A DNA stretch of 63,796 nt, counting the filler, from Thraustochytrium aureum (lineage: Eukaryota): NCBI GenBank assembly GCA_012862495.1. It is 5 parts of 4 records of this genome, joined end to end, with 100 filler letters (N's around TTAATTAATTAA, not from the genome) between each part and the next. Parts side by side here need not be neighbours in the genome. Positions count along the whole stretch, not along the records: positions 1 to 24,959 come from BLSG01000191.1; 4 more parts are not named here. One strand, written 5' to 3'. Position 1 is the first letter of the stretch. The number at the start of each line of letters is the position of its first letter. A program made the position numbers and the translations under genes. Of the stretch, positions 1 through 63,796 are shown one piece after another. The notes below the pieces were generated by a model. That model saw nothing but the letters and a program-made list of their open reading frames with translations, did no database searches and was not told where the DNA came from.

Positions 1-5
1 TGCGC

Positions 6-2843
6 GTGGTTCGGCGCATTGTCAAGACGGGTGGCCAGCCGGTCGAGTACATGCTGGAGACAGGGCGGTTCGATGTCTATGTAGAGCTCCTGCAGCGATC
101 TGGCGAGCTCACGAATGGAATCAAGTCGGAGCTGCTTCAAGAAGTCGGTCTGCTGGTGGAGAACAGCCCTCGCGTTGGGCTTGCGATGGCAGAGGGCGGT
201 GCCTGCCGCCAACTGCAGGTCGTTGTTTCCTCCTGCGAGACTGCCGCCGAGCTGTGCAACGCAACGCGGGCGATGGCTTGCTTTGTTGAGCACAGCTCGC
301 CAACTGGATGCAAGATCACCGACCTCGCGCTCAAGGAGCGCTGCGACGAGTGCCTTATCGACGTGCTCTGCAGGAAGCGCGACTCGGGACCGATGGCCCT
401 CGAAGTCCTGCTGAACACCGTGGGGGCTCTCGGCTACATGGTCAAGCGCCAGAGCGATCGAATCGAAACCGCGAGCGCGGATGGCGGCATCGCAAGCCCC
501 GAGCTGGGCGAGAGTACGCCAGATAGTGCCAGTAGCCAAGTTGCGGGAACTGCAGCGTGCCTGGTCTCCTGCGGGGCGAAATCGTGCAAGTACGAACGTG
601 CGAGCGTCGCTCTGACGGAGCTTCTTGGAGCCCAAGGAATCGGAGAGAGCCTGACCTGGAATTCGCTCTGGGCCCTGATCTACTTGATGAACGGCGCAAG
701 CGGGGAACAATGCACGCACGCCGTGTCTCGGGCGGGCGGTCTTGAGGTTTTGCACGGCATCGTAGAGTCGAACGCGCAGAACCAGCCCCTGGTCTGTTCG
801 GCGAGCAAGGCGCTCTGGCACATTGTGCAGCACACAGACGTGGAGGCGATTACAAAACTTCCCCTTGACGTCCGACTCAAGATTATCGCCTGCGCAACCC
901 GATCGAGGCCGGCCGCGGCCGCCTCTGCGACTGGAAGCGGCCCGCAGAGCGAAGAGACACCAAATCCGTTTGGAACCCTGGACGTCACGATAGACCCCAG
1001 TGATGTGGCGAAAAGCTCGCTCGAGGTTTTGGGCAAGATTTCCGGCGACCAGCTCCGGAGCAACGCCCTGAAAATTCAGTATGCTTCGAATGAGGTCGAG
1101 CAGGCAGGCGTGGATGCAGGCGGCGTTCGCCGCGACTGGCTGTCGCGCCTCAGCGAGGCCATCTTCGATCCAAAGAACAACCTCGTAATAGCGGGCTTCC
1201 ATCCGAACGACAGCGTCCAGATCAGTCCTGCACCTTCGTTTGGGGGCATCACGGAGCAAGAGCAGGCGGCCTGGTACCGTCTTATGGGCCGGGTGCTGGC
1301 CCTGTCGGTTCTGTATGAGGACCCTCTCGGCGTGGCGCTCGTGCCGAGCTTGTGCAAGCTGGTCCTTGAGGAGGACCCCGAGTTTGACGATATCAAGCAC
1401 GTTTCGAACGACTATTTTCGGACCTTTTCCCGGCTCAAGGAGCTGCGCGACAAGGATCGGGTTGCCTTTGAGAATTCCCTTCGCGATCTCACGTTCACGG
1501 TGAACAGCCGCGAGTGCATGATGGCGGAAGCGTCGGAGCGAACTGCGGGCGCCCGTACCGACGGCACCAATGCCCTGGCACCACCGCTGCCAATCGTGGA
1601 CGAGGGGGGCGCAGGGGCTGAGGACGAGGCGAACGACAATGAGAACGAGCTCAACGACTTCACAGACGCATCTAGTGCTTGGGATTGGGCTGACGGTGGC
1701 TCTTCGCCTGGTGGGTCAATGTGCATGCCACCGCCTCCTAGGCGGCGCGGGGGCGCGTCGTCGTCTTCGCTGAGCTGCGTTACAGCATTGGCTGCTGCTG
1801 CGCCGGTTGCTTGCACTTCGTCGACTTCGTCCTCTTCTTCTTCTTCCACGAGCCCTGCAGGTTCGGTCGGTCGCGCCGCCACTCGTCCGCAACTTGACGT
1901 AGCTGTGCCGCTGCGTCAAGCTTCTCTTGCTGCTGAAGCTAGTGTGCCAGCACACCCACCGTCGCCAGCAGTGAGCGCGGAGCGGCAGGCGGAGGTGGAG
2001 GCGATCGCGGTGAGCCTGTCCACGCTCAAGCAAGTTGCTCGGCGGCTGGACAAGGCTCGCGCGAACGGTGACCGTGCGTTAATCCGCCGCCTGTTGATGC
2101 GCCAGAACGAAATGCTCCAGGACAAGCCAGTCCTTGAGGAGGCAGGAGCTGGCGGGGAGTGGCCTGACGAGGGCCTTGCGCCAGGGATGCGCAAGCGCCG
2201 CCTGAGCACGGCGAGCTCCAGCAGCGAGCACGAAAGCGCGATGAAGCGGCTGCAGACTGGCGCAGCTAAAATGCGGCGCATGATGAGCGACCTCATGGAC
2301 GGTGGGCAGACGGAGCGCATACTTCCGGGCAACTTTGATCAATACCTAGAAATGCTCACGTTCAAGTTGCTCGTGGAGAATGTAGCATCGCAGGTGGCCA
2401 TGCTCAAGGAGGGCTTCCACGAGGTCCTCCCACGGGACATCATTTTGCGACTTGTCACGAGCGCCGAGCTCGGCAAGTTGGTAGAAGGCGACCGCACGAT
2501 CAACATTTCTATGTGGAAGAAGAACACGGTGGTCAAAGGCGGGAGCGAGCAAGACACGCCACAGATTGGCTGGTTTTGGGAGTATGCCGAGCGCCTGTCG
2601 AGGCCCGACCGCCAGCGGCTGTTGATGTGGGCAACGGGATGGCGCTCTATTGGCAGCAGCGGCTTTGCGAACCGGTCTTTTACGATCGAGGTGACCAAGG
2701 TTGTGAATGACGCGGAGAACGAGCGGCTGCCGAGCGTCGCCACTTGTGGGTTTCACTTGTGGATCCCCAAGTACAAGACGCGCGAGCAGCTCGAGAAGAA
2801 ATTTGAGCTGGCAATGTCGGAGACTAGCTTCGGCAATTGCTAG
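6..2843 (+). CDS. HECT-type E3 ubiquitin ligase with N-terminal armadillo-like helical repeats (5' end outside window)
   Basis: HECT N-lobe motif 'GVDAGGVRRDWLSRLSEAIFDP' and 'YRLMGRVLALSV...LGVALVPSLCKLVL'. C-lobe 'IGWFWEYAERLSRPDRQRLLMWATG' and 'LPSVATCGFHLWIPKYKTREQLEKKFELAM..SFG' with the catalytic Cys. ORF is open at the window start. Confidence 0.93.
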   Translation: MVRRIVKTGGQPVEYMLETGRFDVYVELLQRSGELTNGIKSELLQEVGLLVENSPRVGLAMAEGGACRQLQVVVSSCETAAELCNATRAMACFVEHSSPTGCKITDLALKERCDECLIDVLCRKRDSGPMALEVLLNTVGALGYMVKRQSDRIETASADGGIASPELGESTPDSASSQVAGTAACLVSCGAKSCKYERASVALTELLGAQGIGESLTWNSLWALIYLMNGASGEQCTHAVSRAGGLEVLHGIVESNAQNQPLVCSASKALWHIVQHTDVEAITKLPLDVRLKIIACATRSRPAAAASATGSGPQSEETPNPFGTLDVTIDPSDVAKSSLEVLGKISGDQLRSNALKIQYASNEVEQAGVDAGGVRRDWLSRLSEAIFDPKNNLVIAGFHPNDSVQISPAPSFGGITEQEQAAWYRLMGRVLALSVLYEDPLGVALVPSLCKLVLEEDPEFDDIKHVSNDYFRTFSRLKELRDKDRVAFENSLRDLTFTVNSRECMMAEASERTAGARTDGTNALAPPLPIVDEGGAGAEDEANDNENELNDFTDASSAWDWADGGSSPGGSMCMPPPPRRRGGASSSSLSCVTALAAAAPVACTSSTSSSSSSSTSPAGSVGRAATRPQLDVAVPLRQASLAAEASVPAHPPSPAVSAERQAEVEAIAVSLSTLKQVARRLDKARANGDRALIRRLLMRQNEMLQDKPVLEEAGAGGEWPDEGLAPGMRKRRLSTASSSSEHESAMKRLQTGAAKMRRMMSDLMDGGQTERILPGNFDQYLEMLTFKLLVENVASQVAMLKEGFHEVLPRDIILRLVTSAELGKLVEGDRTINISMWKKNTVVKGGSEQDTPQIGWFWEYAERLSRPDRQRLLMWATGWRSIGSSGFANRSFTIEVTKVVNDAENERLPSVATCGFHLWIPKYKTREQLEKKFELAMSETSFGNC

Positions 2844-2939
2844 CTCTAGCTCTCCAGAGAGAGAGCCACTCATCCATGGGGTTTGGCTGGGGCGGACGCC
2901 CTTTTCCTTGCTTTGGTTGTGGAGCGGCAGTGCGGAGAG

Positions 2940-3000
2940 CCCCCCCCTCCCCCCGCGGCATGGTTTCCCCCCGCGACATGGTTTCCCCCCACGGCATGGT
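2940..3000 (+). repeat. Short tandem repeat, ~20-bp unit (ccccgcggcatggtttcccc) x3, downstream of the HECT gene
   Basis: Three near-identical copies of 'cggcatggtttcccccc' seen directly. Confidence 0.7.
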
Positions 3001-3249
3001 CTAGTAAAGTTGCATTGTATCTGACTGAGATTCTGAACTGAATGTTTGACTGAGATTCTGAACTGATAGTCCGATTGGGAATCTCGCGGAGGTGTTTGGT
3101 CCTTTCGTGCGAGTCAAGGCAACGAGTCTGCGAGCGAGCAATCGTCCAACTGCAGTGTCGGGGCGGTGCAATGCCTTTGCTGTACTTTGTTCTTGCGCGC
3201 TGGTCATGGTTGAGCCACGTCACGGTGCGGGTTGCGCTCTCATGATTCC

Positions 3250-6200
3250 TTAGACATCGTGCTTGGACGCAACGCCGCCAGTTCTGCTCTCGACGCTGTC
3301 GCTCTGCTCGCGCTGGATCATCAGCTCGCCCTCCTCTTGCTCATCGACTACAGGCGCGAAAGGGACGCCAAGCTTCGAGTGAAGGACACGGGTTGCGTCC
3401 TCCCACGTCACAGGGGGAACGAACGGCGGGAAGACGCGCAGTACCAGAAAGCTAATCCCCGCATAGTTGTCCATCGTGTAGAGCATTGCAAACGCGCACA
3501 GGAGGACCGCCAAGCCATATGCCGGGTTCTGGGCGATGCCCCCGCCAGCGCCCTTGGCGGCCGTGGCGCTGTTTCGCGGAGGGTGCACCGCAGGTGGCTT
3601 GTCGATGTTGATCGCATTGAGCAAGAGCTGCGCAGGGAGATTGTACGTGCTTNNNNNNNNNNNNNNNNNNNNNNNNNNNNNNNNNNNNNNNNNNNNNNNN
3701 NNNNNNNNNNNNNNNNNNNNNNNNNNNNNNNNNNNNNNNNNNNNNNNNNNNNNNNNNNNNNNNNNNNNNNNNNNNNNNNNNNNNNNNNNNNNNNNNNNNN
3801 NNNNNNNNNNNNNNNNNNNNNNNNNNNNNNNNNNNNNNNNNNNNNNNNNNNNNNNNNNNNNNNNNNNNNNNNNNNNNNNNNNNNNNNNNNNNNNNNNNNN
3901 NNNNNNNNNNNNNNNNNNNNNNNNNNNNNNGATTGTACGTGCTTGAATCATACCGCACCCCGTGATTGCGTGATCCTTGCGCGCAGAGGTGAGAGCAGCG
4001 AGGTCGATAACGAATGCGCACTTTTTGGCAATTTTGGACTGCAGCAATGCGGCACGCATAGCAGAAGCGGTCGCGTTGTTGACCTTGCCGTTGCCGAAGG
4101 CGTACGAGTCAGTGACTTTGCCATCCACAACGGACCCCGGAAGCACGAGCAGGCAGGAGGTTTCCCCGAGCGGAGCAGCAAGCGCATCCCAGGCAGCGGT
4201 AAACTCGGCAGGCGTCATCGTCGCCGCATCGTGAAGCCACGCGCCAAGCACAAGCACATCGGCCTCGAGGAGTTTGCTGCCCGGCTGGAGCTGCTTTTGG
4301 AGCGCAGTGACTGAAGGCACGTAGCTGTAGGAGACCGTGCCAGGCGGGAGGCCGGTCGCGCCGGGCATCGCCACGGAGATCTCCTCAACAAAGTCTGCCT
4401 GGAACTCGCCCACGATGAGGTGCCCCGCTTCGGGAGCCATGACTGTGTGCGTGGCCGTGGCGAGCTCGTAGACATTCTCGTCCCCCACGAACGCGAAATG
4501 CCGCTTGGCCACGAGATTTGCGGCAAGTTCGGTTGGTATCAGCTTGTATTTGCAGGCCTTCTCCGCTAGGTGGTTGCGCCACACCCACGTATCGGCGATG
4601 CAGGCCGGGCCGTCGTGGCGCGAGCACGCCCGGGACGAGACGTCGATCCAAGCTCCGTCGCTCAAGTTGTCGAGGCACGCTCTCTTCGAGAAGACTGCGA
4701 GGTGCGGACGAAGGGGGCCACCGTTGATGGGCGCGCCTACAGGGACCCATGCAGGAAGGAGGAGCAGGCCGACCGCCGCGGACGCCAGCCCAACGGCGCA
4801 CGCTGAATAGCTGAGCGCCCACCTAGAAGTAGAAGTAACTGTCGACGCAGGCGCTTCGTTGCACACCTGCGGCTCGTTCGAAGCGATGGCCCTTTCGAGG
4901 ACCGCGATCGCTGCCGCCCCCACGAGCACGATCGCGACGATGACAAGCGGCCAGCCAGCACCCATAATCTGAAGAAACCAGGCCAGGAGCCCAGCGGAAC
5001 CGAGAATGAGACCCTGGACGGCGAGAAAGTTCATCGCGCGAAAAGGGTCCTCGGGCACGAGCATGGCCCGCGTGAACATGGTAACGCGGTACAGTCGCCG
5101 GGCAACCGTAAAATAGATTGCGGTGACGACGACGAGGTTGATCTTGGGGTATCCAGGGACCAGCACGAGCACAGTCTTGGCGTTTGAGGTGAGCCAGACA
5201 TGGTGCTGCATGAGGTATGTCTCTAGGGTGTACTTGCCGATCGTGGCGAGAACGCCAAGGTGGACCTGGCGGAGCCAGGGCGTAATGTTGCGAAAGTAGA
5301 TGTAGGTCAGGAGCGGGATCATAAACGTGTACGGGTTGACCTGGTTGAACTGGAGCTTGGGGAGCGGGAAGATTTCTGTCGCCCACCACCAGGCGGCGAT
5401 GAGGAGCGCCGCGCCAACGGTGGACTTGACGGCGGTTTGCTGCGGCCAAGGCAAGGCTTCGACCTTTGCGATCCACAGCATCGCTTGGGGAAAGTTCAGA
5501 GCAAAGATCATGCCAAAAAACGTAGAGTAGTGGTCCAGACCGCTCCGGAAGTGCCACTCGTACTTGATCCCGTACGCCCCAACCGCGGCCCCCGGGTGCG
5601 GTTCGTTGGGCATGAAGGCGAAGACGACATCAAATATAGCGCCAAACTCCCAAACCGCGAAAATGATGACGCCGACGGTGGCGAGCTTGATGCGCATGGG
5701 CCACTTGGTGTGGTTTACATGGCGCGCGACGCGCATGGTGGCGAACACGACCAAAAAGTAGAAGGTGTGCAGCGGGCAGATGTAGTAGAGCATGTACATG
5801 TTGTTCATGACCAGGCACAAGAACAGCACGGTGAAGTTGAGCCGCCACATCATCTGCGCGAACCGCACGAAGCCATAGTCGCGCTTGATGTAGAAAAAGC
5901 TGAGGTTGCCGAACCCGGTCATCCACACGTAGCACGAAATCATGACGCGAACGGCGTTGTAGACCTCAGACGAGTGCATGTAGTGGTATAGCAGGAATAC
6001 GGTCTGCATCCAGCCCTTCCACTCCTCCGTTTGGTCGCGATTGATCAGGTCGGTGCTCTTTGGGTCGTGCTCGATCGATCCGAACGCGAACATGAGCACC
6101 ATCAGGCAGATGAACCAGAAAAAGTCGGGCACGTGATCCTTTTGCTCGTGCGGGAAAATGGGCGCGTTCTCGCTTATCCACGTGTAAGCCAGGATGGCGC

Positions 6201-6432
6201 CGAGGACGCCCAGCTCCGAGGTAAGCGCAAACAATGCGGGCCTCGTGAATGTCAGTGCTGGGATCTTCTTCCCGTGAAACGCCTCGCCTCCAGCAGCGCC
6301 GCCTTTCCACCACTGGACCGCCAGCACCAAAAAATTGACGCTAAAAAGGATCACGACTGCCAGCGTGGAGACGGGCAGCTCGCTGGCGCCCAGCGCAATG
6401 CCTTGCCCATTCGCATCCATACTCCCAGCCAT
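3250..6432 (-). CDS. CASD1/RWA-family (Cas1_AcylT) O-acetyltransferase with a C-terminal SGNH/PC-esterase-like domain
   Basis: Cas1_AcylT motifs 'INRDQTEEWKGWMQ', 'YNAVRVMISCYVWMTGFGN', 'YYICPLHTF', 'EWHFRSGLDHY', 'IGKYTLETYLMQHHVWL'. These are followed by 'WVW...C...FAFVGDE' and 'Y..PAQLLLNAI'. The N gap at 3653-3930 has duplicated flanks, and there is a probable frameshift near 3960. Confidence 0.88.
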   Translation of the reverse strand: MAGSMDANGQGIALGASELPVSTLAVVILFSVNFLVLAVQWWKGGAAGGEAFHGKKIPALTFTRPALFALTSELGVLGAILAYTWISENAPIFPHEQKDHVPDFFWFICLMVLMFAFGSIEHDPKSTDLINRDQTEEWKGWMQTVFLLYHYMHSSEVYNAVRVMISCYVWMTGFGNLSFFYIKRDYGFVRFAQMMWRLNFTVLFLCLVMNNMYMLYYICPLHTFYFLVVFATMRVARHVNHTKWPMRIKLATVGVIIFAVWEFGAIFDVVFAFMPNEPHPGAAVGAYGIKYEWHFRSGLDHYSTFFGMIFALNFPQAMLWIAKVEALPWPQQTAVKSTVGAALLIAAWWWATEIFPLPKLQFNQVNPYTFMIPLLTYIYFRNITPWLRQVHLGVLATIGKYTLETYLMQHHVWLTSNAKTVLVLVPGYPKINLVVVTAIYFTVARRLYRVTMFTRAMLVPEDPFRAMNFLAVQGLILGSAGLLAWFLQIMGAGWPLVIVAIVLVGAAAIAVLERAIASNEPQVCNEAPASTVTSTSRWALSYSACAVGLASAAVGLLLLPAWVPVGAPINGGPLRPHLAVFSKRACLDNLSDGAWIDVSSRACSRHDGPACIADTWVWRNHLAEKACKYKLIPTELAANLVAKRHFAFVGDENVYELATATHTVMAPEAGHLIVGEFQADFVEEISVAMPGATGLPPGTVSYSYVPSVTALQKQLQPGSKLLEADVLVLGAWLHDAATMTPAEFTAAWDALAAPLGETSCLLVLPGSVVDGKVTDSYAFGNGKVNNATASAMRAALLQSKIAKKCAFVIDLAALTSARKDHAITGCGMIQARTIXXXXXXXXXXXXXXXXXXXXXXXXXXXXXXXXXXXXXXXXXXXXXXXXXXXXXXXXXXXXXXXXXXXXXXXXXXXXXXXXXXXXXXXXXXXXXSTYNLPAQLLLNAINIDKPPAVHPPRNSATAAKGAGGGIAQNPAYGLAVLLCAFAMLYTMDNYAGISFLVLRVFPPFVPPVTWEDATRVLHSKLGVPFAPVVDEQEEGELMIQREQSDSVESRTGGVASKHDV

Positions 6433-8693
6433 TGTTCAGCTGGCTGCTGTCAACGGCGTAGACCACAGGAAGGAGAGATAACTGCCCGAATGCCGCGAGA
6501 CTCGCCTGCGAAGCTTGGCTGCGAAGCTTGGCTGCTTCACCGCGATGCGAGATGCAAGCAGACCGAAGCCGCCCGCCCGCCAGCCCGCCCGTCCACGGCG
6601 CTCTTGGTAGCCTGCCTTGCGTGTTCGTCCGTCGACTCTGGCAACTGCTTCGCTCTGGCTCCAAACGCGAGTGGCACGAAGGGGGGTGTGTTGGGGTACT
6701 AGTACTCTACTGAGTACTAAGGAGACAAATAGAGTCGTGCTGACCACGCGTGCGTCTACTGTACAGACATACCCGTGAGGTTCGTACCGAAGCAAGCAAG
6801 CACAAAGTTGTCATTGCTATCTGGCGGGGGCCTCTTGTTGTTTTCGCGGGCCCACTCCTCAACGCGCACCAGCAGGTCTCTGCTGTTCAATCTCCAGAAG
6901 CGAGCTGCTACTGTGACGTCGTTCTTCGTTGGACAGGAAGGCTTGCATGACCTTCAAGTTGATTGTCAGGTTTTCAAGAGCCCAAGAACGCGCCGGCGAA
7001 GGCTTCGTCGCTTGCCGGCTCTGGCGCGCTGATCGAGATGGGTGCGTCCCGTCGAGCTTGGTCTCCGTGCTCTCCATCGTTTTCGGCACAACGAGCACGC
7101 GAAACTCAACCTCGGTGTGCATCGATGCAAGCAGTTGGTCGACGTCTGGCGCACTGCTGGCGAGTTCGCCCTCCGCCTTGCTCGGGCTTCCACCATCGCC
7201 GTCCTTCGACGCTGCTTCGCCTTGCTTGGTTTTCTTGATTGTTGCTTTCCAAAACTGCGAGCCAGGGTATACACCACGAGCTTTAGGTTTGCGCCACCCT
7301 CGACAACCAGACGATCTCGGAGCGCCTCCACGGTGGAGATCCTACGCGGGTGGGCTTTGCTAGCCTGCACTGGATCCCGTGGAGCGTGTGCGGTTCTTCC
7401 TCAGTACCGCGGCCGCCGTTCTGCTCGACCCACATCATGCTAACAACAGGGTGCTGCTCATCATTCGGGACGTACGGAAAGGCTTGCTTGATGTCCTTGA
7501 GCTTGACGCTCGCTCGATCAAACGACGCGCGCCGAAGCAGCTCAGAGCTGACTTGCGAACTCAGCCACCGATTCGCGTGCCAGCCCGAAGCCAAGGTTTC
7601 GTCGCGGCCTTCTCCCAGGCCTGACCAGCGCCACCTCAGGCCCTTCTCCAATTAAGTACTTGGCCACGAGCGACTCAAGTATTTCCCCCGCGATTGAGCT
7701 CCGAGGCCCTTCGATGTGCTGAACGAGATGTTCTCAGTCTCCCCTCGCCGGTCCCATCGCGGATCTTCCTCCAGACATCCCCGATGCGCAGGCACAATCT
7801 CGTAGTCGTGAAACTTTCCGAATGCGCCCTCTTCCGGCTGGACGAGGCGGTAGCGCATTACACGATGGGTCTCTGCAGCCTGCACGATGTCATGTTGATT
7901 TCCCATGAGCACCCAGCTCGGCAGTCCGGCGATTGCAAAGCCGCTTGCGCCCACCTCCTTCGCATAAAAGCGCACCGGGTCGTACAACGTGCACTCGCGT
8001 CCTCGGCAAGGCAGATTGCATCGCTTGCGAACTCGAGCACCTCAACAAGCTCGGTCCAGCCGCCCGAACGACCATCATCATCACCATCACACCGCCGAGC
8101 GCCAACACGTCGATCGATCGGGCGGTGCCATACCTGGCACGCCAGCAGAGCAGTCCGTTCCACCGTCTGCCGGTCGCCGAACACGCTGCTCTCGCGCCTG
8201 CTCGGCGTGGCAGTTCACGACAATGGCATCTTCATCGAGCGAGGACTGCAGCAGCTGCTCGCACTGCCGCATGTAAGGTGGAGGGATGTGTAGGTAGCCT
8301 GTATCTTGTGTGAGAGCGCGAAGCGGCGGCCGCGCAGCAGCAGCAGCAGGAGGAGGAGCGGCAGCAGCAGCAGCAGCAGCNNNNNNNNNNNNNNNNNNNN
8401 NNNNNNNNNNNNNNNNNNNNNNNNNNNNNNNNNNNNNNNNNNNNNNNNNNNNNNNNNNNNNNNNNNNNNNNNNNNNNNNNNNNNNNNNNNNNNNNNNNNN
8501 NNNNNNNNNNNNNNNNNNNNNNNNNNNNNNNNNNNNNNNNNNNNNNNNNNNNNNNNNNNNNNNNNNNNNNNNNNNNNNNNNNNNNNNNNNNNNNNNNNNN
8601 NNNNNNNNNNNNNNNNNNNNNNNNNNNNNNNNNNNNNNNNNNNNNNNNNNNNNNNNNNNNNNNNNNNNNNNNNNNNNNNNNNNNNNNNNNNNN

Positions 8694-11600
8694 CTGACGC
8701 CGAACCGTTTGCGGACATCGGCGAATTCTACGCCGACCTCAAGCTCGTGTTCGCCAACTGCGTGTCATTCAGCGGGGCAAACTCGGCCATGGGCATGCTT
8801 GCGCAACGCCTTGCAGCGAACGCAGAACCCCTCTACCTCCAGTGGGTTGTCCGGGTTGCACCTGGCCAAAACCCGCTCCCATGGGCCAACATGGCGCTTC
8901 GCGAGGCCCCGTGGGATAGCGCTGACGCCGTGGCCGCGGCCAAGCGCGAAGCCAAGCGCGCAACCGCTCCTGCGCGCAACACCAAGCGCCCGCTTTTCCA
9001 GGGCAAAGTCGCCCCCAAGCCGAAGCCTGCTCGGCCCGCCAGCAAGGCGGCGGCGAAGAAGAAACCTAGTACCGCCGGGCGCTCGCTCAAGGAGGGCCAA
9101 CTCGAGGACAAGGCCGCAGTGGCGGCCGAGGAGGAAGAGGAGGAGGAGGAGGAGGAAGAAGAAGAGGTAGAAGAGGAGGAGGAGGAGGAGGAAGACGAAG
9201 ACGAGGAGGAGATTGAGGCGAGCTCGGGCGGCGACGACGGCGAGCAAGACGAGCCAGGGACAACGCATGCTCGGCCACCCGGTGGACAGTTTGGCGGAAA
9301 ACCCGCGTCTGCCGCCTATGTCGCGTCACATGAGCTCGGCGACGACGCCAGCGACAGCGACGACAGCGACCGTAGCGAGGGAGAAAGCGACGGCACCACC
9401 GGCGATGACGACGACGAAGACGACGACTACGAGTCCGACGGAAGCGGAACGGGTGCCAAGAAGGCCAGACGGCGCAAATCGGCGCCCGCAGGCGGGGCGG
9501 CAGGTCCCGGGACGCCGGTCTCTCTCTCCTCGCTCAAGCCTTATTTTACAAAGTCAGGGTCAAAGTCCGCGAGCAAGCCGCGGAAGCGGCCCGCGCGAGA
9601 CCTCCGCGGCATGGACGTCGTGTTCACATGCGACGTGGACAGCGAGCAATTCGTGGACAACGCCCACGGAGAATTTCACACGCACTTTGACAAACTAAAC
9701 GGGATCCGAGAGTGGGTGGACCGCGTGCGGCGGGGCCAAGACACAGTGTTGCGTACATGGAAGGTTGAGATCATCCGCAGGTTGAAGGGCGCCACGAAGG
9801 GCAGTTTGGACTCGTACTTTTTGACGCCAGGTTTAAGCGGTTGCGCACTCGGAAGGACGTCGCGGCCTATCTTGGCCTCTCTGCCGAGGAGGAGTGCGAC
9901 CACGTCGCCGCCTTTCAAGTGGCGAACGACGCGGTGGCGCATCGGTTCCAAGACCCGCCGGAAGGCTTTGCTGACGACGCGCTTGCAACGGTCACCGCCA
10001 CGGGCGCTCCACGGGACGGGGCCGCGCCGACGGGCCCTCGGATCTTCCCTCTCCGCCGCCTCGTCGCGCCGATCAAGTGTGGCAAAGTGACGATCCTGGA
10101 GATCGGCCGAGTCGTCGACCTCCCGCGCTTTTGCACCCGCAAGTACATCTATCCGCTTGGGTTCGTCAGCGAATGCCGATTCCTCTCGGGTCGCAGCCCG
10201 GGCCGGTCCACCACCTACCGGTGCGAAGTCACAATGGGTTTGAACCAAGCTACGCCAGCCTTTCGGATCACCGACACGGCAGAGGGCACGTCAGTGGAGG
10301 GTCACAGCCCCACTGCGGCCTGGACGCTCATGATCGTCGAGGTGCTGCTGGGCATGCATCGGTACTGGGACGCGATGCGCCTCGGCGTCGAGGTCTCGGA
10401 CCAGATCTGTGCGCTGAACGTCCAGCCCTCGAATGCGTCGCGCGCAATCGCCCGAGTGGACAACGACAAGAAAAAGCTCGAACTCATCCGCAAGGAGGTC
10501 CGCAAGGTCGTGCAGGGGCTCGTCAAGCGCGTGGAGCTTGACGCTGCGCGCGAGCTAGCCGCAACCAAGGCACGCGACGCCGAGTCGCTGGCGGCCTCGG
10601 ACGAGCCGGGGATCGCTGTCGGAAACGGCGCCACCCCCGACAGGGGTGGAGAGGCGAGCGCGACGGCGGAAGAAAACGGCGGCGGGATGGACTCGCTGGC
10701 GGTGGCGGCGGCAATGGCTGCCATGGCGTCGCCGTCAGAAGTGCCAACTGACGGCGCAAAACAAGCGGCAGATGGCGCGGCTGATGGCGCGGCTGATGGC
10801 GCGGCCACCGAGCACGTGCCCCTCGCGGCAGCCACGACAACGCCGCTAACGCGAGCGTTGCCGCGCCAAGACCCACGCAAAAAGCGCCCAGCGACGCTCA
10901 AGGACCTCATTGGCATTGGTATCATCGACCGCGACGGGACTATTTGCATTGATTACCAAGGGCGACAGTGGACGGCCACAGTCAGCGCAGACGGCAAGAT
11001 CTCTCACGAAACGCTGATCTTTGACACGCCCTCCGCGTTCAGCATTGCCATGAAACGCAAGGTCAACCCGAGCAAGATGGCCGACGACGGCTGGAAGAGC
11101 TGCTCGTACCAAGGCAAAACGCTGCACTCTATCAAGAAAAACCTCACCGACGCCCAGCTCGACCTGATCGACAAATTCCGTCGCGAAAACGGCGAGAACG
11201 AGCCACCAGTCTCGCGCAAACACCCTGGTGACGCGGCAGCGGCCCGTCGCGGCACCGCGGCCGCGGCGGCCGCGGAGCTCGACGCGCTCGACGACCCGCT
11301 CAAGGGCGGCAAAGGAATCGGGGAGCGCAACTACCTGGCTGGTGCACCAAACCTGGACGATTTGCCTCAGCCGCACCAAATCCAGTGGTGGCAGGTCGAC
11401 TTGACGCCGATGCTCAACGAGCAGCTGGCCAAGTACCTCTTTGGCCTGGACCCAGCCCGCCGTGCTAGACGCCGTTGAGGCGCTGCCCGGCATGGACCAG
11501 GTCAAGGTCTACAAGTTCCGCGTGCAGCGCGGCACGCAAGACAAGGAGAACGCGCGGCTGCGAAAGCGGAATGCGATGCTTGACCAGCGCATTAAGAAGG

Positions 11601-14600
11601 CCGAAAACAGGATCGCCAAGCACCAGGACGCTGTCGACCGCCGCGTCGAAGCTGCGGCGCGCCGCCACATGCGTATCGAGGACCGCCTCGCGCGCAACTA
11701 TCGCATCCAAACGAAGAAGGACGAGCGCGAAGCGGCCGTGGCCGCCCGGCGTGAAGACCGCGAAGCACGGATTAAGGAGAAACAGTCGGCCCTGGACGCG
11801 CTCAAGACGCTGCGCGATGAGATCAAGACTCACAAGGACAGCTTTAAGGACGAAAAGTCTCGGGAGATTGAAATGCTTCGCGGCGAGCTCGAGCTCGAGC
11901 AGAAAACGCTCCAGCTCGCCAACGAGGAGGTCGAGCGCACGCTCGCCGAGGTGGAGCGAGTGCGACTTGGCAAGGTCGAACTCGGCAAACAGGAGCTCAA
12001 CAGCATCCACCAGAGCTCCAAGCAGGCCAAAGAGCAGCTCGAGCGCCAAGCCGCGAAAGTGGACAGCGTGCAAAAGCGACTCGAAAAGGCCCTGCGGCTA
12101 GAGCATGAGCGGGAAGCCCGCGAGAAGGAGGAAGCCGAGGTCAAGCAAGAGCTTCTCGTGTTTTACGAAAAGCTGGAAAGGGCCGGCGCGGCCATAGAAA
12201 AGTACCTCAACTCTGCCGCGGAGGAGGACCTTCCGGACGACCTCGACTTTGCGAGCGCGAGCCCGCCGTTGGCGGTGCACACAATGGAGCCTCTGGGCCC
12301 AAATCCGCTTGCAGACACGCTCCTCGAGATCTGGGACTTCCTCTCAAAGTTCGGGCCCGACGTCGGGCTTTGCGAAAAGGCGCCTCTCATGGACGGTCTC
12401 TACAACCCGGACGAGGACGAGACCGACGGGTTCGGAGCTCTCGGAGAGGAGGACGAGGACGGCAACGCGGACGGCAACGAGGATGACGACGGGGACGAGG
12501 ACGAGGAAGACCTCGAGGAGGACCTCGAGGAGGACCTTGAGGAGGACCTCGACGAGGACCTCGACGGCGGCCTGGACGAGGAGATGGAGGACGCGTTCGG
12601 GAACTTGGAGGACGGCGAGGACGGCGAAGTCGACGACGGCGCCTCAAGCGCGCGACCTGGGACCCCCGCCAAGGGCGGCGGCGCAAGTGTCGGGACTGGC
12701 GCAGAAAGCTCGCCAGGAGACAGCCTTAGGAAGAAGGCGGCGCTGGCCTCGTCTGCTCTTCGAAAGAAGGCCACGGCGAACCTGATCGCGAAGAACGCCG
12801 CGCTTCAGCGCCTAGGCACTCTTACCGATGCGGCCGCGGTGAGCAGCACCGCGGCGGGCGCGCTGGCGGCGGCGTACTTCACGCCCGCCCCAAAGCGGAA
12901 GCGCAAGGCGCGCGCGAGACCCATTCTGAAAGAGGCGCCAGAGCGGACGCCAGTCATCCTCTTGCCCGAGGTGCGCCGCGCGCTCGAAGAGTGCGACATG
13001 GCGCTGCTTGGCCCCACGCACGTCAACCTGCTCGAGTTTTTGTTCCTTGGCGAGACGGCCTCCGAACTCAGCGAGGCTGCCAAGGACCGGAGCACCGCCG
13101 CGCGCCGCTATGTCCCGGTGAACGAGTCGACGTGGCAGGAGATCATGCGCTACTTTTGCATGTACCTCGTCAAGCAGATGCAGACGGGCAGGGAAAACCT
13201 CTCCATCAAGGAGACGCTGCACACGCTCGACACCTCTGTGAACAGCAACATGATTCGCGCCGTGGACGTGCTCTCGCGGGACGACGACATGGAGGACGAC
13301 GAGGGCGAAGAGCTTACAGAGAACGCGCGGCGCATGGCCCGTCGTGCGGCGCGAATGCGCCTCATCTCAGCCCGCGAATTGGGTATGCTTCCCATCGAGC
13401 AGCGCGTCCGCGCGCTTGAGGCGGCCGAGTACAGCGGTAGCCCTAGCGTCGAGGTGCTGTTCAAGTATCCGACGCCGCAGATGATCGCCTTGCCGTACGA
13501 ACCCCCAGCAGAACTTGAAAAGCTGCGCCCAGTGGTGTTGGCACCCCCCGAGCCGAAAACCGTAAAGAGCAAGCCAAAGTCCAAGCCTCGCGCTGGTGGC
13601 GGCGGCGCCACAGCGAGCGCCATGGGCGGCTTTGGGGCAGCTGGTAAGGCCTCGGGGGCGAAGCCTCGGGCGCAGAGCAAGCCGAAGGCGCCGAGCTTGA
13701 TCCCCTCGTCGATCTCGAAGGCGACCTCTGAGCACATTGCGAGCCTCCCTCCGTGGGGCCAAAAGCTGGTCGAAGTGCGCGAGATGCCCACGAACCGCGG
13801 TTCGAAAATCCGCGCTTGCGTGAACGAAACCATCGTGCTGCTACGAGAGGCGAATGCCGATGGCTCGCTGACCGACGTCCTTCAAGTTTTGGAGGAGCTC
13901 ATGAAGCCCGGCGTCTTCAAGTCGAACGCGGCGGGCCCGTGCAAGCGGGCCTGCTTGTATCTGGTAGCTGACAAGCTCGCGCATCTGCTGCCTGTGGGGG
14001 ACGACGCGACCCATCCCAGCTCCGCGCCCGAGCCCGAGCCGGTTGCGCCCGAGCCGGAGGTTGTTGCAGGGGAGGTGGCCGCCGAGGACGACGCCCCTGA
14101 GGCGGTGGCACCGTCCCGCAAACGTAAGAAGGCCGCAGACAACGCCGTGAAAGGCGTGGCTGCGCCGGTAGCGAAAGCGAGTCCCGGGGATCTTGTCCCC
14201 ATGGATGCGGAGATGACGCAGAGGTGCCGCGCCGTGGTTCGGCGCCTTGCCCAGGACGAGCAAGCCGGCATATTTTGCGAGCCGGTTGACACCAACGCAA
14301 TCGGGGACTATCTGAGCGTTGTCAAGGAGCCCATGGACTTGAGCACCATCGACCAGCGGCTCCATGCGGGTGGCCACTATGAGACCGTCGGACAGTTCAT
14401 GCGCGATTTGGATCTCATCTGGAAGAATTGCAAGGCCTACAACCAGCGCGGCTCGGTTATTTTCAAGTTGGCTACCGTAATGGCTAATGAGGCCAAGACT
14501 CTCGTCAAGGCTTGGGTTACGCAGGACGCGCGTGCAGCGAAAGCCGAGCCGTTTGTTTGGGACAGTGTTCTCCCAAGCGCGCCGTGGGGGGACGGGGCGC

Positions 14601-17254
14601 CTATCTCGGAAGTGCTGCACACGCCAGGAGCAGAGTCGGGCGCGAAGGGCGCGAAAAAACGCAAGCGCGCAAAAGCCACCGTCAGAGGCTTTTCGCTCAC
14701 CCCAGCCCTCGTTGAACGTGGGTTTACGCAGGAAGGGCCGCAAGTTGGAACGCGAACTGCGCGAAGAGTCGCGGACGGCTCGTTCGACCGCGGCACGATT
14801 GTCGCCTACTCTGCGACTGCCGCGCAGGGCGGCCTCTGGCACGTCAAGTTTGACGACGACGGCGACGCGGTCGACTTTAGCGCAGAGGACATAGAACAGG
14901 GCGCCAAGGTTTACGCCGAGTACACCATCAGCAAGAAGCGTGGCAAGAAGAAGGACAAGAAGAAGCGCCGCAAGAGCAAGGGCAAAACGCGTGGCGACGA
15001 CGATGGCGCCGACGACGACCAGCAGCCAAGTGGGACCCCTGCGGATGACCCATCTGCCTCCCTGAATGGCGGCGAGGATTTACAAACCGCCGCTGCGGCG
15101 GAGGAGCACGGCGAGGAGTCTGGCAACGGGGCCGAGGACAGCAACAGGAAGAAGAAGAAGAAATTGAAGAAGAAGAAGAAGAAGAAGCGGTCAAGCAAAG
15201 ACAAGGACTCTGACGAGCCGGACGACGCCCAGGGCGAGGCGAGCGATGAAGAGGTCGCAAGCAAGCCTGACATGGAGCGTGCGGGCAAGGACTCTGCAGG
15301 CGGCGCTGACACCCAGGAGAACGGTGAAGCGGCCGAAAGCGCCGCTAGCGCGCCCACTGGGGCTGATGCGGACGACCAAGCCGTCCAAGTACCCTCGGTC
15401 CCAGAGGGAGTGGACCTGCTGCGCTTGGACCAGTTTCCCGAGTACGCGTTCGTGGGCGGGATTATCACAAAGTACTTTGCAGAAGCAGGGTGCGTCGAAG
15501 GCGTGGTGACCGAGTTTGACGACGAGACGGGCGAGTTCACCGTGAGCTACGCGGAGCGCAACATCGAGGAGCGCATGAAGCGCGAAGAGTTGGAAGCTCT
15601 CGAGCGCAGGTCGGCCCTCCTCAAGGTCGGGAGCGACCGTGATGGGTACACGGACGAAGAAAAGGAGGTGGAGCGCCTTGAGAGCCGCGACGCGCAGCAA
15701 CAACGGTGCTACCGACGCGTTGAGGTGAAGGTAGAGGCTGGCGGCGCGGGCGGTTTGGAGGAGGACGTGGACGACGACGCGCCCCTCGGGCCGGTGATTA
15801 ACAGTGCCGAGGTCACGGGCGACCTCCTCGCGCCGCCGGTGGTCGAAAAGTACAAGGACATTGCGCTTCTGCGTCGGCTCGTGGTCGCGCTCGGTACGCA
15901 GCGGTACGAAGACATCCCGATCGAGCTTCGCGCTGCCATGCTCCGGCTCTTGTGCGAGCAAGTCGCCGAGAGCGGCACGATGCGCGAGTTGATCGAGCGG
16001 AAGATGCTCATCACGATTAAGACTCGCCAAAAATGGCGCGACCTGCCCCCGGTGGTCAAGCGCGAGGAGAGCGCCTCCGAAAAGGAGGAGGAGGAGGAAG
16101 ACCCAGTCTTGGACCGGCTCGCTGGCGAGGGAGTTGCTGAGCAAAAGGAGCTGGAGCGCAAACTCCGCCAGTTCAAGTCGAAGCGCGAGGGCGCGCTGAG
16201 CAAGAGCCTGCTTCGCGCAATCGAGCGGGTCGAGCGCGACCTCGACAAGCAAAAACGGAAGAAGGAGACGAGGGACGACGCGCGGCGCTGGAAGGCCGAG
16301 CTCGAGTTTAAGCTGCAGACTGTGAGCACGCGGCCCAGGATGCTGGGCATGGACCGGTACTTTAATCGGTACATGCTCTTTCCTGGCGACGGCAGNAAGC
16401 TGTTTGTCTACATCGGCGAGGAAGCTGTCCGGCGCGGCGCCGCCACGCCCGAAGAGAGCGGCTGGCGGGTGATCATGGGCCGCAAGCAGCTCAACACGTT
16501 CCTCGCAAGCCTCAACCCTGCTGGTGCCCGGGAGCGCGCCTTGCTGCATGCCATCCAGACCCGAGCCAGCTTGTTTGTGCGCGGCGAGAAGAGCGCCGGG
16601 CTCTGGCGCGCGCTTGAGCAGGGCAAGGGCCGGGCCGGCGACACCGTGACGGGCGAGGAGATGATGACGCTGATTGGCAAGCGGCTCTGCGAAGCGCGTG
16701 AATCGGGAGCCGCGACCGCCTCGCAGACCAAGCCCCGGCGGTTTTACGCCGAGTCGCGAGCAGGAATCCTGATTGGGGCCGCGGCTGTGGCCCGGCATGT
16801 TCGCGCCGCGGAGGAGGCTTCGCCGGAGCCGATGCTTCGAGGCTCGTACACGGAGCGCACGCTCGTGGATGTCAAGGTGTTTTTGCTCAATTTGGAGTTT
16901 TGCGTGTTCCTCACGCGACTCGACGAGCCCTTGACGAGCTGGATGTGGGACTTGCGCAGGGGCTGGATACGCCTGGTGACGAGCGCAACAGACTGGCGCG
17001 ACCTTCGGCAGGCGTGCTGTTTCCTGGAGGTCGTTTTGCAGGAGGTGTCGGTGCCCATGGAGAACTGGTACGCCAATCTGTACGGGGACGCTGGTTACGC
17101 GCTTCGCACGCGGACCTGCTCTAGTCTCGCTGCTCGCGTCTCTGCGCTTGACATGGCGGTCAACCACGAGGAGCTGTCGCGGCAGGCGCTAATGCGCTCG
17201 ACGAGCCGACGAAAGCCGACGGTGTCGCGCTCCCGCAAAAAGCGCAAGCGATGA
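8694..17254 (+). CDS. Large MBD9/BAZ-like chromatin reader: bromodomain - MBD - FYRN/FYRC (with RAMA insert) - coiled coil - DDT - bromodomain - 2x Tudor-like - WHIM1 - WSD; 5' end in gap; frameshifts at ~9833 and ~11458
   Basis: Joins ORFs 8306-10090, 9841-11478 and 11441-17254. Bromodomain end 'FYADLKLVFANCVSFSG'. MBD 'WKVEIIRRLKGATKGSLDSYFLTPG/KRLRTRKDVAAYLG'. FYRN 'ILEIGRVV...FCTRKYIYPLGF...YRCEV'. FYRC 'GHSPTAAW' plus 'LFGL...VEALPG'. DDT 'LLEIWDFLSKFG...TWQEIMR'. Bromodomain 'IFCEPVD...DYLSVVKEPMDLSTI...NCKAYN'. WHIM1 'YEDIPIELRAAMLRLLCEQV'. WSD 'LGMDRYFNRY...LNPAGARERAL'. Confidence 0.85.
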
Positions 17255-17430
17255 GCCAATCGCTTGCCAATCGGTTTTATAAAAATAATAAAAAAATAGG
17301 ATGTTTCCTGTTACGGGCCAGGCGCCTGGCTGGAGACCGGTCTCGCGAGCTCCAGCTCGAGAGCTATACCTTGCCTCTCTCGTAGCAACGCTGTCTACTC
17401 TAGAGGTAGTAGCAAGAGCAGGGGATTGCG

Positions 17431-18246
17431 CTACATGAGACTTGGGAGGCTCCAGGTCGCCCTAACTGTAGCCAGCACGACGACCGGGAGAGCGACGATC
17501 AGCGTGCCGTGTGCAGCGACCATCGCAAACTTGAGGGTCTCCCGCTGCTTGTCAGAAATAACTCGAGGGGCGTAAAGCGGCAAGACCACGAAGGAGAACG
17601 TCACCGCAAACGCGGTCGCGAAAAACACGTACTCGCGGAGGCCGTCCAGCGGGCCGAGGCGGCCCCCGTTGCCGGTCGCGAACGAGAAAAAGAGCATCAG
17701 CAGCGACCCCTTGACGAGAAACTGATCGAACACGGAGGCGATCGCCGCGAAGGAGGCGATGACACTGACCATGGTGCCGCCGTACAAGTACATGATCGCG
17801 CCGACAATCACCAGGACAAGCGACCTGAAAATTGTTTTGAACAGGACAAGAAACGGCCGGGCTGCCCAGCCCGGCAGGCTTGAGCCAAAGTCCTTGAGCG
17901 CCTGGTCGACGTCCAGCGTTCGCATTTTGCTCAGCGTGTTGAACAGTGTGGAGCCCGAGCTCGTCAGGAAAGCTGGCAGCGCGGGCATTCGAAGCAGCAG
18001 GACCGCGACGCGAAACACGATGAACACTGCCACGCCGAGCTGGAAACTCCTCAGTAAGCTGAGCAAAGCCATGGCTGACTTGACCTCGCCCTCGCCAGTG
18101 ACCAGCTCGCCAACGGCGTTCATCGCGGCCACCTCGCGTTTGAAAGTCCTCGCGATCTGCTCCTGGCTCAGCCCTGCGCGCTCGGCCACCTCACGGATCG
18201 ACATGTCGCGTTCGTGCCGCCTGCTCGCGCTCGTCCTTTTCGACAT
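17431..18246 (-). CDS. Hypothetical multi-pass membrane protein (271 aa)
   Basis: ATG-initiated ORF with coding-like codon usage and about 6 hydrophobic segments. No family recognised. Confidence 0.6.
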   Translation of the reverse strand: MSKRTSASRRHERDMSIREVAERAGLSQEQIARTFKREVAAMNAVGELVTGEGEVKSAMALLSLLRSFQLGVAVFIVFRVAVLLLRMPALPAFLTSSGSTLFNTLSKMRTLDVDQALKDFGSSLPGWAARPFLVLFKTIFRSLVLVIVGAIMYLYGGTMVSVIASFAAIASVFDQFLVKGSLLMLFFSFATGNGGRLGPLDGLREYVFFATAFAVTFSFVVLPLYAPRVISDKQRETLKFAMVAAHGTLIVALPVVVLATVRATWSLPSLM

Positions 18247-18869
18247 TCCTGCCTGCGCCCTCTCTTTAGCTAGCTAGCTAGAGCCCTCCGAGCCGCCGAC
18301 CGCACGCACGCACGCACGCAAAGCCAGCCGACGACGCGTCGCGCAGAAGCGCAAGGCAGCAACAACAAGGCAGCAGCAACAAGGCAGCAGGGCTCTGCCG
18401 CCGCTCCTTGCCGGTCAGTGCCGGTCAGGCGTCTGTGCTGCAGCTGCCGTGACGACTGACTGCCAATCGAGCTCGGTGCACACCGCCCAAAATCTCGTCG
18501 TCGGCAGCGCGTACACCCGTGCGCACCGCGTCCGTCGCGCATTTCGAGGTACTTGGCCGCCGGAGCACATGCCCATGCGATCGATCGGGGCCCGCAAGCT
18601 CGCAGGACAGCGAAGTAGGTAAGGCACAATCCAGAGGGCTCTGGGGCCGTTCCCTGGAGCTCCCGCGCGGCGCAGAAGCGCTTGGCGTGAGCGCGCTGGA
18701 AGGTGGAGGCCGTGTACCCGTTCGCCGTCATCGCCGCGGCAAGGCCATCGGGATGAACCGCGCAACCTGCCAACGCGCGGCCTCGCGCCACGAGGAAAGC
18801 AACAGCGGCGGCCACGAGGAAAGCGACAGCGGCAACCTGCCACGCCGAGCGCGCGGCCCAACGCCGTGA

Positions 18870-18962
18870 CGGACAAAATGCAGCAAAAGCAAGACAAAAT
18901 GCAGCAAAAGCAAGACAAAATGCAGCAAAAGCAGGACAAAATGCAGCAAAAGCAGGACAAGC
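18870..18962 (+). repeat. 21-bp tandem repeat (gacaaaatgcagcaaaagca[ag]) x4
   Basis: Seen directly. Would encode the heptad DKMQQKQ on the + strand. Confidence 0.9.
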
Positions 18963-19741
18963 TCATCAGGAACCTGAACGCATCATGAACAAGGACAGAG
19001 TCATCATCATCATGGCAAAGTCACCACGACAAATCACCACGACAAGCAAACGACCAGGCAATGATCACAAGATTCACTTACTACTTCGTAAGCGACTTCA
19101 CCAGTGGAAAGGAATGTTCATGAACCAGCACCTCTCCAAACACGCTCAACGTGAACCCCGAAACGGCCAGTATCCTCCTCAGACAATCCGACGGTTCTTG
19201 AACAGCCCGCACTGTGAGGCGGCCCTCTCAACTCCTTACAAGCGGGTTCCCCTCCCTTTCAGCCACTTTCCGGCCTCTCGCACGTACACAGTGCAGTCCG
19301 AGAGCGAATGTTCGCAGGGGAAAAACCCAAACTCAAACCCCCTCCCAATAAGTTAAGAGACGCGGATTCTCTTTTTTAAATTTTAAAAACGGTTCAGCAA
19401 GAAGGTGGAGTGGAACTGGAAGCAACTTTTGAACAGCAGAAGAGCAGCNNNNNNNNNNNNNNNNNNNNNNNNNNNNNNNNNNNNNNNNNNNNNNNNNNNN
19501 NNNNNNNNNNNNNNNNNNNNNNNNNNNNNNNNNNNNNNNNNNNNNNNNNNNNNNNNNNNNNNNNNNNNNNNNNNNNNNNNNNNNNNNNNNNNNNNNNNNN
19601 NNNNNNNNNNNNNNNNNNNNNNNNNNNNNNNNNNNNNNNNNNNNNNNNNNNNNNNNNNNNNNNNNNNNNNNNNNNNNNNNNNNNNNNNNNNNNNNNNNNN
19701 NNNNNNNNNNNNNNNNNNNNNNNNNNNNNNNNNNNNNNNNN

Positions 19742-21172
19742 CCTGACGGACAGGGAGATGCGTCGCGTGCTTCGCCGGATGGACAGGGACCTGCGTCGCT
19801 TGCGTCGCCGGATGGACAGGGACCTGCGTCGCTTGCGTTCGCCTGATAGTCTGAAAGCTGGTTCGCTTGCTTCGCCTGATAGTCTGAAAGCTGCGCCGAT
19901 GAGTGCCGAGGGCCAGGGCCGTCGAGCTGCGGCTGCAACGTCGAAGACGCTGGAGGCACTGTGGGGGCTCCGGCCCAAGCGTTCCGCTGCGGGCGTCGCC
20001 CAGCCGGCCGAGGCCGGCTCGCTGCGCCGCAGGATGGCCAGGGCAGTCGAGCTGCGACGCTGCACGGGGCCGTGGACAATACGAGCAGGGATGTAGCGAA
20101 AAGGGGGCTTGGGCTCGAGCGGGCGTGGGAGCGCGGGCCTGCCGACGAGGACGCGGCGAGCAGGAGCCACGGCGAGTCAACGGAGGAAGTGGACGATGCA
20201 ACCAAGGGCGAACACGGCGCCAAGGCGCCAAGGACCCCTGGGCCAGCACTTCGGCCGTTGCCGAGTGTGACGACGCCGCCGCGTGCACTGAAGCCACTGC
20301 GCGACGTTGTCGGCAAAAAGCGCGCAAAGTGGGACTGTTGGACGAGCCCGCTTGCGGTGCGCAAGCTGCCGCGGCGAACAAAGGCGTCCTCGTCCCCGAC
20401 AACCCCACCGCCCGCCGGGGCGAGGCGCAAGCAAGGTCGCAGCCAGGTGCAAGTTTTCCTGGACTTTGGGCAGCGCGACTTTGAGATCAAAGAGTGCCCC
20501 ACGTGCGGAATGGCCTTTGCGCCAGGCGTTGCCGCGGACGAGGCGCAGCACTCGCGCTTCTGCGCCGCGCGGGGAGGCTCGCTCGCTCTCGGCTCCGCTC
20601 TTGGCGAGTCGGTCGCCGCAGCGCTCGCAGGGCAGCAAGTCCTGGAGCGATCAAGGGACGGGCTGACGACGGTGTTCTTCCGCGGGGCTCTTGACGGAGG
20701 CGCTGCCCCTAACGGCCTTGCTGCAAGGGTCCTTGCCATCAAGCGCAGCCTCGTCGACCCAGACATGGGGTTTGGGGCAGGGTGCCCAGGGCGCGAGCGG
20801 CGCCGCGACCTAGTCGCAGTTGCCGTTGACAACTGCCTCGCGGGCCTCGCGGTCGTGGAGCGGCTTGGAAAAGCCGACCGTGTCCGCTGGGCGTCCTATT
20901 CGGCGGCGGGCGGGGCGGCGGCGGCAGAGCTGGCAGAGCTCGGGCCGAGCGACGAGCGCCCCGTGCTCGGCATCGCGCAGATCTGGGTGGCTGCCGAATT
21001 CAGGCGCAGAGGCATCGCCTGCAAGCTGTTGGACTGTGCGCGCGCCAACGCCGTCTATGGCTACATAGTGCCTCGCTCGAGGATCTGCTTCTCGCAGCCG
21101 ACGAGCCAAGGCGCGCGCTTGGGGATCGCGTACGCAGGGCGCGACGGGTCTTTGATGGTGTACGAGCTTTGA
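19742..21172 (+). CDS. ECO1: Eco1/Ctf7/ESCO cohesin acetyltransferase (5' end in gap; N-terminal 33-bp SPDGQG repeats, probable frameshifts near 19838 and ~20020)
   Basis: PIP-box plus C2H2 finger 'QVFLDFGQRDFEIKECPTCGMAFAPGVAADEAQHSRFC'. C-terminal acetyltransferase 'LGIAQIWVAAEFRRRGIACKLLDCAR...ICFSQPTSQG'. Confidence 0.9.
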
Positions 21173-21507
21173 ATAACGGAGGGCTTGCCCGGGCTCGCTT
21201 GGCTCGCTGGACAAGTGTTGTTTGTCGCGTTTGCTTGAACAGGCTATGGAAGCCTGCAGGCACGCGCAACAAAGGAGATGTAAATGACCAAGCAGGCAAC
21301 GAGACTCGCAACGGTCGGTCCGCTGGTCGCCAGCAGTCGCCCGAGCTACTACTCTGTACATATATGTTGCCAATCAGCTTTTCAAGGTCATGGGTTTGCT
21401 AAAATCCCGACCCAAAGCCACATGCACCGAGCCGAGCACCGCTCAAGCGCACGGCGCGCCGGCCCCGCCCTCGCTCGCCCCCCAACCTACACCGCACGCC
21501 AGGGAGG

Positions 21508-22227
21508 TCACAAATCGCCACGCGCGCCAAGCTCGGCCCCGCTCATAACGCCGTCGGGAAGCGCCGAGGAGAACCAGAGCAGCGACACCACAGCTGCAAC
21601 GACAAGGATGGCAGTACCGACCAAGCGCCATGACACGTCCATGTCTTCCGCGACCACGCGCCTCGCGGGCGGGCTTGGAGCCGCTGCGCTTCCCGGCGCC
21701 ACAGCCCCAGCGCTTGCGGCTGCACCCGGGGCTTGTCCTTGTGCGCCGCCAGGCGCGGCTCTGGCCTGCGCGGCGCGTCGCCGCGCCTTGCACAGCTCGA
21801 CGTACTGTGGGAACAGGGCGCAAAAGTCCTTGTTCAGCATGTTCTCCTCGAGCGACTTGGCTGCGAGGGATCGCCGCATTTTTGCTGTCGTTTCGATCGA
21901 CCCCAACGTGCTGGTGTCGTCCAGCATGAAAGAAAGCAGCCCGGACAAGATCGAGCTCACCGACCACATCGGGTTCCACGTCTCGGGGTGGTAATCAGAC
22001 ATGCTCAGACAGAGGCGCACGTTCGTCTTGAATCTACCGTTCGTCGTGTACATGAGAATGGACGGCGGCTTGAACGGATAGTCTTTCGGAAACCTCAGCA
22101 GCCCGTGGTACACGCCGCCCTCGTACACGCTGCCCTTGGGGCCCTCGATCACATAATGCCACTCGAGAATATTCTTTTCGTGCGGCACAGCAACCACATG
22201 CTCCACGGGCGCCTTCTTGAGCAGATC
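21508..22227 (-). CDS. UBC6: ER-anchored ubiquitin-conjugating enzyme E2 J2/Ubc6 (5' end in gap)
   Basis: 'NILEWHYVIEGP..SVYEGGVYHG.L.FPKDYPFKPPSI.M.T.NGRF..N.RLCLSMSDYHPETWNPMWSVSSIL.GLLSFM' plus a C-terminal transmembrane anchor. Confidence 0.95.
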   Translation of the reverse strand, partial: DLLKKAPVEHVVAVPHEKNILEWHYVIEGPKGSVYEGGVYHGLLRFPKDYPFKPPSILMYTTNGRFKTNVRLCLSMSDYHPETWNPMWSVSSILSGLLSFMLDDTSTLGSIETTAKMRRSLAAKSLEENMLNKDFCALFPQYVELCKARRRAAQARAAPGGAQGQAPGAAASAGAVAPGSAAAPSPPARRVVAEDMDVSWRLVGTAILVVAAVVSLLWFSSALPDGVMSGAELGARGDL

Positions 22228-23180
22228 NNNNNNNNNNNNNNNNNNNNNNNNNNNNNNNNNNNNNNNNNNNNNNNNNNNNNNNNNNNNNNNNNNNNNNNNN
22301 NNNNNNNNNNNNNNNNNNNNNNNNNNNNNNNNNNNNNNNNNNNNNNNNNNNNNNNNNNNNNNNNNNNNNNNNNNNNNNNNNNNNNNNNNNNNNNNNNNNN
22401 NNNNNNNNNNNNNNNNNNNNNNNNNNNNNNNNNNNNNNNNNNNNNNNNNNNNNNNNNNNNNNNNNNNNNNNNNNNNNNNNNNNNNNNNNNNNNNNNNNNN
22501 NNNNNNNNNNNNNNNNNNNNNNNNNNNNNNNNNNNNNNNNNNNNNNNNNNNNNNNNNNNNNNNNNNNNNNNNNNNNNNNNNNNNNNNNNNNNNNNNNNNN
22601 NNNNNNNNNNNNNNNNNNNNNNNNNNNNNNNNNNNNNNNNNNNNNNNNNNNNNNNNNNNNNNNNNNNNNNNNNNNNNNNNNNNNNNNNNNNNNNNNNNNN
22701 NNNNNNNNNNNNNNNNNNNNNNNNNNNNNNNNNNNNNNNNNNNNNNNNNNNNNNNNNNNNNNNNNNNNNNNNNNNNNNNNNNNNNNNNNNNNNNNNNNNN
22801 NNNNNNNNNNNNNNNNNNNNNNNNNNNNNNNNNNNNNNNNNNNNNNNNNNNNNNNNNNNNNNNNNNNNNNNNNNNNNNNNNNNNNNNNNNNNNNNNNNNN
22901 NNNNNNNNNNNNNNNNNNNNNNNNNNNNNNNNNNNNNNNNNNNNNNNNNNNNNNNNNNNNNNNNNNNNNNNNNNNNNNNNNNNNNNNNNNNNNNNNNNNN
23001 NNNNNNNNNNNNNNNNNNNNNNNNNNNNNNNNNNNNNNNNNNNNNNNNNNNNNNNNNNNNNNNNNNNNNNNNNNNNNNNNNNNNNNNNATAGTTGGCCGG
23101 GCGGCCCGCGAAGCGACGGGGGCCAGAAATGGCAGCTCTGGCGAAGCAATGCGGCCGAGCAGCCGCCGGGCCGCTTCGTC

Positions 23181-24197
23181 GTGCGGAACAGGTTCGGTGG
23201 GCTTGCGGATGGCACTGCGAAAGCTCGCGTTGCGGAAACGGACTCGGCCCTGAACGCACTCATGCACAATGACCTCCACCGCGGCACCGTGTCCTGGCTC
23301 AACCCTGGCCTCGGAGCTGTACCTGGCGGCAGTGGGTTTGGCGATGAAGTGGACCACGGGGACCTCTGGGGCATCGGCGACGAGACGGACGAGTCGATGC
23401 AGCGCCTACTGGAGCAATCGTTCTCGACGAACCACCGGCAACAATACTCGGCCTCCGCAGATTTCGCTATCGGGGACGACGAAGAACAGGCCATGCTCGC
23501 GGCGGCGTTGCAGCAGTCGCTGGAAGACGCCACAATCGCGGGCGATGCAAAGCCAGGCGCTTCCGGTGCGGCAGCTGCCGCGGCCGAGGCGCCCCTGACG
23601 ACTGCGCAGGCCAGCCTTGCGGCGCAAGAGGCCACGCTTGACGACGAGATCATTCAGCTGCAGATAGACTCGCTGTTCGACGAGTACCCGGACACTGTCG
23701 TTGTGGAGACGATGGCTGTCTTCGAGGAGCTTCAGCAGCGTTACTTTCGCTCGGACGGCCCACAGCCGACGGTAGACAAGGCTTTGGAGGAAGCACAGCG
23801 GCGGATAAAAGCGCGCGAGGAGGAGGGCGAAGTGGACATCCAGTTCGCAGCATTGCAGGGCGAGGTCCCGGACGACATTCTTGCCGAAGCGCGCGAGATA
23901 TTCAAGGACCTCGTCGACAAGCAGCGCGGCGATGGCGGCCAAGCGCCTTCGATCGAGTACGTGTTGAGCATGGCGCAGGACCGGGCTAAAGCGCGCGCGA
24001 AAGAGGCTGAAGATAAAGTTCGCGCAGAGCGCGAGGCCGAGGAGCTGGTCCGCCTCGAGGCGGAGGCCAAGGTCAAGGAGGCAGAGGCTCAATTGCAGGA
24101 TGCTCGGCGTCGCGAGACGCGCGAAGAACGTGCCGCTCGTTTCGCGGCCGCTTTCGAGGAGAAGAGCCGCAAAGCCAAGGAGAACGCTGAGGAGTGA
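23181..24197 (+). CDS. Hypothetical acidic/coiled-coil protein with a UIM-like motif (start uncertain, next to gap)
   Basis: Long ORF with coding-like composition. 'DDEEQAMLAAALQQSLED' resembles a ubiquitin-interacting motif. C-terminal charged coiled coil. Confidence 0.6.
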   Translation: MRNRFGGLADGTAKARVAETDSALNALMHNDLHRGTVSWLNPGLGAVPGGSGFGDEVDHGDLWGIGDETDESMQRLLEQSFSTNHRQQYSASADFAIGDDEEQAMLAAALQQSLEDATIAGDAKPGASGAAAAAAEAPLTTAQASLAAQEATLDDEIIQLQIDSLFDEYPDTVVVETMAVFEELQQRYFRSDGPQPTVDKALEEAQRRIKAREEEGEVDIQFAALQGEVPDDILAEAREIFKDLVDKQRGDGGQAPSIEYVLSMAQDRAKARAKEAEDKVRAEREAEELVRLEAEAKVKEAEAQLQDARRRETREERAARFAAAFEEKSRKAKENAEE

Positions 24198-24959
24198 TGT
24201 TTCCCGGGAACTGGGTACCGGTGGCCATGTGATATTTGCCCCTCCCACACTCCTGGATGCTGTTGCCTTCGTTGTCTGGTAGGGCAGCCAAATTCTGTTT
24301 TCCATAGCCGTTAGCAACCCGGACCAAGCCCTACTCAACATACTCTCTAGCTAGCTAGAGCTAGAGAGTACCTACGAGCGTCTTTCCTGGTCTGCCTTGT
24401 CAGCGCAGGCACAGCGCAGCAGCCTTGTTCTCGTGCAGCGCTCGGGCCAAGATGCCCTCCACGGGCCACAGTCGTTGGACGCCGTCGAGCCTCCCCAGTC
24501 ATTTTTCAACGACTAGGGCACATCCCGCTTCGCAGTAGGAGAGACTGCGTCAGAGTACTCTACCTTACCTTGCATTGCGCGCCACTCACTTCAAGAGAGC
24601 GGCGATCCCGCCCTATTCCGTCATCGTCGCAGCGGCGCAGCGACCAGCCTCACCCCAGACCAGAGCCAAACCAACCGATCGGCGGCAGGCGCACCGCAGC
24701 GTCCAAAGCCGGGCGCATCCTTGGCCGAAGCGAGCAACCAACCGAGCAACCAATCAATCAAGCGGCGCCTGCGGCAGGAGCACCCGCAACGCTCCAGGCT
24801 CGCGCGACCCATCTGCAGCGGTCAACGGATATGCGGTTGGTTGTTCTGGCGGTTTGACTCGCATCGACCTCGACTCGTCCTTTCTCCACTGTCACGCACC
24901 TCGGAGACATCGTGGAATGGTGCCAGGCGCCCTCGCAGCTGTCGACGGCAAAGCTCCCT

Positions 24960-25059
24960 NNNNNNNNNNNNNNNNNNNNNNNNNNNNNNNNNNNNNNNNN
25001 NNNTTAATTAATTAANNNNNNNNNNNNNNNNNNNNNNNNNNNNNNNNNNNNNNNNNNNN
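24960..25059. other. Artificial scaffold linker (44N-TTAATTAATTAA-44N)
   Basis: Stop codons in all six frames with exact 100-bp structure. Identical copies at 43194-43293, 59299-59398 and 62240-62339. Confidence 0.95.
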
Positions 25060-25626
25060 ATCGCGAGCAGCGGGTGCCCGGGGTCTCTGGCGAAGTCGAC
25101 CGCAAGCGCTGATATGGCAGAGGCTGAGCGCGCCCGCTTGGCCAAGTGCGAGAACAAGCACACGCGGGACGGCTCCTTCACCCGGGTCTACCCGCCGCTT
25201 GACCCTGCGTTGGCAAACCACTACGCCCCGTACTTGAGTGCCTCCCGCGCCATGTTTGAGGACAAGGGAATGTCGACGCGCAAGACGCTGGGAAAGGGTC
25301 GCGGCCGCCCGCCGTCGCCGCGAGCTCGGCTGCGAGAAAAGGCAGTTGAATTTGGGATTGGCGCGCCTTGCGGGGCTTTCCCTCAGGCGCTGCCGGACCC
25401 GGCGCGACGCGGCGGGCCGTCAAGGCCCCAGCGCGCTTCAGCAGGGCCAAGCGCCGCTTCCGGCGCAATGCAGCCGGTGCCGCCGCGCATTCGCAGGCCC
25501 TCAATCCCGTTCGACCTGGAGAAGTTTCGAGCGAAGGGGATGCAGCGGCGGAATGTTTTTGATACCTATCTGAAGCGAGCAGCCCCAGCGCCGAGCTTGT
25601 CGGCATTTGGCGCGGGCTTCCCTTGA
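25060..25626 (+). CDS. 3' fragment of a gene, possibly a TTLL-type tubulin polyglutamylase C-terminal region
   Basis: 'RLAKCENKHTRDGSFTRVYPP......HYAPYL' resembles the 'E..h.G.F.RIYP...Y..F' segment that follows the TTL domain in TTLL6/7-like enzymes. Truncated by the linker. Confidence 0.35.
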   Translation: MASSGCPGSLAKSTASADMAEAERARLAKCENKHTRDGSFTRVYPPLDPALANHYAPYLSASRAMFEDKGMSTRKTLGKGRGRPPSPRARLREKAVEFGIGAPCGAFPQALPDPARRGGPSRPQRASAGPSAASGAMQPVPPRIRRPSIPFDLEKFRAKGMQRRNVFDTYLKRAAPAPSLSAFGAGFP

Positions 25627-26567
25627 TCCGGGTCTGCCGCTGAGGTCGCCGTCTGATGGGGTCGGCCGGTGCAGCCTTAGATAGTATTCGAGTCCTCTCG
25701 CGTTGCGTAGAGTTCTCTACATTCTTACAACCTACACATACCTTCAACTTGAAGTACTCTACACTACTGCATTCCCCTCGGGCAGGTTGTTGGCGCACAG
25801 CTGAGCAGCGATCGGTCGGGTGCGCACTGGAGGCGACACGCAGGAGCGAACGCGCAACAAGGGGCAGCGCGAAGTGTTTCAGTCCAAGGCAGACGTCCTG
25901 CGAGCCGAGCGGCAGGCGGACCTACAAAGTGGAGGATGCGGCCCACACGGGTCCGTATTCGCACGGCTCAGCTCAGGGCGCAAGGGAGCGGTTCTCTGAC
26001 CCTGCACGGTGTTGCCGGCGCTGGTGGGGGCGCCCCACGCCGTCATGGCAAGCGGTAGCAAGAACGAGCTGGCCGACGGTGTGCGCGACGGTCTCCAACG
26101 CAACGTGTGCAGGCGGATACGGGCTCGGGCGAGGCTGCCATCCAGCGCTGCGAGGTGGAAATCGCCCTGGTGGAAACGGTGGACCTCGCCATGCTGGCAA
26201 AGCTCGCCTCGTTCAACCAAGTCGAGCCCGAGTCGCTACTCCACAACGGTAACTCTTGAGGCGAACGAGGCCTGCGTCCACCCCATCCATCCGAGTCCGA
26301 CCGATCGCTGACCGCCTTCAGTCAGCCCAGGCACCGATGACGTCCCTCAGCGACGCGAGCAGTCGATGCAGTTGGTTCACTCGCTCACGAGACCGCGCGC
26401 TCGCCGCGGCAGCCTTGCCGGCGCCCTGACGCTGCGTTTGGTGCGTGTTTAGGCAGCGATTATCTGTAGTTTCTGCTTGTTTCTGCTTGCTGTGCGCTTT
26501 CAAGCCATTCCTCTGCAGGCGTGAGGCCTTGCAATGTGAATTGATGTTCAGGTGATTGATTGATTGA

Positions 26568-26598
<31 letters not shown>

Positions 26599-27319
26599 TG
26601 CGGATGGGTGGATGGATGCCAGCGCGCAGAGACCTCGACTCCACTCGTGCGGCCGCGTTTTCTTTGCGTGATTGCTCGCCGAGCGCTGCGATGCGAGCGC
26701 GAAGGACCTCCGAGTCGTGCTGGTGCGCACATCCGAGTTGTTTGGCTTGCCAAGTTGCCATGCATCGTGGCCATGCATGGTGATCAATCAATCAATCACG
26801 TGATCATGTGATTGTTGCCTGTCTTGTAGCGCCGAGTTGGTGATCGCGCGGGTTGGCGGCCGTTTACGCGGCGGCCGCAGGGGTTGTACTCTACTCATCC
26901 CGCGGTGGTGGAGGAGTTGGTCGGGTCACGTTCTTGCTTGGGTAGAAAGAAGGTCGGGTCCGGGCGATGGCGTGAAAGAGCGGCCGCCTGGTTTCGTGAG
27001 TCGCCACGGCTCGACGTCGTCCACTCTCGTCGTCGGCCAGTTGTGAGGAGGTCGGCCAACGCCTCTGAGGCTGGCTTGGGAAACAGCACCTGCCATAGTC
27101 GGCTATCGCGCGGGCGCACGCGTCAAGAGCACCACCTTTTTGACTCGGAACGCCGGAATGCGAGCCTGAGGATGATGATCTTCAAGTCGACGCAGTTCAC
27201 AAGGAGCTGTCTGGCGAAGCCGAGCAGGCAGACCCCAATCGACACCACGACCGCGCAACGAGCGCGCCGCAGGCAGCAGACTCGAGTCCGAAAGGGAAAG
27301 GATTGAAAAGGAGCACAAG

Positions 27320-28503
27320 ATGTGCAAGGTCGATGGGACAAACCGGGCGAGCTCGGCTCAAGCCCAGGCAGAGCAGGAAAAGCTGCCCACCATCGGCGAG
27401 CTGCGCAAGGCTGTGCCCGCGCACTGTTTCGAAAAGTCGACGTTGAAGAGCCTGTTCTTCGTGGCTCGTGACCTGGCGTTTTGCAGCGCCATCGGGTACG
27501 CGGCCTGGGAGTACATCCCCGTCGAGTGGTCAATCAAGGCCATCGCCCTGTGGACCCTGTACGCCATAGTGCAGGGCACCGTGGCGACCGGGGTCTGGGT
27601 TCTGGGCCACGAAGGCGGACACGGAGGGATCTCGAGCTACTCTATTGTCAACGATACTGTCGGGTACGTGCTGCACTCGATCCTGCTCGTGCCGTACTTT
27701 TCCTGGCAGGACAGCCACAGGCGCCACCACGCGCGGTGCAACCACCTCCTGGACGGGGAGTCGCACAACCCGGACCTCAAGCGCAAGGTTTACAAGATGT
27801 ACGAAAAGATCCTCGACACGGTGGGCGAGGACGCCTTTGTGATCATGCAGATCGTCCTTCACCTTGTCTTAGGGTGGCCCATGTACCTGCTGATGCACGC
27901 GACCGGGTCTCGCCGCAGCCCCGTGACTGGGCAAAAGTACACCAAAAAGCCCAATCACTTCAACTGGGGTGCGAGCAACGAGCAGTACCCGGCCAAGTTG
28001 CGCTTCAAGATTTTTCTGTCCTCGCTTGGCGTGATCGCGACGCTCGCAGGGATCGCCGTGCTGGCCAACAAGCTCGGCGCCGCCAAGGTCTCGCTCATGT
28101 ACTTTGGCCCCTACCTCGTGGTGAATGCCTGGCTCGTGGGATACACCTGGCTCCAGCACACCGACCAGGACGCCCCGCACTATGGCGAGGACGAGTGGAC
28201 CTGGATCAAGGGCGCCATGACGACGATCGACCGCCCCTACCCCTGGATTGTGGACGAGCTCCACCACCACATCGGCACGACGCACGTTTGCCACCACCTG
28301 TTTTCCGACATGCCGCACTACAAGGCCCAGGAAGCCACCGAGGCGCTCAAGCCGGTGCTCGGCAAGCACTACCGCTTCGACCCGACCCCGCTGGCGCAGG
28401 CCATGTGGAACACCGCTCGCGACTGCCACTACGTCGAGGGCCTCGACGGAGTGCAGTACCCGCAGTCAATCATCGCCGAGAAGCGTGCGGCCAAAAGCTC
28501 TAG
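27320..28503 (+). CDS. FAD2: Delta-12 (omega-6) fatty acid desaturase, FAD2-type
   Basis: Three His boxes HEGGH, HRRHH and HVCHH. Also 'LVPYFSW', 'GWPMYL', 'NAWLVGYTWLQHT', 'GAMTTIDRPY', 'MPHYKAQEATEALKPVLG'. The true end is probably ...AAKKL* at TAG 28501-28503, with one A missing in 'gccaaaagctctag'. Confidence 0.96.
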
Positions 28504-28828
28504 AGCTCTGGCTCAAGGGACACCGTGCCGAAGGCTGCGATGTTTGTGAGTTAGCGGGGTCCTGCGCTGCGGTGCGCCGGGGCGGGGCGGGCATTTCCAC
28601 CTCGGCCTCGTCGCATTCCAATTTGCTGGACCTCAACCTGAACGTTTTGTCAATCAAGATCAAAAAAACCATCATCATTATTTGCTCAAACTTCGGCAGC
28701 AAGCCCGCTCGGCCCACGGTGGCGATAGCCCAGCATCCACTTGGAAGTGCCAAGCACCTCATGAGTTCCCAGCTGCGCGAGCCGGCTCGCACATTGCAAG
28801 CTCAACGGACAGTCCCGGGCTTCAAGGA

Positions 28829-28829
<1 letters not shown>

Positions 28830-28870
<41 letters not shown>
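28830..28870 (+). repeat. (GCCA)n microsatellite
   Basis: About 10 copies seen directly. Confidence 0.9.
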
Positions 28871-29519
28871 TTGAAAGGCAAGCGAGGCGTTGCTCGAACA
28901 CGCGTCGTGGCCGCAATGTGCGCCGCAGCGCATCCGCTTTGGCTGTCGTCCGTCCGACACATTTCCGCCTTTCTGCTCGCCAGACTGGCCAGGACGAGAC
29001 TGCGATGCGCCAGTCTCAGCTCGCTCGGACGCGGCGCTGGCAGGCCATCATCGGCGACCGAGGGATGAAACCCGTTGTCGTGACTTTCACTCTTGGCGCG
29101 GCCATTCCGACTGTCGGCACGACTGTCGTCATGGCGTCATCTGCGCTTGCGGCTCCTGTTGGGTGACGCAGTCGCTGTCGATGTCGGTACTCTGTACTGA
29201 CTCGAGCGCTCTTCTGGCCACCAACGAACGCGCATTTCGAGCGTGGCCAGTCACGCAATTCGCAGGCCGAGCGCGATCGATCGCGACAGGCAGAGCAGCC
29301 GTGGCGCTCGAAAGGATCCCTGGCACTCGCGCACGCAACGCCCTGGCTCTCGCGTGCGCAACTGTCTTCCTCGCTGCCTTGCAGGGATCCATCCTCAGCG
29401 TCGCCAGGTCGGCGGAAGGCGTTGCGCCCCGGCGACGCGTGGCGCGGGACGTGGTGGACCCACGCAGCCGAGCAAAGCAAGACCCGTGAAGGCAGTTTCT
29501 GTGTGGCACAGGGGCCGCG

Positions 29520-30155
29520 ATGGTTCTGAGGGCTGTGTACCATGCCCTGGCGGGCCTGGCGGAGCGGTCGATGGTGAAGCACAGGTCGGGCTTTGCAAGG
29601 TATCGGGCGCTCGGCAAGCTCGGCGTGACCAAGCACCACGTTTGGCGGGGGCGCAACTCTGTTCTGGACATCGATCTCAACATGCACATGAACAACGCGA
29701 GCTTTGTGTACCTTGCCGAGCTGGCGCGCTGGCACCTGTCCGGGGTGAACGGGCTGCTGGGCGCAGCGCTGGAGAACAAGTGGCAGTTTATGGTGGGCAG
29801 CCAGGCGTTCCGGTACCGGCGGGCGATTCCGCCGTTCGCAAAGTACGAGATCCACACCAAAGTTGATGCCATCGACGACAAGTGGATGTACATGTCGCAA
29901 ACCTTTGTGGGGCCGCAGCAGGCAGACAAGCCGCGCAAGATCTACGCAGAGGCCACCGTGCGCGCTATCATTGTTGCGGTCGACGGCACCAAGATCCCGC
30001 CGAGCAGAGTGATCGACGCGATCGGGGTGCCCCCGGCCGCGGCCCAGCAGCTCGCAAACCCTGAAACAGTGCACAAGTTCAGGGCGTTCCTTGACTGGGA
30101 CGCGGCGACCGATGTTTCGATGAAGGCTTTTGGCACCGACGCCACGCAACCCTAG
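29520..30155 (+). CDS. Hotdog-fold acyl-CoA thioesterase, THEM6/4HBT_2-like
   Basis: 'DIDLNMHMNNASFVYLAELARW', 'FRYRRAIPPFAKYEIHTKV...DDKWMYMSQTF'. Confidence 0.88.
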   Translation: MVLRAVYHALAGLAERSMVKHRSGFARYRALGKLGVTKHHVWRGRNSVLDIDLNMHMNNASFVYLAELARWHLSGVNGLLGAALENKWQFMVGSQAFRYRRAIPPFAKYEIHTKVDAIDDKWMYMSQTFVGPQQADKPRKIYAEATVRAIIVAVDGTKIPPSRVIDAIGVPPAAAQQLANPETVHKFRAFLDWDAATDVSMKAFGTDATQP

Positions 30156-30200
30156 TCTGCAACTCATGCTTTCGTCGTCTGATGCCTGCCACCAACCACT

Positions 30201-30236
<36 letters not shown>

Positions 30237-30303
30237 TTCCCTCCGAGTCGTGCGATGGCCAAGCCTGGCCTGGGCAAAACTCAACAAAATACTTGGATTA
30301 TAC

Positions 30304-30361
30304 TTATTCACATGGCTGTTGCTGGGGCTGTGGTTGCTCCTGTTGTTGCTCGATCCCTGCT

Positions 30362-30393
<32 letters not shown>

Positions 30394-31185
30394 GTCCGAG
30401 AAGGAGGCCAAGACCTGGTCAATAATCGCCCTGAACGGCTTGAGCTCGAGCCCGAGGTCGACGCCCCACTGCAAAACCGTCGAGGAGGTGACCGCCTGCG
30501 CCGGGCGGCACTGCAGCATCTGCTGCGCCGCTGCTACAAGACCAAGAGACCGGCGCGCTGGCCCACGTCGTCGTGAACGAGGCAGGGCTTCGGGAGCGCC
30601 GCGAGCACGTCCAGCGCCCGCAGCACGTTTGCGGCGTGACCACATAGATGGGCGCCTCGGAGTATGTGACCCCCGAGCCGGCGACCAGGCTCTGCCTGTC
30701 TTGTAAAAGGCCGGGCTGTCTGGCCGCAGCACATTGAGTACGCCCTTGAGTCCGAACGACTGCAGCGCGCCGAGTTGGCGCCCTGTCGGCTGCGAGGAAA
30801 ACGCCAGCGAGTCTGTGACCTTGATCATGCTTGCATCCGGTGCCGGCGGGAACGGGGGGTTGGGACAAGGTCTTGTCGCGAGATCCAACAACTTGTTGCG
30901 CAGCACGTTGTACCCGCCTTTGCATGTCGTGTCGAGGCCCAAAAACTTGGTGGCATCCCCGATGTACTCTTCGTTGAAAAACACGTGCGGCACCGTAAAC
31001 GTGCCGGTGGTCCGGATGCAAAACGCAGCGTACGCACCTTCTTTGCCGCAGTCTACCGTCTTGATCACAATCTCGCCCTTGCCGGCCAGCTCGTCCATGA
31101 CGCACTCCCTGAACTTTTCGAGGATCGCCAGCACTTTGCGGCAGTACATGCAGTCCTCCTTCTCGAAAATCGTCACTTGGCCCAT
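30304..31185 (-). CDS. Glutaredoxin - DUF442/BLH phosphatase-like domain fusion protein (three single-base frameshifts near 30700, 30628 and 30537)
   Basis: Grx 'VTIFEKEDCMYCRKV...TGTFTVPHVFFNEEYIG'. Then 'IKVTDSLAFSSQPT..QL..L...G.K.VLN.LRPD', and after frame correction 'LAALPKPCLVHDDVGQRAG'. Poly-Q tail. Confidence 0.75.
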
Positions 31186-32039
31186 CCTCCTCGCGGCCAC
31201 CGGCGAGCCCTAGCACACCTTGCTGGCAACCACCCTCTTCGTTCGCCGCCAGGCCTCGGGCGCGGCGCGGCCTTTGTGCGTCCTGGCTTTCGCCTGGCCG
31301 CGAACGAGCACGAGCTGTCTTTCCGCTGGACACGCGCAGCGCTCGGCCGAGTCCCTCGTCTCTTCTCCAGCGCTTGCTGCTGCGGCTTGCGCTGGTCGTG
31401 GCGCACGCAGGCANNNNNNNNNNNNNNNNNNNNNNNNNNNNNNNNNNNNNNNNNNNNNNNNNNNNNNNNNNNNNNNNNNNNNNNNNNNNNNNNNNNNNNN
31501 NNNNNNNNNNNNNNNNNNNNNNNNNNNNNNNNNNNNNNNNNNNNNNNNNNNNNNNNNNNNNNNNNNNNNNNNNNNNCCCCGTGTGTCTGAACGAACAGGC
31601 TGGCCAACGCACAACATCGCCCAGGGCGCCAGGGCACTTGATGCCAGACGCCGCCTCGCCGTGCTCCTTCGCAGCCCAACGGTACTTGCCGATGCTTCAC
31701 GGGTATGTGCCCGGTGCCCCGGGGGTGTGGGGTTTATCGTTTCCGTGGAGCCTGGCGGATGTCTGCCATGACAAGAGCATGCTGTTTCCTGCATGTAGGC
31801 CTACGTGCTTCTCCTTACTCTACATGCATGGATGCCAACGACGCGCGCCGGGAGGGACGCCGCGTGGACAAGTGTGGGACCAATCACATCGTGCCCACTG
31901 CACAGGCCCGCACACCATGCACGTCGGAATCGACCAATTCCGCAAACCACTCCGTTACCGCGCCATCCCCGAGTAGAGCCCTCCACGCGCGCGGCGTTCC
32001 CGACCGTCGCGCGCCGGACCAGCCCAGGGCCGGTACACC

Positions 32040-32162
32040 TCGGCAGCCACCGCAGCAGCAGCAGCACCAGGCCGGCAACGATCAAGGATACCTCCAGGTG
32101 CGGTCGGACAAGGTAGTTTCCCAAGCGGTCCGCCCACCACCACGACGACCACGAAACCCACC

Positions 32163-32195
<33 letters not shown>

Positions 32196-32225
32196 ACAAC
32201 AACAACAGCAACAGCAGCAGCAGCC

Positions 32226-32264
<39 letters not shown>

Positions 32265-32630
32265 GCAGGCCGGCGATGATCGAGTTCGCTGAGCCCGTTC
32301 TCAAACAAAGTCACATCCCGCCTCACAGGCGGTCCACGACAACCACAACCACGACAAACACAACCACGACAACCACGACAACCTCAACCAGCACCACGGC
32401 AGCAGCAACAACAACAACAACAGCAGCAGGCCGGCGATGATCGAGTTCGATGAGCCCGTTCTCAAACAAAGTCACATCCCGCCTCACAGGCGGTCCACGA
32501 CAACCACAACCACGACAACCACGACAACCTCAACCAGCACCACCACGGCAGCAGCAGCAGCAGCAACAACAGCAGCAGCAGGCCGGCGATGATCGGCTCG
32601 AGCCGACCGCCCAACAACAACGACCTCCTC
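32040..32630 (+). repeat. CAG/CAA microsatellites with a duplicated ~165-bp unit
   Basis: 'cagcaggccggcgatgatcgagttcg..gagcccgttctcaaacaaagtcacatcccgcctcacaggcggtccacgacaaccacaaccacgacaa' occurs twice (~32263 and ~32424), with a partial third copy at ~32576. Copies are separated by CAG/CAA tracts. Confidence 0.85.
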
Positions 32631-33240
32631 AGGTCTGGTCGGACACGGGCTGGCGACACGCGAGAGTCGTGCGGGGCAGGCGGTTGCGGAGCCGTAATGG
32701 ACTTGGTGCGGCGCGCGGACATGCTCTGCGGCGGCGCGTAGGACCAGCTGCTCGGAGCCGCGCGTGAGGGCGTCCCGCTGCGGTCGTGGTTGTGGTGCTG
32801 GCGCTGGGCGTGCGATGGATGCNNNNNNNNNNNNNNNNNNNNNNNNNNNNNNNNNNNNNNNNNNNNNNNNNNNNNNNNNNNNNNNNNNNNNNNNNNNNNN
32901 NNNNNNNNNNNNNNNNNNNNNNNNNNNNNNNNNNNNNNNNNNNNNNNNNNNNNNNNNNNNNNNNNNNNNNNNNNNNNNNNNNNNNNNNNNNNNNNNNNNN
33001 NNNNNNNNNNNNNNNNNNNNNNNNNNNNNNNNNNNNNNNNNNNNNNNNNNNNNNNNNNNNNNNNNNNNNNNNNNNNNNNNNNNNNNNNNNNNNNNNNNNN
33101 NNNNNNNNNNNNNNNNNNNNNNNNNNNNNNNNNNNNNNNNNNNNNNNNNNNNNNNNNNNNNNNNNNNNNNNNNNNNNNNNNNNNNNNNNNNNNNNNNNNN
33201 NNNNNNNNNNNNNNNNNNNNNNNNNNNNNNNNNNNNNNNN

Positions 33241-34328
33241 AAACCAACCGAGCTCTGCAGGACAAGTGCGAGCGGCACCTCGCCGAGCGGTCGCGCTGGC
33301 GGCTTGAAAAGCACGCGCTCGAGGTGGACTTGGAGGCCACGCGGCGGCGGCTACGGTCCAGCATGGCGAACGGGCTCGGCGTCGACATGGGCGGCCCGCG
33401 GCGCCACGCGTCGGCGGGGGCAGTACCGTCGGTCTCAGAGGCCCCAGGCCGCACTTCCCGGACCGTTAGCCGCGACTTTACAGCCAGGCCCAGTCGCTGC
33501 GCGGTGGGAGCGCCGTCTACGCGCACGACGAGGGGAGTGACTACGCTGACGAGTTGCCGCACGGGCATCCCTATGATACCCAGCCGCCCCAGCCGCACCG
33601 CCACTCGTACTCGACTGGGCCTCCGAGCCCGTCGGAGAGAGAGAGGGAGAGGGGACAAATGTCCCACGGCGACGCGGCAGCAGCCAACGGTGCAACGCGT
33701 CGCCGCACGGCGCCCTCGGGGCTGGCTCCTGTCGAGCCAGCTAGTTTGGGCCCGCCGTCACCGCCGCCGCTTTCCTCTGCGTCCGCCACGGCATCCACGT
33801 CGCGACCTTCCCACCGCGCGAGTAGCAACGGCCAGTTATTTCAGCGCGTCATTGACGACGACTCGTTTGACGGATCGCGGGCTGCGCCAGCCTCGACAGA
33901 CTCGTCGCAGGGTCGTCGGCCGCCCTTTTATAGGTTCTTCCCGCCGCGGGTCTCTATTTCGCGAGTCCGTCTTCCATGTGGACAACAAACACGTACAGCG
34001 CCAACGCGCCAAGTCCAATGCAGACGAGCGCGCCTCGAGAGCCAGCTCCGCCGTAGTGTCAGCGGCAGCAGCGGCATTGCATGCCAGTAGACAGCAGGTT
34101 GCGGGGGGCACGGTCGTGGGCAGCGTTGGAGATGCTGCTTCGGCGGACGTTCCAGGCCGCGATCACCGCAGGTCGTCGCTCTCGTCGTTTGCCTCGGCCG
34201 GAACCTTGGCCAGGCGCAAGGCGGCTGCGGCCGAAGGTGCGCGGCTCCGCATTCCACATGCGGTGCGCGAGGCGAACCGCGGTCAGCCAGCGGGCCACAA
34301 ACCGCACGTCAAGCTGGACTTGGACTGA
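33241..34328 (+). CDS. 3' part of a hypothetical coiled-coil/low-complexity protein (probably frameshifted)
   Basis: Coiled coil 'LQDKCERHLAERSRWRLEKHALEVDLEATRRRL' followed by an S/R-rich tail. The 5' end lies in the gap. Confidence 0.45.
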
Positions 34329-34594
34329 GGCTGGCTCGCGGTCGGGCGGGCGGCGTGCTTGGCGGCTCACTTCGTGCAAGAGCGGCCTGACAGGCGGCGT
34401 TTGGCTTGTTGTGGGCCGGCCGAGTCTGCGCCACCCAGATAGAGAGGTTTGTTTTGCGCTGCTGAGAGCCGGAGCGACCGTCGTAGGTAGAACGAGAAGT
34501 CACGAAGTGGGTCTTTTGTGTGCTTTGCTCAACTACCTGCCTTTTTCATAAAGAGCCTCAGCTTTGAGGCCGCGCAATTTCGCCGTTTACGCAC

Positions 34595-35170
34595 CTACTT
34601 GCTCTTGAGCAAAGCGATGCGCTCCTGGACGCGGCGCTGCTGCTCCGCGATCGCGGCGGCGCGAGCATCAGCTAGCGTTCCGCCAGGCGTCCGCTTGCTC
34701 GCCGACGCGGCCGGCCGCTTGCTTGGAGTCACCTGCGCGAGTGGGGTCGCTGGCTTGAGCGGCGTCGCAGACTTGAGCGGCGTCGCAGACTTGAGCGGCG
34801 TCGCAGACTTGAGCGGGATCGAAGCCTTGAGTGGCGTGCTTTGACTCGCGCGGCTCGGCGCTTGGTTCGCAAAATGCCGGGCGTTCTCGTTTGCTTCTTC
34901 CTCTTCCTCCTCCTCCTCCTCCTCTTCGTCCTCCTCGCTCGCGTCCATCTCGTCGTCATCCACGACATCATCCTCGTCCTCTTCTCCATCTACATCGTCC
35001 TCCTGGTCATCCACCATGTCCTGGGCGTAAACGTCGCTCTCTCGGGCAGTGGCCTTCTCGGAGAACTCTGCAGTGCGCGCCCCTTTGTTCGCGACACGTG
35101 CCGTCGAGGACCCAACCACTCCAGCAACGATCGAGATGACCAAACTGGCCGCAAAACACCGCCGCCTCGG
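34595..35170 (-). CDS. 3' part of a hypothetical protein (hydrophobic segment, acidic tract, KSATPL repeats)
   Basis: Open frame from the gap to the stop at 34595. An 18-bp repeat at 34740-34840 encodes (K-S-A-T-P-L)n. Confidence 0.55.
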   Translation of the reverse strand, partial: PRRRCFAASLVISIVAGVVGSSTARVANKGARTAEFSEKATARESDVYAQDMVDDQEDDVDGEEDEDDVVDDDEMDASEEDEEEEEEEEEEEANENARHFANQAPSRASQSTPLKASIPLKSATPLKSATPLKSATPLKPATPLAQVTPSKRPAASASKRTPGGTLADARAAAIAEQQRRVQERIALLKSK

Positions 35171-36364
35171 NNNNNNNNNNNNNNNNNNNNNNNNNNNNNN
35201 NNNNNNNNNNNNNNNNNNNNNNNNNNNNNNNNNNNNNNNNNNNNNNNNNNNNNNNNNNNNNNNNNNNNNNNNNNNNNNNNNNNNNNNNNNNNNNNNNNNN
35301 NNNNNNNNNNNNNNNNNNNNNNNNNNNNNNNNNNNNNNNNNNNNNNNNNNNNNNNNNNNNNNNNNNNNNNNNNNNNNNNNNNNNNNNNNNNNNNNNNNNN
35401 NNNNNNNNNNNNNNNNNNNNNNNNNNNNNNNNNNNNNNNNNNNNNNNNNNNNNNNNNNNNNNNNNNNNNNNNNNNNNNNNNNNNNNNNNNNNNNNNNNNN
35501 NNNNNNNNNNNNNNNNNNNNNNNNNNNNNNNNNNNNNNNNNNNNNNNNNNNNNNNNNNNNNNNNNNNNNNNNNNNNNNNNNNNNNNNNNNNNNNNNNNNN
35601 NNNNNNNNNNNNNNNNNNNNNNNNNNNNNNNNNNNNNNNNNNNNNNNNNNNNNNNNNGCCGCTCCTGCTGCTGCTGCTGCTCCTGCTGTGCTGCTCCGGC
35701 TGCTCCTGCTCGATTCGGGTCTGGCGGGCGGTTTTCCTGTCTTCGTTGTTGTACTCGTTGTAGTTGGTGGAGGAGCACTCGAGTGCTCAACGAGGTCTCT
35801 CCGAGGCATCCAGCGTGATGTCGAGCGGGATGCCTGGCTGGCTTGCCTGGTGAAGCAGCGCTCGCGCTCTGCTGCGCTACGGCTCTGCAGGTCGCGAGAT
35901 CCACGCGGGCTGGGCATTGAAGGCTCTGGCGGCGCTTGGGCGGTGCAGGAAGGATGATGTAGGTTGGGCGAACTTGTCGCCGATTCAGCGGTGGGCGCTC
36001 TACTCGGCTTGTTGGACGCGTTTGCTCGCTGCAATGCGGGCCGCGAACTCTGCGCGACCAGAGCCCCGCATTCTGCTGCGCCTGGCGCTGTCCAGAGCGC
36101 TCGAAGACAGCTCCTATTGGCGAGAGAACGAGCTCGGTGTGGGCACCCATCGCTTCGCGCCGCAGGAGCTGCCAATGGCAGCCTGGCCCCGAGCCATTCT
36201 CTCAAGGCTGCGCAACGCAGCGGCTGCGCAACGCGGCGGCTGCAGATGGCTTGACGAATGGCGCTCGGCGCATTGCTTTCCGTGCACCGCGAACAACTCG
36301 ACTCGAATGTGTTCGTGTTTCGTTTTTGGGGTTTTGTTGGGCCCGTTGGCCAGATGCGTGAAGG

Positions 36365-37726
36365 ATGGCCAGGTCGTGGGACACCAGGGCGCGCCGCGGC
36401 TGCATGCGGGGCCGGTGGAAAGCACCGCTGGCCATTGCGCTCGGCGCGCTTTGGCTCGTGCTGCACTGGCGGGCCCTGCCAGAGCCAACGTCGGCGGCGC
36501 GCATTCGCGCCCTTTCGCAGCAATCGCGGGCTGCGCCAGCGTTGACCGAGGCGCGGGCTGCCGAGGCTACAGAGCGCGCGCGCTCGGAGGCCCTCGGGGC
36601 TACAGGGCGAGCGCGCTCGGAGGCCCTCGGGGCAATGCCGAATTACTTTGCAGGGTTTTCGCCCGAGGAGGCCCCGCCCCCTCGAGGGCTCGATATGGCA
36701 GCGCTGGCGATGTGTCGCGCCGCCAAGGGTGGGCCCCTGGTCGAGAACCGCCTTTCTGAGTGTGAGGATGGCGCCTGCTTGAAGTGCGTCGAGCCAAACC
36801 ACCTGGCGCAAGTCAAGCCGCTCCTAGAGGGCTTCTGGGACCGCCAGCTCGCCGCCAAGCGAAAGCACGCGCTCCAGTCCTGGTTCGATGCCGGCTCGCT
36901 CGTTCACGTCGTCGCAGTTGACGAAAACATCGTGCACATGGTCCTCAACTGGGCCTGCGCAGCCGACCGGGCGCGGGAAGGGTCAGCGCGGCGCCTGCTC
37001 GTCGTGACCTCCTCGCTGGAGGTCGTCGACTTGGTGCGCCGCGCCGGCCTCCGGGTTTTGGACCCGGCAGACCTCTTCGCGGCCGGGGCTAGCTTTCCAG
37101 AGAAGACAAAAGGGTTCAAGTGGGCCATGTCCAACCTGATCCGGACCGCTGCCGAGCTCGTTTATTTAGGCTACGACGTCTTGCTCCAGGACGCAGATGT
37201 GGTGTGGCTCAAGGACGCAGAGGCCGCCTTGTCCGCGCACGTAGAGTCGCGGAACTTGGACATGGCCTTCCAGACTGCGGCTCGCTTTGACGCCCAAGGC
37301 CCCGCAAACAGTGGCGTGGTGATGGTCCGGAGTAACCCCAAAACGCGCTTGTTCATGCTCTGCATGCTCAACGCCCTGGCCCTGGTTTACCACATGCAAG
37401 ACGACCAGCGCCTCTGGAACCACATGCTACGGCACTATTTGTTTTCGCAGCTCCACTGGGAGACACTCCCTGCCGACCTCGTGCTGGGAATCAAGTCCTC
37501 TCTGCAAAAGTGGTCGCGCAAGCGCGTGCAAGCCGAAGACCCAGTGATTGTGCACCGCGTCGGCAACCAAAACAAGCGCGCCACCAACAAGGCGCTCGAC
37601 ATGCGCGAGCTCGGCCTCTGGTTCTTCGACGAGACCTGCCGCCTGGTCAAGCCGAGCGCCTTCCCATCCGCGACCTTCGAGGCTGAAGTTGGTGCTATTT
37701 GGCGCAGCGCCTCCGCTGGAGTCTAG
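36365..37726 (+). CDS. Nucleotide-diphospho-sugar transferase (GT77-like), type II membrane glycosyltransferase
   Basis: N-terminal signal anchor, 'MVLNWAC', DxD motif 'GYDVLLQDADVVWLKD', 'ANSGVVMVRSN..T', 'DDQRLWN'. Confidence 0.85.
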   Translation: MARSWDTRARRGCMRGRWKAPLAIALGALWLVLHWRALPEPTSAARIRALSQQSRAAPALTEARAAEATERARSEALGATGRARSEALGAMPNYFAGFSPEEAPPPRGLDMAALAMCRAAKGGPLVENRLSECEDGACLKCVEPNHLAQVKPLLEGFWDRQLAAKRKHALQSWFDAGSLVHVVAVDENIVHMVLNWACAADRAREGSARRLLVVTSSLEVVDLVRRAGLRVLDPADLFAAGASFPEKTKGFKWAMSNLIRTAAELVYLGYDVLLQDADVVWLKDAEAALSAHVESRNLDMAFQTAARFDAQGPANSGVVMVRSNPKTRLFMLCMLNALALVYHMQDDQRLWNHMLRHYLFSQLHWETLPADLVLGIKSSLQKWSRKRVQAEDPVIVHRVGNQNKRATNKALDMRELGLWFFDETCRLVKPSAFPSATFEAEVGAIWRSASAGV

Positions 37727-38507
37727 CTTCTTGAGCCTTCCCATTTAGAACGCCAGTTTCATCATTCTGCAAGCGCGGCAAGAGACCTAGTCAGGCAAAC
37801 CTAAAGCCTCGGATGCGCACAGAGCCACAGAGAACCACTGCCCGCTCGCCGCGCTCTGGAGGCGAACGCGCTGGCCTGAATCGGGGCGCCGGAGCCACAA
37901 CGGCCCGTCGAGTTGGACCGTATCAGCGTCGATTCGCTTGANNNNNNNNNNNNNNNNNNNNNNNNNNNNNNNNNNNNNNNNNNNNNNNNNNNNNNNNNNN
38001 NNNNNNNNNNNNNNNNNNNNNNNNNNNNNNNNNNNNNNNNNNNNNNNNNNNNNNNNNNNNNNNNNNNNNNNNNNNNNNNNNNNNNNNNNNNNNNNNNNNN
38101 NNNNNNNNNNNNNNNNNNNNNNNNNNNNNNNNNNNNNNNNNNNNNNNNNNNNNNNNNNNNNNNNNNNNNNNNNNNNNNNNNNNNNNNNNNNNNNNNNNNN
38201 NNNNNNNNNNNNNNNNNNNNNNNNNNNNNNNNNNNNNNNNNNNNNNNNNNNNNNNNNNNNNNNNNNNNNNNNNNNNNNNNNNNNNNNNNNNNNNNNNNNN
38301 NNNNNNNNNNNNNNNNNNNNNNNNNNNNNNNNNNNNNNNNNNNNNNNNNNNNNNNNNNNNNNNNNNNNNNNNNNNNNNNNNNNNNNNNNNNNNNNNNNNN
38401 NNNNNNNNNNNNNNNNNNNNNNNNNNNNNNNNNNNNNNNNNNNNNNNNNNNNCGCATTGCGCAAACTGCGAATCAGATCAGAATCGGGCCGCGCTGAGGC
38501 GCACGCA

Positions 38508-39756
38508 ATGGCGGGTGCGGGAGCCTCGGCGCACGCGCTTGCGCTGGGCGCGGCTGGGCTCTGCGCGGCGCTGACGGTCTTGGTCTCCGCGCGGCTGATC
38601 TCGCAGCATGTGCGACACTGGACCAAACCGGTGATTCAGCGCAAGATCGTGGGGATCTTGTACCTGGCGCCCGTTTACGCAGCCGCGAGCTTCCTCTCGC
38701 TGGCCTTCAAGGGCCTCGCTGTGTACCTCGACCTGTTTCGCGACTGCTATGAAGCATACTCGATCTGGCTTTTCCTGGCGCTCTGCGTGGCGCTCTTGAA
38801 CGACGGCGACGAGTTTCGCGTCCTCGAGCTCATGGAGGGTCGGCCTCCCGTGCGCCACCCGTGGCCGTTTGACCGCGTCTGGGCCCCGGAGCCGCTGGGG
38901 CCCCCGTTTCTGAGACGCGCCAAGCTAGCGACGATGCAGTTTGTCGTGGCCAAGCCGCTGCTGGCGATATTTGCGGCGGCCATGGAGGCGCTCGACGGCT
39001 ACGACCAGGGCAACTTTCGCGTGGATCGGGCGTACGCCTACGTGGCGCTTGCGCAGAACGTCTCGGTGACTTGGGCCTTCTACTGGCTTTTGCTGTTCTA
39101 CGCTGCCTTCAAGGGGGACCTCGCCCCGCACAACCCGCTGCCCAAGTTTGTCGCGATCAAGGCTGTTCTGTTTTTGTCGTTCTGGCAGGGCCTCGTTATC
39201 GCTGTGCTCGCCAAGATGCACGTCATCTCGGCCGCAGGGACCTGGTCGGTAGAGCAAGTCGCCAACGGCGCGCAAAACTTCCTCTTGTGCGTGGAGATGC
39301 TCGCGGCAGCGCTGGCGCACCACTATGCCTTCAGCTACAAACCCTTCATCGCCGGAGCGGAGGGCGAGGTGGATGACGACGAGCCGACCGGGACGGGCCC
39401 CGGGCGCCGGGATCCGCCTCGGCCTTCTCGCCCGCCCGCGCCTGCGAGACCAGCTCGCTGTCGACGACGCGGTTAACGATTTGAACGACGTTCTGCCCGG
39501 CCGCATGCTCGTCCCGTCGCGGTTCCGGCCAGGGGCTGCGAGGGTAGTAGAGCGGGTGGGTCCGGGCGGGGGCACCGCCTACTCAGCAGAGAGGACGGCG
39601 GCGCAACCTTCCAGCATGCCTCGTCAACAGACAGACCCGGACGGGCTAGGCGTGTTGCGACGCGGGCGGATCCTTTCCGGCGCCGACCTTGCCCAGTACT
39701 TGGACCAAAACTCCGAGGCCCCCGAGCTGCGCGATGGCGGCCTGGGCCTTGTCTGA
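38508..39756 (+). CDS. TMEM184/OSTalpha (Solute_trans_a, LAZ1-like) membrane protein; frameshift near 39395
   Basis: 'HWTKPVIQRKIVGIL..PVYA..SFLSL', 'RDCYEAY', 'H.WPF', 'MQFVVAKP', 'PKFVAIKAVLFLSFWQG', 'QNFLLCVEM..AALAHHYAF'. The tail continues in ORF 39325-39756. Confidence 0.92.
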
Positions 39757-39982
39757 CCCGTCGCCGTGGTGTTGTTGCTGGTAGAGTTGTCCTGTTCTGT
39801 TGGCGGCTCCTCTATTGGACGTGTAGGCCAGCGAAGGAGGCCCCGGGGCGTTGAACAGCAAGCAAGGCAGCGGGTACTGAATCTCTCTTTTCAATCAAGA
39901 TCAGAAGCAAGCAAGCAGGCTCGCCCTTGCGGCACGCGCACGATGTACAGTACTCTACAGGATAGTGGCGATGGTGCTGCTC

Positions 39983-42900
39983 TCAAGCCGAACGGCGCTG
40001 CAAAGAGTCGCGCAGGCGTCGGAAGAGCGCTGCTGGAAGAGCTGCGACCTCCGCAGCGAGAGCCACCGCGAACACGGCCAGGGTATGCAGCAGCGTGCGC
40101 ATGCCGACGTACGGCGCGTTTGAGGGCTTGAGCTTGTACTCGCACCCCTTGCGGAGCATGAGGATGCCCGCGTGCAGGTGGATGTAGAGCACGACGCTAA
40201 ACGTCATAAGGGGCTGGAACACGAGGCAAGCAAGCTGCGACTCGACGCGCTCAAGCACCAGGCTCGCCGAAAAGGTTGGCGCACCGTCGTCAGCGACATC
40301 CTCGGGCGCTCTCGCGGTTGGCTGCGCGCCGGTAACGTGCTCCCACTCGGTCATCGTTGCCGCTTCGGCCGCGGCTTTGGGGCGGCGCGTGCTGAGCGCT
40401 TTGACGGCGAGGCGGCCACCCACCGGGCGCGTAAGCCTCCACTCGTAGTTGAAGAATACGTCGAAGAAAGGGCTCACGTGAAAGTCCTTCTTCCACTTGG
40501 AGGCGTACCAGTCCAGGCCGTCCGCCGCGAGCTCGCGCTTTGCGTCGTCGAAGAACGGCAGCACGTAGAGCCGCTTCTCAAGCCAGGGCGTGTTGCTCAC
40601 CTCGAGAAGGACGGCCTCGAGGCGCGTCCTGTCCGGCGAGAGGCAGTAGAACACGCTGACTGGGTTGAAGACGAACCCGAAGCAGCGCAGGTTGGTGAGC
40701 ACCTGCACCGGTCCGCTGGGCTCGCGGCCGCAGTCCTCCCGAATAGCCTTGCGAACGGCGTCATCGAGGGGCTCGGATGGGTCCCCAAAGTGGTCTTCTC
40801 GCCGCCAGGAAAAGGGCGCCCAGTCGGACGGTTTGGCGGAGACCAACCAGCTGTCGCTGAACNNNNNNNNNNNNNNNNNNNNNNNNNNNNNNNNNNNNNN
40901 NNNNNNNNNNNNNNNNNNNNNNNNNNNNNNNNNNNNNNNNNNNNNNNNNNNNNNNNNNNNNNNNNNNNNNNNNNNNNNNNNNNNNNNNNNNNNNNNNNNN
41001 NNNNNNNNNNNNNNNNNNNNNNNNNNNNNNNNNNNNNNNNNNNNNNNNNNNNNNNNNNNNNNNNNNNNNNNNNNNNNNNNNNNNNNNNNNNNNNNNNNNN
41101 NNNNNNNNNNNNNNNNNNNNNNNNNNNNNNNNNNNNNNNNNNNNNNNNNNNNNNACGGTTTGGCGGAGACCAACCAGCTGTCGCTGAACGCTGTGCCTGC
41201 GCGGACCTCGGCCAAGTCTATGAGCGCCATCCAGACGGGATAGCTGAATGCATGCGAAGACGGCGAGGCACCCTCCACCTTGTTGCGGCGGTGGGCCACC
41301 GTGCCGCGGTACAGGCGCGAGTCTGCGAGCAAAGTCAGCGCGGAAGTGAGCGGCAAGCGCTACGCCAAGTGCCAAAGCCAGTAGCAAAAAAAAACAGAGA
41401 GCTGAGGTGGGCAAATGATTCACGTACGCAATGGGGCCGCCAGCGGGTTCGCGCTGGCCGCAGCGGGGCTCGCTGTGCCGCCCATGGTTTCGATGAGCTC
41501 CGCCTTGGTGCGCGCCTTGCTCAGGAGCTGGTCGGTGTTGACGCGGTTTTCACGCTCCTCCTTGTACCTCACCGCGGTGCTGATCAGAAGCGCCGTCTCG
41601 CGCACCGCGATCGCGCAAATGGGCAGAAGGACGCGCCACGGCGCCTTGAGGATGACCGGATAGAGGAGAATCGGGACAGGGATCCACCGGATCACCACCA
41701 GAGCCAGCAGGTCGAGCTTCCAGAGCAGCGCGTAGCCAGTGTGCCCCAATGTGTAGCCACGGAGGCTGAGCATGGTGCGGAGGCTGCGGAAACAAGCATG
41801 GAGCTCGCTCACGCCGTGCACGATGGCGAGGCCGAGCGCTGTTGTGGCCGTCTTGGTGTCCCCCGGCGAAGGACAGCACGCTCAGAGTCAGGAGGGCGAG
41901 CGAGTGCAACCCGTTCAGGAGCGACCTGTGCAGCAGAAAGCGGGACACCGAGGCCCACGCAAGCACCGCAACGACAAAGTGCATCGGGGAGCGGATGTAG
42001 TACTTTGTTGCGAGGTCCGGCAGCGACGCCGAGGCAGCTGCGGCTTCGCTCTGAACTCGCGCAGAGCCCTCAGCAGAGCAGGCGCCCGTTTCGCTGCCCC
42101 ACTGGCAAAAGTGCACGTCGTCGCCCCCGGCGACCGAGGCCGACGCGTTGATTCCGGACTCGGCACCAATCGCACCTCCCACCGAGGCATCGGCCTGGTC
42201 CCAGGGAGTCGCATTCGCAAGTTGAGTGGTGTACAGCACGTCATGGAACGCGATGAGGCCCAACACGACCGCGCACACGAACACGGAGACGCAGAGCTTG
42301 ACGAAAACGAGCTGCGCTCGTCGGCGTGCACGCGTCGAGACCGTCGCGGTGGCGGGGTCGAGTTTCGGCAGGTATGTGGCGATGAGCGTTGCGAAGATCA
42401 CCGCGGCGCACAGGATTGTAGCGATGTGCCTGATCACGGTGTGCAGGGTGAGCGACATGACGGCGACCCACGACATGACGGCTACAATCGCCGGAAGCAC
42501 GACGGTGTCAAACGACTGCAGCCACAGCGGGACGTCCTCCTCGAGGCCGGCCCCCTCTCCAGAGGCGACAGAGGCAGCAGCGGCAGCAGCCCGCCTGGCG
42601 CCCTTGGCCTGAAGGTCGGCTGTGTCGCGCAGCTTGCTGACGAAAGTGAGGTGGTAGTCGAGGATGTACTTTTGGCGGAAGCCCGACTCGCAGTAGGCAA
42701 AGTACATCTCGAAGACGCGAAACCACGACTCGGGGTAGCCGAGGGCGAGAATCTTCTCCTTGTTGGCCAGGAAGCGCTCGCGCCACATGCGCAGCGTGAT
42801 GGCGTAGTCGGGACCGATGTCGACGACCTCCGCGAGGTCGAGCGCAGTCTCCTCTGTGGCCCATTTGACAGCGCTGAGGGAGGGCAGGTGGCCGCCAGGG

Positions 42901-43193
42901 AAGATGCATTCGCGGATAAAGTCCGAGGTGGAGCAGTATTCGTCGTACCGGTCATCGTGAATCGAGATCACCTGGATCACGGCCCGGCCCCCGGGCTTGA
43001 GCATCCGCTCGACCGTCTCAAAGTACTCTGGGAGGTGCTTGTGGCCGACGGCTTCAAGCATCTCGATGGAAACCACCTTGTCGAAGCAGCCAGGCGCGAG
43101 GTCGTGCTCAAAGACGATCTGGTCCTTGAGCTCGTTGTACTGCTCGATGCCCATCTTGCGATAGTCGCAGATGATGAGGTTGACTTTGTCCTC
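39983..43193 (-). CDS. Fusion gene: cyclopropane-fatty-acyl-phospholipid-synthase-like SAM methyltransferase - multi-TM (TLC-like) domain - DUF1365; 5' truncated by linker; intron 41323-41427; frameshift ~41860
   Basis: CMAS motifs 'DYR', 'FDKVVSIEMLEAVG', 'DFIRECIFPGGHLPSL', 'IGPDYAITLRMWRERF', 'MYFAYCESGF'. A TM region follows. DUF1365 motifs 'LYRGTVAHRR...HAFSYPV', 'LTNLRCFGFVFNPVSVFYC', 'EVSNTPWLE', 'KDFHVSPF'. A GT-AG intron joins them in frame. Confidence 0.85.
41323..41427 (-). other. Spliceosomal intron (105 bp) joining the TM region to DUF1365
   Basis: Donor GTACGT, U-rich body, branch-like GCTGAC, acceptor ...TTGCTCGCAG. Splicing gives in-frame ...A-P-L-H-S-R-L-Y-R-G. Confidence 0.8.
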
Positions 43194-44134
43194 NNNNNNN
43201 NNNNNNNNNNNNNNNNNNNNNNNNNNNNNNNNNNNNNTTAATTAATTAANNNNNNNNNNNNNNNNNNNNNNNNNNNNNNNNNNNNNNNNNNNNGGCCTCC
43301 ACGCCCAGCCCCCCACACAGCCCGCGCAGAGGGGCCGGCTCGATGCCTCACAAAAGGCGTCGCGTGCACACCGTCGCTCTCTCAAAGGGGTAGTGAGGGC
43401 GGCGGCAGTCTTGACTGTCGGGACTGCCTCCGGGTGGAGTGAAAACCAGGTTTACTCTCTCAAGCGTCATGCACACCATTGCGAGAGGGACGGAGAGGAG
43501 GAGAGGGAAAGGAATATGTTTTTGGGGCCTCTGTGGGGAGGCGCGTTGGCTCGTGCTTTGTTTTGGGAGACGGTGTTTTGGGGGAGCGGCCAGGGCGTTT
43601 TGGGGCAGCCAGGGCGTTTTGGGGCGTTTGATAAGTTTTTTTGTTAGATTTGTCGGTTTTTGTCAAGTGGTTTTTACTTCTGCTTGTAATTACCTAAACT
43701 GTTGTTTTTTTGTGTTTTTTTTTGGTTGTAAAAGAAAATAGGTTTTTAGAAGTGTTATTTTTAGATGAAAGGTTTTTTTTTTTTTTTTGGTTGGACAACT
43801 TGAAGCTGTTTGTGGCCTGTGTAGACAGACTCTACGTGCAGCATACAGCACACGCATTCGCTCCATGCGCGCAAGCAGGGGAGGCGGGCATTGCACGTGG
43901 AGCGCGCAAAGGCGGCGGGGAGGCAGAGACGCTAAGGGCCGCGGGAGGGCGGCGCGACAGGCCGTGAGGGCAGGCCGGCTGCTGCGTTGCGCGACAGGGC
44001 GGGCGCCCGGCTGGGGTGGCTCGGCGTCGACCGTCGCTCGGTCTCTCTCGGTCGCTCGGTCGCTCGGTCGCGCGCTGGGGTCTCGCTCGAGCGTGGTCGA
44101 TCCGGTGGTCGGTCGGGGCGCCCGGGCCGGGACG

Positions 44135-46111
44135 ATGGCGGGGACGGATGAGCGAGAGTACTTGTCGCCGATTCAGCTCGGCAGGCTGCTGCCGGTGATA
44201 CCGTCGGTGCTGGCGCTGCTGCGCGAGCACAACCCGATGGCCGCCGACCTCTTCCTGGACGGCGAGGAGGTCGACCGCAAGACAATCAACTACGTGATGA
44301 GCGACCTGCTGAACACGCTCAACTTCAACGGCGACCTGACCATGATGGAACTCCGGTTCAGCTTTGCCAGCTACAAGATCCCCGTCTGGCTCGGCCTCGT
44401 GCGCGAGGTCCTCACCGGGAGCTGGCCGCGCGTGGTCCCCGACCGCGTGGCCAGCGAGCTCCTGGGATCGCTGAACGCGCTGAGCGACGCCCAGTCCCCC
44501 ATCGAGTGCGCCTATGTCCTGGGCCCCTGCTTGGACAGGATCCCGCGCAACCGGTACCGCGTGCTGGCCGAGTTTTGCTCCTTCCTCCGCGACACCTCCT
44601 CGTCGCCAGAAGACATGGCGTGCCTGACAGGCCCCTTTCTGCTCTGCCCAAGCACCACGCTGACTACGCAGGGCACTTCGCTAATCGCGAGCCAGACGGC
44701 CGCCTCGGCGGCAATCATGGACATGCTGATCCAGGAGAGCGAGATGCTCTTTGGGCGGCACGCGGTCAAGACGCCCCTCGGGTACCCGCTGGGCATGCGC
44801 CCCACGCAGACCAAGCCGGACGGCCACCGGCGGTCGCTGAGCGGGCAAATGTTCAAGCGGCTCTCGTTCGGGAAAAAGGCCGCCCACCGCCGCCGGGCCT
44901 CGGGGCTCCGCCAGGCCTGGCGCCCAAGACGGGCCGCAAGGCGCCGCCGCCGCCGCCACGCGCCAAGAACGGCGCCACGAGCGTAGCCGATGGGCGCCCC
45001 GGCCGTCAGCAGCAAGACGATGACGCTACAGGAGAAGCGCAAGCTCGGGCTGCGCGTGTTTTACCAGTGGCGGGACCCGCGCCGCGCGGACCGCGTCGAG
45101 CTGCTCTTCAGCAACTACGACTTTGAGGAGATCGCGCTGGCGATCCAGCGCAAGTACTACATGTTGCCGCCTGGCTGGAAGGAGCAGCTCGAGTACATGC
45201 TCTTCACGGGCAACCGCAACCTGGGCTGGTTTGCGCGCCTCAAGCAGGGCATCCTGCCAGCCCCGGTCGAGCAGGACATGGGCCACATGGGCGGGCCCGA
45301 CTCGGCGCCTCAGGAGGAGACCAAGATCGACAAGATCATCAACGAAATCGCCGACACGGAGCAAAAGTTCAACAAGATGCTCTCTGACCTCATGGGCCTC
45401 TACGTGAACAAGGTCAAGTCCATCGCGGACGGGAGCCAGGGCCAGGCCGCCGCCAAGGCGCTGGGCCTCACGACGCAGCAGGTCGACCACATCTTTGGCC
45501 AGCGCCTGTCCCGCGTCGTGGAGGTCAGCAACTCGCTGCTCAGCGACCTCGAGGTCGTCACCCTGGTGCGCGTCCAGCCAAAGTCGGGCAAGAGCAGGAT
45601 CGAGCTCGTCTCGCGCGTCTTCTTGGAAAACAGCCAGCAGCTCTACGTGTTTAGCCCCTTTGCCTGCGCGCACAAGACAGCGGTCACCTTCCTCCGCCAG
45701 GCGCGCGAGTCGCTTGGCGAGGGGGCCCAGAGCGGCGGCGGCGGCGCTCTGCGCCGCCTCGGCTCGCTGCTTGGGAGCGAGACGCAAAAGAACTACCTGC
45801 AGATCTGGAGCGAGATCTCGCAGCAGAGCGACCTGCTTCGCGGCCAGACGCTCGAGTCGATCCTCATCATGCCCATTCAGCGCGTGCCGCGCTACAGGCT
45901 GCTGCTCGGCGAGCTGCAAAAGGCAACTCCCAAGACGGACTCGTGCTACACGCAGCTGGCCGAGGTGGTTGAGATTATCAAGGGCCTCAACACGGACATT
46001 AACGAGGCTATCCGGGCGCACGAGCGCCTCATGAAAAAATTCGGCGATGAGCTCACGGCCCCCCAAGCCAGTAAAACGGGTAATAAGGGCGGGGTGCGCA
46101 ACGTCTATTGA
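44135..46111 (+). CDS. RhoGAP-like domain - proline-rich linker - RhoGEF (DH) domain protein; two compensating frameshifts (~44878, ~44992)
   Basis: DH domain 'KIINEIADTEQKFNKML...LESILIMPIQRVPRYRLLLGELQKATP...INEAIR'. The upstream helical domain 'LDRIPRNRYRVLAEFCSFL...MACLTGPFLL' resembles the RhoGAP C-terminal helices. A PPPP linker lies in the alternative frame. Confidence 0.7.
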
Positions 46112-46558
46112 TGTTTGGCCTCGCACCACCCCTCGTGTCTTTCGTGTCTCCTGTTCTGCGCGCGCCTGCTCTCGTGTTTTTGCTTTCTTCTTTCTGTGTG
46201 CGCCGTCACGAGCTGGCGCCGTCGCCCGCGATTCCCGCACCTTCGACCAGCTTCTTGTTCTTCTTCAAGTATCGGTGGGGAACTGCAGGGCTCCGGGCCG
46301 ATGTGCTGCTCGCCAGACCTCGTCTGTGGCGTCCCTATGTGCTCTCCTTGTCTGGTTCAGCCGCCACCTCGCGGTTGCAAAGCCCGCTCTCTAGCTAGCA
46401 ATCACGACGAAAACTGGCAAGCGCCTTTTTTAATTAAAAACAGGGCAGGGCTTGTGAAAGTCAAGTTGGGCCTCGCGCTGGCACGCGCCCGGCGGCTGCT
46501 CTCTCACTCGATAATTTGCTCGCGCGCGCCCCGACTTTCTAAAAAAAAGGCTCTTGCG

Positions 46559-47852
46559 TCAGTCTGGCCCTTGCGGATTCTGAGCTGCGCCTGTCTGGTC
46601 TGCAAACGTCTCCTCGCACATCAACAGACTCATGTGGGTATCGTCCTCCAGTTCGCCGAACGCGGTCGACTCAAAGCTGCGCTTGAGCGTGTCAGCGGCG
46701 GGGGCGCCGGGGGCCGTGTCAAGAGCCCCCTTCGCAAGACCCTCGGACGTCCAGTCGGCGGGGCGCGACTGAAAGACGGAGAGCCAGCGTTGAGTCGACA
46801 GCTTTGGCTCCAGGTCAGGGCGCTGTTCGATGGCGACGTCATAGCCAAACGCCTCAAAGTCCTCGTAGTACATCTCGAGCACCATGTCCATGGTGTCCTG
46901 GGTGTAAAACTCGTGCCAGCGCTTGCCGCCTGATGCGCCAGAGGAGAGCCGCCCGTTCGTTGTGGCGAGGCCGCGCAGTGCCGCCAGCACCTTTGCTGGG
47001 AGAAAGGCGTAGTGGTCCTTGTACAAGGGCGAGCCGATCGCCCCGTCGGCCCCGAGGGCGCGCATGTCCTCTTGCCGGATCACGTTGGGCACGTACTGGC
47101 GACCCTTGTGGTGCGTGTACGCGTGCATGGGCAGCACGTGGCAGTACACGTCATGGTCCTCTGTGCTCCCCTTCTCGCGGAACCGCTGCCACTTGGCATA
47201 CCACTCGCGCGTAAAGTGCTCAAAGCTCTCGCACGATCCAAACCGGTTGTAGTGGTAAATCGAGACGAATCGCGAGTAGGGGTTGCGCACGATGGCAAAG
47301 CTATCGTCCATGTCGCGCGGCTGCACCAGGCCGTGCCGCAGCATCCTCTCCGCCGTAAAGTGCATCAGCCACCCCGAGTAGGAGACGCCGTGCAGGTAGT
47401 CGAAAGAGCTTCCGAACTCGCACATCACCCGCCCGAAAACAAACATCATGAACCGGCGCAGCCAGTCGTGCCGCCCCATTTGCGCATTCATCACAAACGT
47501 CGACATGAGGAATGTCAGCAAACCTGTCGCCCACAGGTAGATCGACCCTGGTGGCGGGCACGCCCTGCAGACGCCCCAGTCGGGCCGCAGGGCCCATATC
47601 GCAAACGCAGTCCCCACGGCGAGGACGGCGTACAAGTTCTCAATAGGTCACCACAGGAAAGTTGGCATTTTCCAGCAGCTTGTACCGGTAAAAAAAGTAC
47701 CACAGCCCGCACTTGTGGTAGCACCCCCGTCCGGCGCGGCTCTTGCGCTCGACGTCAAACCGCTTCACCAAGCTCGTGCCACCGCACCTCGGCACGTGCA
47801 CGAACAGCAAGTTGGTCTCCGGCGCCGCGCGGTCCTTCACAAGCCAGGGCAT
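46559..47852 (-). CDS. Sulfotransferase family 2 (carbohydrate sulfotransferase-like); frameshift ~47642
   Basis: 5'-PSB 'LLFVHVPRCGGTS', 3'-PB 'FAIVRNPYSRFVSIY', C-terminal 'W.EFYT..T...V..MYYEDFEAFGY'. Confidence 0.85.
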
Positions 47853-48144
47853 GGTGCCGCCGGATTCCGAAACGCGCAAATCTCACCGGCGAGGCCGCAG
47901 CGCGAGTCGCCAGGCGCCAACCGGGCAGCGGCGGCCAGCAACCCCCCACAGCCAGCAACGCGCCCGCAGCGCGCCCTGCCGCTGACGCGAGAGCGCCGAG
48001 GCCGAAGCGGCTCTGCAACTCCCCTGCTCTCTTCGCTCTCAACTCTTGGCAGGCGGCCATTGAATCTCAAGACTAGAGTCTTGCGGACCGTTGCGGCGGA
48101 TGCCGGTGGCGGGCAGAGAGCAGGCCCTGCGACCTGGGTCGTTT

Positions 48145-48530
48145 GCTCGAGAACGCCATGCAAAGCTCGTGAACGCCATTCAAGCTCATGAATGCATGCC
48201 AGCCGCGCTCGCGTTGACGCCATTCAAGCTCACGAATGCAAACCACGCCCGCATCGAGGCTCGAGAACGCCATTCAGGCTCACGAATGCAAACCACGCTC
48301 GCCCGCGTCGAGGCTCGAGGACGCCATTAAGGCTCACGAATACAAACCACGCTCGCCCGCATCGAGGCTCGAGAACGCCATTCAGGCTCACGAATGCTTG
48401 CTAGCCACGCTCGCTCGCGTCGAGGCTCGAGGACGCCATTCAGGCTCACGAATGCAAACCACGCTCGCTCGCGTCGAGGCTCGAGGACGCCATTCAGGCT
48501 CACGAATGCAAACCACGCTCGCTCGCTTTG
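48145..48530 (+). repeat. ~54-bp minisatellite, ~7 copies, between divergent genes
   Basis: Unit 'acgccattcaggctcacgaatgcaaaccacgctcgc[ct]cgcgtcgaggctcgagg' repeated head-to-tail, degenerate at the 5' end. Confidence 0.92.
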
Positions 48531-48905
48531 CGGCTCAAACGCATTTTGATTGTTGAACAAACGCCTGCCAACCTCGTGTCGAGCGCTCTGCGCACACCAA
48601 GCAGCTCGTGGCTGTGTCCTCAGTGAACGACGAGGGGCCGGCGGGGCGACGAGGTCCCTTCGCGCAGCCGCATGGCCAGCCAGCGCCTCGGAGCAGGCAG
48701 GCCCTCAAGGGGTCAGTCGTGCCAGAACGAGAAAAGGAGACTACTCTGTGCCAACAGATAGTCCCCTTTTTCGTGGCGCAGAAACGACGCCGAGTTGAAG
48801 CAGGACACTCACTACCTACTCCACGGAGCAGGCGCAGCGCAGAGTCTCAGGTCGGCAGCTGGCGTGAGCGATTTTGGTTGACCGAACACGTTGCGAGCAG
48901 AAGCG

Positions 48906-49646
48906 ATGGCGCAAGACGGGCAACACCGCACGGTGTTCTGGGTCCAGGAAGCGAGCGAGAAGGATGGGCTTCTGCGCACGATTGATCAGCGCAAGCTCCC
49001 CGGCAAGCTCGTGTACAAGGACTCGGCGACCGTCGCTGAGGCCGCCCAGTGCATCGCCGATATGGTCGTGCGAGGCGCGCCGGCGATCGGCGCGATGGGC
49101 GGCTTCGCGATGGCGCTCGCCGCGCAAAAGGTGCGCGGCCTCCCGCTCAGCGAGCAGATCCTCGCGCTCAAGCAGGCGAAAGCCGACCTGGACGCGGCGC
49201 GGCCCACAGCGGTCAACCTGAGCTGGGCCACCGAGCGCCTCGTGCAGCTGGCCTGCACCGTGACCGACCAGGAGAAGGTGTTTCCGGCCGTCCTCAAGGA
49301 GGCCCAGGCCCTGGCGGACCAGGACGTTGCCATCAACAAGGCGATGGGCCGCCACGGCGCCGAGGTGGTGCCGCACGGCGCCAACATTCTGCACCATTGC
49401 AACACCGGCGCGCTCGCCACGGTCGACTGGGGCACGGCCATCGGGGTCATCTACGAGTGCCACCGGCAAGGCAAGGGCGTGCACGTGTGGGTGGACGAGA
49501 CGCGGCCGCGGCTCCAGGGCGCGCGCCTCAGCGCCTGGGAGCTCATGCGCGAAGGCGTGCCCATGCACCTCATCGCCGACAACGCCGCGGGCTTGCTCAT
49601 GCTGAACGGCAAGGTTGACATTGTGCTGTACGGCGCGGACCGCGTG

Positions 49647-49678
<32 letters not shown>

Positions 49679-50009
49679 TACCTACAAGCTCTCTGTGGTG
49701 GCTCGCGAGAACGGGATCCCGGTCTACGCCGTGGTGCCCACCTCGACGATCGACCTCAACGTGGCGACGGGCAGCGAGATCCCCATCGAGGAGCGCGGCG
49801 AGGAGGAGATCACCTCGATGGCCGGCGGGGCGCGCATCGCGCCAGAGGGCGTGCAGGTGTACAATCCGGCCTTTGACATCACGCCGCACAGGTATGTGAC
49901 CGGGATCATTACCGAGCAAGGGATCTGCTACCCGCCCTTTTCGCAGAGCCTGCGGGCCGCCAAGGAGCGCGCCGAGGCCCAAATCAAGGCCGCGCAGGCG
50001 AGCGACTAA
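48906..50009 (+). CDS. MRI1: Methylthioribose-1-phosphate isomerase (methionine salvage)
   Basis: 'IDQRKLP', '[10 protein letters not shown]', '[11 protein letters not shown]', '[13 protein letters not shown]', '[12 protein letters not shown]', '[18 protein letters not shown]', 'IPIEER', 'NPAFDITP'. Confidence 0.97.
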
Positions 50010-51382
50010 GTAAGCCAGCCTTCCCTCCCTCCCTCGCTTGGTAGTTTGCTGCAACCGCGAGGCGCAGCCGCTCCGCCGTAGGGAGCTCCTGCCGCCGCCG
50101 CCGCCGCCCGTCATCGCATCGGAAAACAGAAAGCGCGTAAAGCCATTTTTTCTTTCTTCACCAAGAAACCGCAGCCGCCGGCGACGAACAACAGAGTTAC
50201 TTATGTCGGACAACATGAAAAGTGCCAGGCCCGCGGGCCGGGAAACCCCNNNNNNNNNNNNNNNNNNNNNNNNNNNNNNNNNNNNNNNNNNNNNNNNNNN
50301 NNNNNNNNNNNNNNNNNNNNNNNNNNNNNNNNNNNNNNNNNNNNNNNNNNNNNNNNNNNNNNNNNNNNNNNNNNNNNNNNNNNNNNNNNNNNNNNNNNNN
50401 NNNNNNNNNNNNNNNNNNNNNNNNNNNNNNNNNNNNNNNNNNNNNNNNNNNNNNNNNNNNNNNNNNNNNNNNNNNNNNNNNNNNNNNNNNNNNNNNNNNN
50501 NNNNNNNNNNNNNNNNNNNNNNNNNNNNNNNNNNNNNNNNNNNNNNNNNNNNNNNNNNNNNNNNNNNNNNNNNNNNNNNNNNNNNNNNNNNNNNNNNNNN
50601 NNNNNNNNNNNNNNNNNNNNNNNNNNNNNNNNNNNNNNNNNNNNNNNNNNNNNNNNNNNNNNNNNNNNNNNNNNNNNNNNNNNNNNNNNNNNNNNNNNNN
50701 NNNNNNNNNNNNNNNNNNNNNNNNNNNNNNNNNNNNNNNNNNNNNNNNNNNNNNNNNNNNNNNNNNNNNNNNNNNNNNNNNNNNNNNNNNNNNNNNNNNN
50801 NNNNNNNNNNNNNNNNNNNNNNNNNNNNNNNNNNNNNNNNNNNNNNNNNNNNNNNNNNNNNNNNNNNNNNNNNNNNNNNNNNNNNNNNNNNNNNNNNNNN
50901 NNNNNNNNNNNNNNNNNNNNNNNNNNNNNNNNNNNNNNNNNNNNNNNNCAGCTGACGTCATGAACGTCGCAGGCGCCTGACAATGGCGCAATGCCGCCGG
51001 GGAGCCCGGATGACGTCACGCGAGGCGGGGCAGCGGCAGGATGACGCGGTGCCTGGGGATCGCGCCAACAGCGCGGGTCGCGATGGCGCCAACACGCTGG
51101 TGGTTGGGCTTCGATGCGGCAGAGGCTCGCGTGATCGCTCGAGCGAGCGAGCGGGCGATGGCGATGGTGATGATGGTGATGATGGTGCCCCTGCTGATTG
51201 TACGTACTAGTACCTACCTGCTACGCTGCTCGAGTGGAGCACTTGCCGGCCTGGCCTGCTGGCCCTGGCGCAATTGGGCTCGCTACTCCTACTCTACTCT
51301 ACATACAATGTGGGGGTTTGGCGCCGGCGAGGCCAGTCGGCGGCCGCCTGGTGCGCGCGCTGCCGTTGTACTCTAGTCCCCT

Positions 51383-51427
51383 TGATCGATCGATCGATCG
51401 ATCGATCGATGCATGCATGCATGCATA
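51383..51427. repeat. Adjacent (GATC)n and (ATGC)n self-complementary microsatellites
   Basis: Seen directly: about six GATC units followed by about four ATGC units. Confidence 0.9.
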
Positions 51428-52366
51428 CGCTCTGCGCTGGCGCGTTGGGTTGGACGAGCGATTGCGTTGGGGCTGGCTTGGTCGGTCTGTGAAGGGCTGG
51501 CTGGCCTGGAATGCTGTTGACCGGGAGTGAACTCGAGTCTACTCTACTCTGCTCTGCCAAGGAGGATCCTACTTGATTCTTCTGAGAGTCACGCGCGCAA
51601 AGACGCGAGGTGCCATCATGGATGGCATGGCTGCAGCTGAAGGAGCTTGTTGGACGCGCGAGCGAGCTCGAGCAGTTGCCTCCAAGTTGTCCCAAGCACA
51701 ATTGATTGATTGATTTCAAGATTGGTTGATTGATTGACACAGAGATTCAAGTTGATTGATTGCACGCTTTGATGGCCGAGCGAAATGTTGGCGCTTCGCT
51801 GCAGAGCGCCTGGTCGCGGCAGCGGCGGACAACGACGACGTAAGACCCCACAAGGCCCTCTTTCGGCTGCGCGCCTCGGATTTGAATTGATTTCGATCGC
51901 GGGCGGCTCCAGAGGATGCCACGCTTCTGCCTGATCGCGCCTGCGCAAATCGTCCGGATCGCGACATCCAACGGCCAGTGGGCAGGGACGCGACGCGATC
52001 ATCGACACGCACGCAGGTTCGGAGTCCTCTTCGGAGGGGAGCGAGACCAGTTCAGGAACAACTTCGACAGAAGGATAAAATGGGCAGCGAGACACACAAA
52101 GACAAATATCTCGGTGAAAGTGCGCAGGGAGGGGGACCTGCAAGTGGCCCAGCCCGCACCAGTGCTTCTTTCCAAAGCGCGACAGATCATGCTCGGCCAC
52201 ACCGTCGTACTCTACATCATTGCTCGCTGCAGAGATCCGGCCACGTGTGAGCACCAGCAGCCGCAAATCTTGGCGGCCACGTGTGAGCACCAGCAGCCGC
52301 AAATCTTGGCGACCGCTTGCCGCACGCCGCAAACACCGCAAGCGCCGCATTGCGACGGCATGCGCT

Positions 52367-55300
52367 TCAATTGTCGAAAGGACCCCAAAGATGGGTCGCG
52401 CCGCGGCCCTCAAGCAGCTCGCGCACATGCGAGTGGATTGGCCCTCCCGCGCCCAACGCGAGCGCTTCGGCCACTGGGGTGACGTCTGCCCCGGACGCCC
52501 TCCAGCACAGCAACGCAAGCATGAGCGACCGGTACCCGTCCTGGTGAAACGTCAGCCCGCCAGGCCAAAGCGTGCCCCTCTGCAGCACCGCGATTTGCTT
52601 GGCGACCTCGCTCGGCGCGCATGCAGGCCCGCGGTGATTCGCGTTCGCCGCGAGGAAGGCCTCGATAGCGGCNNNNNNNNNNNNNNNNNNNNNNNNNNNN
52701 NNNNNNNNNNNNNNNNNNNNNNNNNNNNNNNNNNNNNNNNNNNNNNNNNNNNNNNNNNNNNNNNNNNNNNNNNNNNNNNNNNNNNNNNNNNNNNNNNNNN
52801 NNNNNNNNNNNNNNNNNNNNNNNNNNNNNNNNNNNNNNNNNNNNNNNNNNNNNNNNNNNNNNNNNNNNNNNNNNNNNNNNNNNNNNNNNNNNNNNNNNNN
52901 NNNNNNNNNNNNNNNNNNNNNNNNNNNNNNNNNNNNNNNNNNNNNNNNNNNNNNNNNNNNNNNNNNNNNNNNNNNNNNNNNNNNNNNNNNNNNNNNNNNN
53001 NNNNNNNNNNNNNNNNNNNNNNNNNNNNNNNNNNNNNNNNNNNNNNNNNNNNNNNNNNNNNNNNNNNNNNNNNNNNNNNNNNNNNNNNNNNNNNNNNNNN
53101 NNNNTGCGGCCCTCCGCTCCAGGGCCACCGAGCTCGGCGAGCAATCGGTTGACAAGCCTGACGGCCCCTAAGCGTACGTCGTCAACCTCATCTTGGGCAA
53201 GCCGGAGCAGCGCAAGCCAGAGACCCACCCGCTCTGCCGCGGTGGCTGCGCTCCCAGCGCCAAGCAAGATGCCGTCCAGCGCGAGGCCGTCGAGGGCAGC
53301 GAGACGGAGCTCTGCAGACCGCTCGGGTAGCGTCGCGTCCAGCACGCGGGCCGATACCTCGGGTACAAGCTTGTCGCTCGGTCGTGTCGCGGCCTGCAGG
53401 GCCATGAGCGCGCGCAGCGCTGGCGCCTTGGCGAGTCCGCTCCGCGCCGCGTCGTATCGCTCGCAGACTCGAACCGCAAGCGCATCCGCATCTGGCGGGA
53501 GCGTTTCGGACTGCAGGACCAAAGCTAGCAGTGCAAGGCGCTCCTGCTCGTCGACCGGGTACTCGTCATCGCAGGCGAGCGTGGCACGCGCCAGCGCCTG
53601 AGAAACCAACGAGCAAAGGCGCCCCCTCGCCTCAAGCTCGTCCTTGCAGTGCTCCCGCAGGCTCCGCATCGCCCAGACGCGATCGCGGGCCCTCCCCTGT
53701 GCCAAGGCCAACGCGGCCAGGGAGTATTCGGAGCCCTCGAGCGCGCATGCAAGCCCAATGACGCGTTCACAGTCCTCGAGCTTGGCAGCTGCATCTCGAA
53801 CAAGAAGGTGCAGCGAGTCGTCCAGGCGCACATCCGGGGCGTGAGCGCGCCGGAGGCGCAGCCAAACCTCCACAACGTCGCAGCATGTGTTCGCCAGCAG
53901 AGCGCAGCTTGGCCGCGTCGCGGCAGCAGCCTCCACGCCGACGCCCAGCGCGCCGAGCAAGGCAGCCTGCAGCTCGACGACAACGTCCGCCACTTGGCCC
54001 GACTCGGCGTCCGCGCCAAGCTCCTCTACAGCCAGGACGATCAACCGGCGGTCGAACACGGCCTTGACGAGCTGCTGCACGGCAAGCAGCGCGCCGTGCA
54101 GCGCATTGTAGCTGAGCGGGCGGGCCGGTGCTGGGAAATCCGCGCCAACAGGCTACGAAGCGAGCCCAAGAGCTGCGCGTTTGGCACGAGCGCCCCAAGA
54201 GCGCGCGCGGCCGTCGTCCGCGTCATTGCCTCCGGCTGGCGGCAGCAGGAGAGCAACAAAGGCACAAACGGCGCGACGTCTTCGTCCGCAGCAGCCCAAG
54301 ATGCCCGCTCGCCTCGCTTTGCTGGGCTCCAAGAAACGCCCTGGCGCTACCCAGCAGAAACTGCGGCTGGAGGCGGGACAAGAGCAGCAACCACGGGTAC
54401 AGACGCGGGTCCCGATGCGCACCAGGTCGGCTCGCCTCTTCGAGGCCCCGCAAGAGCACGCCGCGCACTGCAGCAAAGCGCCGAAAGAAAAACGAGGCGG
54501 CCACACGGTTCCCAACCGAAGAGTCGTTCCCTTGGTGGTGCCCTGCCATCAGGCGCTTGATTGCCTTGGCGAAGATCATCATCGACGAGTTGCGCTGCTG
54601 CCAGTGCGCCGACGCGAAACCCTCCATGGAGAGAATGAGGATTTCGCTCATCGCAGCCCCTTCAAGGTCATTTGCAAGGGTGGCGTCCTCCACGATGGCC
54701 TTGAGAATGTTGAGCGAGTGGACCCGCGTCCCGAGAGAGACCTGCTCGCCAGTTGCGAGCTCGATCAGCCGATGCGTCATTTGCGCGAGGAGGACTGACT
54801 TGAAGGTTCGCGGCTCCGATCGAGCCAGGGCCAAGAACGAACCGGCAAACCCGGCCGACTTGCGCAGCACAAAGCCCTGCGTCCCTGCTTCTAGCCGCTC
54901 CAAAAGCTGGTCCAGCCAGCTACGCGGCAGCTCGAGCAGGTGGCGCACTGTTCGAGGCGCGCCGCCAACAACCGCGGGCTCGACCGGCCCGGCGCTTGAC
55001 GTCTTTACACGCCCGCGTTTGAGTCCCAAGAGCCGCGAGCAAACGCCTTGGAACGCCATGGTGGCGTATCCGACCGCGCCAACATGCTTGAGGGAGCCCA
55101 ACACTTGCAGCAGCCAGTTGCCGATCCGCGTGACGTCCTCGAACGAGAGGACCCAGGCATCGCCGTCGCCGCGAAGCGCCTCGTCGGCCCCAGGGGCGAC
55201 TTGTAGAGGCGAGGACTCAACTAGGGCCTGCAGGAGCTCGCTCCCATCGCGAACAAGGAGCCAGCTGCTCATCACCACCTTGCGATTGGACGCCCCGCCG

Positions 55301-58300
55301 TCCGCCGACTCCTCCAGGCCCTGCACGGGGCCAGCCACGGCCAAGTGGTGGCCGCGCAACCCGTCGCTAGCGACCTCGTCGCTGTCCTGCGCGTCGCTGT
55401 CGCCTGCCACCACCGCCTTGGCCATGTCGAGCACGGTCAGCACTGTCCGCAGCAGGTCGGCGGCCAGCGGGCGCCAGCGCTTGGAAAAGCGCGGCGTATC
55501 CTGCCAGCAGAGCCGGATCGCGCGCAGCACGCCAAACACGCACCCGTTCGCGTCGCCAAGGACCGAGAACCGCGCGTCTGGCGTCTGGCTTGCCTCACTG
55601 CTCGCAACGTTCTCGACCGAACTGGCAGGGATGGCGCGCAGGCCGGCCAGCTCCAGTGAGGCGACACGGGCTTTGAGCGTCCCCACCAGCTGCCACATAA
55701 AGTGGAGCGCAGCCGTCTCGCGGTCGAGATTGCGCCCGATCGCGTGGTCCGCCGCTGCGGCCGCCTCGTTGGCCTCGAGCGGCGCGTTTGGGACGCCAAC
55801 TTGGTCCGGGAACAAAAACATGTTGGGCTCCATGCATCGGCGCTGCAGGCGCGGGTCTTCCAGATAGTCGACTCGGATGCCGGCGTCGCGCAGGAGCCGC
55901 GTGCCTTCGCACACCACAAACTTGGACGGTTCGCGAACGCCAACGACGACCCGGGCAACCTTTGCGGCGATGCATCGGGACGTGCACGGCCGGTTCCCGG
56001 AAAGCCGCACGCTGCACGGCTCCATCGTCGTGTAGATCGTGGTTCCTTCGGCGGCCCCGCACGCGGCGTCGTCGAGCGAGCCCTGTTCTTCAGCTGGCTT
56101 GCCAGAATGATCCGCTTCGATTTTCATGAAAGCCGTCTCTTCTGCATGGGTGTTGCCCGGCAGTTCGCGGCTGTAGCCTCGCGCGAGCCACTGGTCCGCA
56201 TCTCGCCCCACCACGATGGCGCCGACGCAGTACGCCTTTTCGGCTCGCTCGCACTTGTCAGCCTCGTCGCAGGCTAGGTGCATCACCGCCTGGTCGACCT
56301 GGCTGCGCAGTGCGAGCGCGGCGGCATGTGCATGCGCAAACTCTTCTGCGGCACCCCACGGAGACGCCCACGCCGGCGCGGCGCTTGACGGCAAATCGAC
56401 AGCCCACCCCAGCTCGCGCACGTACTTGCGGTATACGAGGCGCACCATTGCGGCGCCGGCGTCCGAGTCGCGCATGCGGGAGCCGGACAGGAGCACATCA
56501 GCCCACTGCAACCAACGCGCCACGGCAGCATGGTTGCAAATGCCCGGATACGGAGCTTCAAGAAGCGACAGCGCCCCAAAGGCGAGCTCTTGCGTTCGGT
56601 CGTACGCGTTCATGAGCATGTTGATGAGGGCCATGATCGAGTCGGCTGGCCGCGGCCGGCCAGGGCCGGTCGGCGCATGCCCCACAAGCGGGGCGGCAAG
56701 NNNNNNNNNNNNNNNNNNNNNNNNNNNNNNNNNNNNNNNNNNNNNNNNNNNNNNNNNNNNNNNNNNNNNNNNNNNNNNNNNNNNNNNNNNNNNNNNNNNN
56801 NNNNNNNNNNNNNNNNNNNNNNNNNNNNNNNNNNNNNNNNNNNNNNNNNNNNNNNNNNNNNNNNNNNNNNNNNNNNNNNNNNNNNNNNNNNNNNNNNNNN
56901 NNNNNNNNNNNNNNNNNNNNNNNNNNNNNNNNNNNNNNNNNNNNNNNNNNNNNNNNNNNNNNNNNNNNNNNNNNNNNNNNNNNNNNNNNNNNNNNNNNNN
57001 NNNNNNNNNNNNNNNNNNNNNNNNNNNNNNNNNNNNNNNNNNNNNNNNNNNNNNNNNNNNNNNNNNNNNNNNNNNNNNNNNNNNNNNNNNNNNNNNNNNN
57101 NNNNNNNNNNNNNNNNNNNNNNNNNNNNNNNNNNNNNNNNNNNNNNNNNNNNNNNNNNNNNNNNNNNNNNNNNNNNNNNNNNNNNNNNNNNNNNNNNNNN
57201 NNNNNNNNNNNNNNNNNNNNNNNNNNNNNNNNNNNNNNNNNNNNNNNNNNNNNNNNNNNNNNNNNNNNNNNNNNNNNNNNNNNNNNNNNNNNNNNNNNNN
57301 NNNNNNNNNNNNNNNNNNNNNNNNNNNNNNNNNNNNNNNNNNNNNNNNNNNNNNNNNNNNNNNNNNNNNNNNNNNNNNNNNNNNNNNNNNNNNNNNNNNN
57401 NNNNNNNNNNNNNNNNNNNNNNNNNNNNNNNNNNNNNNNNNNNNNNNNNNNNNNNNNNNNNNNNNNNNNNNNNNNCACGCCCTCACGCTTGACGATCTGC
57501 CCCAAGAGCGGCAGCGCTGCCTTGAGGTTGGTGCGCACGCTCTTCGGGTCGTGTTCGCGAAGCTCGCGCATAAGTCGCGCAGCGAGGCGCTGGTGCGCTG
57601 CTCTGACGGCCTCGAGCTCCTCGCCAAACCCGTCGAGCGAGACCGCTGTGGGATCTTGCGCGAGGTCGACGCGCACAAAGTCAACAACACCCAAGGCGCT
57701 CTTCAAAAGCGGCTCGAGGTGGTATCGTGCCTTGCGCTCGCCGTGGCTCCAGTTGGCGAGGACAAAGTCCACCAGCTCGAGGCACGTGGCGCGTGCTGAG
57801 GCGCGCCAATATTCCCAGACGAGGGATCGCATCGAAGGGTCCTGCAGGCCCCCTCTGACGTGCCTGCACCACATGCCCATGCCTTCTTGGCAGGCTGTCT
57901 GCAGAGCCTCCTCGAAGACGTTGTCTTCAGCGATCCGTCGGAGTTGCTCTATGAACAGTTGAGCTACGAATCGGCCATCTGGGGCCTTGGAAAACAGGTC
58001 TACAGCCGGAAGCGAGCCAATCGCCTGTTGCAAGAGCAGCGCCTGAACGTCTGCCTTCAGGTCGTCGCGAGACGCGCAAGCGAGAAACCCTGTCGCCGGC
58101 GCGTTGTTGTCCACCAAGTGCTGGATCGCGCTGATGATGGGCTCCCCGCGGACCGAGCACACGACGCTGGCCATGCGAACTAGCGCAACTGATGCGTGCG
58201 TGCGAAGGGGTTTGAAGGTGTGCGCCTTGACGACATCTGGCTCGCGGAGCAAGGGCAGCAGCGCTTGGTCGCGCATCGTGGCCAGCTCGCTTTCCAGCAT

Positions 58301-59139
58301 GTCCGGGTCCATGCCGGGCTGCCCTGGAGACCGCGGGTCGGCCAGCATTGATTCTAGCACGTTGAGGAGAAAGCGCGTGGGCGCCTCGATTTGGTCTGCG
58401 ACTTCGGATTGGTCCGAAGCAGACCCGCCAGTGGCCAGTGCTTGGACAGGTGCCTGTAGCAAGGGGGATGAGCATCGCAGCGCAGCAGCGCAGCGCTTCC
58501 TCGGGGGGGAATTGCGCCAGCAGGGTTGCCCTCGTGGACTCGCATTCGATGAGGTGCTGCAGAGCGCAGCCTAGGTGCTCGAGAAAGCCGTGGAACTCGC
58601 GCGGCAGGAGAGCGGCGCGGTACTGTTCGATTCGCCTTGCCGGCGCGAGCGCAGCAGTGTCCAGCAGAGCCCCGAGGGCCTGGGCGCTGACGGATTTCGG
58701 CGAGGCTGCCGCGCAGACGTCCATCACGTTGACGCCGAGGCGGCGCATCTTGTTGCTGCTCGGCGCTGCGGCGGCGACGAGCCCGAGGCGCGCAGCTTCC
58801 GAAACGGCTGCGCAAGCGGCGTCGCCATGCTCGCCGCAGCGTTCGCAGCGCTCTTGGCCGCACGCCAGGCCCCCTTCTTAATTGCGTCTTTCACGCCCCA
58901 AGCGCTTTGGCGCGTTCGTTCTCACCTTTTGCGGCCGCCACTTGGCTCGCCGCCCTCGCCACGGCCTGCACGCCGCTCCCCGCCAGAGCATCAACCAGCC
59001 CGCCATACACCGCGTAAAAGTCTTTCAGCGCCTCCGATGCCGTCCCGTCCGCCTCGGCGTCGCCCGCGAACGCGTCAAGCTTCCTTGCGCCCTGCGAAGC
59101 CGCACCGCGCCCCTTGCGGCCAAGCGCCCTTCGCGGCAT
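52367..59139 (-). CDS. THADA: THADA/Trm732-like armadillo protein (DUF2428) with an in-frame inserted Rib2-like cytidine/DRAP deaminase domain; two N gaps and several frameshifts; start and end approximate
   Basis: THADA motifs 'LLSGSRMRDSDAGA...L', 'VMSSWLLVRDGSELL', 'IGNWLLQVLGSLKHVGA', 'LRKSAGF', 'RVHSLNILKAI', 'W..RNSSMMIF', 'FFFRRF', 'LYPWLLLLSRL', 'RTTAARAL', 'N.LHG.LL'. Insert motifs 'GYSRELPGNTHAE' and 'YTTMEPCSVRLSGNRPC'. Confidence 0.88.
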
Positions 59140-59219
59140 CCTACCAGGCGCTGCGCTCTCTGCCGCAGCCCAAGCCCCGTTCACCACGTGTGCAGGCCCC
59201 GAGCCGTCCCGCGCGGACT

Positions 59220-59257
<38 letters not shown>

Positions 59258-59258
59258 C
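59220..59258 (+). repeat. (GCAC)n microsatellite upstream of THADA
   Basis: About 9 copies seen directly. Confidence 0.9.
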
Positions 59259-59398
59259 TCGCTGCCCCGCCGCGTTCGGGCTCTGCTCTGCCCCGCGCNN
59301 NNNNNNNNNNNNNNNNNNNNNNNNNNNNNNNNNNNNNNNNNNTTAATTAATTAANNNNNNNNNNNNNNNNNNNNNNNNNNNNNNNNNNNNNNNNNNNN

Positions 59399-59707
59399 GA
59401 TGTGGACAAAGAGTTTTGTTTCGATCCCGAGCTCCGGCAAGACAGCAAAGTCTCGCTGCAGTTCTCGGGGTCCGCGAAGGCGTCCGTGGCCGTGAGCAAG
59501 GACCTGGTGGACTTTCTCGGCAGCGAGGCGCTTGTGCTAGAGCTTTGGGTGCGCGGGGGCAGCGCCGATGTAGAGGTTGGCGCGGACCAAGATAGCGGGG
59601 CGAAGGCGGTGGAGCGAAGCAAAGCGCTCGAAGCGGAGCGCGACAAGCTAAAAGCCGAGCTGGCCGAGATGCGCAAGCGCCAGAGCAAAGCTTGCGCGAT
59701 TCTGTAG
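59399..59707 (+). CDS. 3' fragment of a protein ending in a coiled coil and CaaX motif (SKACAIL)
   Basis: Open frame from the linker to TAG 59705-59707. C-terminal CAIL is a canonical prenylation signal. Confidence 0.55.
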   Translation, partial: DVDKEFCFDPELRQDSKVSLQFSGSAKASVAVSKDLVDFLGSEALVLELWVRGGSADVEVGADQDSGAKAVERSKALEAERDKLKAELAEMRKRQSKACAIL

Positions 59708-60123
59708 CTAGAGGCCCGCGCAGAAGCGCGCGGCCGCAGCGGCCGCAGCGGTCGCGTCGCAGCTAGGTAGAACCAGGCGGCGAAAGTAGGTACCAAAGGG
59801 CGTTCGCTCGGTCAACGAGTCGGTTTCTTGGTGCACCAACACCGTCGATCCGCGGGTGATCGTCAACAAGTTGGTCGCGGACGTGTCGTGCCAACGCCGG
59901 AAGGCTAGCTATAGTTCGTCCATCTTCAGGCTTTTGGTTGTGCTACCAATGTCTCTCCAGAGTATTTTCCGTAGTTAACCGAGTAACCCCCACGATTCAA
60001 GAATTCCTAATGCTGCAAGGCGCGCGCGGTCGGCACGGTCTCTTTCGCCTCCGCCCAAACCGCCGCTCCCTTCTCTTTCGTGCTTTCTTTCTCTCGTTCG
60101 CTCGAAAAAACGAAATCAAGAAA

Positions 60124-60725
60124 TCAGCAAATGATGCAGCACTGGTTGTGCTGCTTGGCCGTGTGGTAAAACGCCTTGGACTGCATCGTCAGGTCGTCCG
60201 ACTGCTCGACCAGCTTGTCCAGCTTGACCTGGCGCTCGAGCACCGAGTCGATCGTCTTGTGCATGACCTCCATGGTTGAATCAAGGTCCTGCTGAATCTT
60301 GGTGATCTTGTCGGCCTTGGCCGGGTCCTGGAACTCGACGATGGCCCTGTCTAGCGGCTCGAACGGGAGCTTGGTGTCCTGGCCGACGGAGGGCCACTGC
60401 TGCGCGTAGGCGCCGTGGAACTCGTCGAGGAGCTTGGACATGATCGTGAACGCGACGCGCTCCGGGTACTCGGTGTCGGCCACGACGGCCGCTCCGAGGC
60501 CGTCGCTGCGAAGGTAGGTGTGCACGTTGTTCCCCTCGTGCACCACGGACTGCCGCTTGCCGCGCGGCGTGCGCTTGATCAGCGTGCGGCTGATAAACTT
60601 TACAAACTGGCCCGCAGTAGACCGCTCGAAGACCCAAAGCTGGACAGGTCGGTCGCCGAGGCCAGGAAAACCGGCTCACTCGTGTCTTCGTTCCACCGCA
60701 AAATGGACATACCAGTGATCTTCAT
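60124..60725 (-). CDS. YKT6: Ykt6 R-SNARE (longin + SNARE motif + lipidation tail); frameshift ~60633
   Basis: 'DLSSFG(F)FER', 'RQSV', 'DTEYPERVAF', 'FQDPAKADKITKIQQDLDST..VMHKTIDSVLER..KLDKLVEQSDDL..QSKAFY..AK..NQCCIIC'. Confidence 0.96.
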
Positions 60726-61684
60726 CTTGCCGCAGCCTTGCACCGGCCGGCCAGCCAGCCCCACACCAGGTCCGCGCTCCCCCCTCTCGCTCCTCCCTCG
60801 GCCCGACGCCTCGAGCGCGCGGTCAGAGCGTGCGAGCGAAGGCGACGCCACGCAGGCAGGCAGGCAGGCACCAAACGGACGCCTCGCCCAAATCCCGCGA
60901 CTCGCCCCGCGTCTCGCCCCCAAACAAACAAGCAAGCACGCGCGCGCGCCAAGTAAGCAGCCGCCGCGCCCCCAGCCGCCCTCGCGCAGCTNNNNNNNNN
61001 NNNNNNNNNNNNNNNNNNNNNNNNNNNNNNNNNNNNNNNNNNNNNNNNNNNNNNNNNNNNNNNNNNNNNNNNNNNNNNNNNNNNNNNNNNNNNNNNNNNN
61101 NNNNNNNNNNNNNNNNNNNNNNNNNNNNNNNNNNNNNNNNNNNNNNNNNNNNNNNNNNNNNNNNNNNNNNNNNNNNNNNNNNNNNNNNNNNNNNNNNNNN
61201 NNNNNNNNNNNNNNNNNNNNNNNNNNNNNNNNNNNNNNNNNNNNNNNNNNNNNNNNNNNNNNNNNNNNNNNNNNNNNNNNNNNNNNNNNNNNNNNNNNNN
61301 NNNNNNNNNNNNNNNNNNNNNNNNNNNNNNNNNNNNNNNNNNNNNNNNNNNNNNNNNNNNNNNNNNNNNNNNNNNNNNNNNNNNNNNNNNNNNNNNNNNN
61401 NNNNNNNNNNNNNNNNNNNNNNNNNNNNNNNNNNNNNNNNNNNNNNNNNNNNNNNNNNNNNNNNNNNNNNNNNNNNNNNNNNNNNNNNNNNNNNNNNNNN
61501 NNNNNNNNNNNNNNNNNNNNNNNNNNNNNNNNNNNNNNNNNNNNNNNNNNNNNNNNNNNNNNNNNNNNNNNNNNNNNNNNNNNNNNNNNNNNNNNNNNNN
61601 NNNNNNNNNNNNNNNNNNNNNNNNNNNNNNNNNNNNNNNNNNNNNNNNNNNNNNNNNNNNNNNNNNNNNNNNNNNNNNNNNNNN

Positions 61685-62239
61685 ACTCGTTTCGGCGATC
61701 AGCTCTCCAGGGATCCGTCGTTTGGGATCACGATGTCGGCCATCTTCACTTTGTCCTCTACTGGGAGCTGCGCCTGGATGCGGTCCATCGCTTGCTCTGT
61801 GGAGAACTTGTCGCGGCGCTGCATGCGCTCGACCTGGTGCTCTTGCGTAGCTGCTACGACGATAACCGCCGAGCAAACATTCACGAGCGTTTTGGTTTCG
61901 AACAGCGTCGGCGCTGCCGCGAGCAAGCAAAATCCAACGTGCACGTTTTGTCAGGCGGCCCGATGTCCTCTGCTCGTTGCGCGGCCCACGCCCGGCTCGC
62001 CGACGCTCCTCGCAAGCACCCGCAAAACTTACCGTCAATGATGACGATGGGGGTGCCGACCATAAAGTATCTGAAAAGCTGTGAAACGATCGCCTTGAAA
62101 ATGGCCGGCCCCGTGATCCTCGTGAGCGTGGCGCGCTGCGCCGCGTCTTTGAAGACGATCTCGCCGAGCTTAAGGCGGTCCAAGCCAGACCCATCAAGCA
62201 GCACGATCTCCGTCCCAAACTCGCGCACGATGGCGTTGA
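61685..62239 (-). CDS. Dephospho-CoA kinase (internal fragment; intron 61914-62032)
   Basis: 'IVREFGTEI...G.LDRLKLGEIVF.D...R..L..IT.PAI'. Spliced 'IVIID|APTLFE', then 'QVERMQRRD.....A.DRIQAQLP...K...AD.VI.NDGS'. The GTAAGT...GGCAG intron restores the frame. Confidence 0.9.
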
Positions 62240-62388
62240 NNNNNNNNNNNNNNNNNNNNNNNNNNNNNNNNNNNNNNNNNNNNTTAATTAATTAANNNNN
62301 NNNNNNNNNNNNNNNNNNNNNNNNNNNNNNNNNNNNNNNGTTCAGGCTCATACAGCTCCCCTTCAGTGCGGGAGCTTCGGGCGACAGT

Positions 62389-63537
62389 TTGGGCAAGTTT
62401 CTCGAGTCCTCGGCTGCCTGTCGATGGGACGCGTTCACGGCTTTGGACGACAGCAGTGATGACGCAAGCTCGGACGAAGGGCGCTCGCGGCACTGTGGCT
62501 GGCTGCTTCGTAGGTCTGAGGGCTCCGCGCGGCAAATTAACCTCGAAGAGACGCCTGCCGACTTGCTCGACCGCCTGCTGAACCACTTCATTCGTGCTGC
62601 AGCTGCTGGCGACCCTCAAAGCTTGGAGGGCCACCTCGAAAAGTGCGCCAAGCTGCATGATAGTATTTGTGCTCTCCAGAAGCGCCTGGGAGACGAACAG
62701 CTGGCTGGCGGAAGTCGACATGGTCTGCTTCTGGGAATAAGGACACTCCGCTACGTCGTTTTCCGATTGTCTAAACAAGCCGGCGCGCTCGGACAGGTCG
62801 ACGTGCCCAAGCAAGCTGAAGGATCCAGTCTGTTGTGGGGCGTGCAGGACTTGTTTCGGCTTGCCGAGTGCCTCTTTCGTGACGGGGAGGATATGCTACG
62901 TTGTTTGCGAGCAAGGCCCGCAAATCTAAATCAGAGCCACAACAGGTGCGATGCTGCGATTGACCCCTCCGTGCTCGTTGTTGAGGCTTTTTTCAACCGA
63001 TCTTACGAACCACCGGTGGACGCATGCGGGAAAGTCTACCCTCTCGCTGACGATGAGGCTGGACCCCACATTGGCTATGACTGGAACTGGGAACGTTCGC
63101 ATCACGGCGTGTTGCGCAGCATCGACCTTTCGTTGGCTGGAACTTGTTTCCGCGGGAAACCCGCAGATATCCAGCGTCAGTGCAAGGTGCTATGCTCTCA
63201 GTTTGCTTCATTCATCAGAGCCTGCAAGGCCAACATGGCGTGGGAGTCCGCAAGCATCATCGGCTCGCTTTACCCGAGGTCGTCTCAGTGTCGCACGATT
63301 CTCTGGGAGTCGCTTCCGGCCGACCGGCTTTCACGGTGCGCCGTCCTGTACCTCACCGGAATTTACGAGGGCCAACGCCGCGTTGGCACAGATAGAGAAA
63401 TCCTGGAAAGGATTTGCAAGGGCGAGGCCAGGGCTAGCCAGGCCGTTCCTGCGGACGCCGAAACGCGGGCCACCTTGAAGCGAGGCCAGGAATCCGACTT
63501 CGAGAGTGCGCGGCCTAGCAAGTCGAGCCGTCAATGA
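62389..63537 (+). CDS. Hypothetical protein, 3' part (5' end lost at linker)
   Basis: 382-codon open frame with helical, protein-like composition. No family recognised. Confidence 0.5.
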   Translation: MGKFLESSAACRWDAFTALDDSSDDASSDEGRSRHCGWLLRRSEGSARQINLEETPADLLDRLLNHFIRAAAAGDPQSLEGHLEKCAKLHDSICALQKRLGDEQLAGGSRHGLLLGIRTLRYVVFRLSKQAGALGQVDVPKQAEGSSLLWGVQDLFRLAECLFRDGEDMLRCLRARPANLNQSHNRCDAAIDPSVLVVEAFFNRSYEPPVDACGKVYPLADDEAGPHIGYDWNWERSHHGVLRSIDLSLAGTCFRGKPADIQRQCKVLCSQFASFIRACKANMAWESASIIGSLYPRSSQCRTILWESLPADRLSRCAVLYLTGIYEGQRRVGTDREILERICKGEARASQAVPADAETRATLKRGQESDFESARPSKSSRQ

Positions 63538-63796
63538 CTCGCGCCGTCTGACTTTGTTCGGCGACCCCGCGAGGAAGGCCTTGTGCGTGGCGGTGGCTTT
63601 CAAATGCGACAGCGCCAATTCGCAAAACGCCAATTCACAAACGCCAATTCACAAAACCGAGGCGGCTCCAGCGCGCGTTCTGACCTAGGATTCGCATGAG
63701 CGAGTGTTACCTTGTGCAAATCGGAGGATGTTGCGGCTTTTGGAAGCGTTCGAGCGTGACGAAGCGCACTTTTACGAAGCCAAGCGAGCCTTTCTA

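What the first reader, a model, noticed from the sequence alone, without database searches (positions are those of the whole stretch)
9740..11520. MBD plus a RAMA domain nested inside FYRC in an ISWI-partner-like chromatin protein
Seen in sequence: after frame correction the order is MBD (~9740-9880), FYRN (~10040-10230), then the first half of FYRC ('FRITDT...VEGHSPTAAW'). A ~360-aa insert follows, containing 'TLKDLIGIGII...IDYQGRQWTATVSADGKI....IFDTPSAFS...KRKVNPSKMADDGWKSCSYQGKTL..IK' (~10890-11150). The second half of FYRC ('LFGL...V..AVEALPG....YKF') lies at ~11430-11520. Established knowledge: the insert matches the RAMA domain pattern (as in MPND), proposed to bind modified DNA such as N6-methyladenine. 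MBD-FYR-DDT-bromo-WHIM-WSD is the plant MBD9/BAZ2-type architecture that partners ISWI remodelers. Inference: a potential dual reader of 5mC and 6mA coupled to nucleosome spacing in a stramenopile.
Basis: partly seen in the sequence, partly recalled or inferred. Interest (0 to 1): 0.7.

Follow-up and report, generated by a model that had tools for sequence, protein, structure and literature searches.

The report
Nested-domain chromatin reader of marine protists
This is an intact gene, broken only by assembly errors, for a large chromatin protein, probably of a thraustochytrid-type marine protist, in which a DNA-binding RAMA domain sits inside another domain beside a classic methyl-CpG-binding domain; it likely helps a nucleosome-spacing enzyme grip DNA, and whether it senses methylated adenine or cytosine is untested.

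Summary
Observation confirmed. RAMA passes Pfam (67 bits, E 1.5e-18) and matches the MPND fold (Z 13.5). Both frameshifts are assembly errors. The result is one intron-less ORF of over 2,850 aa: Bromo-MBD-FYRN-FYRCa-[363-aa insert with RAMA]-FYRCb-coiled coil-DDT-like-Bromo-Tudor x2-WHIM1-WSD. Four orthologues, one from Mucochytrium quahogii, keep the nesting. An orthologue model rebuilds the whole FYR fold around the insert (140 of 146 residues). The MBD keeps both arginine fingers, which BAZ2A lacks.

The dual 5mC/6mA reader idea is only partly supported. The MPND and CcrM RAMA structures show backbone binding, and 6mA preference is disputed in print. The one relative found with a measured methylome (Aurantiochytrium) has linker 6mA but background-level 5mCG. 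DDT is sub-threshold and ISWI binding was not tested.

Best reading: a likely ISWI accessory subunit with a methylation-blind linker-DNA arm (0.55). A true 6mA-linker reader is the bold alternative (~0.17). RAMA+MBD/bromo/Tudor fusions are already in print; RAMA inside FYRC was not found in my searches.

The parts
8696..17254 (+). Single intron-less ORF once two assembly indels are allowed for; at least 2,852 aa; start codon hidden in the N gap 8381-8693
   Evidence: colinear with intact orthologues P0151 (2407 aa), P0002, P0003
8696..8850 (+). C-terminal half of bromodomain 1 (N-terminal half in the gap); Ser where P0151 and P0002 have the conserved Asn
   Evidence: Pfam Bromodomain positions 51-83, E 5.5e-4; alignment; loose end of run X3 continues into the gap
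9740..9885 (+). MBD of canonical type, with both arginine fingers (codons at 9779 and 9844) and the Asp/Tyr pair (9809, 9815)
9830..9831 (+). Assembly error: one base missing in the window
   Evidence: extra base in contigs of runs X1, X2, X3
10045..10230 (+). FYRN
   Evidence: Pfam E 5.4e-15; fold match 2wzo
10255..10344 (+). FYRC first half (strands plus helix)
   Evidence: Pfam FYRC positions 2-29; model aligns to 2wzo up to residue 282
10345..10548 (+). Conserved helical part of the insert, predicted as long helices (stalk)
   Evidence: 36% mean identity among 5 family members; helices in both models
10882..11145 (+). RAMA domain; keeps the equivalents of MPND R63, S113 (as Thr), S115 and W135
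   Evidence: Pfam 67.1 bits; phmmer to 7ydt E 5.6e-10; VIA-align Z 13.5, rmsd 1.5 over 88 aa
11314..11433 (+). Conserved return linker leading back into FYRC
   Evidence: 45% mean identity; alignment
11434..11527 (+). FYRC second half
   Evidence: Pfam FYRC positions 60-83, E 0.0028; completes the FYR fold in the orthologue model
11451..11451 (+). Assembly error: one extra base in the window
   Evidence: left out in contigs of runs X1 and X2
11530..12230 (+). Long helical, likely coiled-coil region; first 50 aa strongly conserved
   Evidence: 50% mean identity over the first part; no specific Pfam family
12300..13060 (+). DDT-like region in two pieces (about 12300-12370 and 12950-13060) around a 194-aa acidic insert; identity inconclusive
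   Evidence: first piece Pfam DDT E 0.075, 0.021 in P0002; second piece no hit
14225..14476 (+). Bromodomain 2 with the conserved Tyr-Asn (Asn role as acetyl-lysine anchor recalled)
   Evidence: Pfam E 8.5e-22; Asn kept in P0151, P0002, P0003
14750..14895 (+). Tudor/chromo-like barrel 1
   Evidence: weak beta-barrel hits, E 0.002-0.01; PTM_DIR17_Tudor E 0.01 at the matching place in P0002
15464..15595 (+). Tudor-like barrel 2 (PTM/DIR17 type), below cut-off
   Evidence: 23.0 bits, E 6.9e-5, cut-off 27.2
15887..15997 (+). WHIM1
   Evidence: 19.0 bits against cut-off 19.1, E 0.0011
16331..16561 (+). WSD motif
   Evidence: 47 bits, E 3e-12; also passes in P0001/P0151, P0002, P0003
16840..17210 (+). 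Conserved C-terminal helical block, no Pfam name
   Evidence: alignment; no hit at E 10

Best explanation
This is an intact, conserved multidomain chromatin protein, probably of labyrinthulomycete-type stramenopiles, that likely serves as an accessory subunit of an ISWI nucleosome-spacing remodeler, with its RAMA domain, nested inside a FYR domain that is predicted to refold around it, likely gripping linker-DNA backbone regardless of methylation. Shown: domain order, intact frame, conservation, and retention of the DNA-contact residues. Predicted: refolding of FYR around a helical stalk that carries RAMA. Inferred from family knowledge: WHIM1/WSD and the DDT-like region dock on ISWI's SLIDE domain; bromodomain 2 binds acetylated histones; the arginine-finger MBD reads pyrimidine-G steps (mCG where it exists, otherwise TG). 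RAMA would add a second, sequence-independent DNA contact, playing the part that WAC or HARE-HTH play in other ISWI partners.
For: Indels are assembly errors. Four orthologues keep the full order. WSD passes in 3 of 3 orthologues that reach it and WHIM1 is at cut-off; the Atlas features search returns WSD/WHIM1/DDT clusters (recognition score low). DDT-WHIM modules bind ISWI SLIDE and linker DNA (review PMC8536118). FYR refolds in the P0002 model: 140 of 146 residues, rmsd 2.5, Z 14.0, against 100 residues in the model lacking FYRC-b. The RAMA residues kept are those that contact the backbone in MPND. MPND binding was sequence-independent and unaffected by 6mA, and CcrM's RAMA is nonspecific and SAND-like (SAND hit Z 6.5).
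Against: DDT never passes the Pfam cut-off and is split by 78-194 aa. Kweon 2019 found 6mA-selective binding by the MPND RAMA. Labyrinthulomycetes encode AMT1 (3 of 3 looked up and found) and Aurantiochytrium has periodic 6mA in linkers, where an ISWI partner works, so methyl sensing would fit well. Both models have low global confidence (pTM 0.32 and 0.44) and do not place the domains relative to each other. Only five family members are known, one of them named.
Confidence: 0.55

Rival explanations
1. RAMA reads 6mA. The protein is an ISWI partner whose RAMA prefers AMT1-made symmetric 6mApT and so positions or phases nucleosomes just downstream of start sites. The MBD is a general TG/CG anchor.
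For: AMT1 in Aurantiochytrium, Aplanochytrium and Schizochytrium. A. limacinum 6mA is symmetric (r 0.49), enriched at TSS+500 (0.010 against 0.0007 at gene ends) and forms three linker peaks. MPND RAMA was 6mA-selective in one pull-down. RAMA is kept at 40% mean identity in all 5 members.
Against: No base contact in the MPND structure and phosphate contacts in CcrM; 6mA did not change MPND binding. MPND orthologues persist in animals, which lost AMT1. No Aurantiochytrium orthologue was identified among named hits. The methylome of the window's organism is unknown.
Confidence: 0.17
2. Dual reader: the MBD binds 5mCG and RAMA binds 6mA, so one remodeler subunit compares the two marks.
For: Both MBD arginine fingers and the Asp are kept in the window and 3 of 4 orthologues. 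DNMT6 is reported in Aplanochytrium.
Against: It needs both steps to hold. 5mCG in A. limacinum is at background, below DNMT-less Dictyostelium (0.0019 against 0.0033). The window shows no CpG depletion (o/e 1.12), a weak sign by the same paper's account. Canonical MBDs also bind unmethylated TG. P0003 has Lys and His at two of the four key positions.
Confidence: 0.08
3. A multivalent chromatin scaffold that does not mainly serve ISWI spacing, for example an MBD9-like bridge to SWR1/H2A.Z deposition at acetylated promoters, with FYR as a protein-docking surface.
For: Plant MBD9, which has the MBD-FYR-DDT-bromo-WSD set, bridges SWR1 and ISWI (review PMC10451976). DDT here is degenerate or split. 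An intact bromodomain 2 fits targeting to active promoters.
Against: WHIM1 plus WSD are conserved ISWI-docking motifs. MBD9 itself binds ISWI. No PHD fingers were found.
Confidence: 0.18
4. The pieces are separate or dead genes.
For: Two frame breaks in the window. A split transcript form exists in the Mucochytrium cluster (P0152 plus P0001).
Against: Contigs of 3 and 2 runs restore the frame. Intact P0151, P0002 and P0003 exist; P0002 is one ORF in locus L001.
Confidence: 0.02

Closest known systems
Plant MBD9 (At3g01460)
   Same: MBD, FYRN/FYRC, DDT, bromodomain and WSD in one chain; known to bind ISWI (CHR11/17) (review passages)
   Different: No PHD found here; two bromodomains and two Tudor-like barrels; MBD keeps its binding residues whereas MBD9's does not bind DNA; RAMA inserted into FYRC (the review lists none for MBD9)
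BAZ2A/TIP5 (NoRC) and other DDT-WHIM-WSD ISWI partners (ACF1, WSTF, plant HB1 type)
   Same: MBD-like domain, WHIM1, WSD and bromodomain; HB1-type partners carry HARE-HTH, the other predicted modified-DNA reader
   Different: BAZ2A has Lys567/Lys588 in place of the arginine fingers and is methylation-blind; no FYR or RAMA listed for them; no PHD-bromo pair here; DDT weak and split
MPND RAMA domain (PDB 7ydt/7ydw) and CcrM C-terminal domain (6pbd)
   Same: Same fold (Z 13.5 and 10.7); equivalents of R63, S113, S115 and W135 kept
   Different: No JAB/MPN peptidase or methyltransferase here; RAMA sits inside another domain. A quick tree places a Myb-RAMA-JAB protein (P0010) among the family RAMAs, with weak support (82-83)
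FYR domain of TBRG1 (PDB 2wzo) and the split FYR of MLL1/2
   Same: Full FYR fold rebuilt from separated parts; MLL FYRN and FYRC also reassemble after separation
   Different: MLL is split between FYRN and FYRC; here the break is inside FYRC, in a loop that is short and variable in the 2 intact FYR proteins where the pattern matched, and it holds a folded DNA-binding domain
Eukaryotic RAMA fusions listed by Iyer et al. 2016 (PMC4738411)
   Same: RAMA in stramenopiles; fusions with TAM/MBD, bromo and Tudor already named
   Different: FYR and DDT do not occur in the main text, and FYRN/FYRC not in the supplement as held; Fig. 4 itself could not be seen and long supplement cells were cut

Membership tests
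RAMA domain (PF18755) | Profile score above the curated cut-off | tested here: met
   67.1 bits against 35.2; 44-76 bits in 4 of 4 orthologues
RAMA domain (PF18755) | MPND/CcrM fold and DNA-backbone contact residues | tested here: met
   Z 13.5, rmsd 1.5 over 88 aa to 7ydw; R63, S113 (Thr), S115 and W135 aligned
6mA reader | Preferential binding to 6mA-containing DNA | not testable with these tools
   Needs a binding assay; print is split
Canonical MBD (MBD2/MeCP2 type) | MBD profile and fold | tested here: met
   Pfam cut-off passed in 3 of 4 orthologues; best PDB sequence hits are MBD2/3/4; fold matches at Z 4-5 over about 50 aa; the window's own copy tested only in halves
Canonical MBD (MBD2/MeCP2 type) | Two arginine fingers (MBD2 R166/R188) plus Asp/Tyr (D176/Y178, numbers recalled) | tested here: met
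   R,D,Y,R in the window, P0151 and P0002; R,D,C,R in P0154; K,D,H,R in P0003; register
Canonical MBD (MBD2/MeCP2 type) | Binds 5mCG in its own genome | not testable with these tools
   Only related methylome seen (A. limacinum) has background 5mCG
FYR domain (FYRN+FYRC) | Both halves present and forming one fold | tested here: met
   FYRN passes; FYRC halves at profile 2-29 and 60-83; predicted model of orthologue P0002 covers 140 of 146 residues of 2wzo
DDT-WHIM-WSD ISWI accessory subunits | WSD motif | tested here: met
   47 bits against 25.4
DDT-WHIM-WSD ISWI accessory subunits | WHIM1 motif | tested here: inconclusive
   19.0 bits against 19.1 on the isolated piece, in the expected place
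DDT-WHIM-WSD ISWI accessory subunits | DDT domain | tested here: inconclusive
   Only profile positions about 4-23 hit, E 0.02-0.14 (window piece, P0002 piece, P0004/P0154); presumed second half no hit
DDT-WHIM-WSD ISWI accessory subunits | Physical binding to ISWI | not tested
   No ISWI sequence of this lineage was held; no complex job run
MBD9 (plant) | PHD fingers | tested here: not met
   No PHD hit in the window frames or in full-length P0151, P0002, P0003
BAZ2/TIP5 | TAM-type lysines and PHD-bromo pair | tested here: not met
   Arginines instead of K567/K588; no PHD
MPND/MYSM1 deubiquitinases | JAB/MPN domain | tested here: not met
   No JAB hit in the window or orthologues

The most novel reading that the evidence does not exclude
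The nested RAMA is the missing reader of AMT1-made 6mApT. Carried on a helical stalk out of the FYR core of an ISWI subunit, it would couple linker 6mA directly to nucleosome spacing at the 5' ends of active genes, while the arginine-finger MBD senses CG/TG steps (5mCG in species that have it).
Probability: 0.17. Interest if true: 0.85.

Novelty: new variant of a known kind. Interest (0 to 1): 0.46.

Why it matters
A 2025 survey of eukaryotic 6mA says that identifying readers is key and that 6mA's role in nucleosome positioning is unclear (PMC12695648). This family puts the domain most often proposed as a 6mA sensor on a likely nucleosome-spacing subunit, in a group whose members encode AMT1 and, in one measured species, carry linker 6mA. 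That makes it a clean test case: one 90-aa domain, one binding assay. A negative result would also help settle whether eukaryotic RAMA domains read 6mA at all. Structurally, it shows that FYRC tolerates a conserved 260-360-aa insert holding a folded domain. Without the binding result it is a lineage-restricted domain arrangement of a known protein class.

Tried and rejected
No whole genome is held, so the organism's AMT1, DNMTs and ISWI could not be searched.

Short introns as the cause of the frame breaks: considered and rejected, since single-base indels in other contigs explain both.

Expression: no RNA holder on record was listed; X2 and X3 are only guessed to be RNA, so no claim is made for the window. 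The Mucochytrium orthologue comes from a transcriptome collection. The second read-laying, meant to cover the gap and start codon, gave no answer, so the N-terminus stays open.

Word-indexed protein searches were weak. One search found none among 7,989 candidates. One search found 2 of 6,656 and missed known members P0003 and P0154. One search covered only lengths 4,214-5,000 and was uninformative. The family's range, and its presence in Aurantiochytrium, Hondaea or oomycetes, is therefore not settled.

Metagenome scan: 1 of 80 loci held the full arrangement (L001 = P0002); the other 79 showed RAMA only or nothing. The ESM Atlas gave no usable hit for the FYR-RAMA part.

The RAMA tree is the quick version only (96 columns, 133 rows, six near-duplicate or partial proteins left out). 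The family groups at support 82 together with P0010 and P0105, which is too weak to name a donor. A joined DDT profile found no non-family DDT, including in P0123. No complex prediction was run.

Literature searches that bear on novelty: searches showed no paper on this arrangement. One search used 'labyrinthul' as a whole word, so that term could not match. One search found no labyrinthulomycete mention. PMC3272235 is not held.
Full report
Observation. The region holds three overlapping + strand frames: to 9832, 9769-11478 and 11405-17254. Pfam finds RAMA (67.1 bits, E 1.5e-18) and FYRN (E 5.4e-15) in the middle frame, bromodomain (E 8.5e-22) and WSD (E 3e-12) in the last, and the end of another bromodomain in the first. 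Scanned as pieces, 10240-10350 hits FYRC profile positions 2-29 and 11453-11551 hits positions 60-83. The stretch between them is 363 aa.

The frameshifts are not real. Of 4 runs laid, contigs of X1, X2 and X3 carry one more base after 9830, and X1 and X2 lack the base at 11451. The other runs have no depth at those places. X1 may be the source sample; X2 differs by many substitutions and is an independent strain-level witness. No intron-like joint was listed other than one repeat artefact. The gene is one ORF of at least 2,852 aa whose start lies in the N gap 8381-8693.

The arrangement is a conserved family. HMMER over 1.84 billion representatives gave 449 hits at E 0.001; 150 were listed and 3 were under 1e-30. 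These three and a fourth (P0004, full form P0154) are orthologues. P0001/P0151 is from Mucochytrium quahogii, a thraustochytrid; the others are unnamed. All keep bromo-like region-MBD-FYRN-FYRCa-helices-RAMA-linker-FYRCb-coiled region-DDT-like-bromo (first bromodomain degenerate in P0003 and P0154), and the three full-length ones continue with Tudor-like barrels, WHIM1 and WSD. The insert is 257-277 aa in the orthologues. Profiles built from these five rows were run on the 155 proteins and 80 loci then held. Only 6 protein ids (the same four genes) and 1 locus (L001 = P0002) combined RAMA with another module. The family's own hits are by construction; the point is that the others lacked the pairing. 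The assignment of the window to labyrinthulomycetes is an inference from the one named orthologue (47% identity).

The split FYRC is predicted to refold. A model of the window's middle frame, which lacks FYRC-b, matches the FYR crystal structure 2wzo over 100 residues (chain 181-282, Z 10.8). A model of orthologue P0002 from MBD to past FYRC-b, built from five family rows with no intact FYR in the alignment, matches 140 of 146 residues (model 109-511, chain 181-324, rmsd 2.5, Z 14.0). The FYRC helix runs on into long helices, RAMA follows, and a low-confidence linker returns. Global confidence is low (pTM 0.44), so domain positions are not established, and AlphaFold may favour folds it knows. 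MLL proteins give precedent for FYR assembling from distant parts, but they split between FYRN and FYRC (PMC8401916 passages). Other domains of this family also carry inserts (bromodomain 1, DDT-like region), so the nesting may reflect a tolerant loop more than a functional coupling.

RAMA. It matches mouse MPND by sequence (E 5.6e-10) and fold (Z 13.5, rmsd 1.5), then CcrM (Z 10.7) and a SAND domain (Z 6.5). The MPND residues R63, S113, S115 and W135 map to Arg, Thr, Ser and Trp. In the MPND-DNA crystal S113, S115 and W135 contact the backbone, no base contact was seen, binding was sequence-independent and 6mA did not raise it (PMC9963953, parts 1-2 of 5 read). CcrM's domain is called nonspecific and SAND-like (PMC6787082 passages). 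Against this, Kweon et al. reported selective pull-down of MPND RAMA by 6mA in one context but not GATC (PMC6591016 passages). So conservation shows a working DNA-binding surface, not methyl reading.

MBD. The Mucochytrium MBD's best solved relatives are MBD2, MBD3 and MBD4, aligned without gaps, and the P0002 model superposes on MBD2 and MeCP2. In that register the window has Arg, Asp, Tyr, Arg at MBD2 R166, D176, Y178, R188 (R166/R188 from PMC8600091; the other two numbers recalled). P0151 and P0002 are the same, P0154 has Cys for Tyr, and P0003 has Lys and His. BAZ2A has lysines at the fingers and is methylation-blind, and canonical MBDs bind mCG or unmethylated TG (PMC8600091 passages). 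Plant MBD9's MBD lacks key residues (PMC10451976 passages).

The methylation context. AMT1 is listed for Aurantiochytrium, Aplanochytrium and Schizochytrium (PMC12695648 supplement rows). A. limacinum has low but symmetric 6mApT (0.18%, r 0.49), enriched after start sites in three linker peaks. Its 5mCG fraction is 0.0019 with strand correlation -0.006, below DNMT-less Dictyostelium. DNMT6 is reported in Aplanochytrium, and that paper notes that DNMT6 does not by itself predict methylation in trypanosomes (PMC9998398 passages). The window shows no CpG depletion (o/e 1.12), a weak indicator. These data favour 6mA over 5mC as the mark available, but they come from a species in which I did not identify the gene.

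ISWI partnership is inferred. WSD passes clearly, WHIM1 is at cut-off (19.0 against 19.1) and DDT shows only its first third at E 0.02-0.14. DDT plus WHIM motifs form the ISWI SLIDE-binding, linker-contacting module (review PMC8536118 passages). No PHD or JAB domain was found, so the protein works like MBD9/BAZ-type subunits but is not filed as MBD9, BAZ2 or MPND.

Mechanism. Most likely (0.55) it is an ISWI accessory subunit that binds acetylated chromatin through bromodomain 2 and linker DNA through MBD and a stalk-mounted, methylation-blind RAMA. Rivals: RAMA reads 6mApT (0.17); non-ISWI or SWR1-bridging scaffold (0.18); dual 5mC/6mA reader (0.08); dead gene (0.02).

Novelty. Iyer et al. 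already list RAMA in stramenopiles and fused to TAM/MBD, bromo and Tudor (PMC4738411 passages). FYRN and FYRC were absent from its supplement as held, but cells were cut and figures are not visible, so that may bear on the claim. Five searches showed no paper on RAMA inside FYR or on an ISWI partner with RAMA. The scan's own notes hold no match to this sequence and two unchecked notes of RAMA+MBD-like pairs on other enzymes. Verdict: a real, new variant of a known class; interest 0.46, resting on its value as a direct test of the 6mA-reader question.

Noticed in passing
window 54226-56700 (-): One ORF running out of an assembly gap carries a zinc-deaminase domain with intact H-x-E and P-C...C motifs (Pfam Inv-AAD E 4e-28) ahead of THADA/Trm732 DUF2428 and its C-terminal TPR. 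It looks like a deaminase fused into or in front of a tRNA-methylation cofactor; likeness to Rib2-type deaminases is recalled, not tested.
   Followed up: partly
proteins P0078, P0108: CHD-type SNF2 remodelers that carry a RAMA domain (P0108 also chromo and HMG), a second link between RAMA and nucleosome remodeling.
   Followed up: no
proteins P0006 (Hondaea fermentalgiana), P0028: Two RAMA domains plus a weak PHD; P0006 is annotated as MPN-containing but has no JAB hit.
   Followed up: no
protein P0140 (Cymbomonas tetramitiformis): RAMA fused to a TET-associated glycosyltransferase (TAGT) domain.
   Followed up: no
protein P0010, probably locus L002:1968-2243: Myb-RAMA-JAB protein whose RAMA falls among the family RAMAs in the quick tree; a possible source of the insert, unproven.
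   Followed up: partly
window 12370-12950 and orthologue bromodomain 1: Other domains of the family also carry internal inserts: 78-194 aa in the DDT-like region and a conserved stretch inside bromodomain 1.
   Followed up: partly
window 19883-21172 (+), 3250-6435 (-), 39986-43193 (-): Neighbours include an ESCO/Eco1 acetyltransferase, a Cas1p-type O-acetyltransferase, and DUF1365 next to a cyclopropane-fatty-acid synthase; no link to the finding seen.
   Followed up: no
protein P0123 (Acrasis kona): FYRN-FYRC followed by a weak DDT, without RAMA; hints that FYR-DDT proteins are older than this insert.
   Followed up: no

Follow-up and report, generated by a model that had tools for sequence, protein, structure and literature searches.

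Here we describe the last 926 codons of a spliced, thraustochytrid-type gene of Thraustochytrium aureum in which a CMAS methyltransferase, a membrane domain and a DUF1365 domain are fused, which likely has a FAD desaturase at its start, and which, with a probability that we put at roughly 60%, makes methyl-furan fatty acids on membrane lipids. Encoded on the minus strand where one scaffold ends, the gene is truncated at position 43193 of the window, by which we mean the whole stretch of 63,796 nt that was analysed, several scaffolds strung together with TTAATTAATTAA linkers between them. For convenience, we refer to the FAD oxidoreductase (UfaD type) as D, to the CMAS methyltransferase (UfaM) as M and to DUF1365 (UfaO) as O.

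Furan fatty acids are potent membrane antioxidants that occur in fish and algae, and thraustochytrids are cultured industrially for DHA oil. If our reading is true, thraustochytrids count among the organisms that bring furan acids into marine food webs, and the gene is a one-gene cassette for omega-3 oils that resist oxidation; with all three steps in a single gene, the question can be tested by one knockout or expression construct. The domain parts, the bacterial pathway, the plant D-M fusions and the bacterial O-M fusions are known already, and the four-part D-M-TLC-O protein, TLC denoting the predicted TRAM-LAG1-CLN8 type of the membrane domain, is new. Eukaryotic furan fatty acid enzymes have so far been described as proposed by homology (PMC13247531, PMC8491031). 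In the literature searched (abstracts and passages, mostly of freely available papers), the fusion is not described, furan fatty acids are not reported from thraustochytrids, and no eukaryotic enzyme is shown to carry out the furan fatty acid pathway.

Methyltransferase, membrane and DUF1365 domains in one spliced gene

Three breaks separate the ORFs of the gene, and each can be resolved: a surplus G, an intron and a false N gap. The features, in the order in which the gene is read, are the following.

43194..43293, no strand: scaffold end and artificial linker, with another scaffold's DNA beyond
42663..43193, minus: CMAS, C-terminal half of a CFA/UfaM-type SAM methyltransferase whose 5′ part is lost; Pfam PF02353 (E 2.2e-35), residues 35-177 of ORF 43193-41859
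41522..42533, minus: membrane domain, predicted to be of degenerate TLC type, about 8 helices; no Pfam match, call from the predicted fold
41912-41895, 41818-41798 and 41719-41678, minus: conserved membrane-domain residues (His, SELH and D..R.P, respectively)
41860..41864, minus: run of five G with one surplus base, absent from X1 and X2 contigs; homologs in frame throughout
41323..41427, minus: phase-1 GT-AG intron of 105 nt (GTACGT...GCAG) joining the TLC part to DUF1365; spliced and retained in X2 contigs
41422-41420, minus: in-frame TGA, intron nucleotides 6-8 (sequence)
41339-41334, minus: branch-like GCTGAC in the same intron (sequence)
41155..41322, minus: start of exon 2, N-terminal DUF1365 (UfaO-type); PF07103 profile positions 1-41 (E 1.7e-6), in ORF 41320-41156
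40863..41154, no strand: false N gap; flanks overlap by 35 identical bases and the Pfam profile passes from position 41 to 40 across it
40124..40827, minus: remaining DUF1365 (UfaO-type oxygenase domain); PF07103 profile positions 40-233 (E 1.2e-41), in ORF 40861-39986
39983..40099, minus: C-terminal hydrophobic helix (hydropathy) and stop (TGA 39985-39983)

The contigs of both sequencing runs that cover base 41860 (X1 and X2; X3 and X5 have no coverage there) are one base shorter at this point, so the surplus G, in a run for which the sequence-only reading had proposed a one-base correction, is an assembly error, and a genuine frameshift or pseudogene is ruled out. The N gap, on which that reading had not remarked, is false because the same 35 bases stand on either side of it. 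The 105-nt intron was confirmed by one X2 contig that skips exactly 41427-41323 (at a depth of 5.9 and with a shorter flank of 30 nt), while another keeps it (depth 4.7); the exon junction across which a check of transcripts had been proposed is thus seen both joined and unspliced. X2 was treated as RNA because the splice is visible in it, X1 is possibly DNA, and no run is recorded as RNA.

After these three corrections the frame stays open for 925 residues and a stop, and the protein can be aligned over its whole length with P0001, a protein from an Aplanochytrium transcript (residues 717-1586, 38% identity, E 7e-173). With the frame continuous and the splice present in an X2 contig, the fusion of three ORFs into a single gene, postulated from the DNA alone, is real. 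Three protein searches returned no near-identical full-length protein; the best identity was 78%, a value that P0004 reaches over the CMAS stretch 42663..43193. The hydrophobic helix at the C-terminus is shared with P0001, P0063, P0066 and a metagenome locus (L001; see below).

Of 40 DUF1365 columns that a set of 40 bacterial-type sequences has in common, 30 are identical here. One His that is invariant in those 40 sequences is nonetheless Arg in all five thraustochytrid-type ones. The predicted model of the domain (pLDDT 82) is a beta-barrel for which the best structural match reached only Z 6.3, none being clear, so no mechanism can be derived from it.

Relatives and the missing 5′ end

A search for DUF1365 in longer proteins (7998 candidates scored) gave three matches: P0001, a complete transcript ORF of 1586 aa in a cluster (P0001/P0057) with a member named Aplanochytrium stocchinoi; P0002, the 1526-aa protein GBG24148.1 of Hondaea fermentalgiana; and P0003, an unrelated D-O fusion. 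Pfam finds a FAD oxidoreductase, CMAS, the membrane part and DUF1365 in both P0001 and P0002, and two further proteins that came to light through the clusters, P0063 (1627 aa, from an MMETSP0958 transcript) and P0066 (1586 aa), align with them throughout. At L001, D-M-TM is followed by a 53-nt intron and then by DUF1365. The family (1526-1627 aa, some members from transcripts) therefore unites UfaD-, UfaM- and UfaO-type domains, and its named members are Thraustochytriidae or close to them. A profile of the membrane part matched nine representatives among 1.84 billion, eight of thraustochytrid type and one TLC fragment; with only nine matches, the architecture looks confined, within the searches made, to thraustochytrid-type sequences.

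The suggestion that the lost 5′ end may carry a FAD oxidoreductase holds for the relatives, as this domain is N-terminal in all seven closest full-length ones and in L001. The window gene itself likely starts with a FAD desaturase as they do. Its 5′ part is absent from the whole window by tblastn with three full-length homologs, and one X2 contig (record 16, 1994 nt, 581 of them on the window) extends 1413 nt, or 471 codons, beyond the scaffold end; assuming collinearity, it would reach about residue 274 of P0004, in which Amino_oxidase spans residues 27-354.

A predicted TLC fold in the membrane domain

Of the three Pfam domains singled out by the sequence-only reading, CMAS (PF02353) and DUF1365 (PF07103) were matched and TLC (PF03798) stayed below threshold, in the window pieces as in the thraustochytrid-type relatives. 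Its impression of TLC-like features is nevertheless supported by two other lines of evidence. An AlphaFold2 model of the membrane part of the L001 homolog (pLDDT 80.7, from 9 sequences) best matches ceramide synthase 6 (CerS6; Z 15.9, rmsd 3.3 Å, 214 residues aligned), and the top 12 matches are CerS/Lac1, TMEM120 and ELOVL7, unrelated proteins appearing from Z 7.5 down. Foldseek E-values for the same model are only 0.67-1.4, with the highest probabilities going to the same proteins. Furthermore, the family profile matches the TLC fragment P0149 (E 1.2e-5 among 1.84 billion), which itself carries PF03798 (E 3e-8) and is linked to the family by hhalign at 95%. The call of a TLC fold, which is a prediction, rests on these matches and not on the tails of algal proteins: an HMM of the thraustochytrid membrane part scored them at best at E 0.015, with no separation from local shuffled controls (0.024), and hhalign gave only 54-58%.

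The membrane domain retains one His together with Glu, Asp and Arg residues at conserved positions. It thus resembles the TLC acyltransferases CerS6, Lac1, TLCD1 and CLN8 in predicted fold and in this core, but differs from them in sharing 8-9% identity, in falling under the Pfam threshold, and in having a single His where P0149 has an HH pair. TLCD1 and CLN8 have been described as lysophospholipid acyltransferases that work through a His acyl intermediate (PMC11838012).

Origin of the fusion

Comparison with other loci speaks against the earlier proposal of an operon collapsed directly into one polypeptide. In 72 of the 77 prokaryote genome loci closest to the window DUF1365, the three genes are separate ORFs in the order D|O|M, whereas the thraustochytrid order is D-M-TLC-O; among 80 metagenome loci, 44 have a single D-M ORF without O in the flanks at hand and 22 have D|O|M. 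The methyltransferase tree (51 sequences, midpoint root, 11 intended sequences dropped as their core motif was not found; built without plant, Rhodobacter or fungal C9-methyltransferase sequences) also argues against it, as M falls within a clade of eukaryotic D-M proteins: the long sequences of D-M type share one branch (100/100, two short unnamed sequences included), in which the thraustochytrid-type branch (100/98) stands beside green algae and haptophytes, and M as a whole groups with the algal D-M proteins near bacterial-type M genes.

The FAD oxidoreductase-CMAS-TLC proteins of green algae and haptophytes (1100-1600 aa) are sister in this tree and have the same D-M-TLC order, the layout of the unspliced short form of the thraustochytrid gene (see below); they differ by the lack of DUF1365 among the Pfam domains listed and by a less diverged TLC domain. 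Many algal D-M proteins have the Pfam TLC domain at the equivalent place, and the fusion hints at a role for it. Most likely, then, UfaO was added later, via the intron, behind an older eukaryotic (algal-type) D-M-TLC protein, that is, the older gene would have been spliced onto a downstream UfaO gene. Fusions of DUF1365 with CMAS are common in bacteria (about 660 aa; P0103 and others) and likewise hold UfaO- and UfaM-type domains in one chain, but in the reverse order O-M and without a FAD or membrane domain.

Likely role in furan fatty acid synthesis

The pathway of Rhodobacter and Rhodopseudomonas palustris starts from phospholipid-bound cis-vaccenate, which UfaM methylates; UfaD then forms the diene, UfaO inserts oxygen from O2 and FufM puts on a second methyl (PMC7380195). 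The same source confirms that UfaO is a DUF1365 protein, as the sequence-only reading had it. The three domain types of the window family are those required there for 9M5-FuFA (PMC7380195). The Rhodobacter (Cereibacter) sphaeroides and R. palustris enzymes thus share CMAS, DUF1365 and, in the relatives, the FAD oxidoreductase with the window family, but they are separate proteins encoded D|O|M without TLC, whereas the thraustochytrid ones form a single D-M-TLC-O polypeptide with an intron in its gene.

By analogy with Rhodobacter, M would methylate a cis-monounsaturated acyl chain with SAM, D would then form a methylated conjugated diene, and DUF1365 would insert oxygen from O2 and close the furan ring. 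The putative TLC-like domain would tether the three enzymes to the membrane, and it may also shift acyl chains between lipids. A separate FufM-like methylase may supply the second methyl, as FufM does in the bacterial pathway. At L001, the one relative with such a neighbour, a coclaurine-N-methyltransferase-like gene stands head-to-head about 200 bp away (best PDB match coclaurine N-methyltransferase, E 1.7e-64), and 17 of 156 other loci, most of them bacterial, have homologs of it (41-48% identity) in their flanks. FufM (RPA0924) and LIME1 (AT4G33110) presumably belong to the same coclaurine-N-methyltransferase-like family, and we read the L001 gene as probably FufM-like.

Comparable sets of genes are known from other eukaryotes. 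In Chlamydomonas, singlet oxygen switches on CFA1, CFA2 (labelled coclaurine N-methyltransferase) and a DUF1365 gene together (PMC4067076). Arabidopsis has a UfaD-UfaM fusion, AtUFAMD1 (AT3G23510), a DUF1365 protein, AtUFAO1 (AT1G30130), and FUFM1/LIME1, for which furan-acid synthesis has been proposed (PMC10940516, PMC13247531, PMC12712439), and its D-M and UfaO proteins both locate to lipid droplets (PMC10940516). Unlike in the window fusion, UfaO is a separate gene in Arabidopsis, and a 2026 review still calls the function 'putative'.

The same methylating, desaturating and oxygenating chemistry might instead act on another chain (C16, odd-chain, PUFA or a sphingoid base) and yield a furan-like or oxygenated lipid unlike the bacterial products. 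We regard this as improbable, though it has several points in its favor: the TLC fold is common to ceramide synthases, the invariant His of DUF1365 has become Arg, and the NCBI name of the Hondaea protein is 'Sphingolipid C9-methyltransferase', although this name is automatic, as is the other database name of the four-part protein, 'Amine oxidase domain-containing protein'. Moreover, some thraustochytrids lack cis-vaccenic acid, the bacterial substrate: A. limacinum SR21 is reported to be without it (PMC8390409), and P0063 probably comes from that species, so the substrate may differ. Against another chain, M does not stand apart in the tree, which was built without fungal C9-methyltransferases, but sits with the D-M proteins of algae and the M genes of bacterial operons, and phospholipids are also substrates of TLC proteins (PMC11838012).

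The main rival to furan synthesis is an activity of the plant cyclopropane (or cyclopropene) synthase type, in which the ring comes from M while D and DUF1365 either modify it or play an accessory part; it appears unlikely. The cotton and Sterculia synthases, like the relatives of the window gene, fuse an N-terminal FAD oxidase to a CFA-type methyltransferase; their demonstrated product is a cyclopropane fatty acid, and no DUF1365 is described for them in the passages available (PMC3132707). Cotton GhCPS1 and GhCPS2, which have this oxidase-plus-methyltransferase layout and are, in the literature consulted, the eukaryotic D-M fusions with an assayed product, give cyclopropane acids in yeast and plants, but GhCPS3 and an Agrobacterium operon pair yielded none (PMC3132707). 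In both NCBIfam and the PDB, M comes closest to CFA synthases, yet all matches lie under the cut-offs, the full-length relatives scoring 189-229 bits against 400-650 (NF008686, NF053839 and NF040703, all prokaryotic models). M also has Gln in place of a His found in the two solved CFA synthases compared, 5Z9O and 7QOS. We take this His to be the bicarbonate ligand site. Of 61 long proteins, 5 could not be scored and the other 56 have Gln at the position, as do 43 of 76 operon M genes (33 not scored, none with His). Finally, a cyclopropane product leaves both the fusion to UfaO and the head-to-head FufM-like gene of L001 unexplained, and furan synthesis remains the reading that we prefer.

A stop codon at the start of the joining intron

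The first bases of this intron are GTACGTGA in the window and GTAAGTGA in L001, with an in-frame stop at nucleotides 6-8 in both, and its position and phase appear to be the same in the relatives. Among 13 thraustochytrid-type sequences that end near the junction and are 25-66% identical near the end, nine finish with R, S or C, then T or K, then the stop, which is the pattern of such a donor; four of the nine were judged from the protein end alone. In the window, the stop-making pair comes next at 2 of 18 donor-like GTA(A/C)GT sites. If the chance of an intron stop is 0.25, nine of 13 corresponds to a p of about 0.001, a figure weakened by shared ancestry and unknown donor preferences.

The stop would let unspliced RNA still encode a short D-M-TLC form. 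It may be left over from the end of the ancestral gene, act as a guard through nonsense-mediated decay (the window intron being 3n in length) or serve as a switch. The most elaborate version of our preferred reading, a one-protein furan synthase with a built-in TLC acyltransferase in which this stop serves as the switch, so that the short form ends at the methylated diene and the long one carries on to the antioxidant furan, under oxidative stress for instance, is a speculation that we consider doubtful.

From one side of the intron to the other, the depth of X2 contigs drops from 24 to 11, a difference that we set aside because contigs cannot show levels or ends. Very improbable is that the short D-M-TLC protein is the main product and the four-domain form a minor read-through: the intron stops in nine of 13 relatives, the intron-retaining X2 contig and short, unspliced forms derived from transcripts in three clusters (P0058, P0062 and P0065) are in its favor, but exon 2 of the window gene has no in-frame start before the first DUF1365 strand and three relatives have spliced full-length forms. 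Another intron, which lies within DUF1365, seems to be retained as well (P0008 and P0060), so retention may be ordinary in these assemblies.

Genes beside the fusion genes

At metagenome locus L001, a coclaurine-N-methyltransferase-like gene (805-1921, minus strand) lies head-to-head with the homologous fusion gene, with ~200 bp separating the two starts. It is probably of the FufM/LIME type; FufM, the Rhodopseudomonas palustris methylase adding the second methyl of furan fatty acids, and its Arabidopsis counterpart LIME1 are presumably members of the coclaurine-N-methyltransferase-like family. The genes near the fusion gene in the window are ordinary, and gene order across the TTAATTAATTAA linkers has no meaning.

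Neighbouring genes and joins in the window
36362-37726, plus strand, nucleotide-diphospho-sugar transferase
38474-39476, plus strand, Ost-alpha/TMEM184 transporter
44987-46111, plus strand, RhoGEF (scaffold after that of the fusion gene)
46559-47647, minus strand, sulfotransferase (same following scaffold)
25004, 43238, 59343 and 62284, TTAATTAATTAA linkers within N runs, artificial scaffold joins

Other fusion layouts and database records

Another metagenome locus, L002, carries an AT-rich ORF of 1246 codons (24-3764) encoding FAD oxidoreductase, CMAS methyltransferase and membrane part, whose tail shares the NTDxL end motif but which stops without a DUF1365 part. A further fusion type, P0003 (726 aa), joins FAD oxidoreductase to DUF1365 without a methyltransferase. 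Five oxidoreductase-methyltransferase proteins of 1390-1600 aa (P0012, P0074, P0093, P0098 and P0099) bear a C-terminal TLC domain, separated from CMAS by 375-500 residues without domain assignment; in the methyltransferase tree, two of them, P0012 and P0093, fall together with Emiliania.

The Hondaea relative P0002 (GBG24148.1), named sphingolipid C9-methyltransferase in the database, lacks the N-terminal half of DUF1365 in its gene model, which is probably mis-spliced. TAXON_ID 87120 on P0063, the 1627-aa transcript relative, points to a fungus and is probably a typo; 87102 is Aurantiochytrium limacinum.

What the first reader, a model, noticed from the sequence alone, without database searches (positions are those of the whole stretch)
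55810..56300. Intact Rib2-type zinc deaminase inserted inside THADA/Trm732, the tRNA position-32 methylation cofactor
Seen in sequence: within one stop-free, gap-free frame (54223-56700, minus strand), THADA sequence ('SRMRDSDAGAAMVRLVYRKYV') is interrupted by a ~160-aa domain, then resumes into DUF2428 ('VMSSWLLVRDGSELL', 'LRKSAGF', 'RVHSLNIL'). The insert is MHLAC...AYCVGAIVV...GYSRELPGNTHAEE...TIYTTMEPCSVRLSGNRPC...VVVGVREP..FV...G..LL..AGI.V. The Zn ligands and catalytic Glu (HAE at 56140-56148; PC...C) are intact. Established knowledge: Trm732/THADA guides Trm7/FTSJ1 to 2'-O-methylate tRNA nucleotide 32. The motifs GYSRELPGNTHAE and YTTMEPCS.RLSGN.PC are characteristic of the deaminase domain of fungal Rib2, which is itself fused to the tRNA pseudouridine-32 synthase (Pus8). 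C32-to-U editing coupled to methylation is known in trypanosomes, carried out by ADAT2/3 with Trm140. Inference: the same deaminase family is independently fused to a second position-32 tRNA factor. This suggests either an undescribed coupled C32 deamination/2'-O-methylation machine, or a recurrent link between riboflavin-pathway deamination and anticodon-loop modification.
Basis: partly seen in the sequence, partly recalled or inferred. Interest (0 to 1): 0.92.

Follow-up and report, generated by a model that had tools for sequence, protein, structure and literature searches.

The report
Riboflavin enzyme inserted in tRNA-methylation scaffold
In a group of marine protists, an intact enzyme domain of the type that likely makes vitamin B2 sits in the middle of the tRNA-methylation helper protein THADA, and the same domain is joined to three other tRNA-modifying proteins in other lineages, which may point to an unrecognised link between vitamin B2 synthesis and tRNA maturation.

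Summary
The insertion is real. A 162-aa zinc deaminase (window 55813-56298, minus strand) lies in frame inside THADA/Trm732. Contigs of two public runs bridge both junctions. The same insert sits at the same site in 8 full-length THADAs (Mucochytrium, Hondaea, 6 unnamed) and in an MMETSP transcript ORF. All 13 fused rows form one branch of a THADA tree.

The domain is a fungal-type Rib2 DARIPP deaminase. All 12 substrate-contact and Zn positions of A. oryzae Rib2 match yeast Rib2 in 12 of 12 fused THADAs, and the top fold match is AoRib2 (Z 20.4; TadA 17.2). It most likely does step 3 of riboflavin synthesis while THADA keeps its Trm7-helper role, as in yeast Pus8-Rib2.

C32 editing is unlikely: the pocket is Rib2-type and the insert is inferred to lie on the far edge from the anticodon contacts.

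A further finding: the same deaminase is also fused to TRM6 (10 environmental clusters) and to Trm4/NSUN2 (2 records). With Pus8 and THADA that makes four independent tRNA-modifier partners. Non-tRNA partners (Cax4, METTL21-like and others) also occur. No paper on the THADA, TRM6 or Trm4 fusions was found.

The parts
52367..59139 (-). Whole THADA/Trm732 gene with the deaminase insert; broken in the window by N gaps (52673-53104, 56701-57475) and by likely single-base assembly errors. Start codon at 59139 and end at 52367 are inferred.
   Evidence: tblastn of P0003/P0004 covers 58450-57476, 56700-54313, 54301-54131, 54125-53124 and 52666-52412; ORF ends; N runs
54226..56700 (-). Stop-free 825-aa stretch (P0001) holding THADA helices, the insert and DUF2428
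56404..56475 (-). THADA helix before the insert (aa 76-99); aa R77 aligns to human Tyr843, which stacks on tRNA A36
   Evidence: profile alignment to 8Y2O, paper, AF2 helix 76-96
56299..56403 (-). N-side linker (aa 100-134); the model has a long helix (aa 119-147) running into the first helix of the deaminase
55813..56298 (-). Rib2-type zinc deaminase domain (aa 135-296)
56140..56172 (-). S177, N183 and H185-A186-E187: pyrimidine and phosphate contacts, Zn ligand, catalytic Glu (AoRib2 T53, N59, H61, A62, E63)
55984..56022 (-). E227, C229, R232, L233, S234, C239: Zn ligands and phosphate/ribitol contacts (AoRib2 E100, C102, R105, L106, S107, C112; R232 = yeast R518)
55930..55932 (-). E257, ribitol O2' contact (AoRib2 E136 = yeast E545)
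55405..55722 (-). THADA HEAT helices resuming after the insert (aa 327-432)
54598..55464 (-). DUF2428 with THADA motif 1 (K538-H539 = human R1105-H1106), W480 (= W1054) and motif 2
54355..54594 (-). TPR_Trm732_C (partial, before the assembly frameshift)

Best explanation
A Rib2-type zinc deaminase is inserted in frame into a loop of THADA in thraustochytrid-like protists and their relatives, and the result is likely a bifunctional protein: the insert would deaminate the riboflavin precursor DARIPP, while THADA would still guide Trm7 to methylate tRNA position 32. SHOWN: the in-frame insert, one shared site in all fused THADAs, an intact Rib2 pocket, intact THADA tRNA-binding motifs, one transcript ORF in a relative, and further fusions of the same domain to TRM6, Trm4, Pus8 and non-tRNA partners. 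INFERRED: (1) Zn bound by H185, C229 and C239 and the catalytic E187 hydrolyse the 2-amino group of DARIPP to give ARIPP, with N183, R232 and S234 holding the phosphate and E257 the ribitol. (2) The insertion happened once, in an ancestor of the clade. (3) The domain sits on the solenoid edge opposite the anticodon contacts, so it does not reach C32. (4) The two chemistries are independent, as in yeast Pus8-Rib2. The small monomeric enzyme gains stability and growth-linked expression from a housekeeping host, and tRNA-modifying proteins are a favoured class of host.
For: Fingerprint: 12 of 12 fused THADAs have the same 12 residues as 14 of 14 yeast Pus8-Rib2 proteins, including S. cerevisiae R518 and E545, whose mutation lowers DARIPP deaminase activity (PMC8256712). 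The insert is 42% identical to the S. cerevisiae Rib2 domain. Fold: AoRib2 Z 20.4, rmsd 2.3 over 158 aa; RibG 19.6 (tied within 1); TadA 17.2; ADAT2/3 14-15.6; CDAT8 11.3; Foldseek top hit is the AoRib2-DARIPP complex. NCBIfam hits only RibD models. Four relatives are fused to the RibD_C reductase domain of the same pathway. The insert is more conserved (42-73% identity to P0001) than the THADA flanks (17-52% in full-length rows). THADA H1106 and R/K1105 are kept in 12 of 12 rows and W1054 in 11 of 12. Thraustochytrium RT2316-16 grows in riboflavin-free defined medium with 14% less biomass (PMC12734794). [quoted passage not shown] A yeast Pus8 catalytic mutant is viable although RIB2 is essential (PMC13142501).
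Against: No activity was measured. No genome is held, so I could not check that this organism has Rib1, Rib7, Rib3, Rib4 and Rib5, or that it lacks a separate Rib2; the osmotroph tables are not per species. The fingerprint is partly circular, since the word-based searches favour proteins with these motifs. Four independent tRNA-modifier partners are more than chance would give under a small base rate (P 2e-5 for 4 of 9 at 2%; 0.016 for 4 of 20 at 5%; 0.13 at 10%; base rates assumed, test made after seeing the data), and independent chemistry explains this only weakly. The AF2 model has pTM 0.87, which suggests a docked rather than loose domain. The deaminase tree needs 3 changes for the THADA label, though one clade is not rejected (p-AU 0.45).
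Confidence: 0.7

Rival explanations
1. The domain is a DARIPP deaminase but is functionally coupled to tRNA maturation. Either tRNA binding to the host regulates it, tying flavin supply to tRNA-modification flux, or it has a second job on a tRNA-borne or tRNA-derived ring-opened guanine that resembles DARIPP.
For: Four separate fusions to tRNA modifiers: Pus8, THADA, TRM6 (10 of 10 clusters run from the TRM6 C-terminal motif into the deaminase) and Trm4 (P0349, plus L052 where Trm4's last exon continues in frame into the deaminase). These hosts carry the three largest groups among 226 long deaminase proteins: 134, 21 and 16 (counts include near-copies and are not events). The insert was kept across the whole clade sampled. 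Whether the two Pus8 activities influence each other is called open in PMC5699540. Nm32 promotes wybutosine formation (PMC10275265); that Tyw1 and Dus enzymes use flavin is recalled.
Against: Many stand-alone copies exist (47). Conserved non-tRNA partners occur too: Cax4/PAP2 (13 proteins), METTL21-like (3), a nucleoside-kinase-like domain (2), SET (2) and GNAT-like tails. The pocket shows no partner-specific change. The four hosts act at different tRNA sites.
Confidence: 0.18
2. The domain deaminates tRNA C32 (or Cm32) to U as part of a THADA-Trm7 editing and methylation machine.
For: It is a catalytically intact CDA-fold enzyme tethered to a position-32 factor. A precedent exists in T. brucei, where TRM140 with ADAT2/3 makes m3U32 (PMC10275265).
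Against: The pocket is Rib2-type with terminal-phosphate and ribitol contacts intact. TadA/ADAT models are not hit and rank lower by fold. In 8Y2O, C32 is buried in the FTSJ1 active site 3.3 A from SAH. The insert follows the C-terminal end of the 21-residue helix whose start (Tyr843) touches the anticodon, so it is about 30 A away (inferred). The TRM6 and Trm4 hosts are not position-32 factors.
Confidence: 0.04
3. The domain deaminates another free nucleotide or base (salvage or damage clean-up) and is unrelated to riboflavin.
For: CDA-fold enzymes change substrate easily, and Z scores to dCMP, guanosine and cytosine deaminases are 16.1-16.3. The pathway was not verified in this genome.
Against: The residue set is identical to biochemically tested Rib2 enzymes, and relatives are fused to the riboflavin reductase.
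Confidence: 0.05
4. The fusion is an artefact: a misassembly, a nested gene, or an insert that is spliced out.
For: The window is a gappy draft with indel errors. No raw RNA reads were available, and the RNA status of X2, X3 and X6 is a guess.
Against: Both junctions are bridged in two runs from two studies, with no joint. Eight full-length homologues from five source collections carry the same insert. The MMETSP ORF P0013, marked complete, contains it.
Confidence: 0.02

Closest known systems
S. cerevisiae Rib2/Pus8 (tRNA pseudouridine-32 synthase + DRAP deaminase)
   Same: Same deaminase family (42% identity; same 12 contact residues), fused to a tRNA position-32 factor
   Different: The host is the non-catalytic HEAT scaffold THADA, not an RluA-type enzyme. 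The domain is inserted mid-protein rather than appended at the C-terminus. Different lineage and a separate deaminase clade.
Aspergillus oryzae Rib2 (7DRY, 7DRZ, 7DS0, 7DS1)
   Same: Best fold match (Z 20.4, rmsd 2.3, 158 aa); all DARIPP contacts kept, with T53 as S like yeast
   Different: AoRib2 is a stand-alone monomer
Human THADA / yeast Trm732 (8Y2O)
   Same: DUF2428, motifs 1 and 2, W1054 and an aromatic at F799 are kept; top fold match of the 825-aa model
   Different: About 230 extra residues with the deaminase replace the loop at human ~859-885; 78 other THADAs with both flanks lack the insert
T. brucei TRM140-ADAT2/3 C32 editing complex
   Same: A deaminase and a methylation factor working on position 32
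   Different: A TadA-family heterodimer with an m3C methyltransferase; the insert here is RibD/Rib2-family
Bacterial RibD/RibG deaminase domain
   Same: Next-best fold (Z 19.6, tied within 1 with Rib2) and the only NCBIfam hits
   Different: Below the cut-off (57 vs 156 bits); RibG uses D101/N103 for the cyclic ribose, whereas the insert has the Rib2 L106/E136 pair for ribitol

Membership tests
Rib2-type DARIPP deaminase | HxE and PCx8-9C zinc motifs with catalytic Glu | tested here: met
   H185, E187, C229, C239; 12 of 12 fused THADAs
Rib2-type DARIPP deaminase | Phosphate contacts N59, R105, S107 and ribitol contacts L106, E136 (AoRib2 numbering) | tested here: met
   N183, R232, S234, L233, E257; 12 of 12; = yeast R518, E545
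Rib2-type DARIPP deaminase | Fold closest to AoRib2 | tested here: met
   Rank 1 (Z 20.4, rmsd 2.3, 158 aligned; RibG 19.6 is within 1)
Rib2-type DARIPP deaminase | Converts DARIPP to ARIPP; rescues rib2 | not testable with these tools
   needs an assay
Rib2-type DARIPP deaminase | Rest of the reductase-first riboflavin pathway in the same genome | tested here: inconclusive
   No genome; no riboflavin gene among 31 other window ORFs scanned; only indirect papers
THADA/Trm732 | DUF2428 and Trm732 C-terminal repeats; motifs 1 and 2 | tested here: met
THADA/Trm732 | Binds Trm7/FTSJ1 and supports Nm32 | not tested
   No Trm7 sequence from this organism was held; no complex job was sent
TadA/ADAT2-3 tRNA deaminases | Match to the TadA profile and closest fold among TadA/ADAT | tested here: not met
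   No TadA hit at E<=1e-3; TadA and ADAT are listed but rank below Rib2 and RibD (Z 17.2, 15.6, 14.5, 14.0)
Bacterial RibD (equivalog) | Deaminase plus reductase in one chain, above the curated cut-off | tested here: not met
   57 bits vs cut-off 156; no RibD_C domain
AID/APOBEC-like (Pfam name Inv-AAD) | AID/APOBEC fold | tested here: not met
   The Pfam model is hit, but it is also hit by every Rib2 relative scanned; AID/APOBEC chains score Z 4.8-6.7 against 20.4 for Rib2

The most novel reading that the evidence does not exclude
The Rib2 deaminase is a partner of the tRNA-maturation machinery across eukaryotes: captured independently by Pus8, THADA, TRM6 and Trm4 because tRNA-bound hosts regulate riboflavin flux, or because the enzyme also clears a DARIPP-like ring-opened guanine arising in or from tRNA.
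Probability: 0.2. Interest if true: 0.88.

Novelty: new variant of a known kind. Interest (0 to 1): 0.66.

Why it matters
The yeast Pus8-Rib2 fusion has been treated as an oddity joining unrelated activities, and whether they influence each other is called open (PMC5699540). Three more independent fusions to tRNA modifiers turn this into a pattern that can be tested, and thraustochytrids such as Aurantiochytrium are used for gene knockouts (abstract start of PMC10016063). It also gives the likely Rib2 step of riboflavin synthesis in industrial DHA producers and in the clam parasite QPX (Mucochytrium; common name recalled), where it is hidden under a THADA annotation. Finally, it shows that this THADA loop tolerates a whole enzyme.

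Tried and rejected
No whole genome is held, so paralogues and pathway genes could not be searched. No RNA holder is on record. Laying runs on a second stretch showed uneven depth in X2, X3 and X6 and flat depth in X1, but no splice joint, so RNA status stays a guess and I do not use it as expression evidence. The metagenome scan gave 71 loci; none matched THADA or TRM6, 3 matched Pus8 and 1 matched Trm4. Alignment A3 smeared plain THADAs into the insert columns and was not used for folding. The 179-row deaminase tree was a quick tree with 78 of 175 inner branches open; it cannot name the donor of the insert. Its group table ignores unlabelled rows, so its '1 change' says little. Singleton partners (hexokinase, dynamin, RanBP1, peptidase M3, PhyH, kinase, Rab; 18 singletons) were set aside as probable gene-model merges, except Trm4, which has a second DNA record. 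Three look-ups of earlier findings returned nothing. The atlas search confirmed that P0060's N-terminal part is TRM6 but gave no taxon. The Pfam name Inv-AAD was rejected as a guide to function. No complex prediction was sent. A VIA second look for the 825-aa model was not run.

Full report
OBSERVATION. The minus-strand frame 54226-56700 gives 825 residues without a stop. Pfam places a zinc deaminase at aa 135-281 and THADA's DUF2428 and C-terminal repeats at aa 413-782; my own HMMs set the deaminase at aa 135-296 and THADA sequence before it at aa 20-99. HAE is at 56148-56140 as stated. Contigs of X1 and X2 (two studies) bridge both junctions, and no joint was listed. X1 may be the window's source. 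The stop at 54223 follows a missing base at 54310 that is present in three runs, and homologues align on to about 52412, so the gene probably spans about 59139-52367.

CONSERVATION. A search of long proteins with aa 55-410 gave 10 hits among 7986 scored candidates. Eight are THADAs of 1459-2411 aa with the deaminase inside, two of them named (Mucochytrium quahogii, Hondaea fermentalgiana); two are chytrid gene models without THADA. An MMETSP ORF marked complete in the Mucochytrium cluster holds the insert. The HMMER search listed 150 of 3463 hits. Of the 160 proteins then held, 78 THADAs have both flanks and no insert. Further fused rows were P0102, P0025 and P0166 (partial), and P0019, which begins with the end of a deaminase and which I labelled by hand. 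In a THADA tree built without the insert, the 13 fused rows (window included) form one side of a branch against 79 plain rows (SH-aLRT 85; 0 of 500 shuffles). Named plain rows include Cantina and Ectocarpus. The insertion site is the same in the 10 other fused rows whose alignment I printed with that flank. In a 62-row deaminase tree the 11 inserts need 3 changes, but one clade is not rejected (p-AU 0.45). One ancient insertion is the simplest reading. The search scores both domains, so it favours fused rows. The organism is inferred to be thraustochytrid-like from these homologues.

WHAT THE DOMAIN IS. PMC8256712 (parts 1-3 of 5 read) lists the residues of A. oryzae Rib2 that bind DARIPP. Using the alignment, 12 side-chain or motif positions map onto the insert. 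All 12 are identical in 12 of 12 fused THADAs, 10 of 10 TRM6 fusions and 14 of 14 yeast Pus8-Rib2 proteins (T53 is S in all). They include the S. cerevisiae R518 and E545 positions. The insert is 42-73% identical among fused rows against 17-52% for the flanks of full-length rows. The domain model (pLDDT 91) matches AoRib2 first (Z 20.4, rmsd 2.3, 158 aa), then RibG 19.6, RibD 18.6, TadA 17.2, dCMP deaminase 16.3, ADAT2/3 14.0-15.6, CDAT8 11.3 and AID/APOBEC under 7 (Foldseek order similar). NCBIfam hits RibD models only. A shared fold shows no function; the residue set is the stronger evidence. It is partly circular because word-based searches favour these motifs.

WHERE IT SITS. A profile alignment to 8Y2O (chain numbering minus 28 gives human numbering, checked on motif 2) puts R77 at Tyr843, Y33 at Phe799, W480 at Trp1054 and K538-H539 at Arg1105-His1106, all tRNA contacts in PMC12145424 (parts 1-3 of 8 read). 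The insert replaces the loop at about 859-885. In the 825-aa model (pLDDT 84.6, pTM 0.87) helix 76-96 is followed by a linker, a long helix 119-147 leading into the deaminase, and THADA helices again from 310. The insert thus leaves from the far end of a 21-residue helix whose start touches the anticodon, about 30 A away, while C32 lies inside FTSJ1 3.3 A from SAH. This distance is inferred from helix length; I could not measure it. The fold search of this model ranked 8Y2O first and AoRib2-DARIPP second.

PATHWAY CONTEXT. No genome is held, and none of 31 other window ORFs scanned is a riboflavin gene. Indirect support: a Thraustochytrium strain grew and was subcultured without riboflavin, with 14% less biomass (PMC12734794, passages). 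[quoted passage not shown] Passages of PMC12614181, PMC9734096, PMC11802676 and PMC11279195 gave nothing on thraustochytrid riboflavin genes.

OTHER FUSIONS. The same deaminase is appended to TRM6, the non-catalytic subunit of the tRNA m1A58 methyltransferase, in 10 clusters from environmental data. In all 10 the TRM6 C-terminal motif runs through a linker into the deaminase. It is appended to Trm4/NSUN2 in Choiromyces (P0349) and in contig L052, where the last Trm4 exon continues in frame into the deaminase. Clustering the non-deaminase parts of 226 proteins of 300 aa or more gave 13 groups of two or more and 18 singletons: Pus8 134, TRM6 21, THADA 16, Cax4/PAP2 13, RibD_C 4, an unnamed extension 4, METTL21-like 3, and smaller SET, kinase, GNAT-like and unnamed groups (labels). 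These counts include near-copies and come from the top 120 of 228 and all 87 hits of two word-based searches. Four tRNA modifiers among roughly 9 to 20 partner types gives P from 2e-5 to 0.13, depending on an assumed base rate of 2-10%. The test was made after seeing the data, so it is a lead.

MECHANISM. Most likely (0.7) the protein is bifunctional: a DARIPP deaminase for riboflavin on a working Trm7 scaffold, with independent chemistries as in yeast, where a Pus8 catalytic mutant is viable although RIB2 is essential (PMC13142501, passage). PMC8256712 suggests that domain fusion may stabilise yeast Rib2. Coupling to tRNA maturation is the main rival (0.18). C32 editing (0.04), another small substrate (0.05) and artefact (0.02) are unlikely.

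NOVELTY. Six paper searches (listings and abstract starts only) showed no report of THADA-, TRM6- or Trm4-deaminase fusions. The passages of PMC3239186 that I saw name only the yeast pseudouridine-synthase fusion, PMC5699540 calls Pus8 the first such case and the coupling open, and the THADA structure paper's main text does not mention it. The library lacks most subscription journals, and databases already list both Pfam domains on these proteins. Behm-Ansmant 2004 was not read; it is cited through these papers. PMC10275265 and PMC5889660 were seen as passages. Verdict: a real, conserved and apparently undescribed architecture, a new variant of the Pus8-Rib2 kind, with a recurring tRNA-modifier pattern that deserves a test.

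Noticed in passing
P0060, P0089, P0139, P0278-P0284 (unnamed Logan/ENA/JGI/NCBI records): TRM6 (Gcd10)-Rib2 deaminase fusion in 10 clusters of an unplaced environmental eukaryote lineage
   Followed up: partly
L052:3272-6486 (+) and P0349: Trm4/NSUN2 fused in frame to the Rib2 deaminase in Choiromyces and a close relative; the last exon holds both parts
   Followed up: partly
P0172, P0241, P0314, P0350-P0353 and others: Cax4/PAP2 phosphatase-Rib2 fusion in smut fungi and Malassezia; a candidate for the pathway's dephosphorylation step, untested
   Followed up: no
P0144, P0368, P0369; P0177, P0185; P0091, P0094; P0187 and relatives: Other recurrent partners: METTL21-like (Schizosaccharomyces), uridine/nucleoside-kinase-like, SET (two chytrids), GNAT-like C-terminal domain (unplaced protists, one MMETSP record)
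   Followed up: partly
P0209, P0228, P0263, P0271: Reductase-first RibD_C + Rib2-type deaminase proteins, probably bacterial; sister to the eukaryotic set
   Followed up: no
P0102 (KAH9260973.1): Labelled Batrachochytrium salamandrivorans, but its THADA groups with fused rows P0009 and P0010 (support 94); possibly a contaminated or mislabelled assembly
   Followed up: partly
window 54310, about 54123, 60631: Single-base omissions in the window relative to three or four runs; they cause false frameshifts in THADA and in the neighbouring longin SNARE gene
   Followed up: yes
window 9769-17251 (+): Large chromatin protein with FYRN, RAMA, bromodomain and WSD domains
   Followed up: no
window 39986-43193 (-): DUF1365 next to a cyclopropane-fatty-acid synthase domain, an arrangement I recall from bacterial operons
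   Followed up: no
window 48882-50006 (+), 60127-60990 (-), 27179-28546 (+): Neighbours: IF-2B-family protein (probably methylthioribose-1-phosphate isomerase, recalled), YKT6-like longin SNARE, fatty-acid desaturase
   Followed up: no
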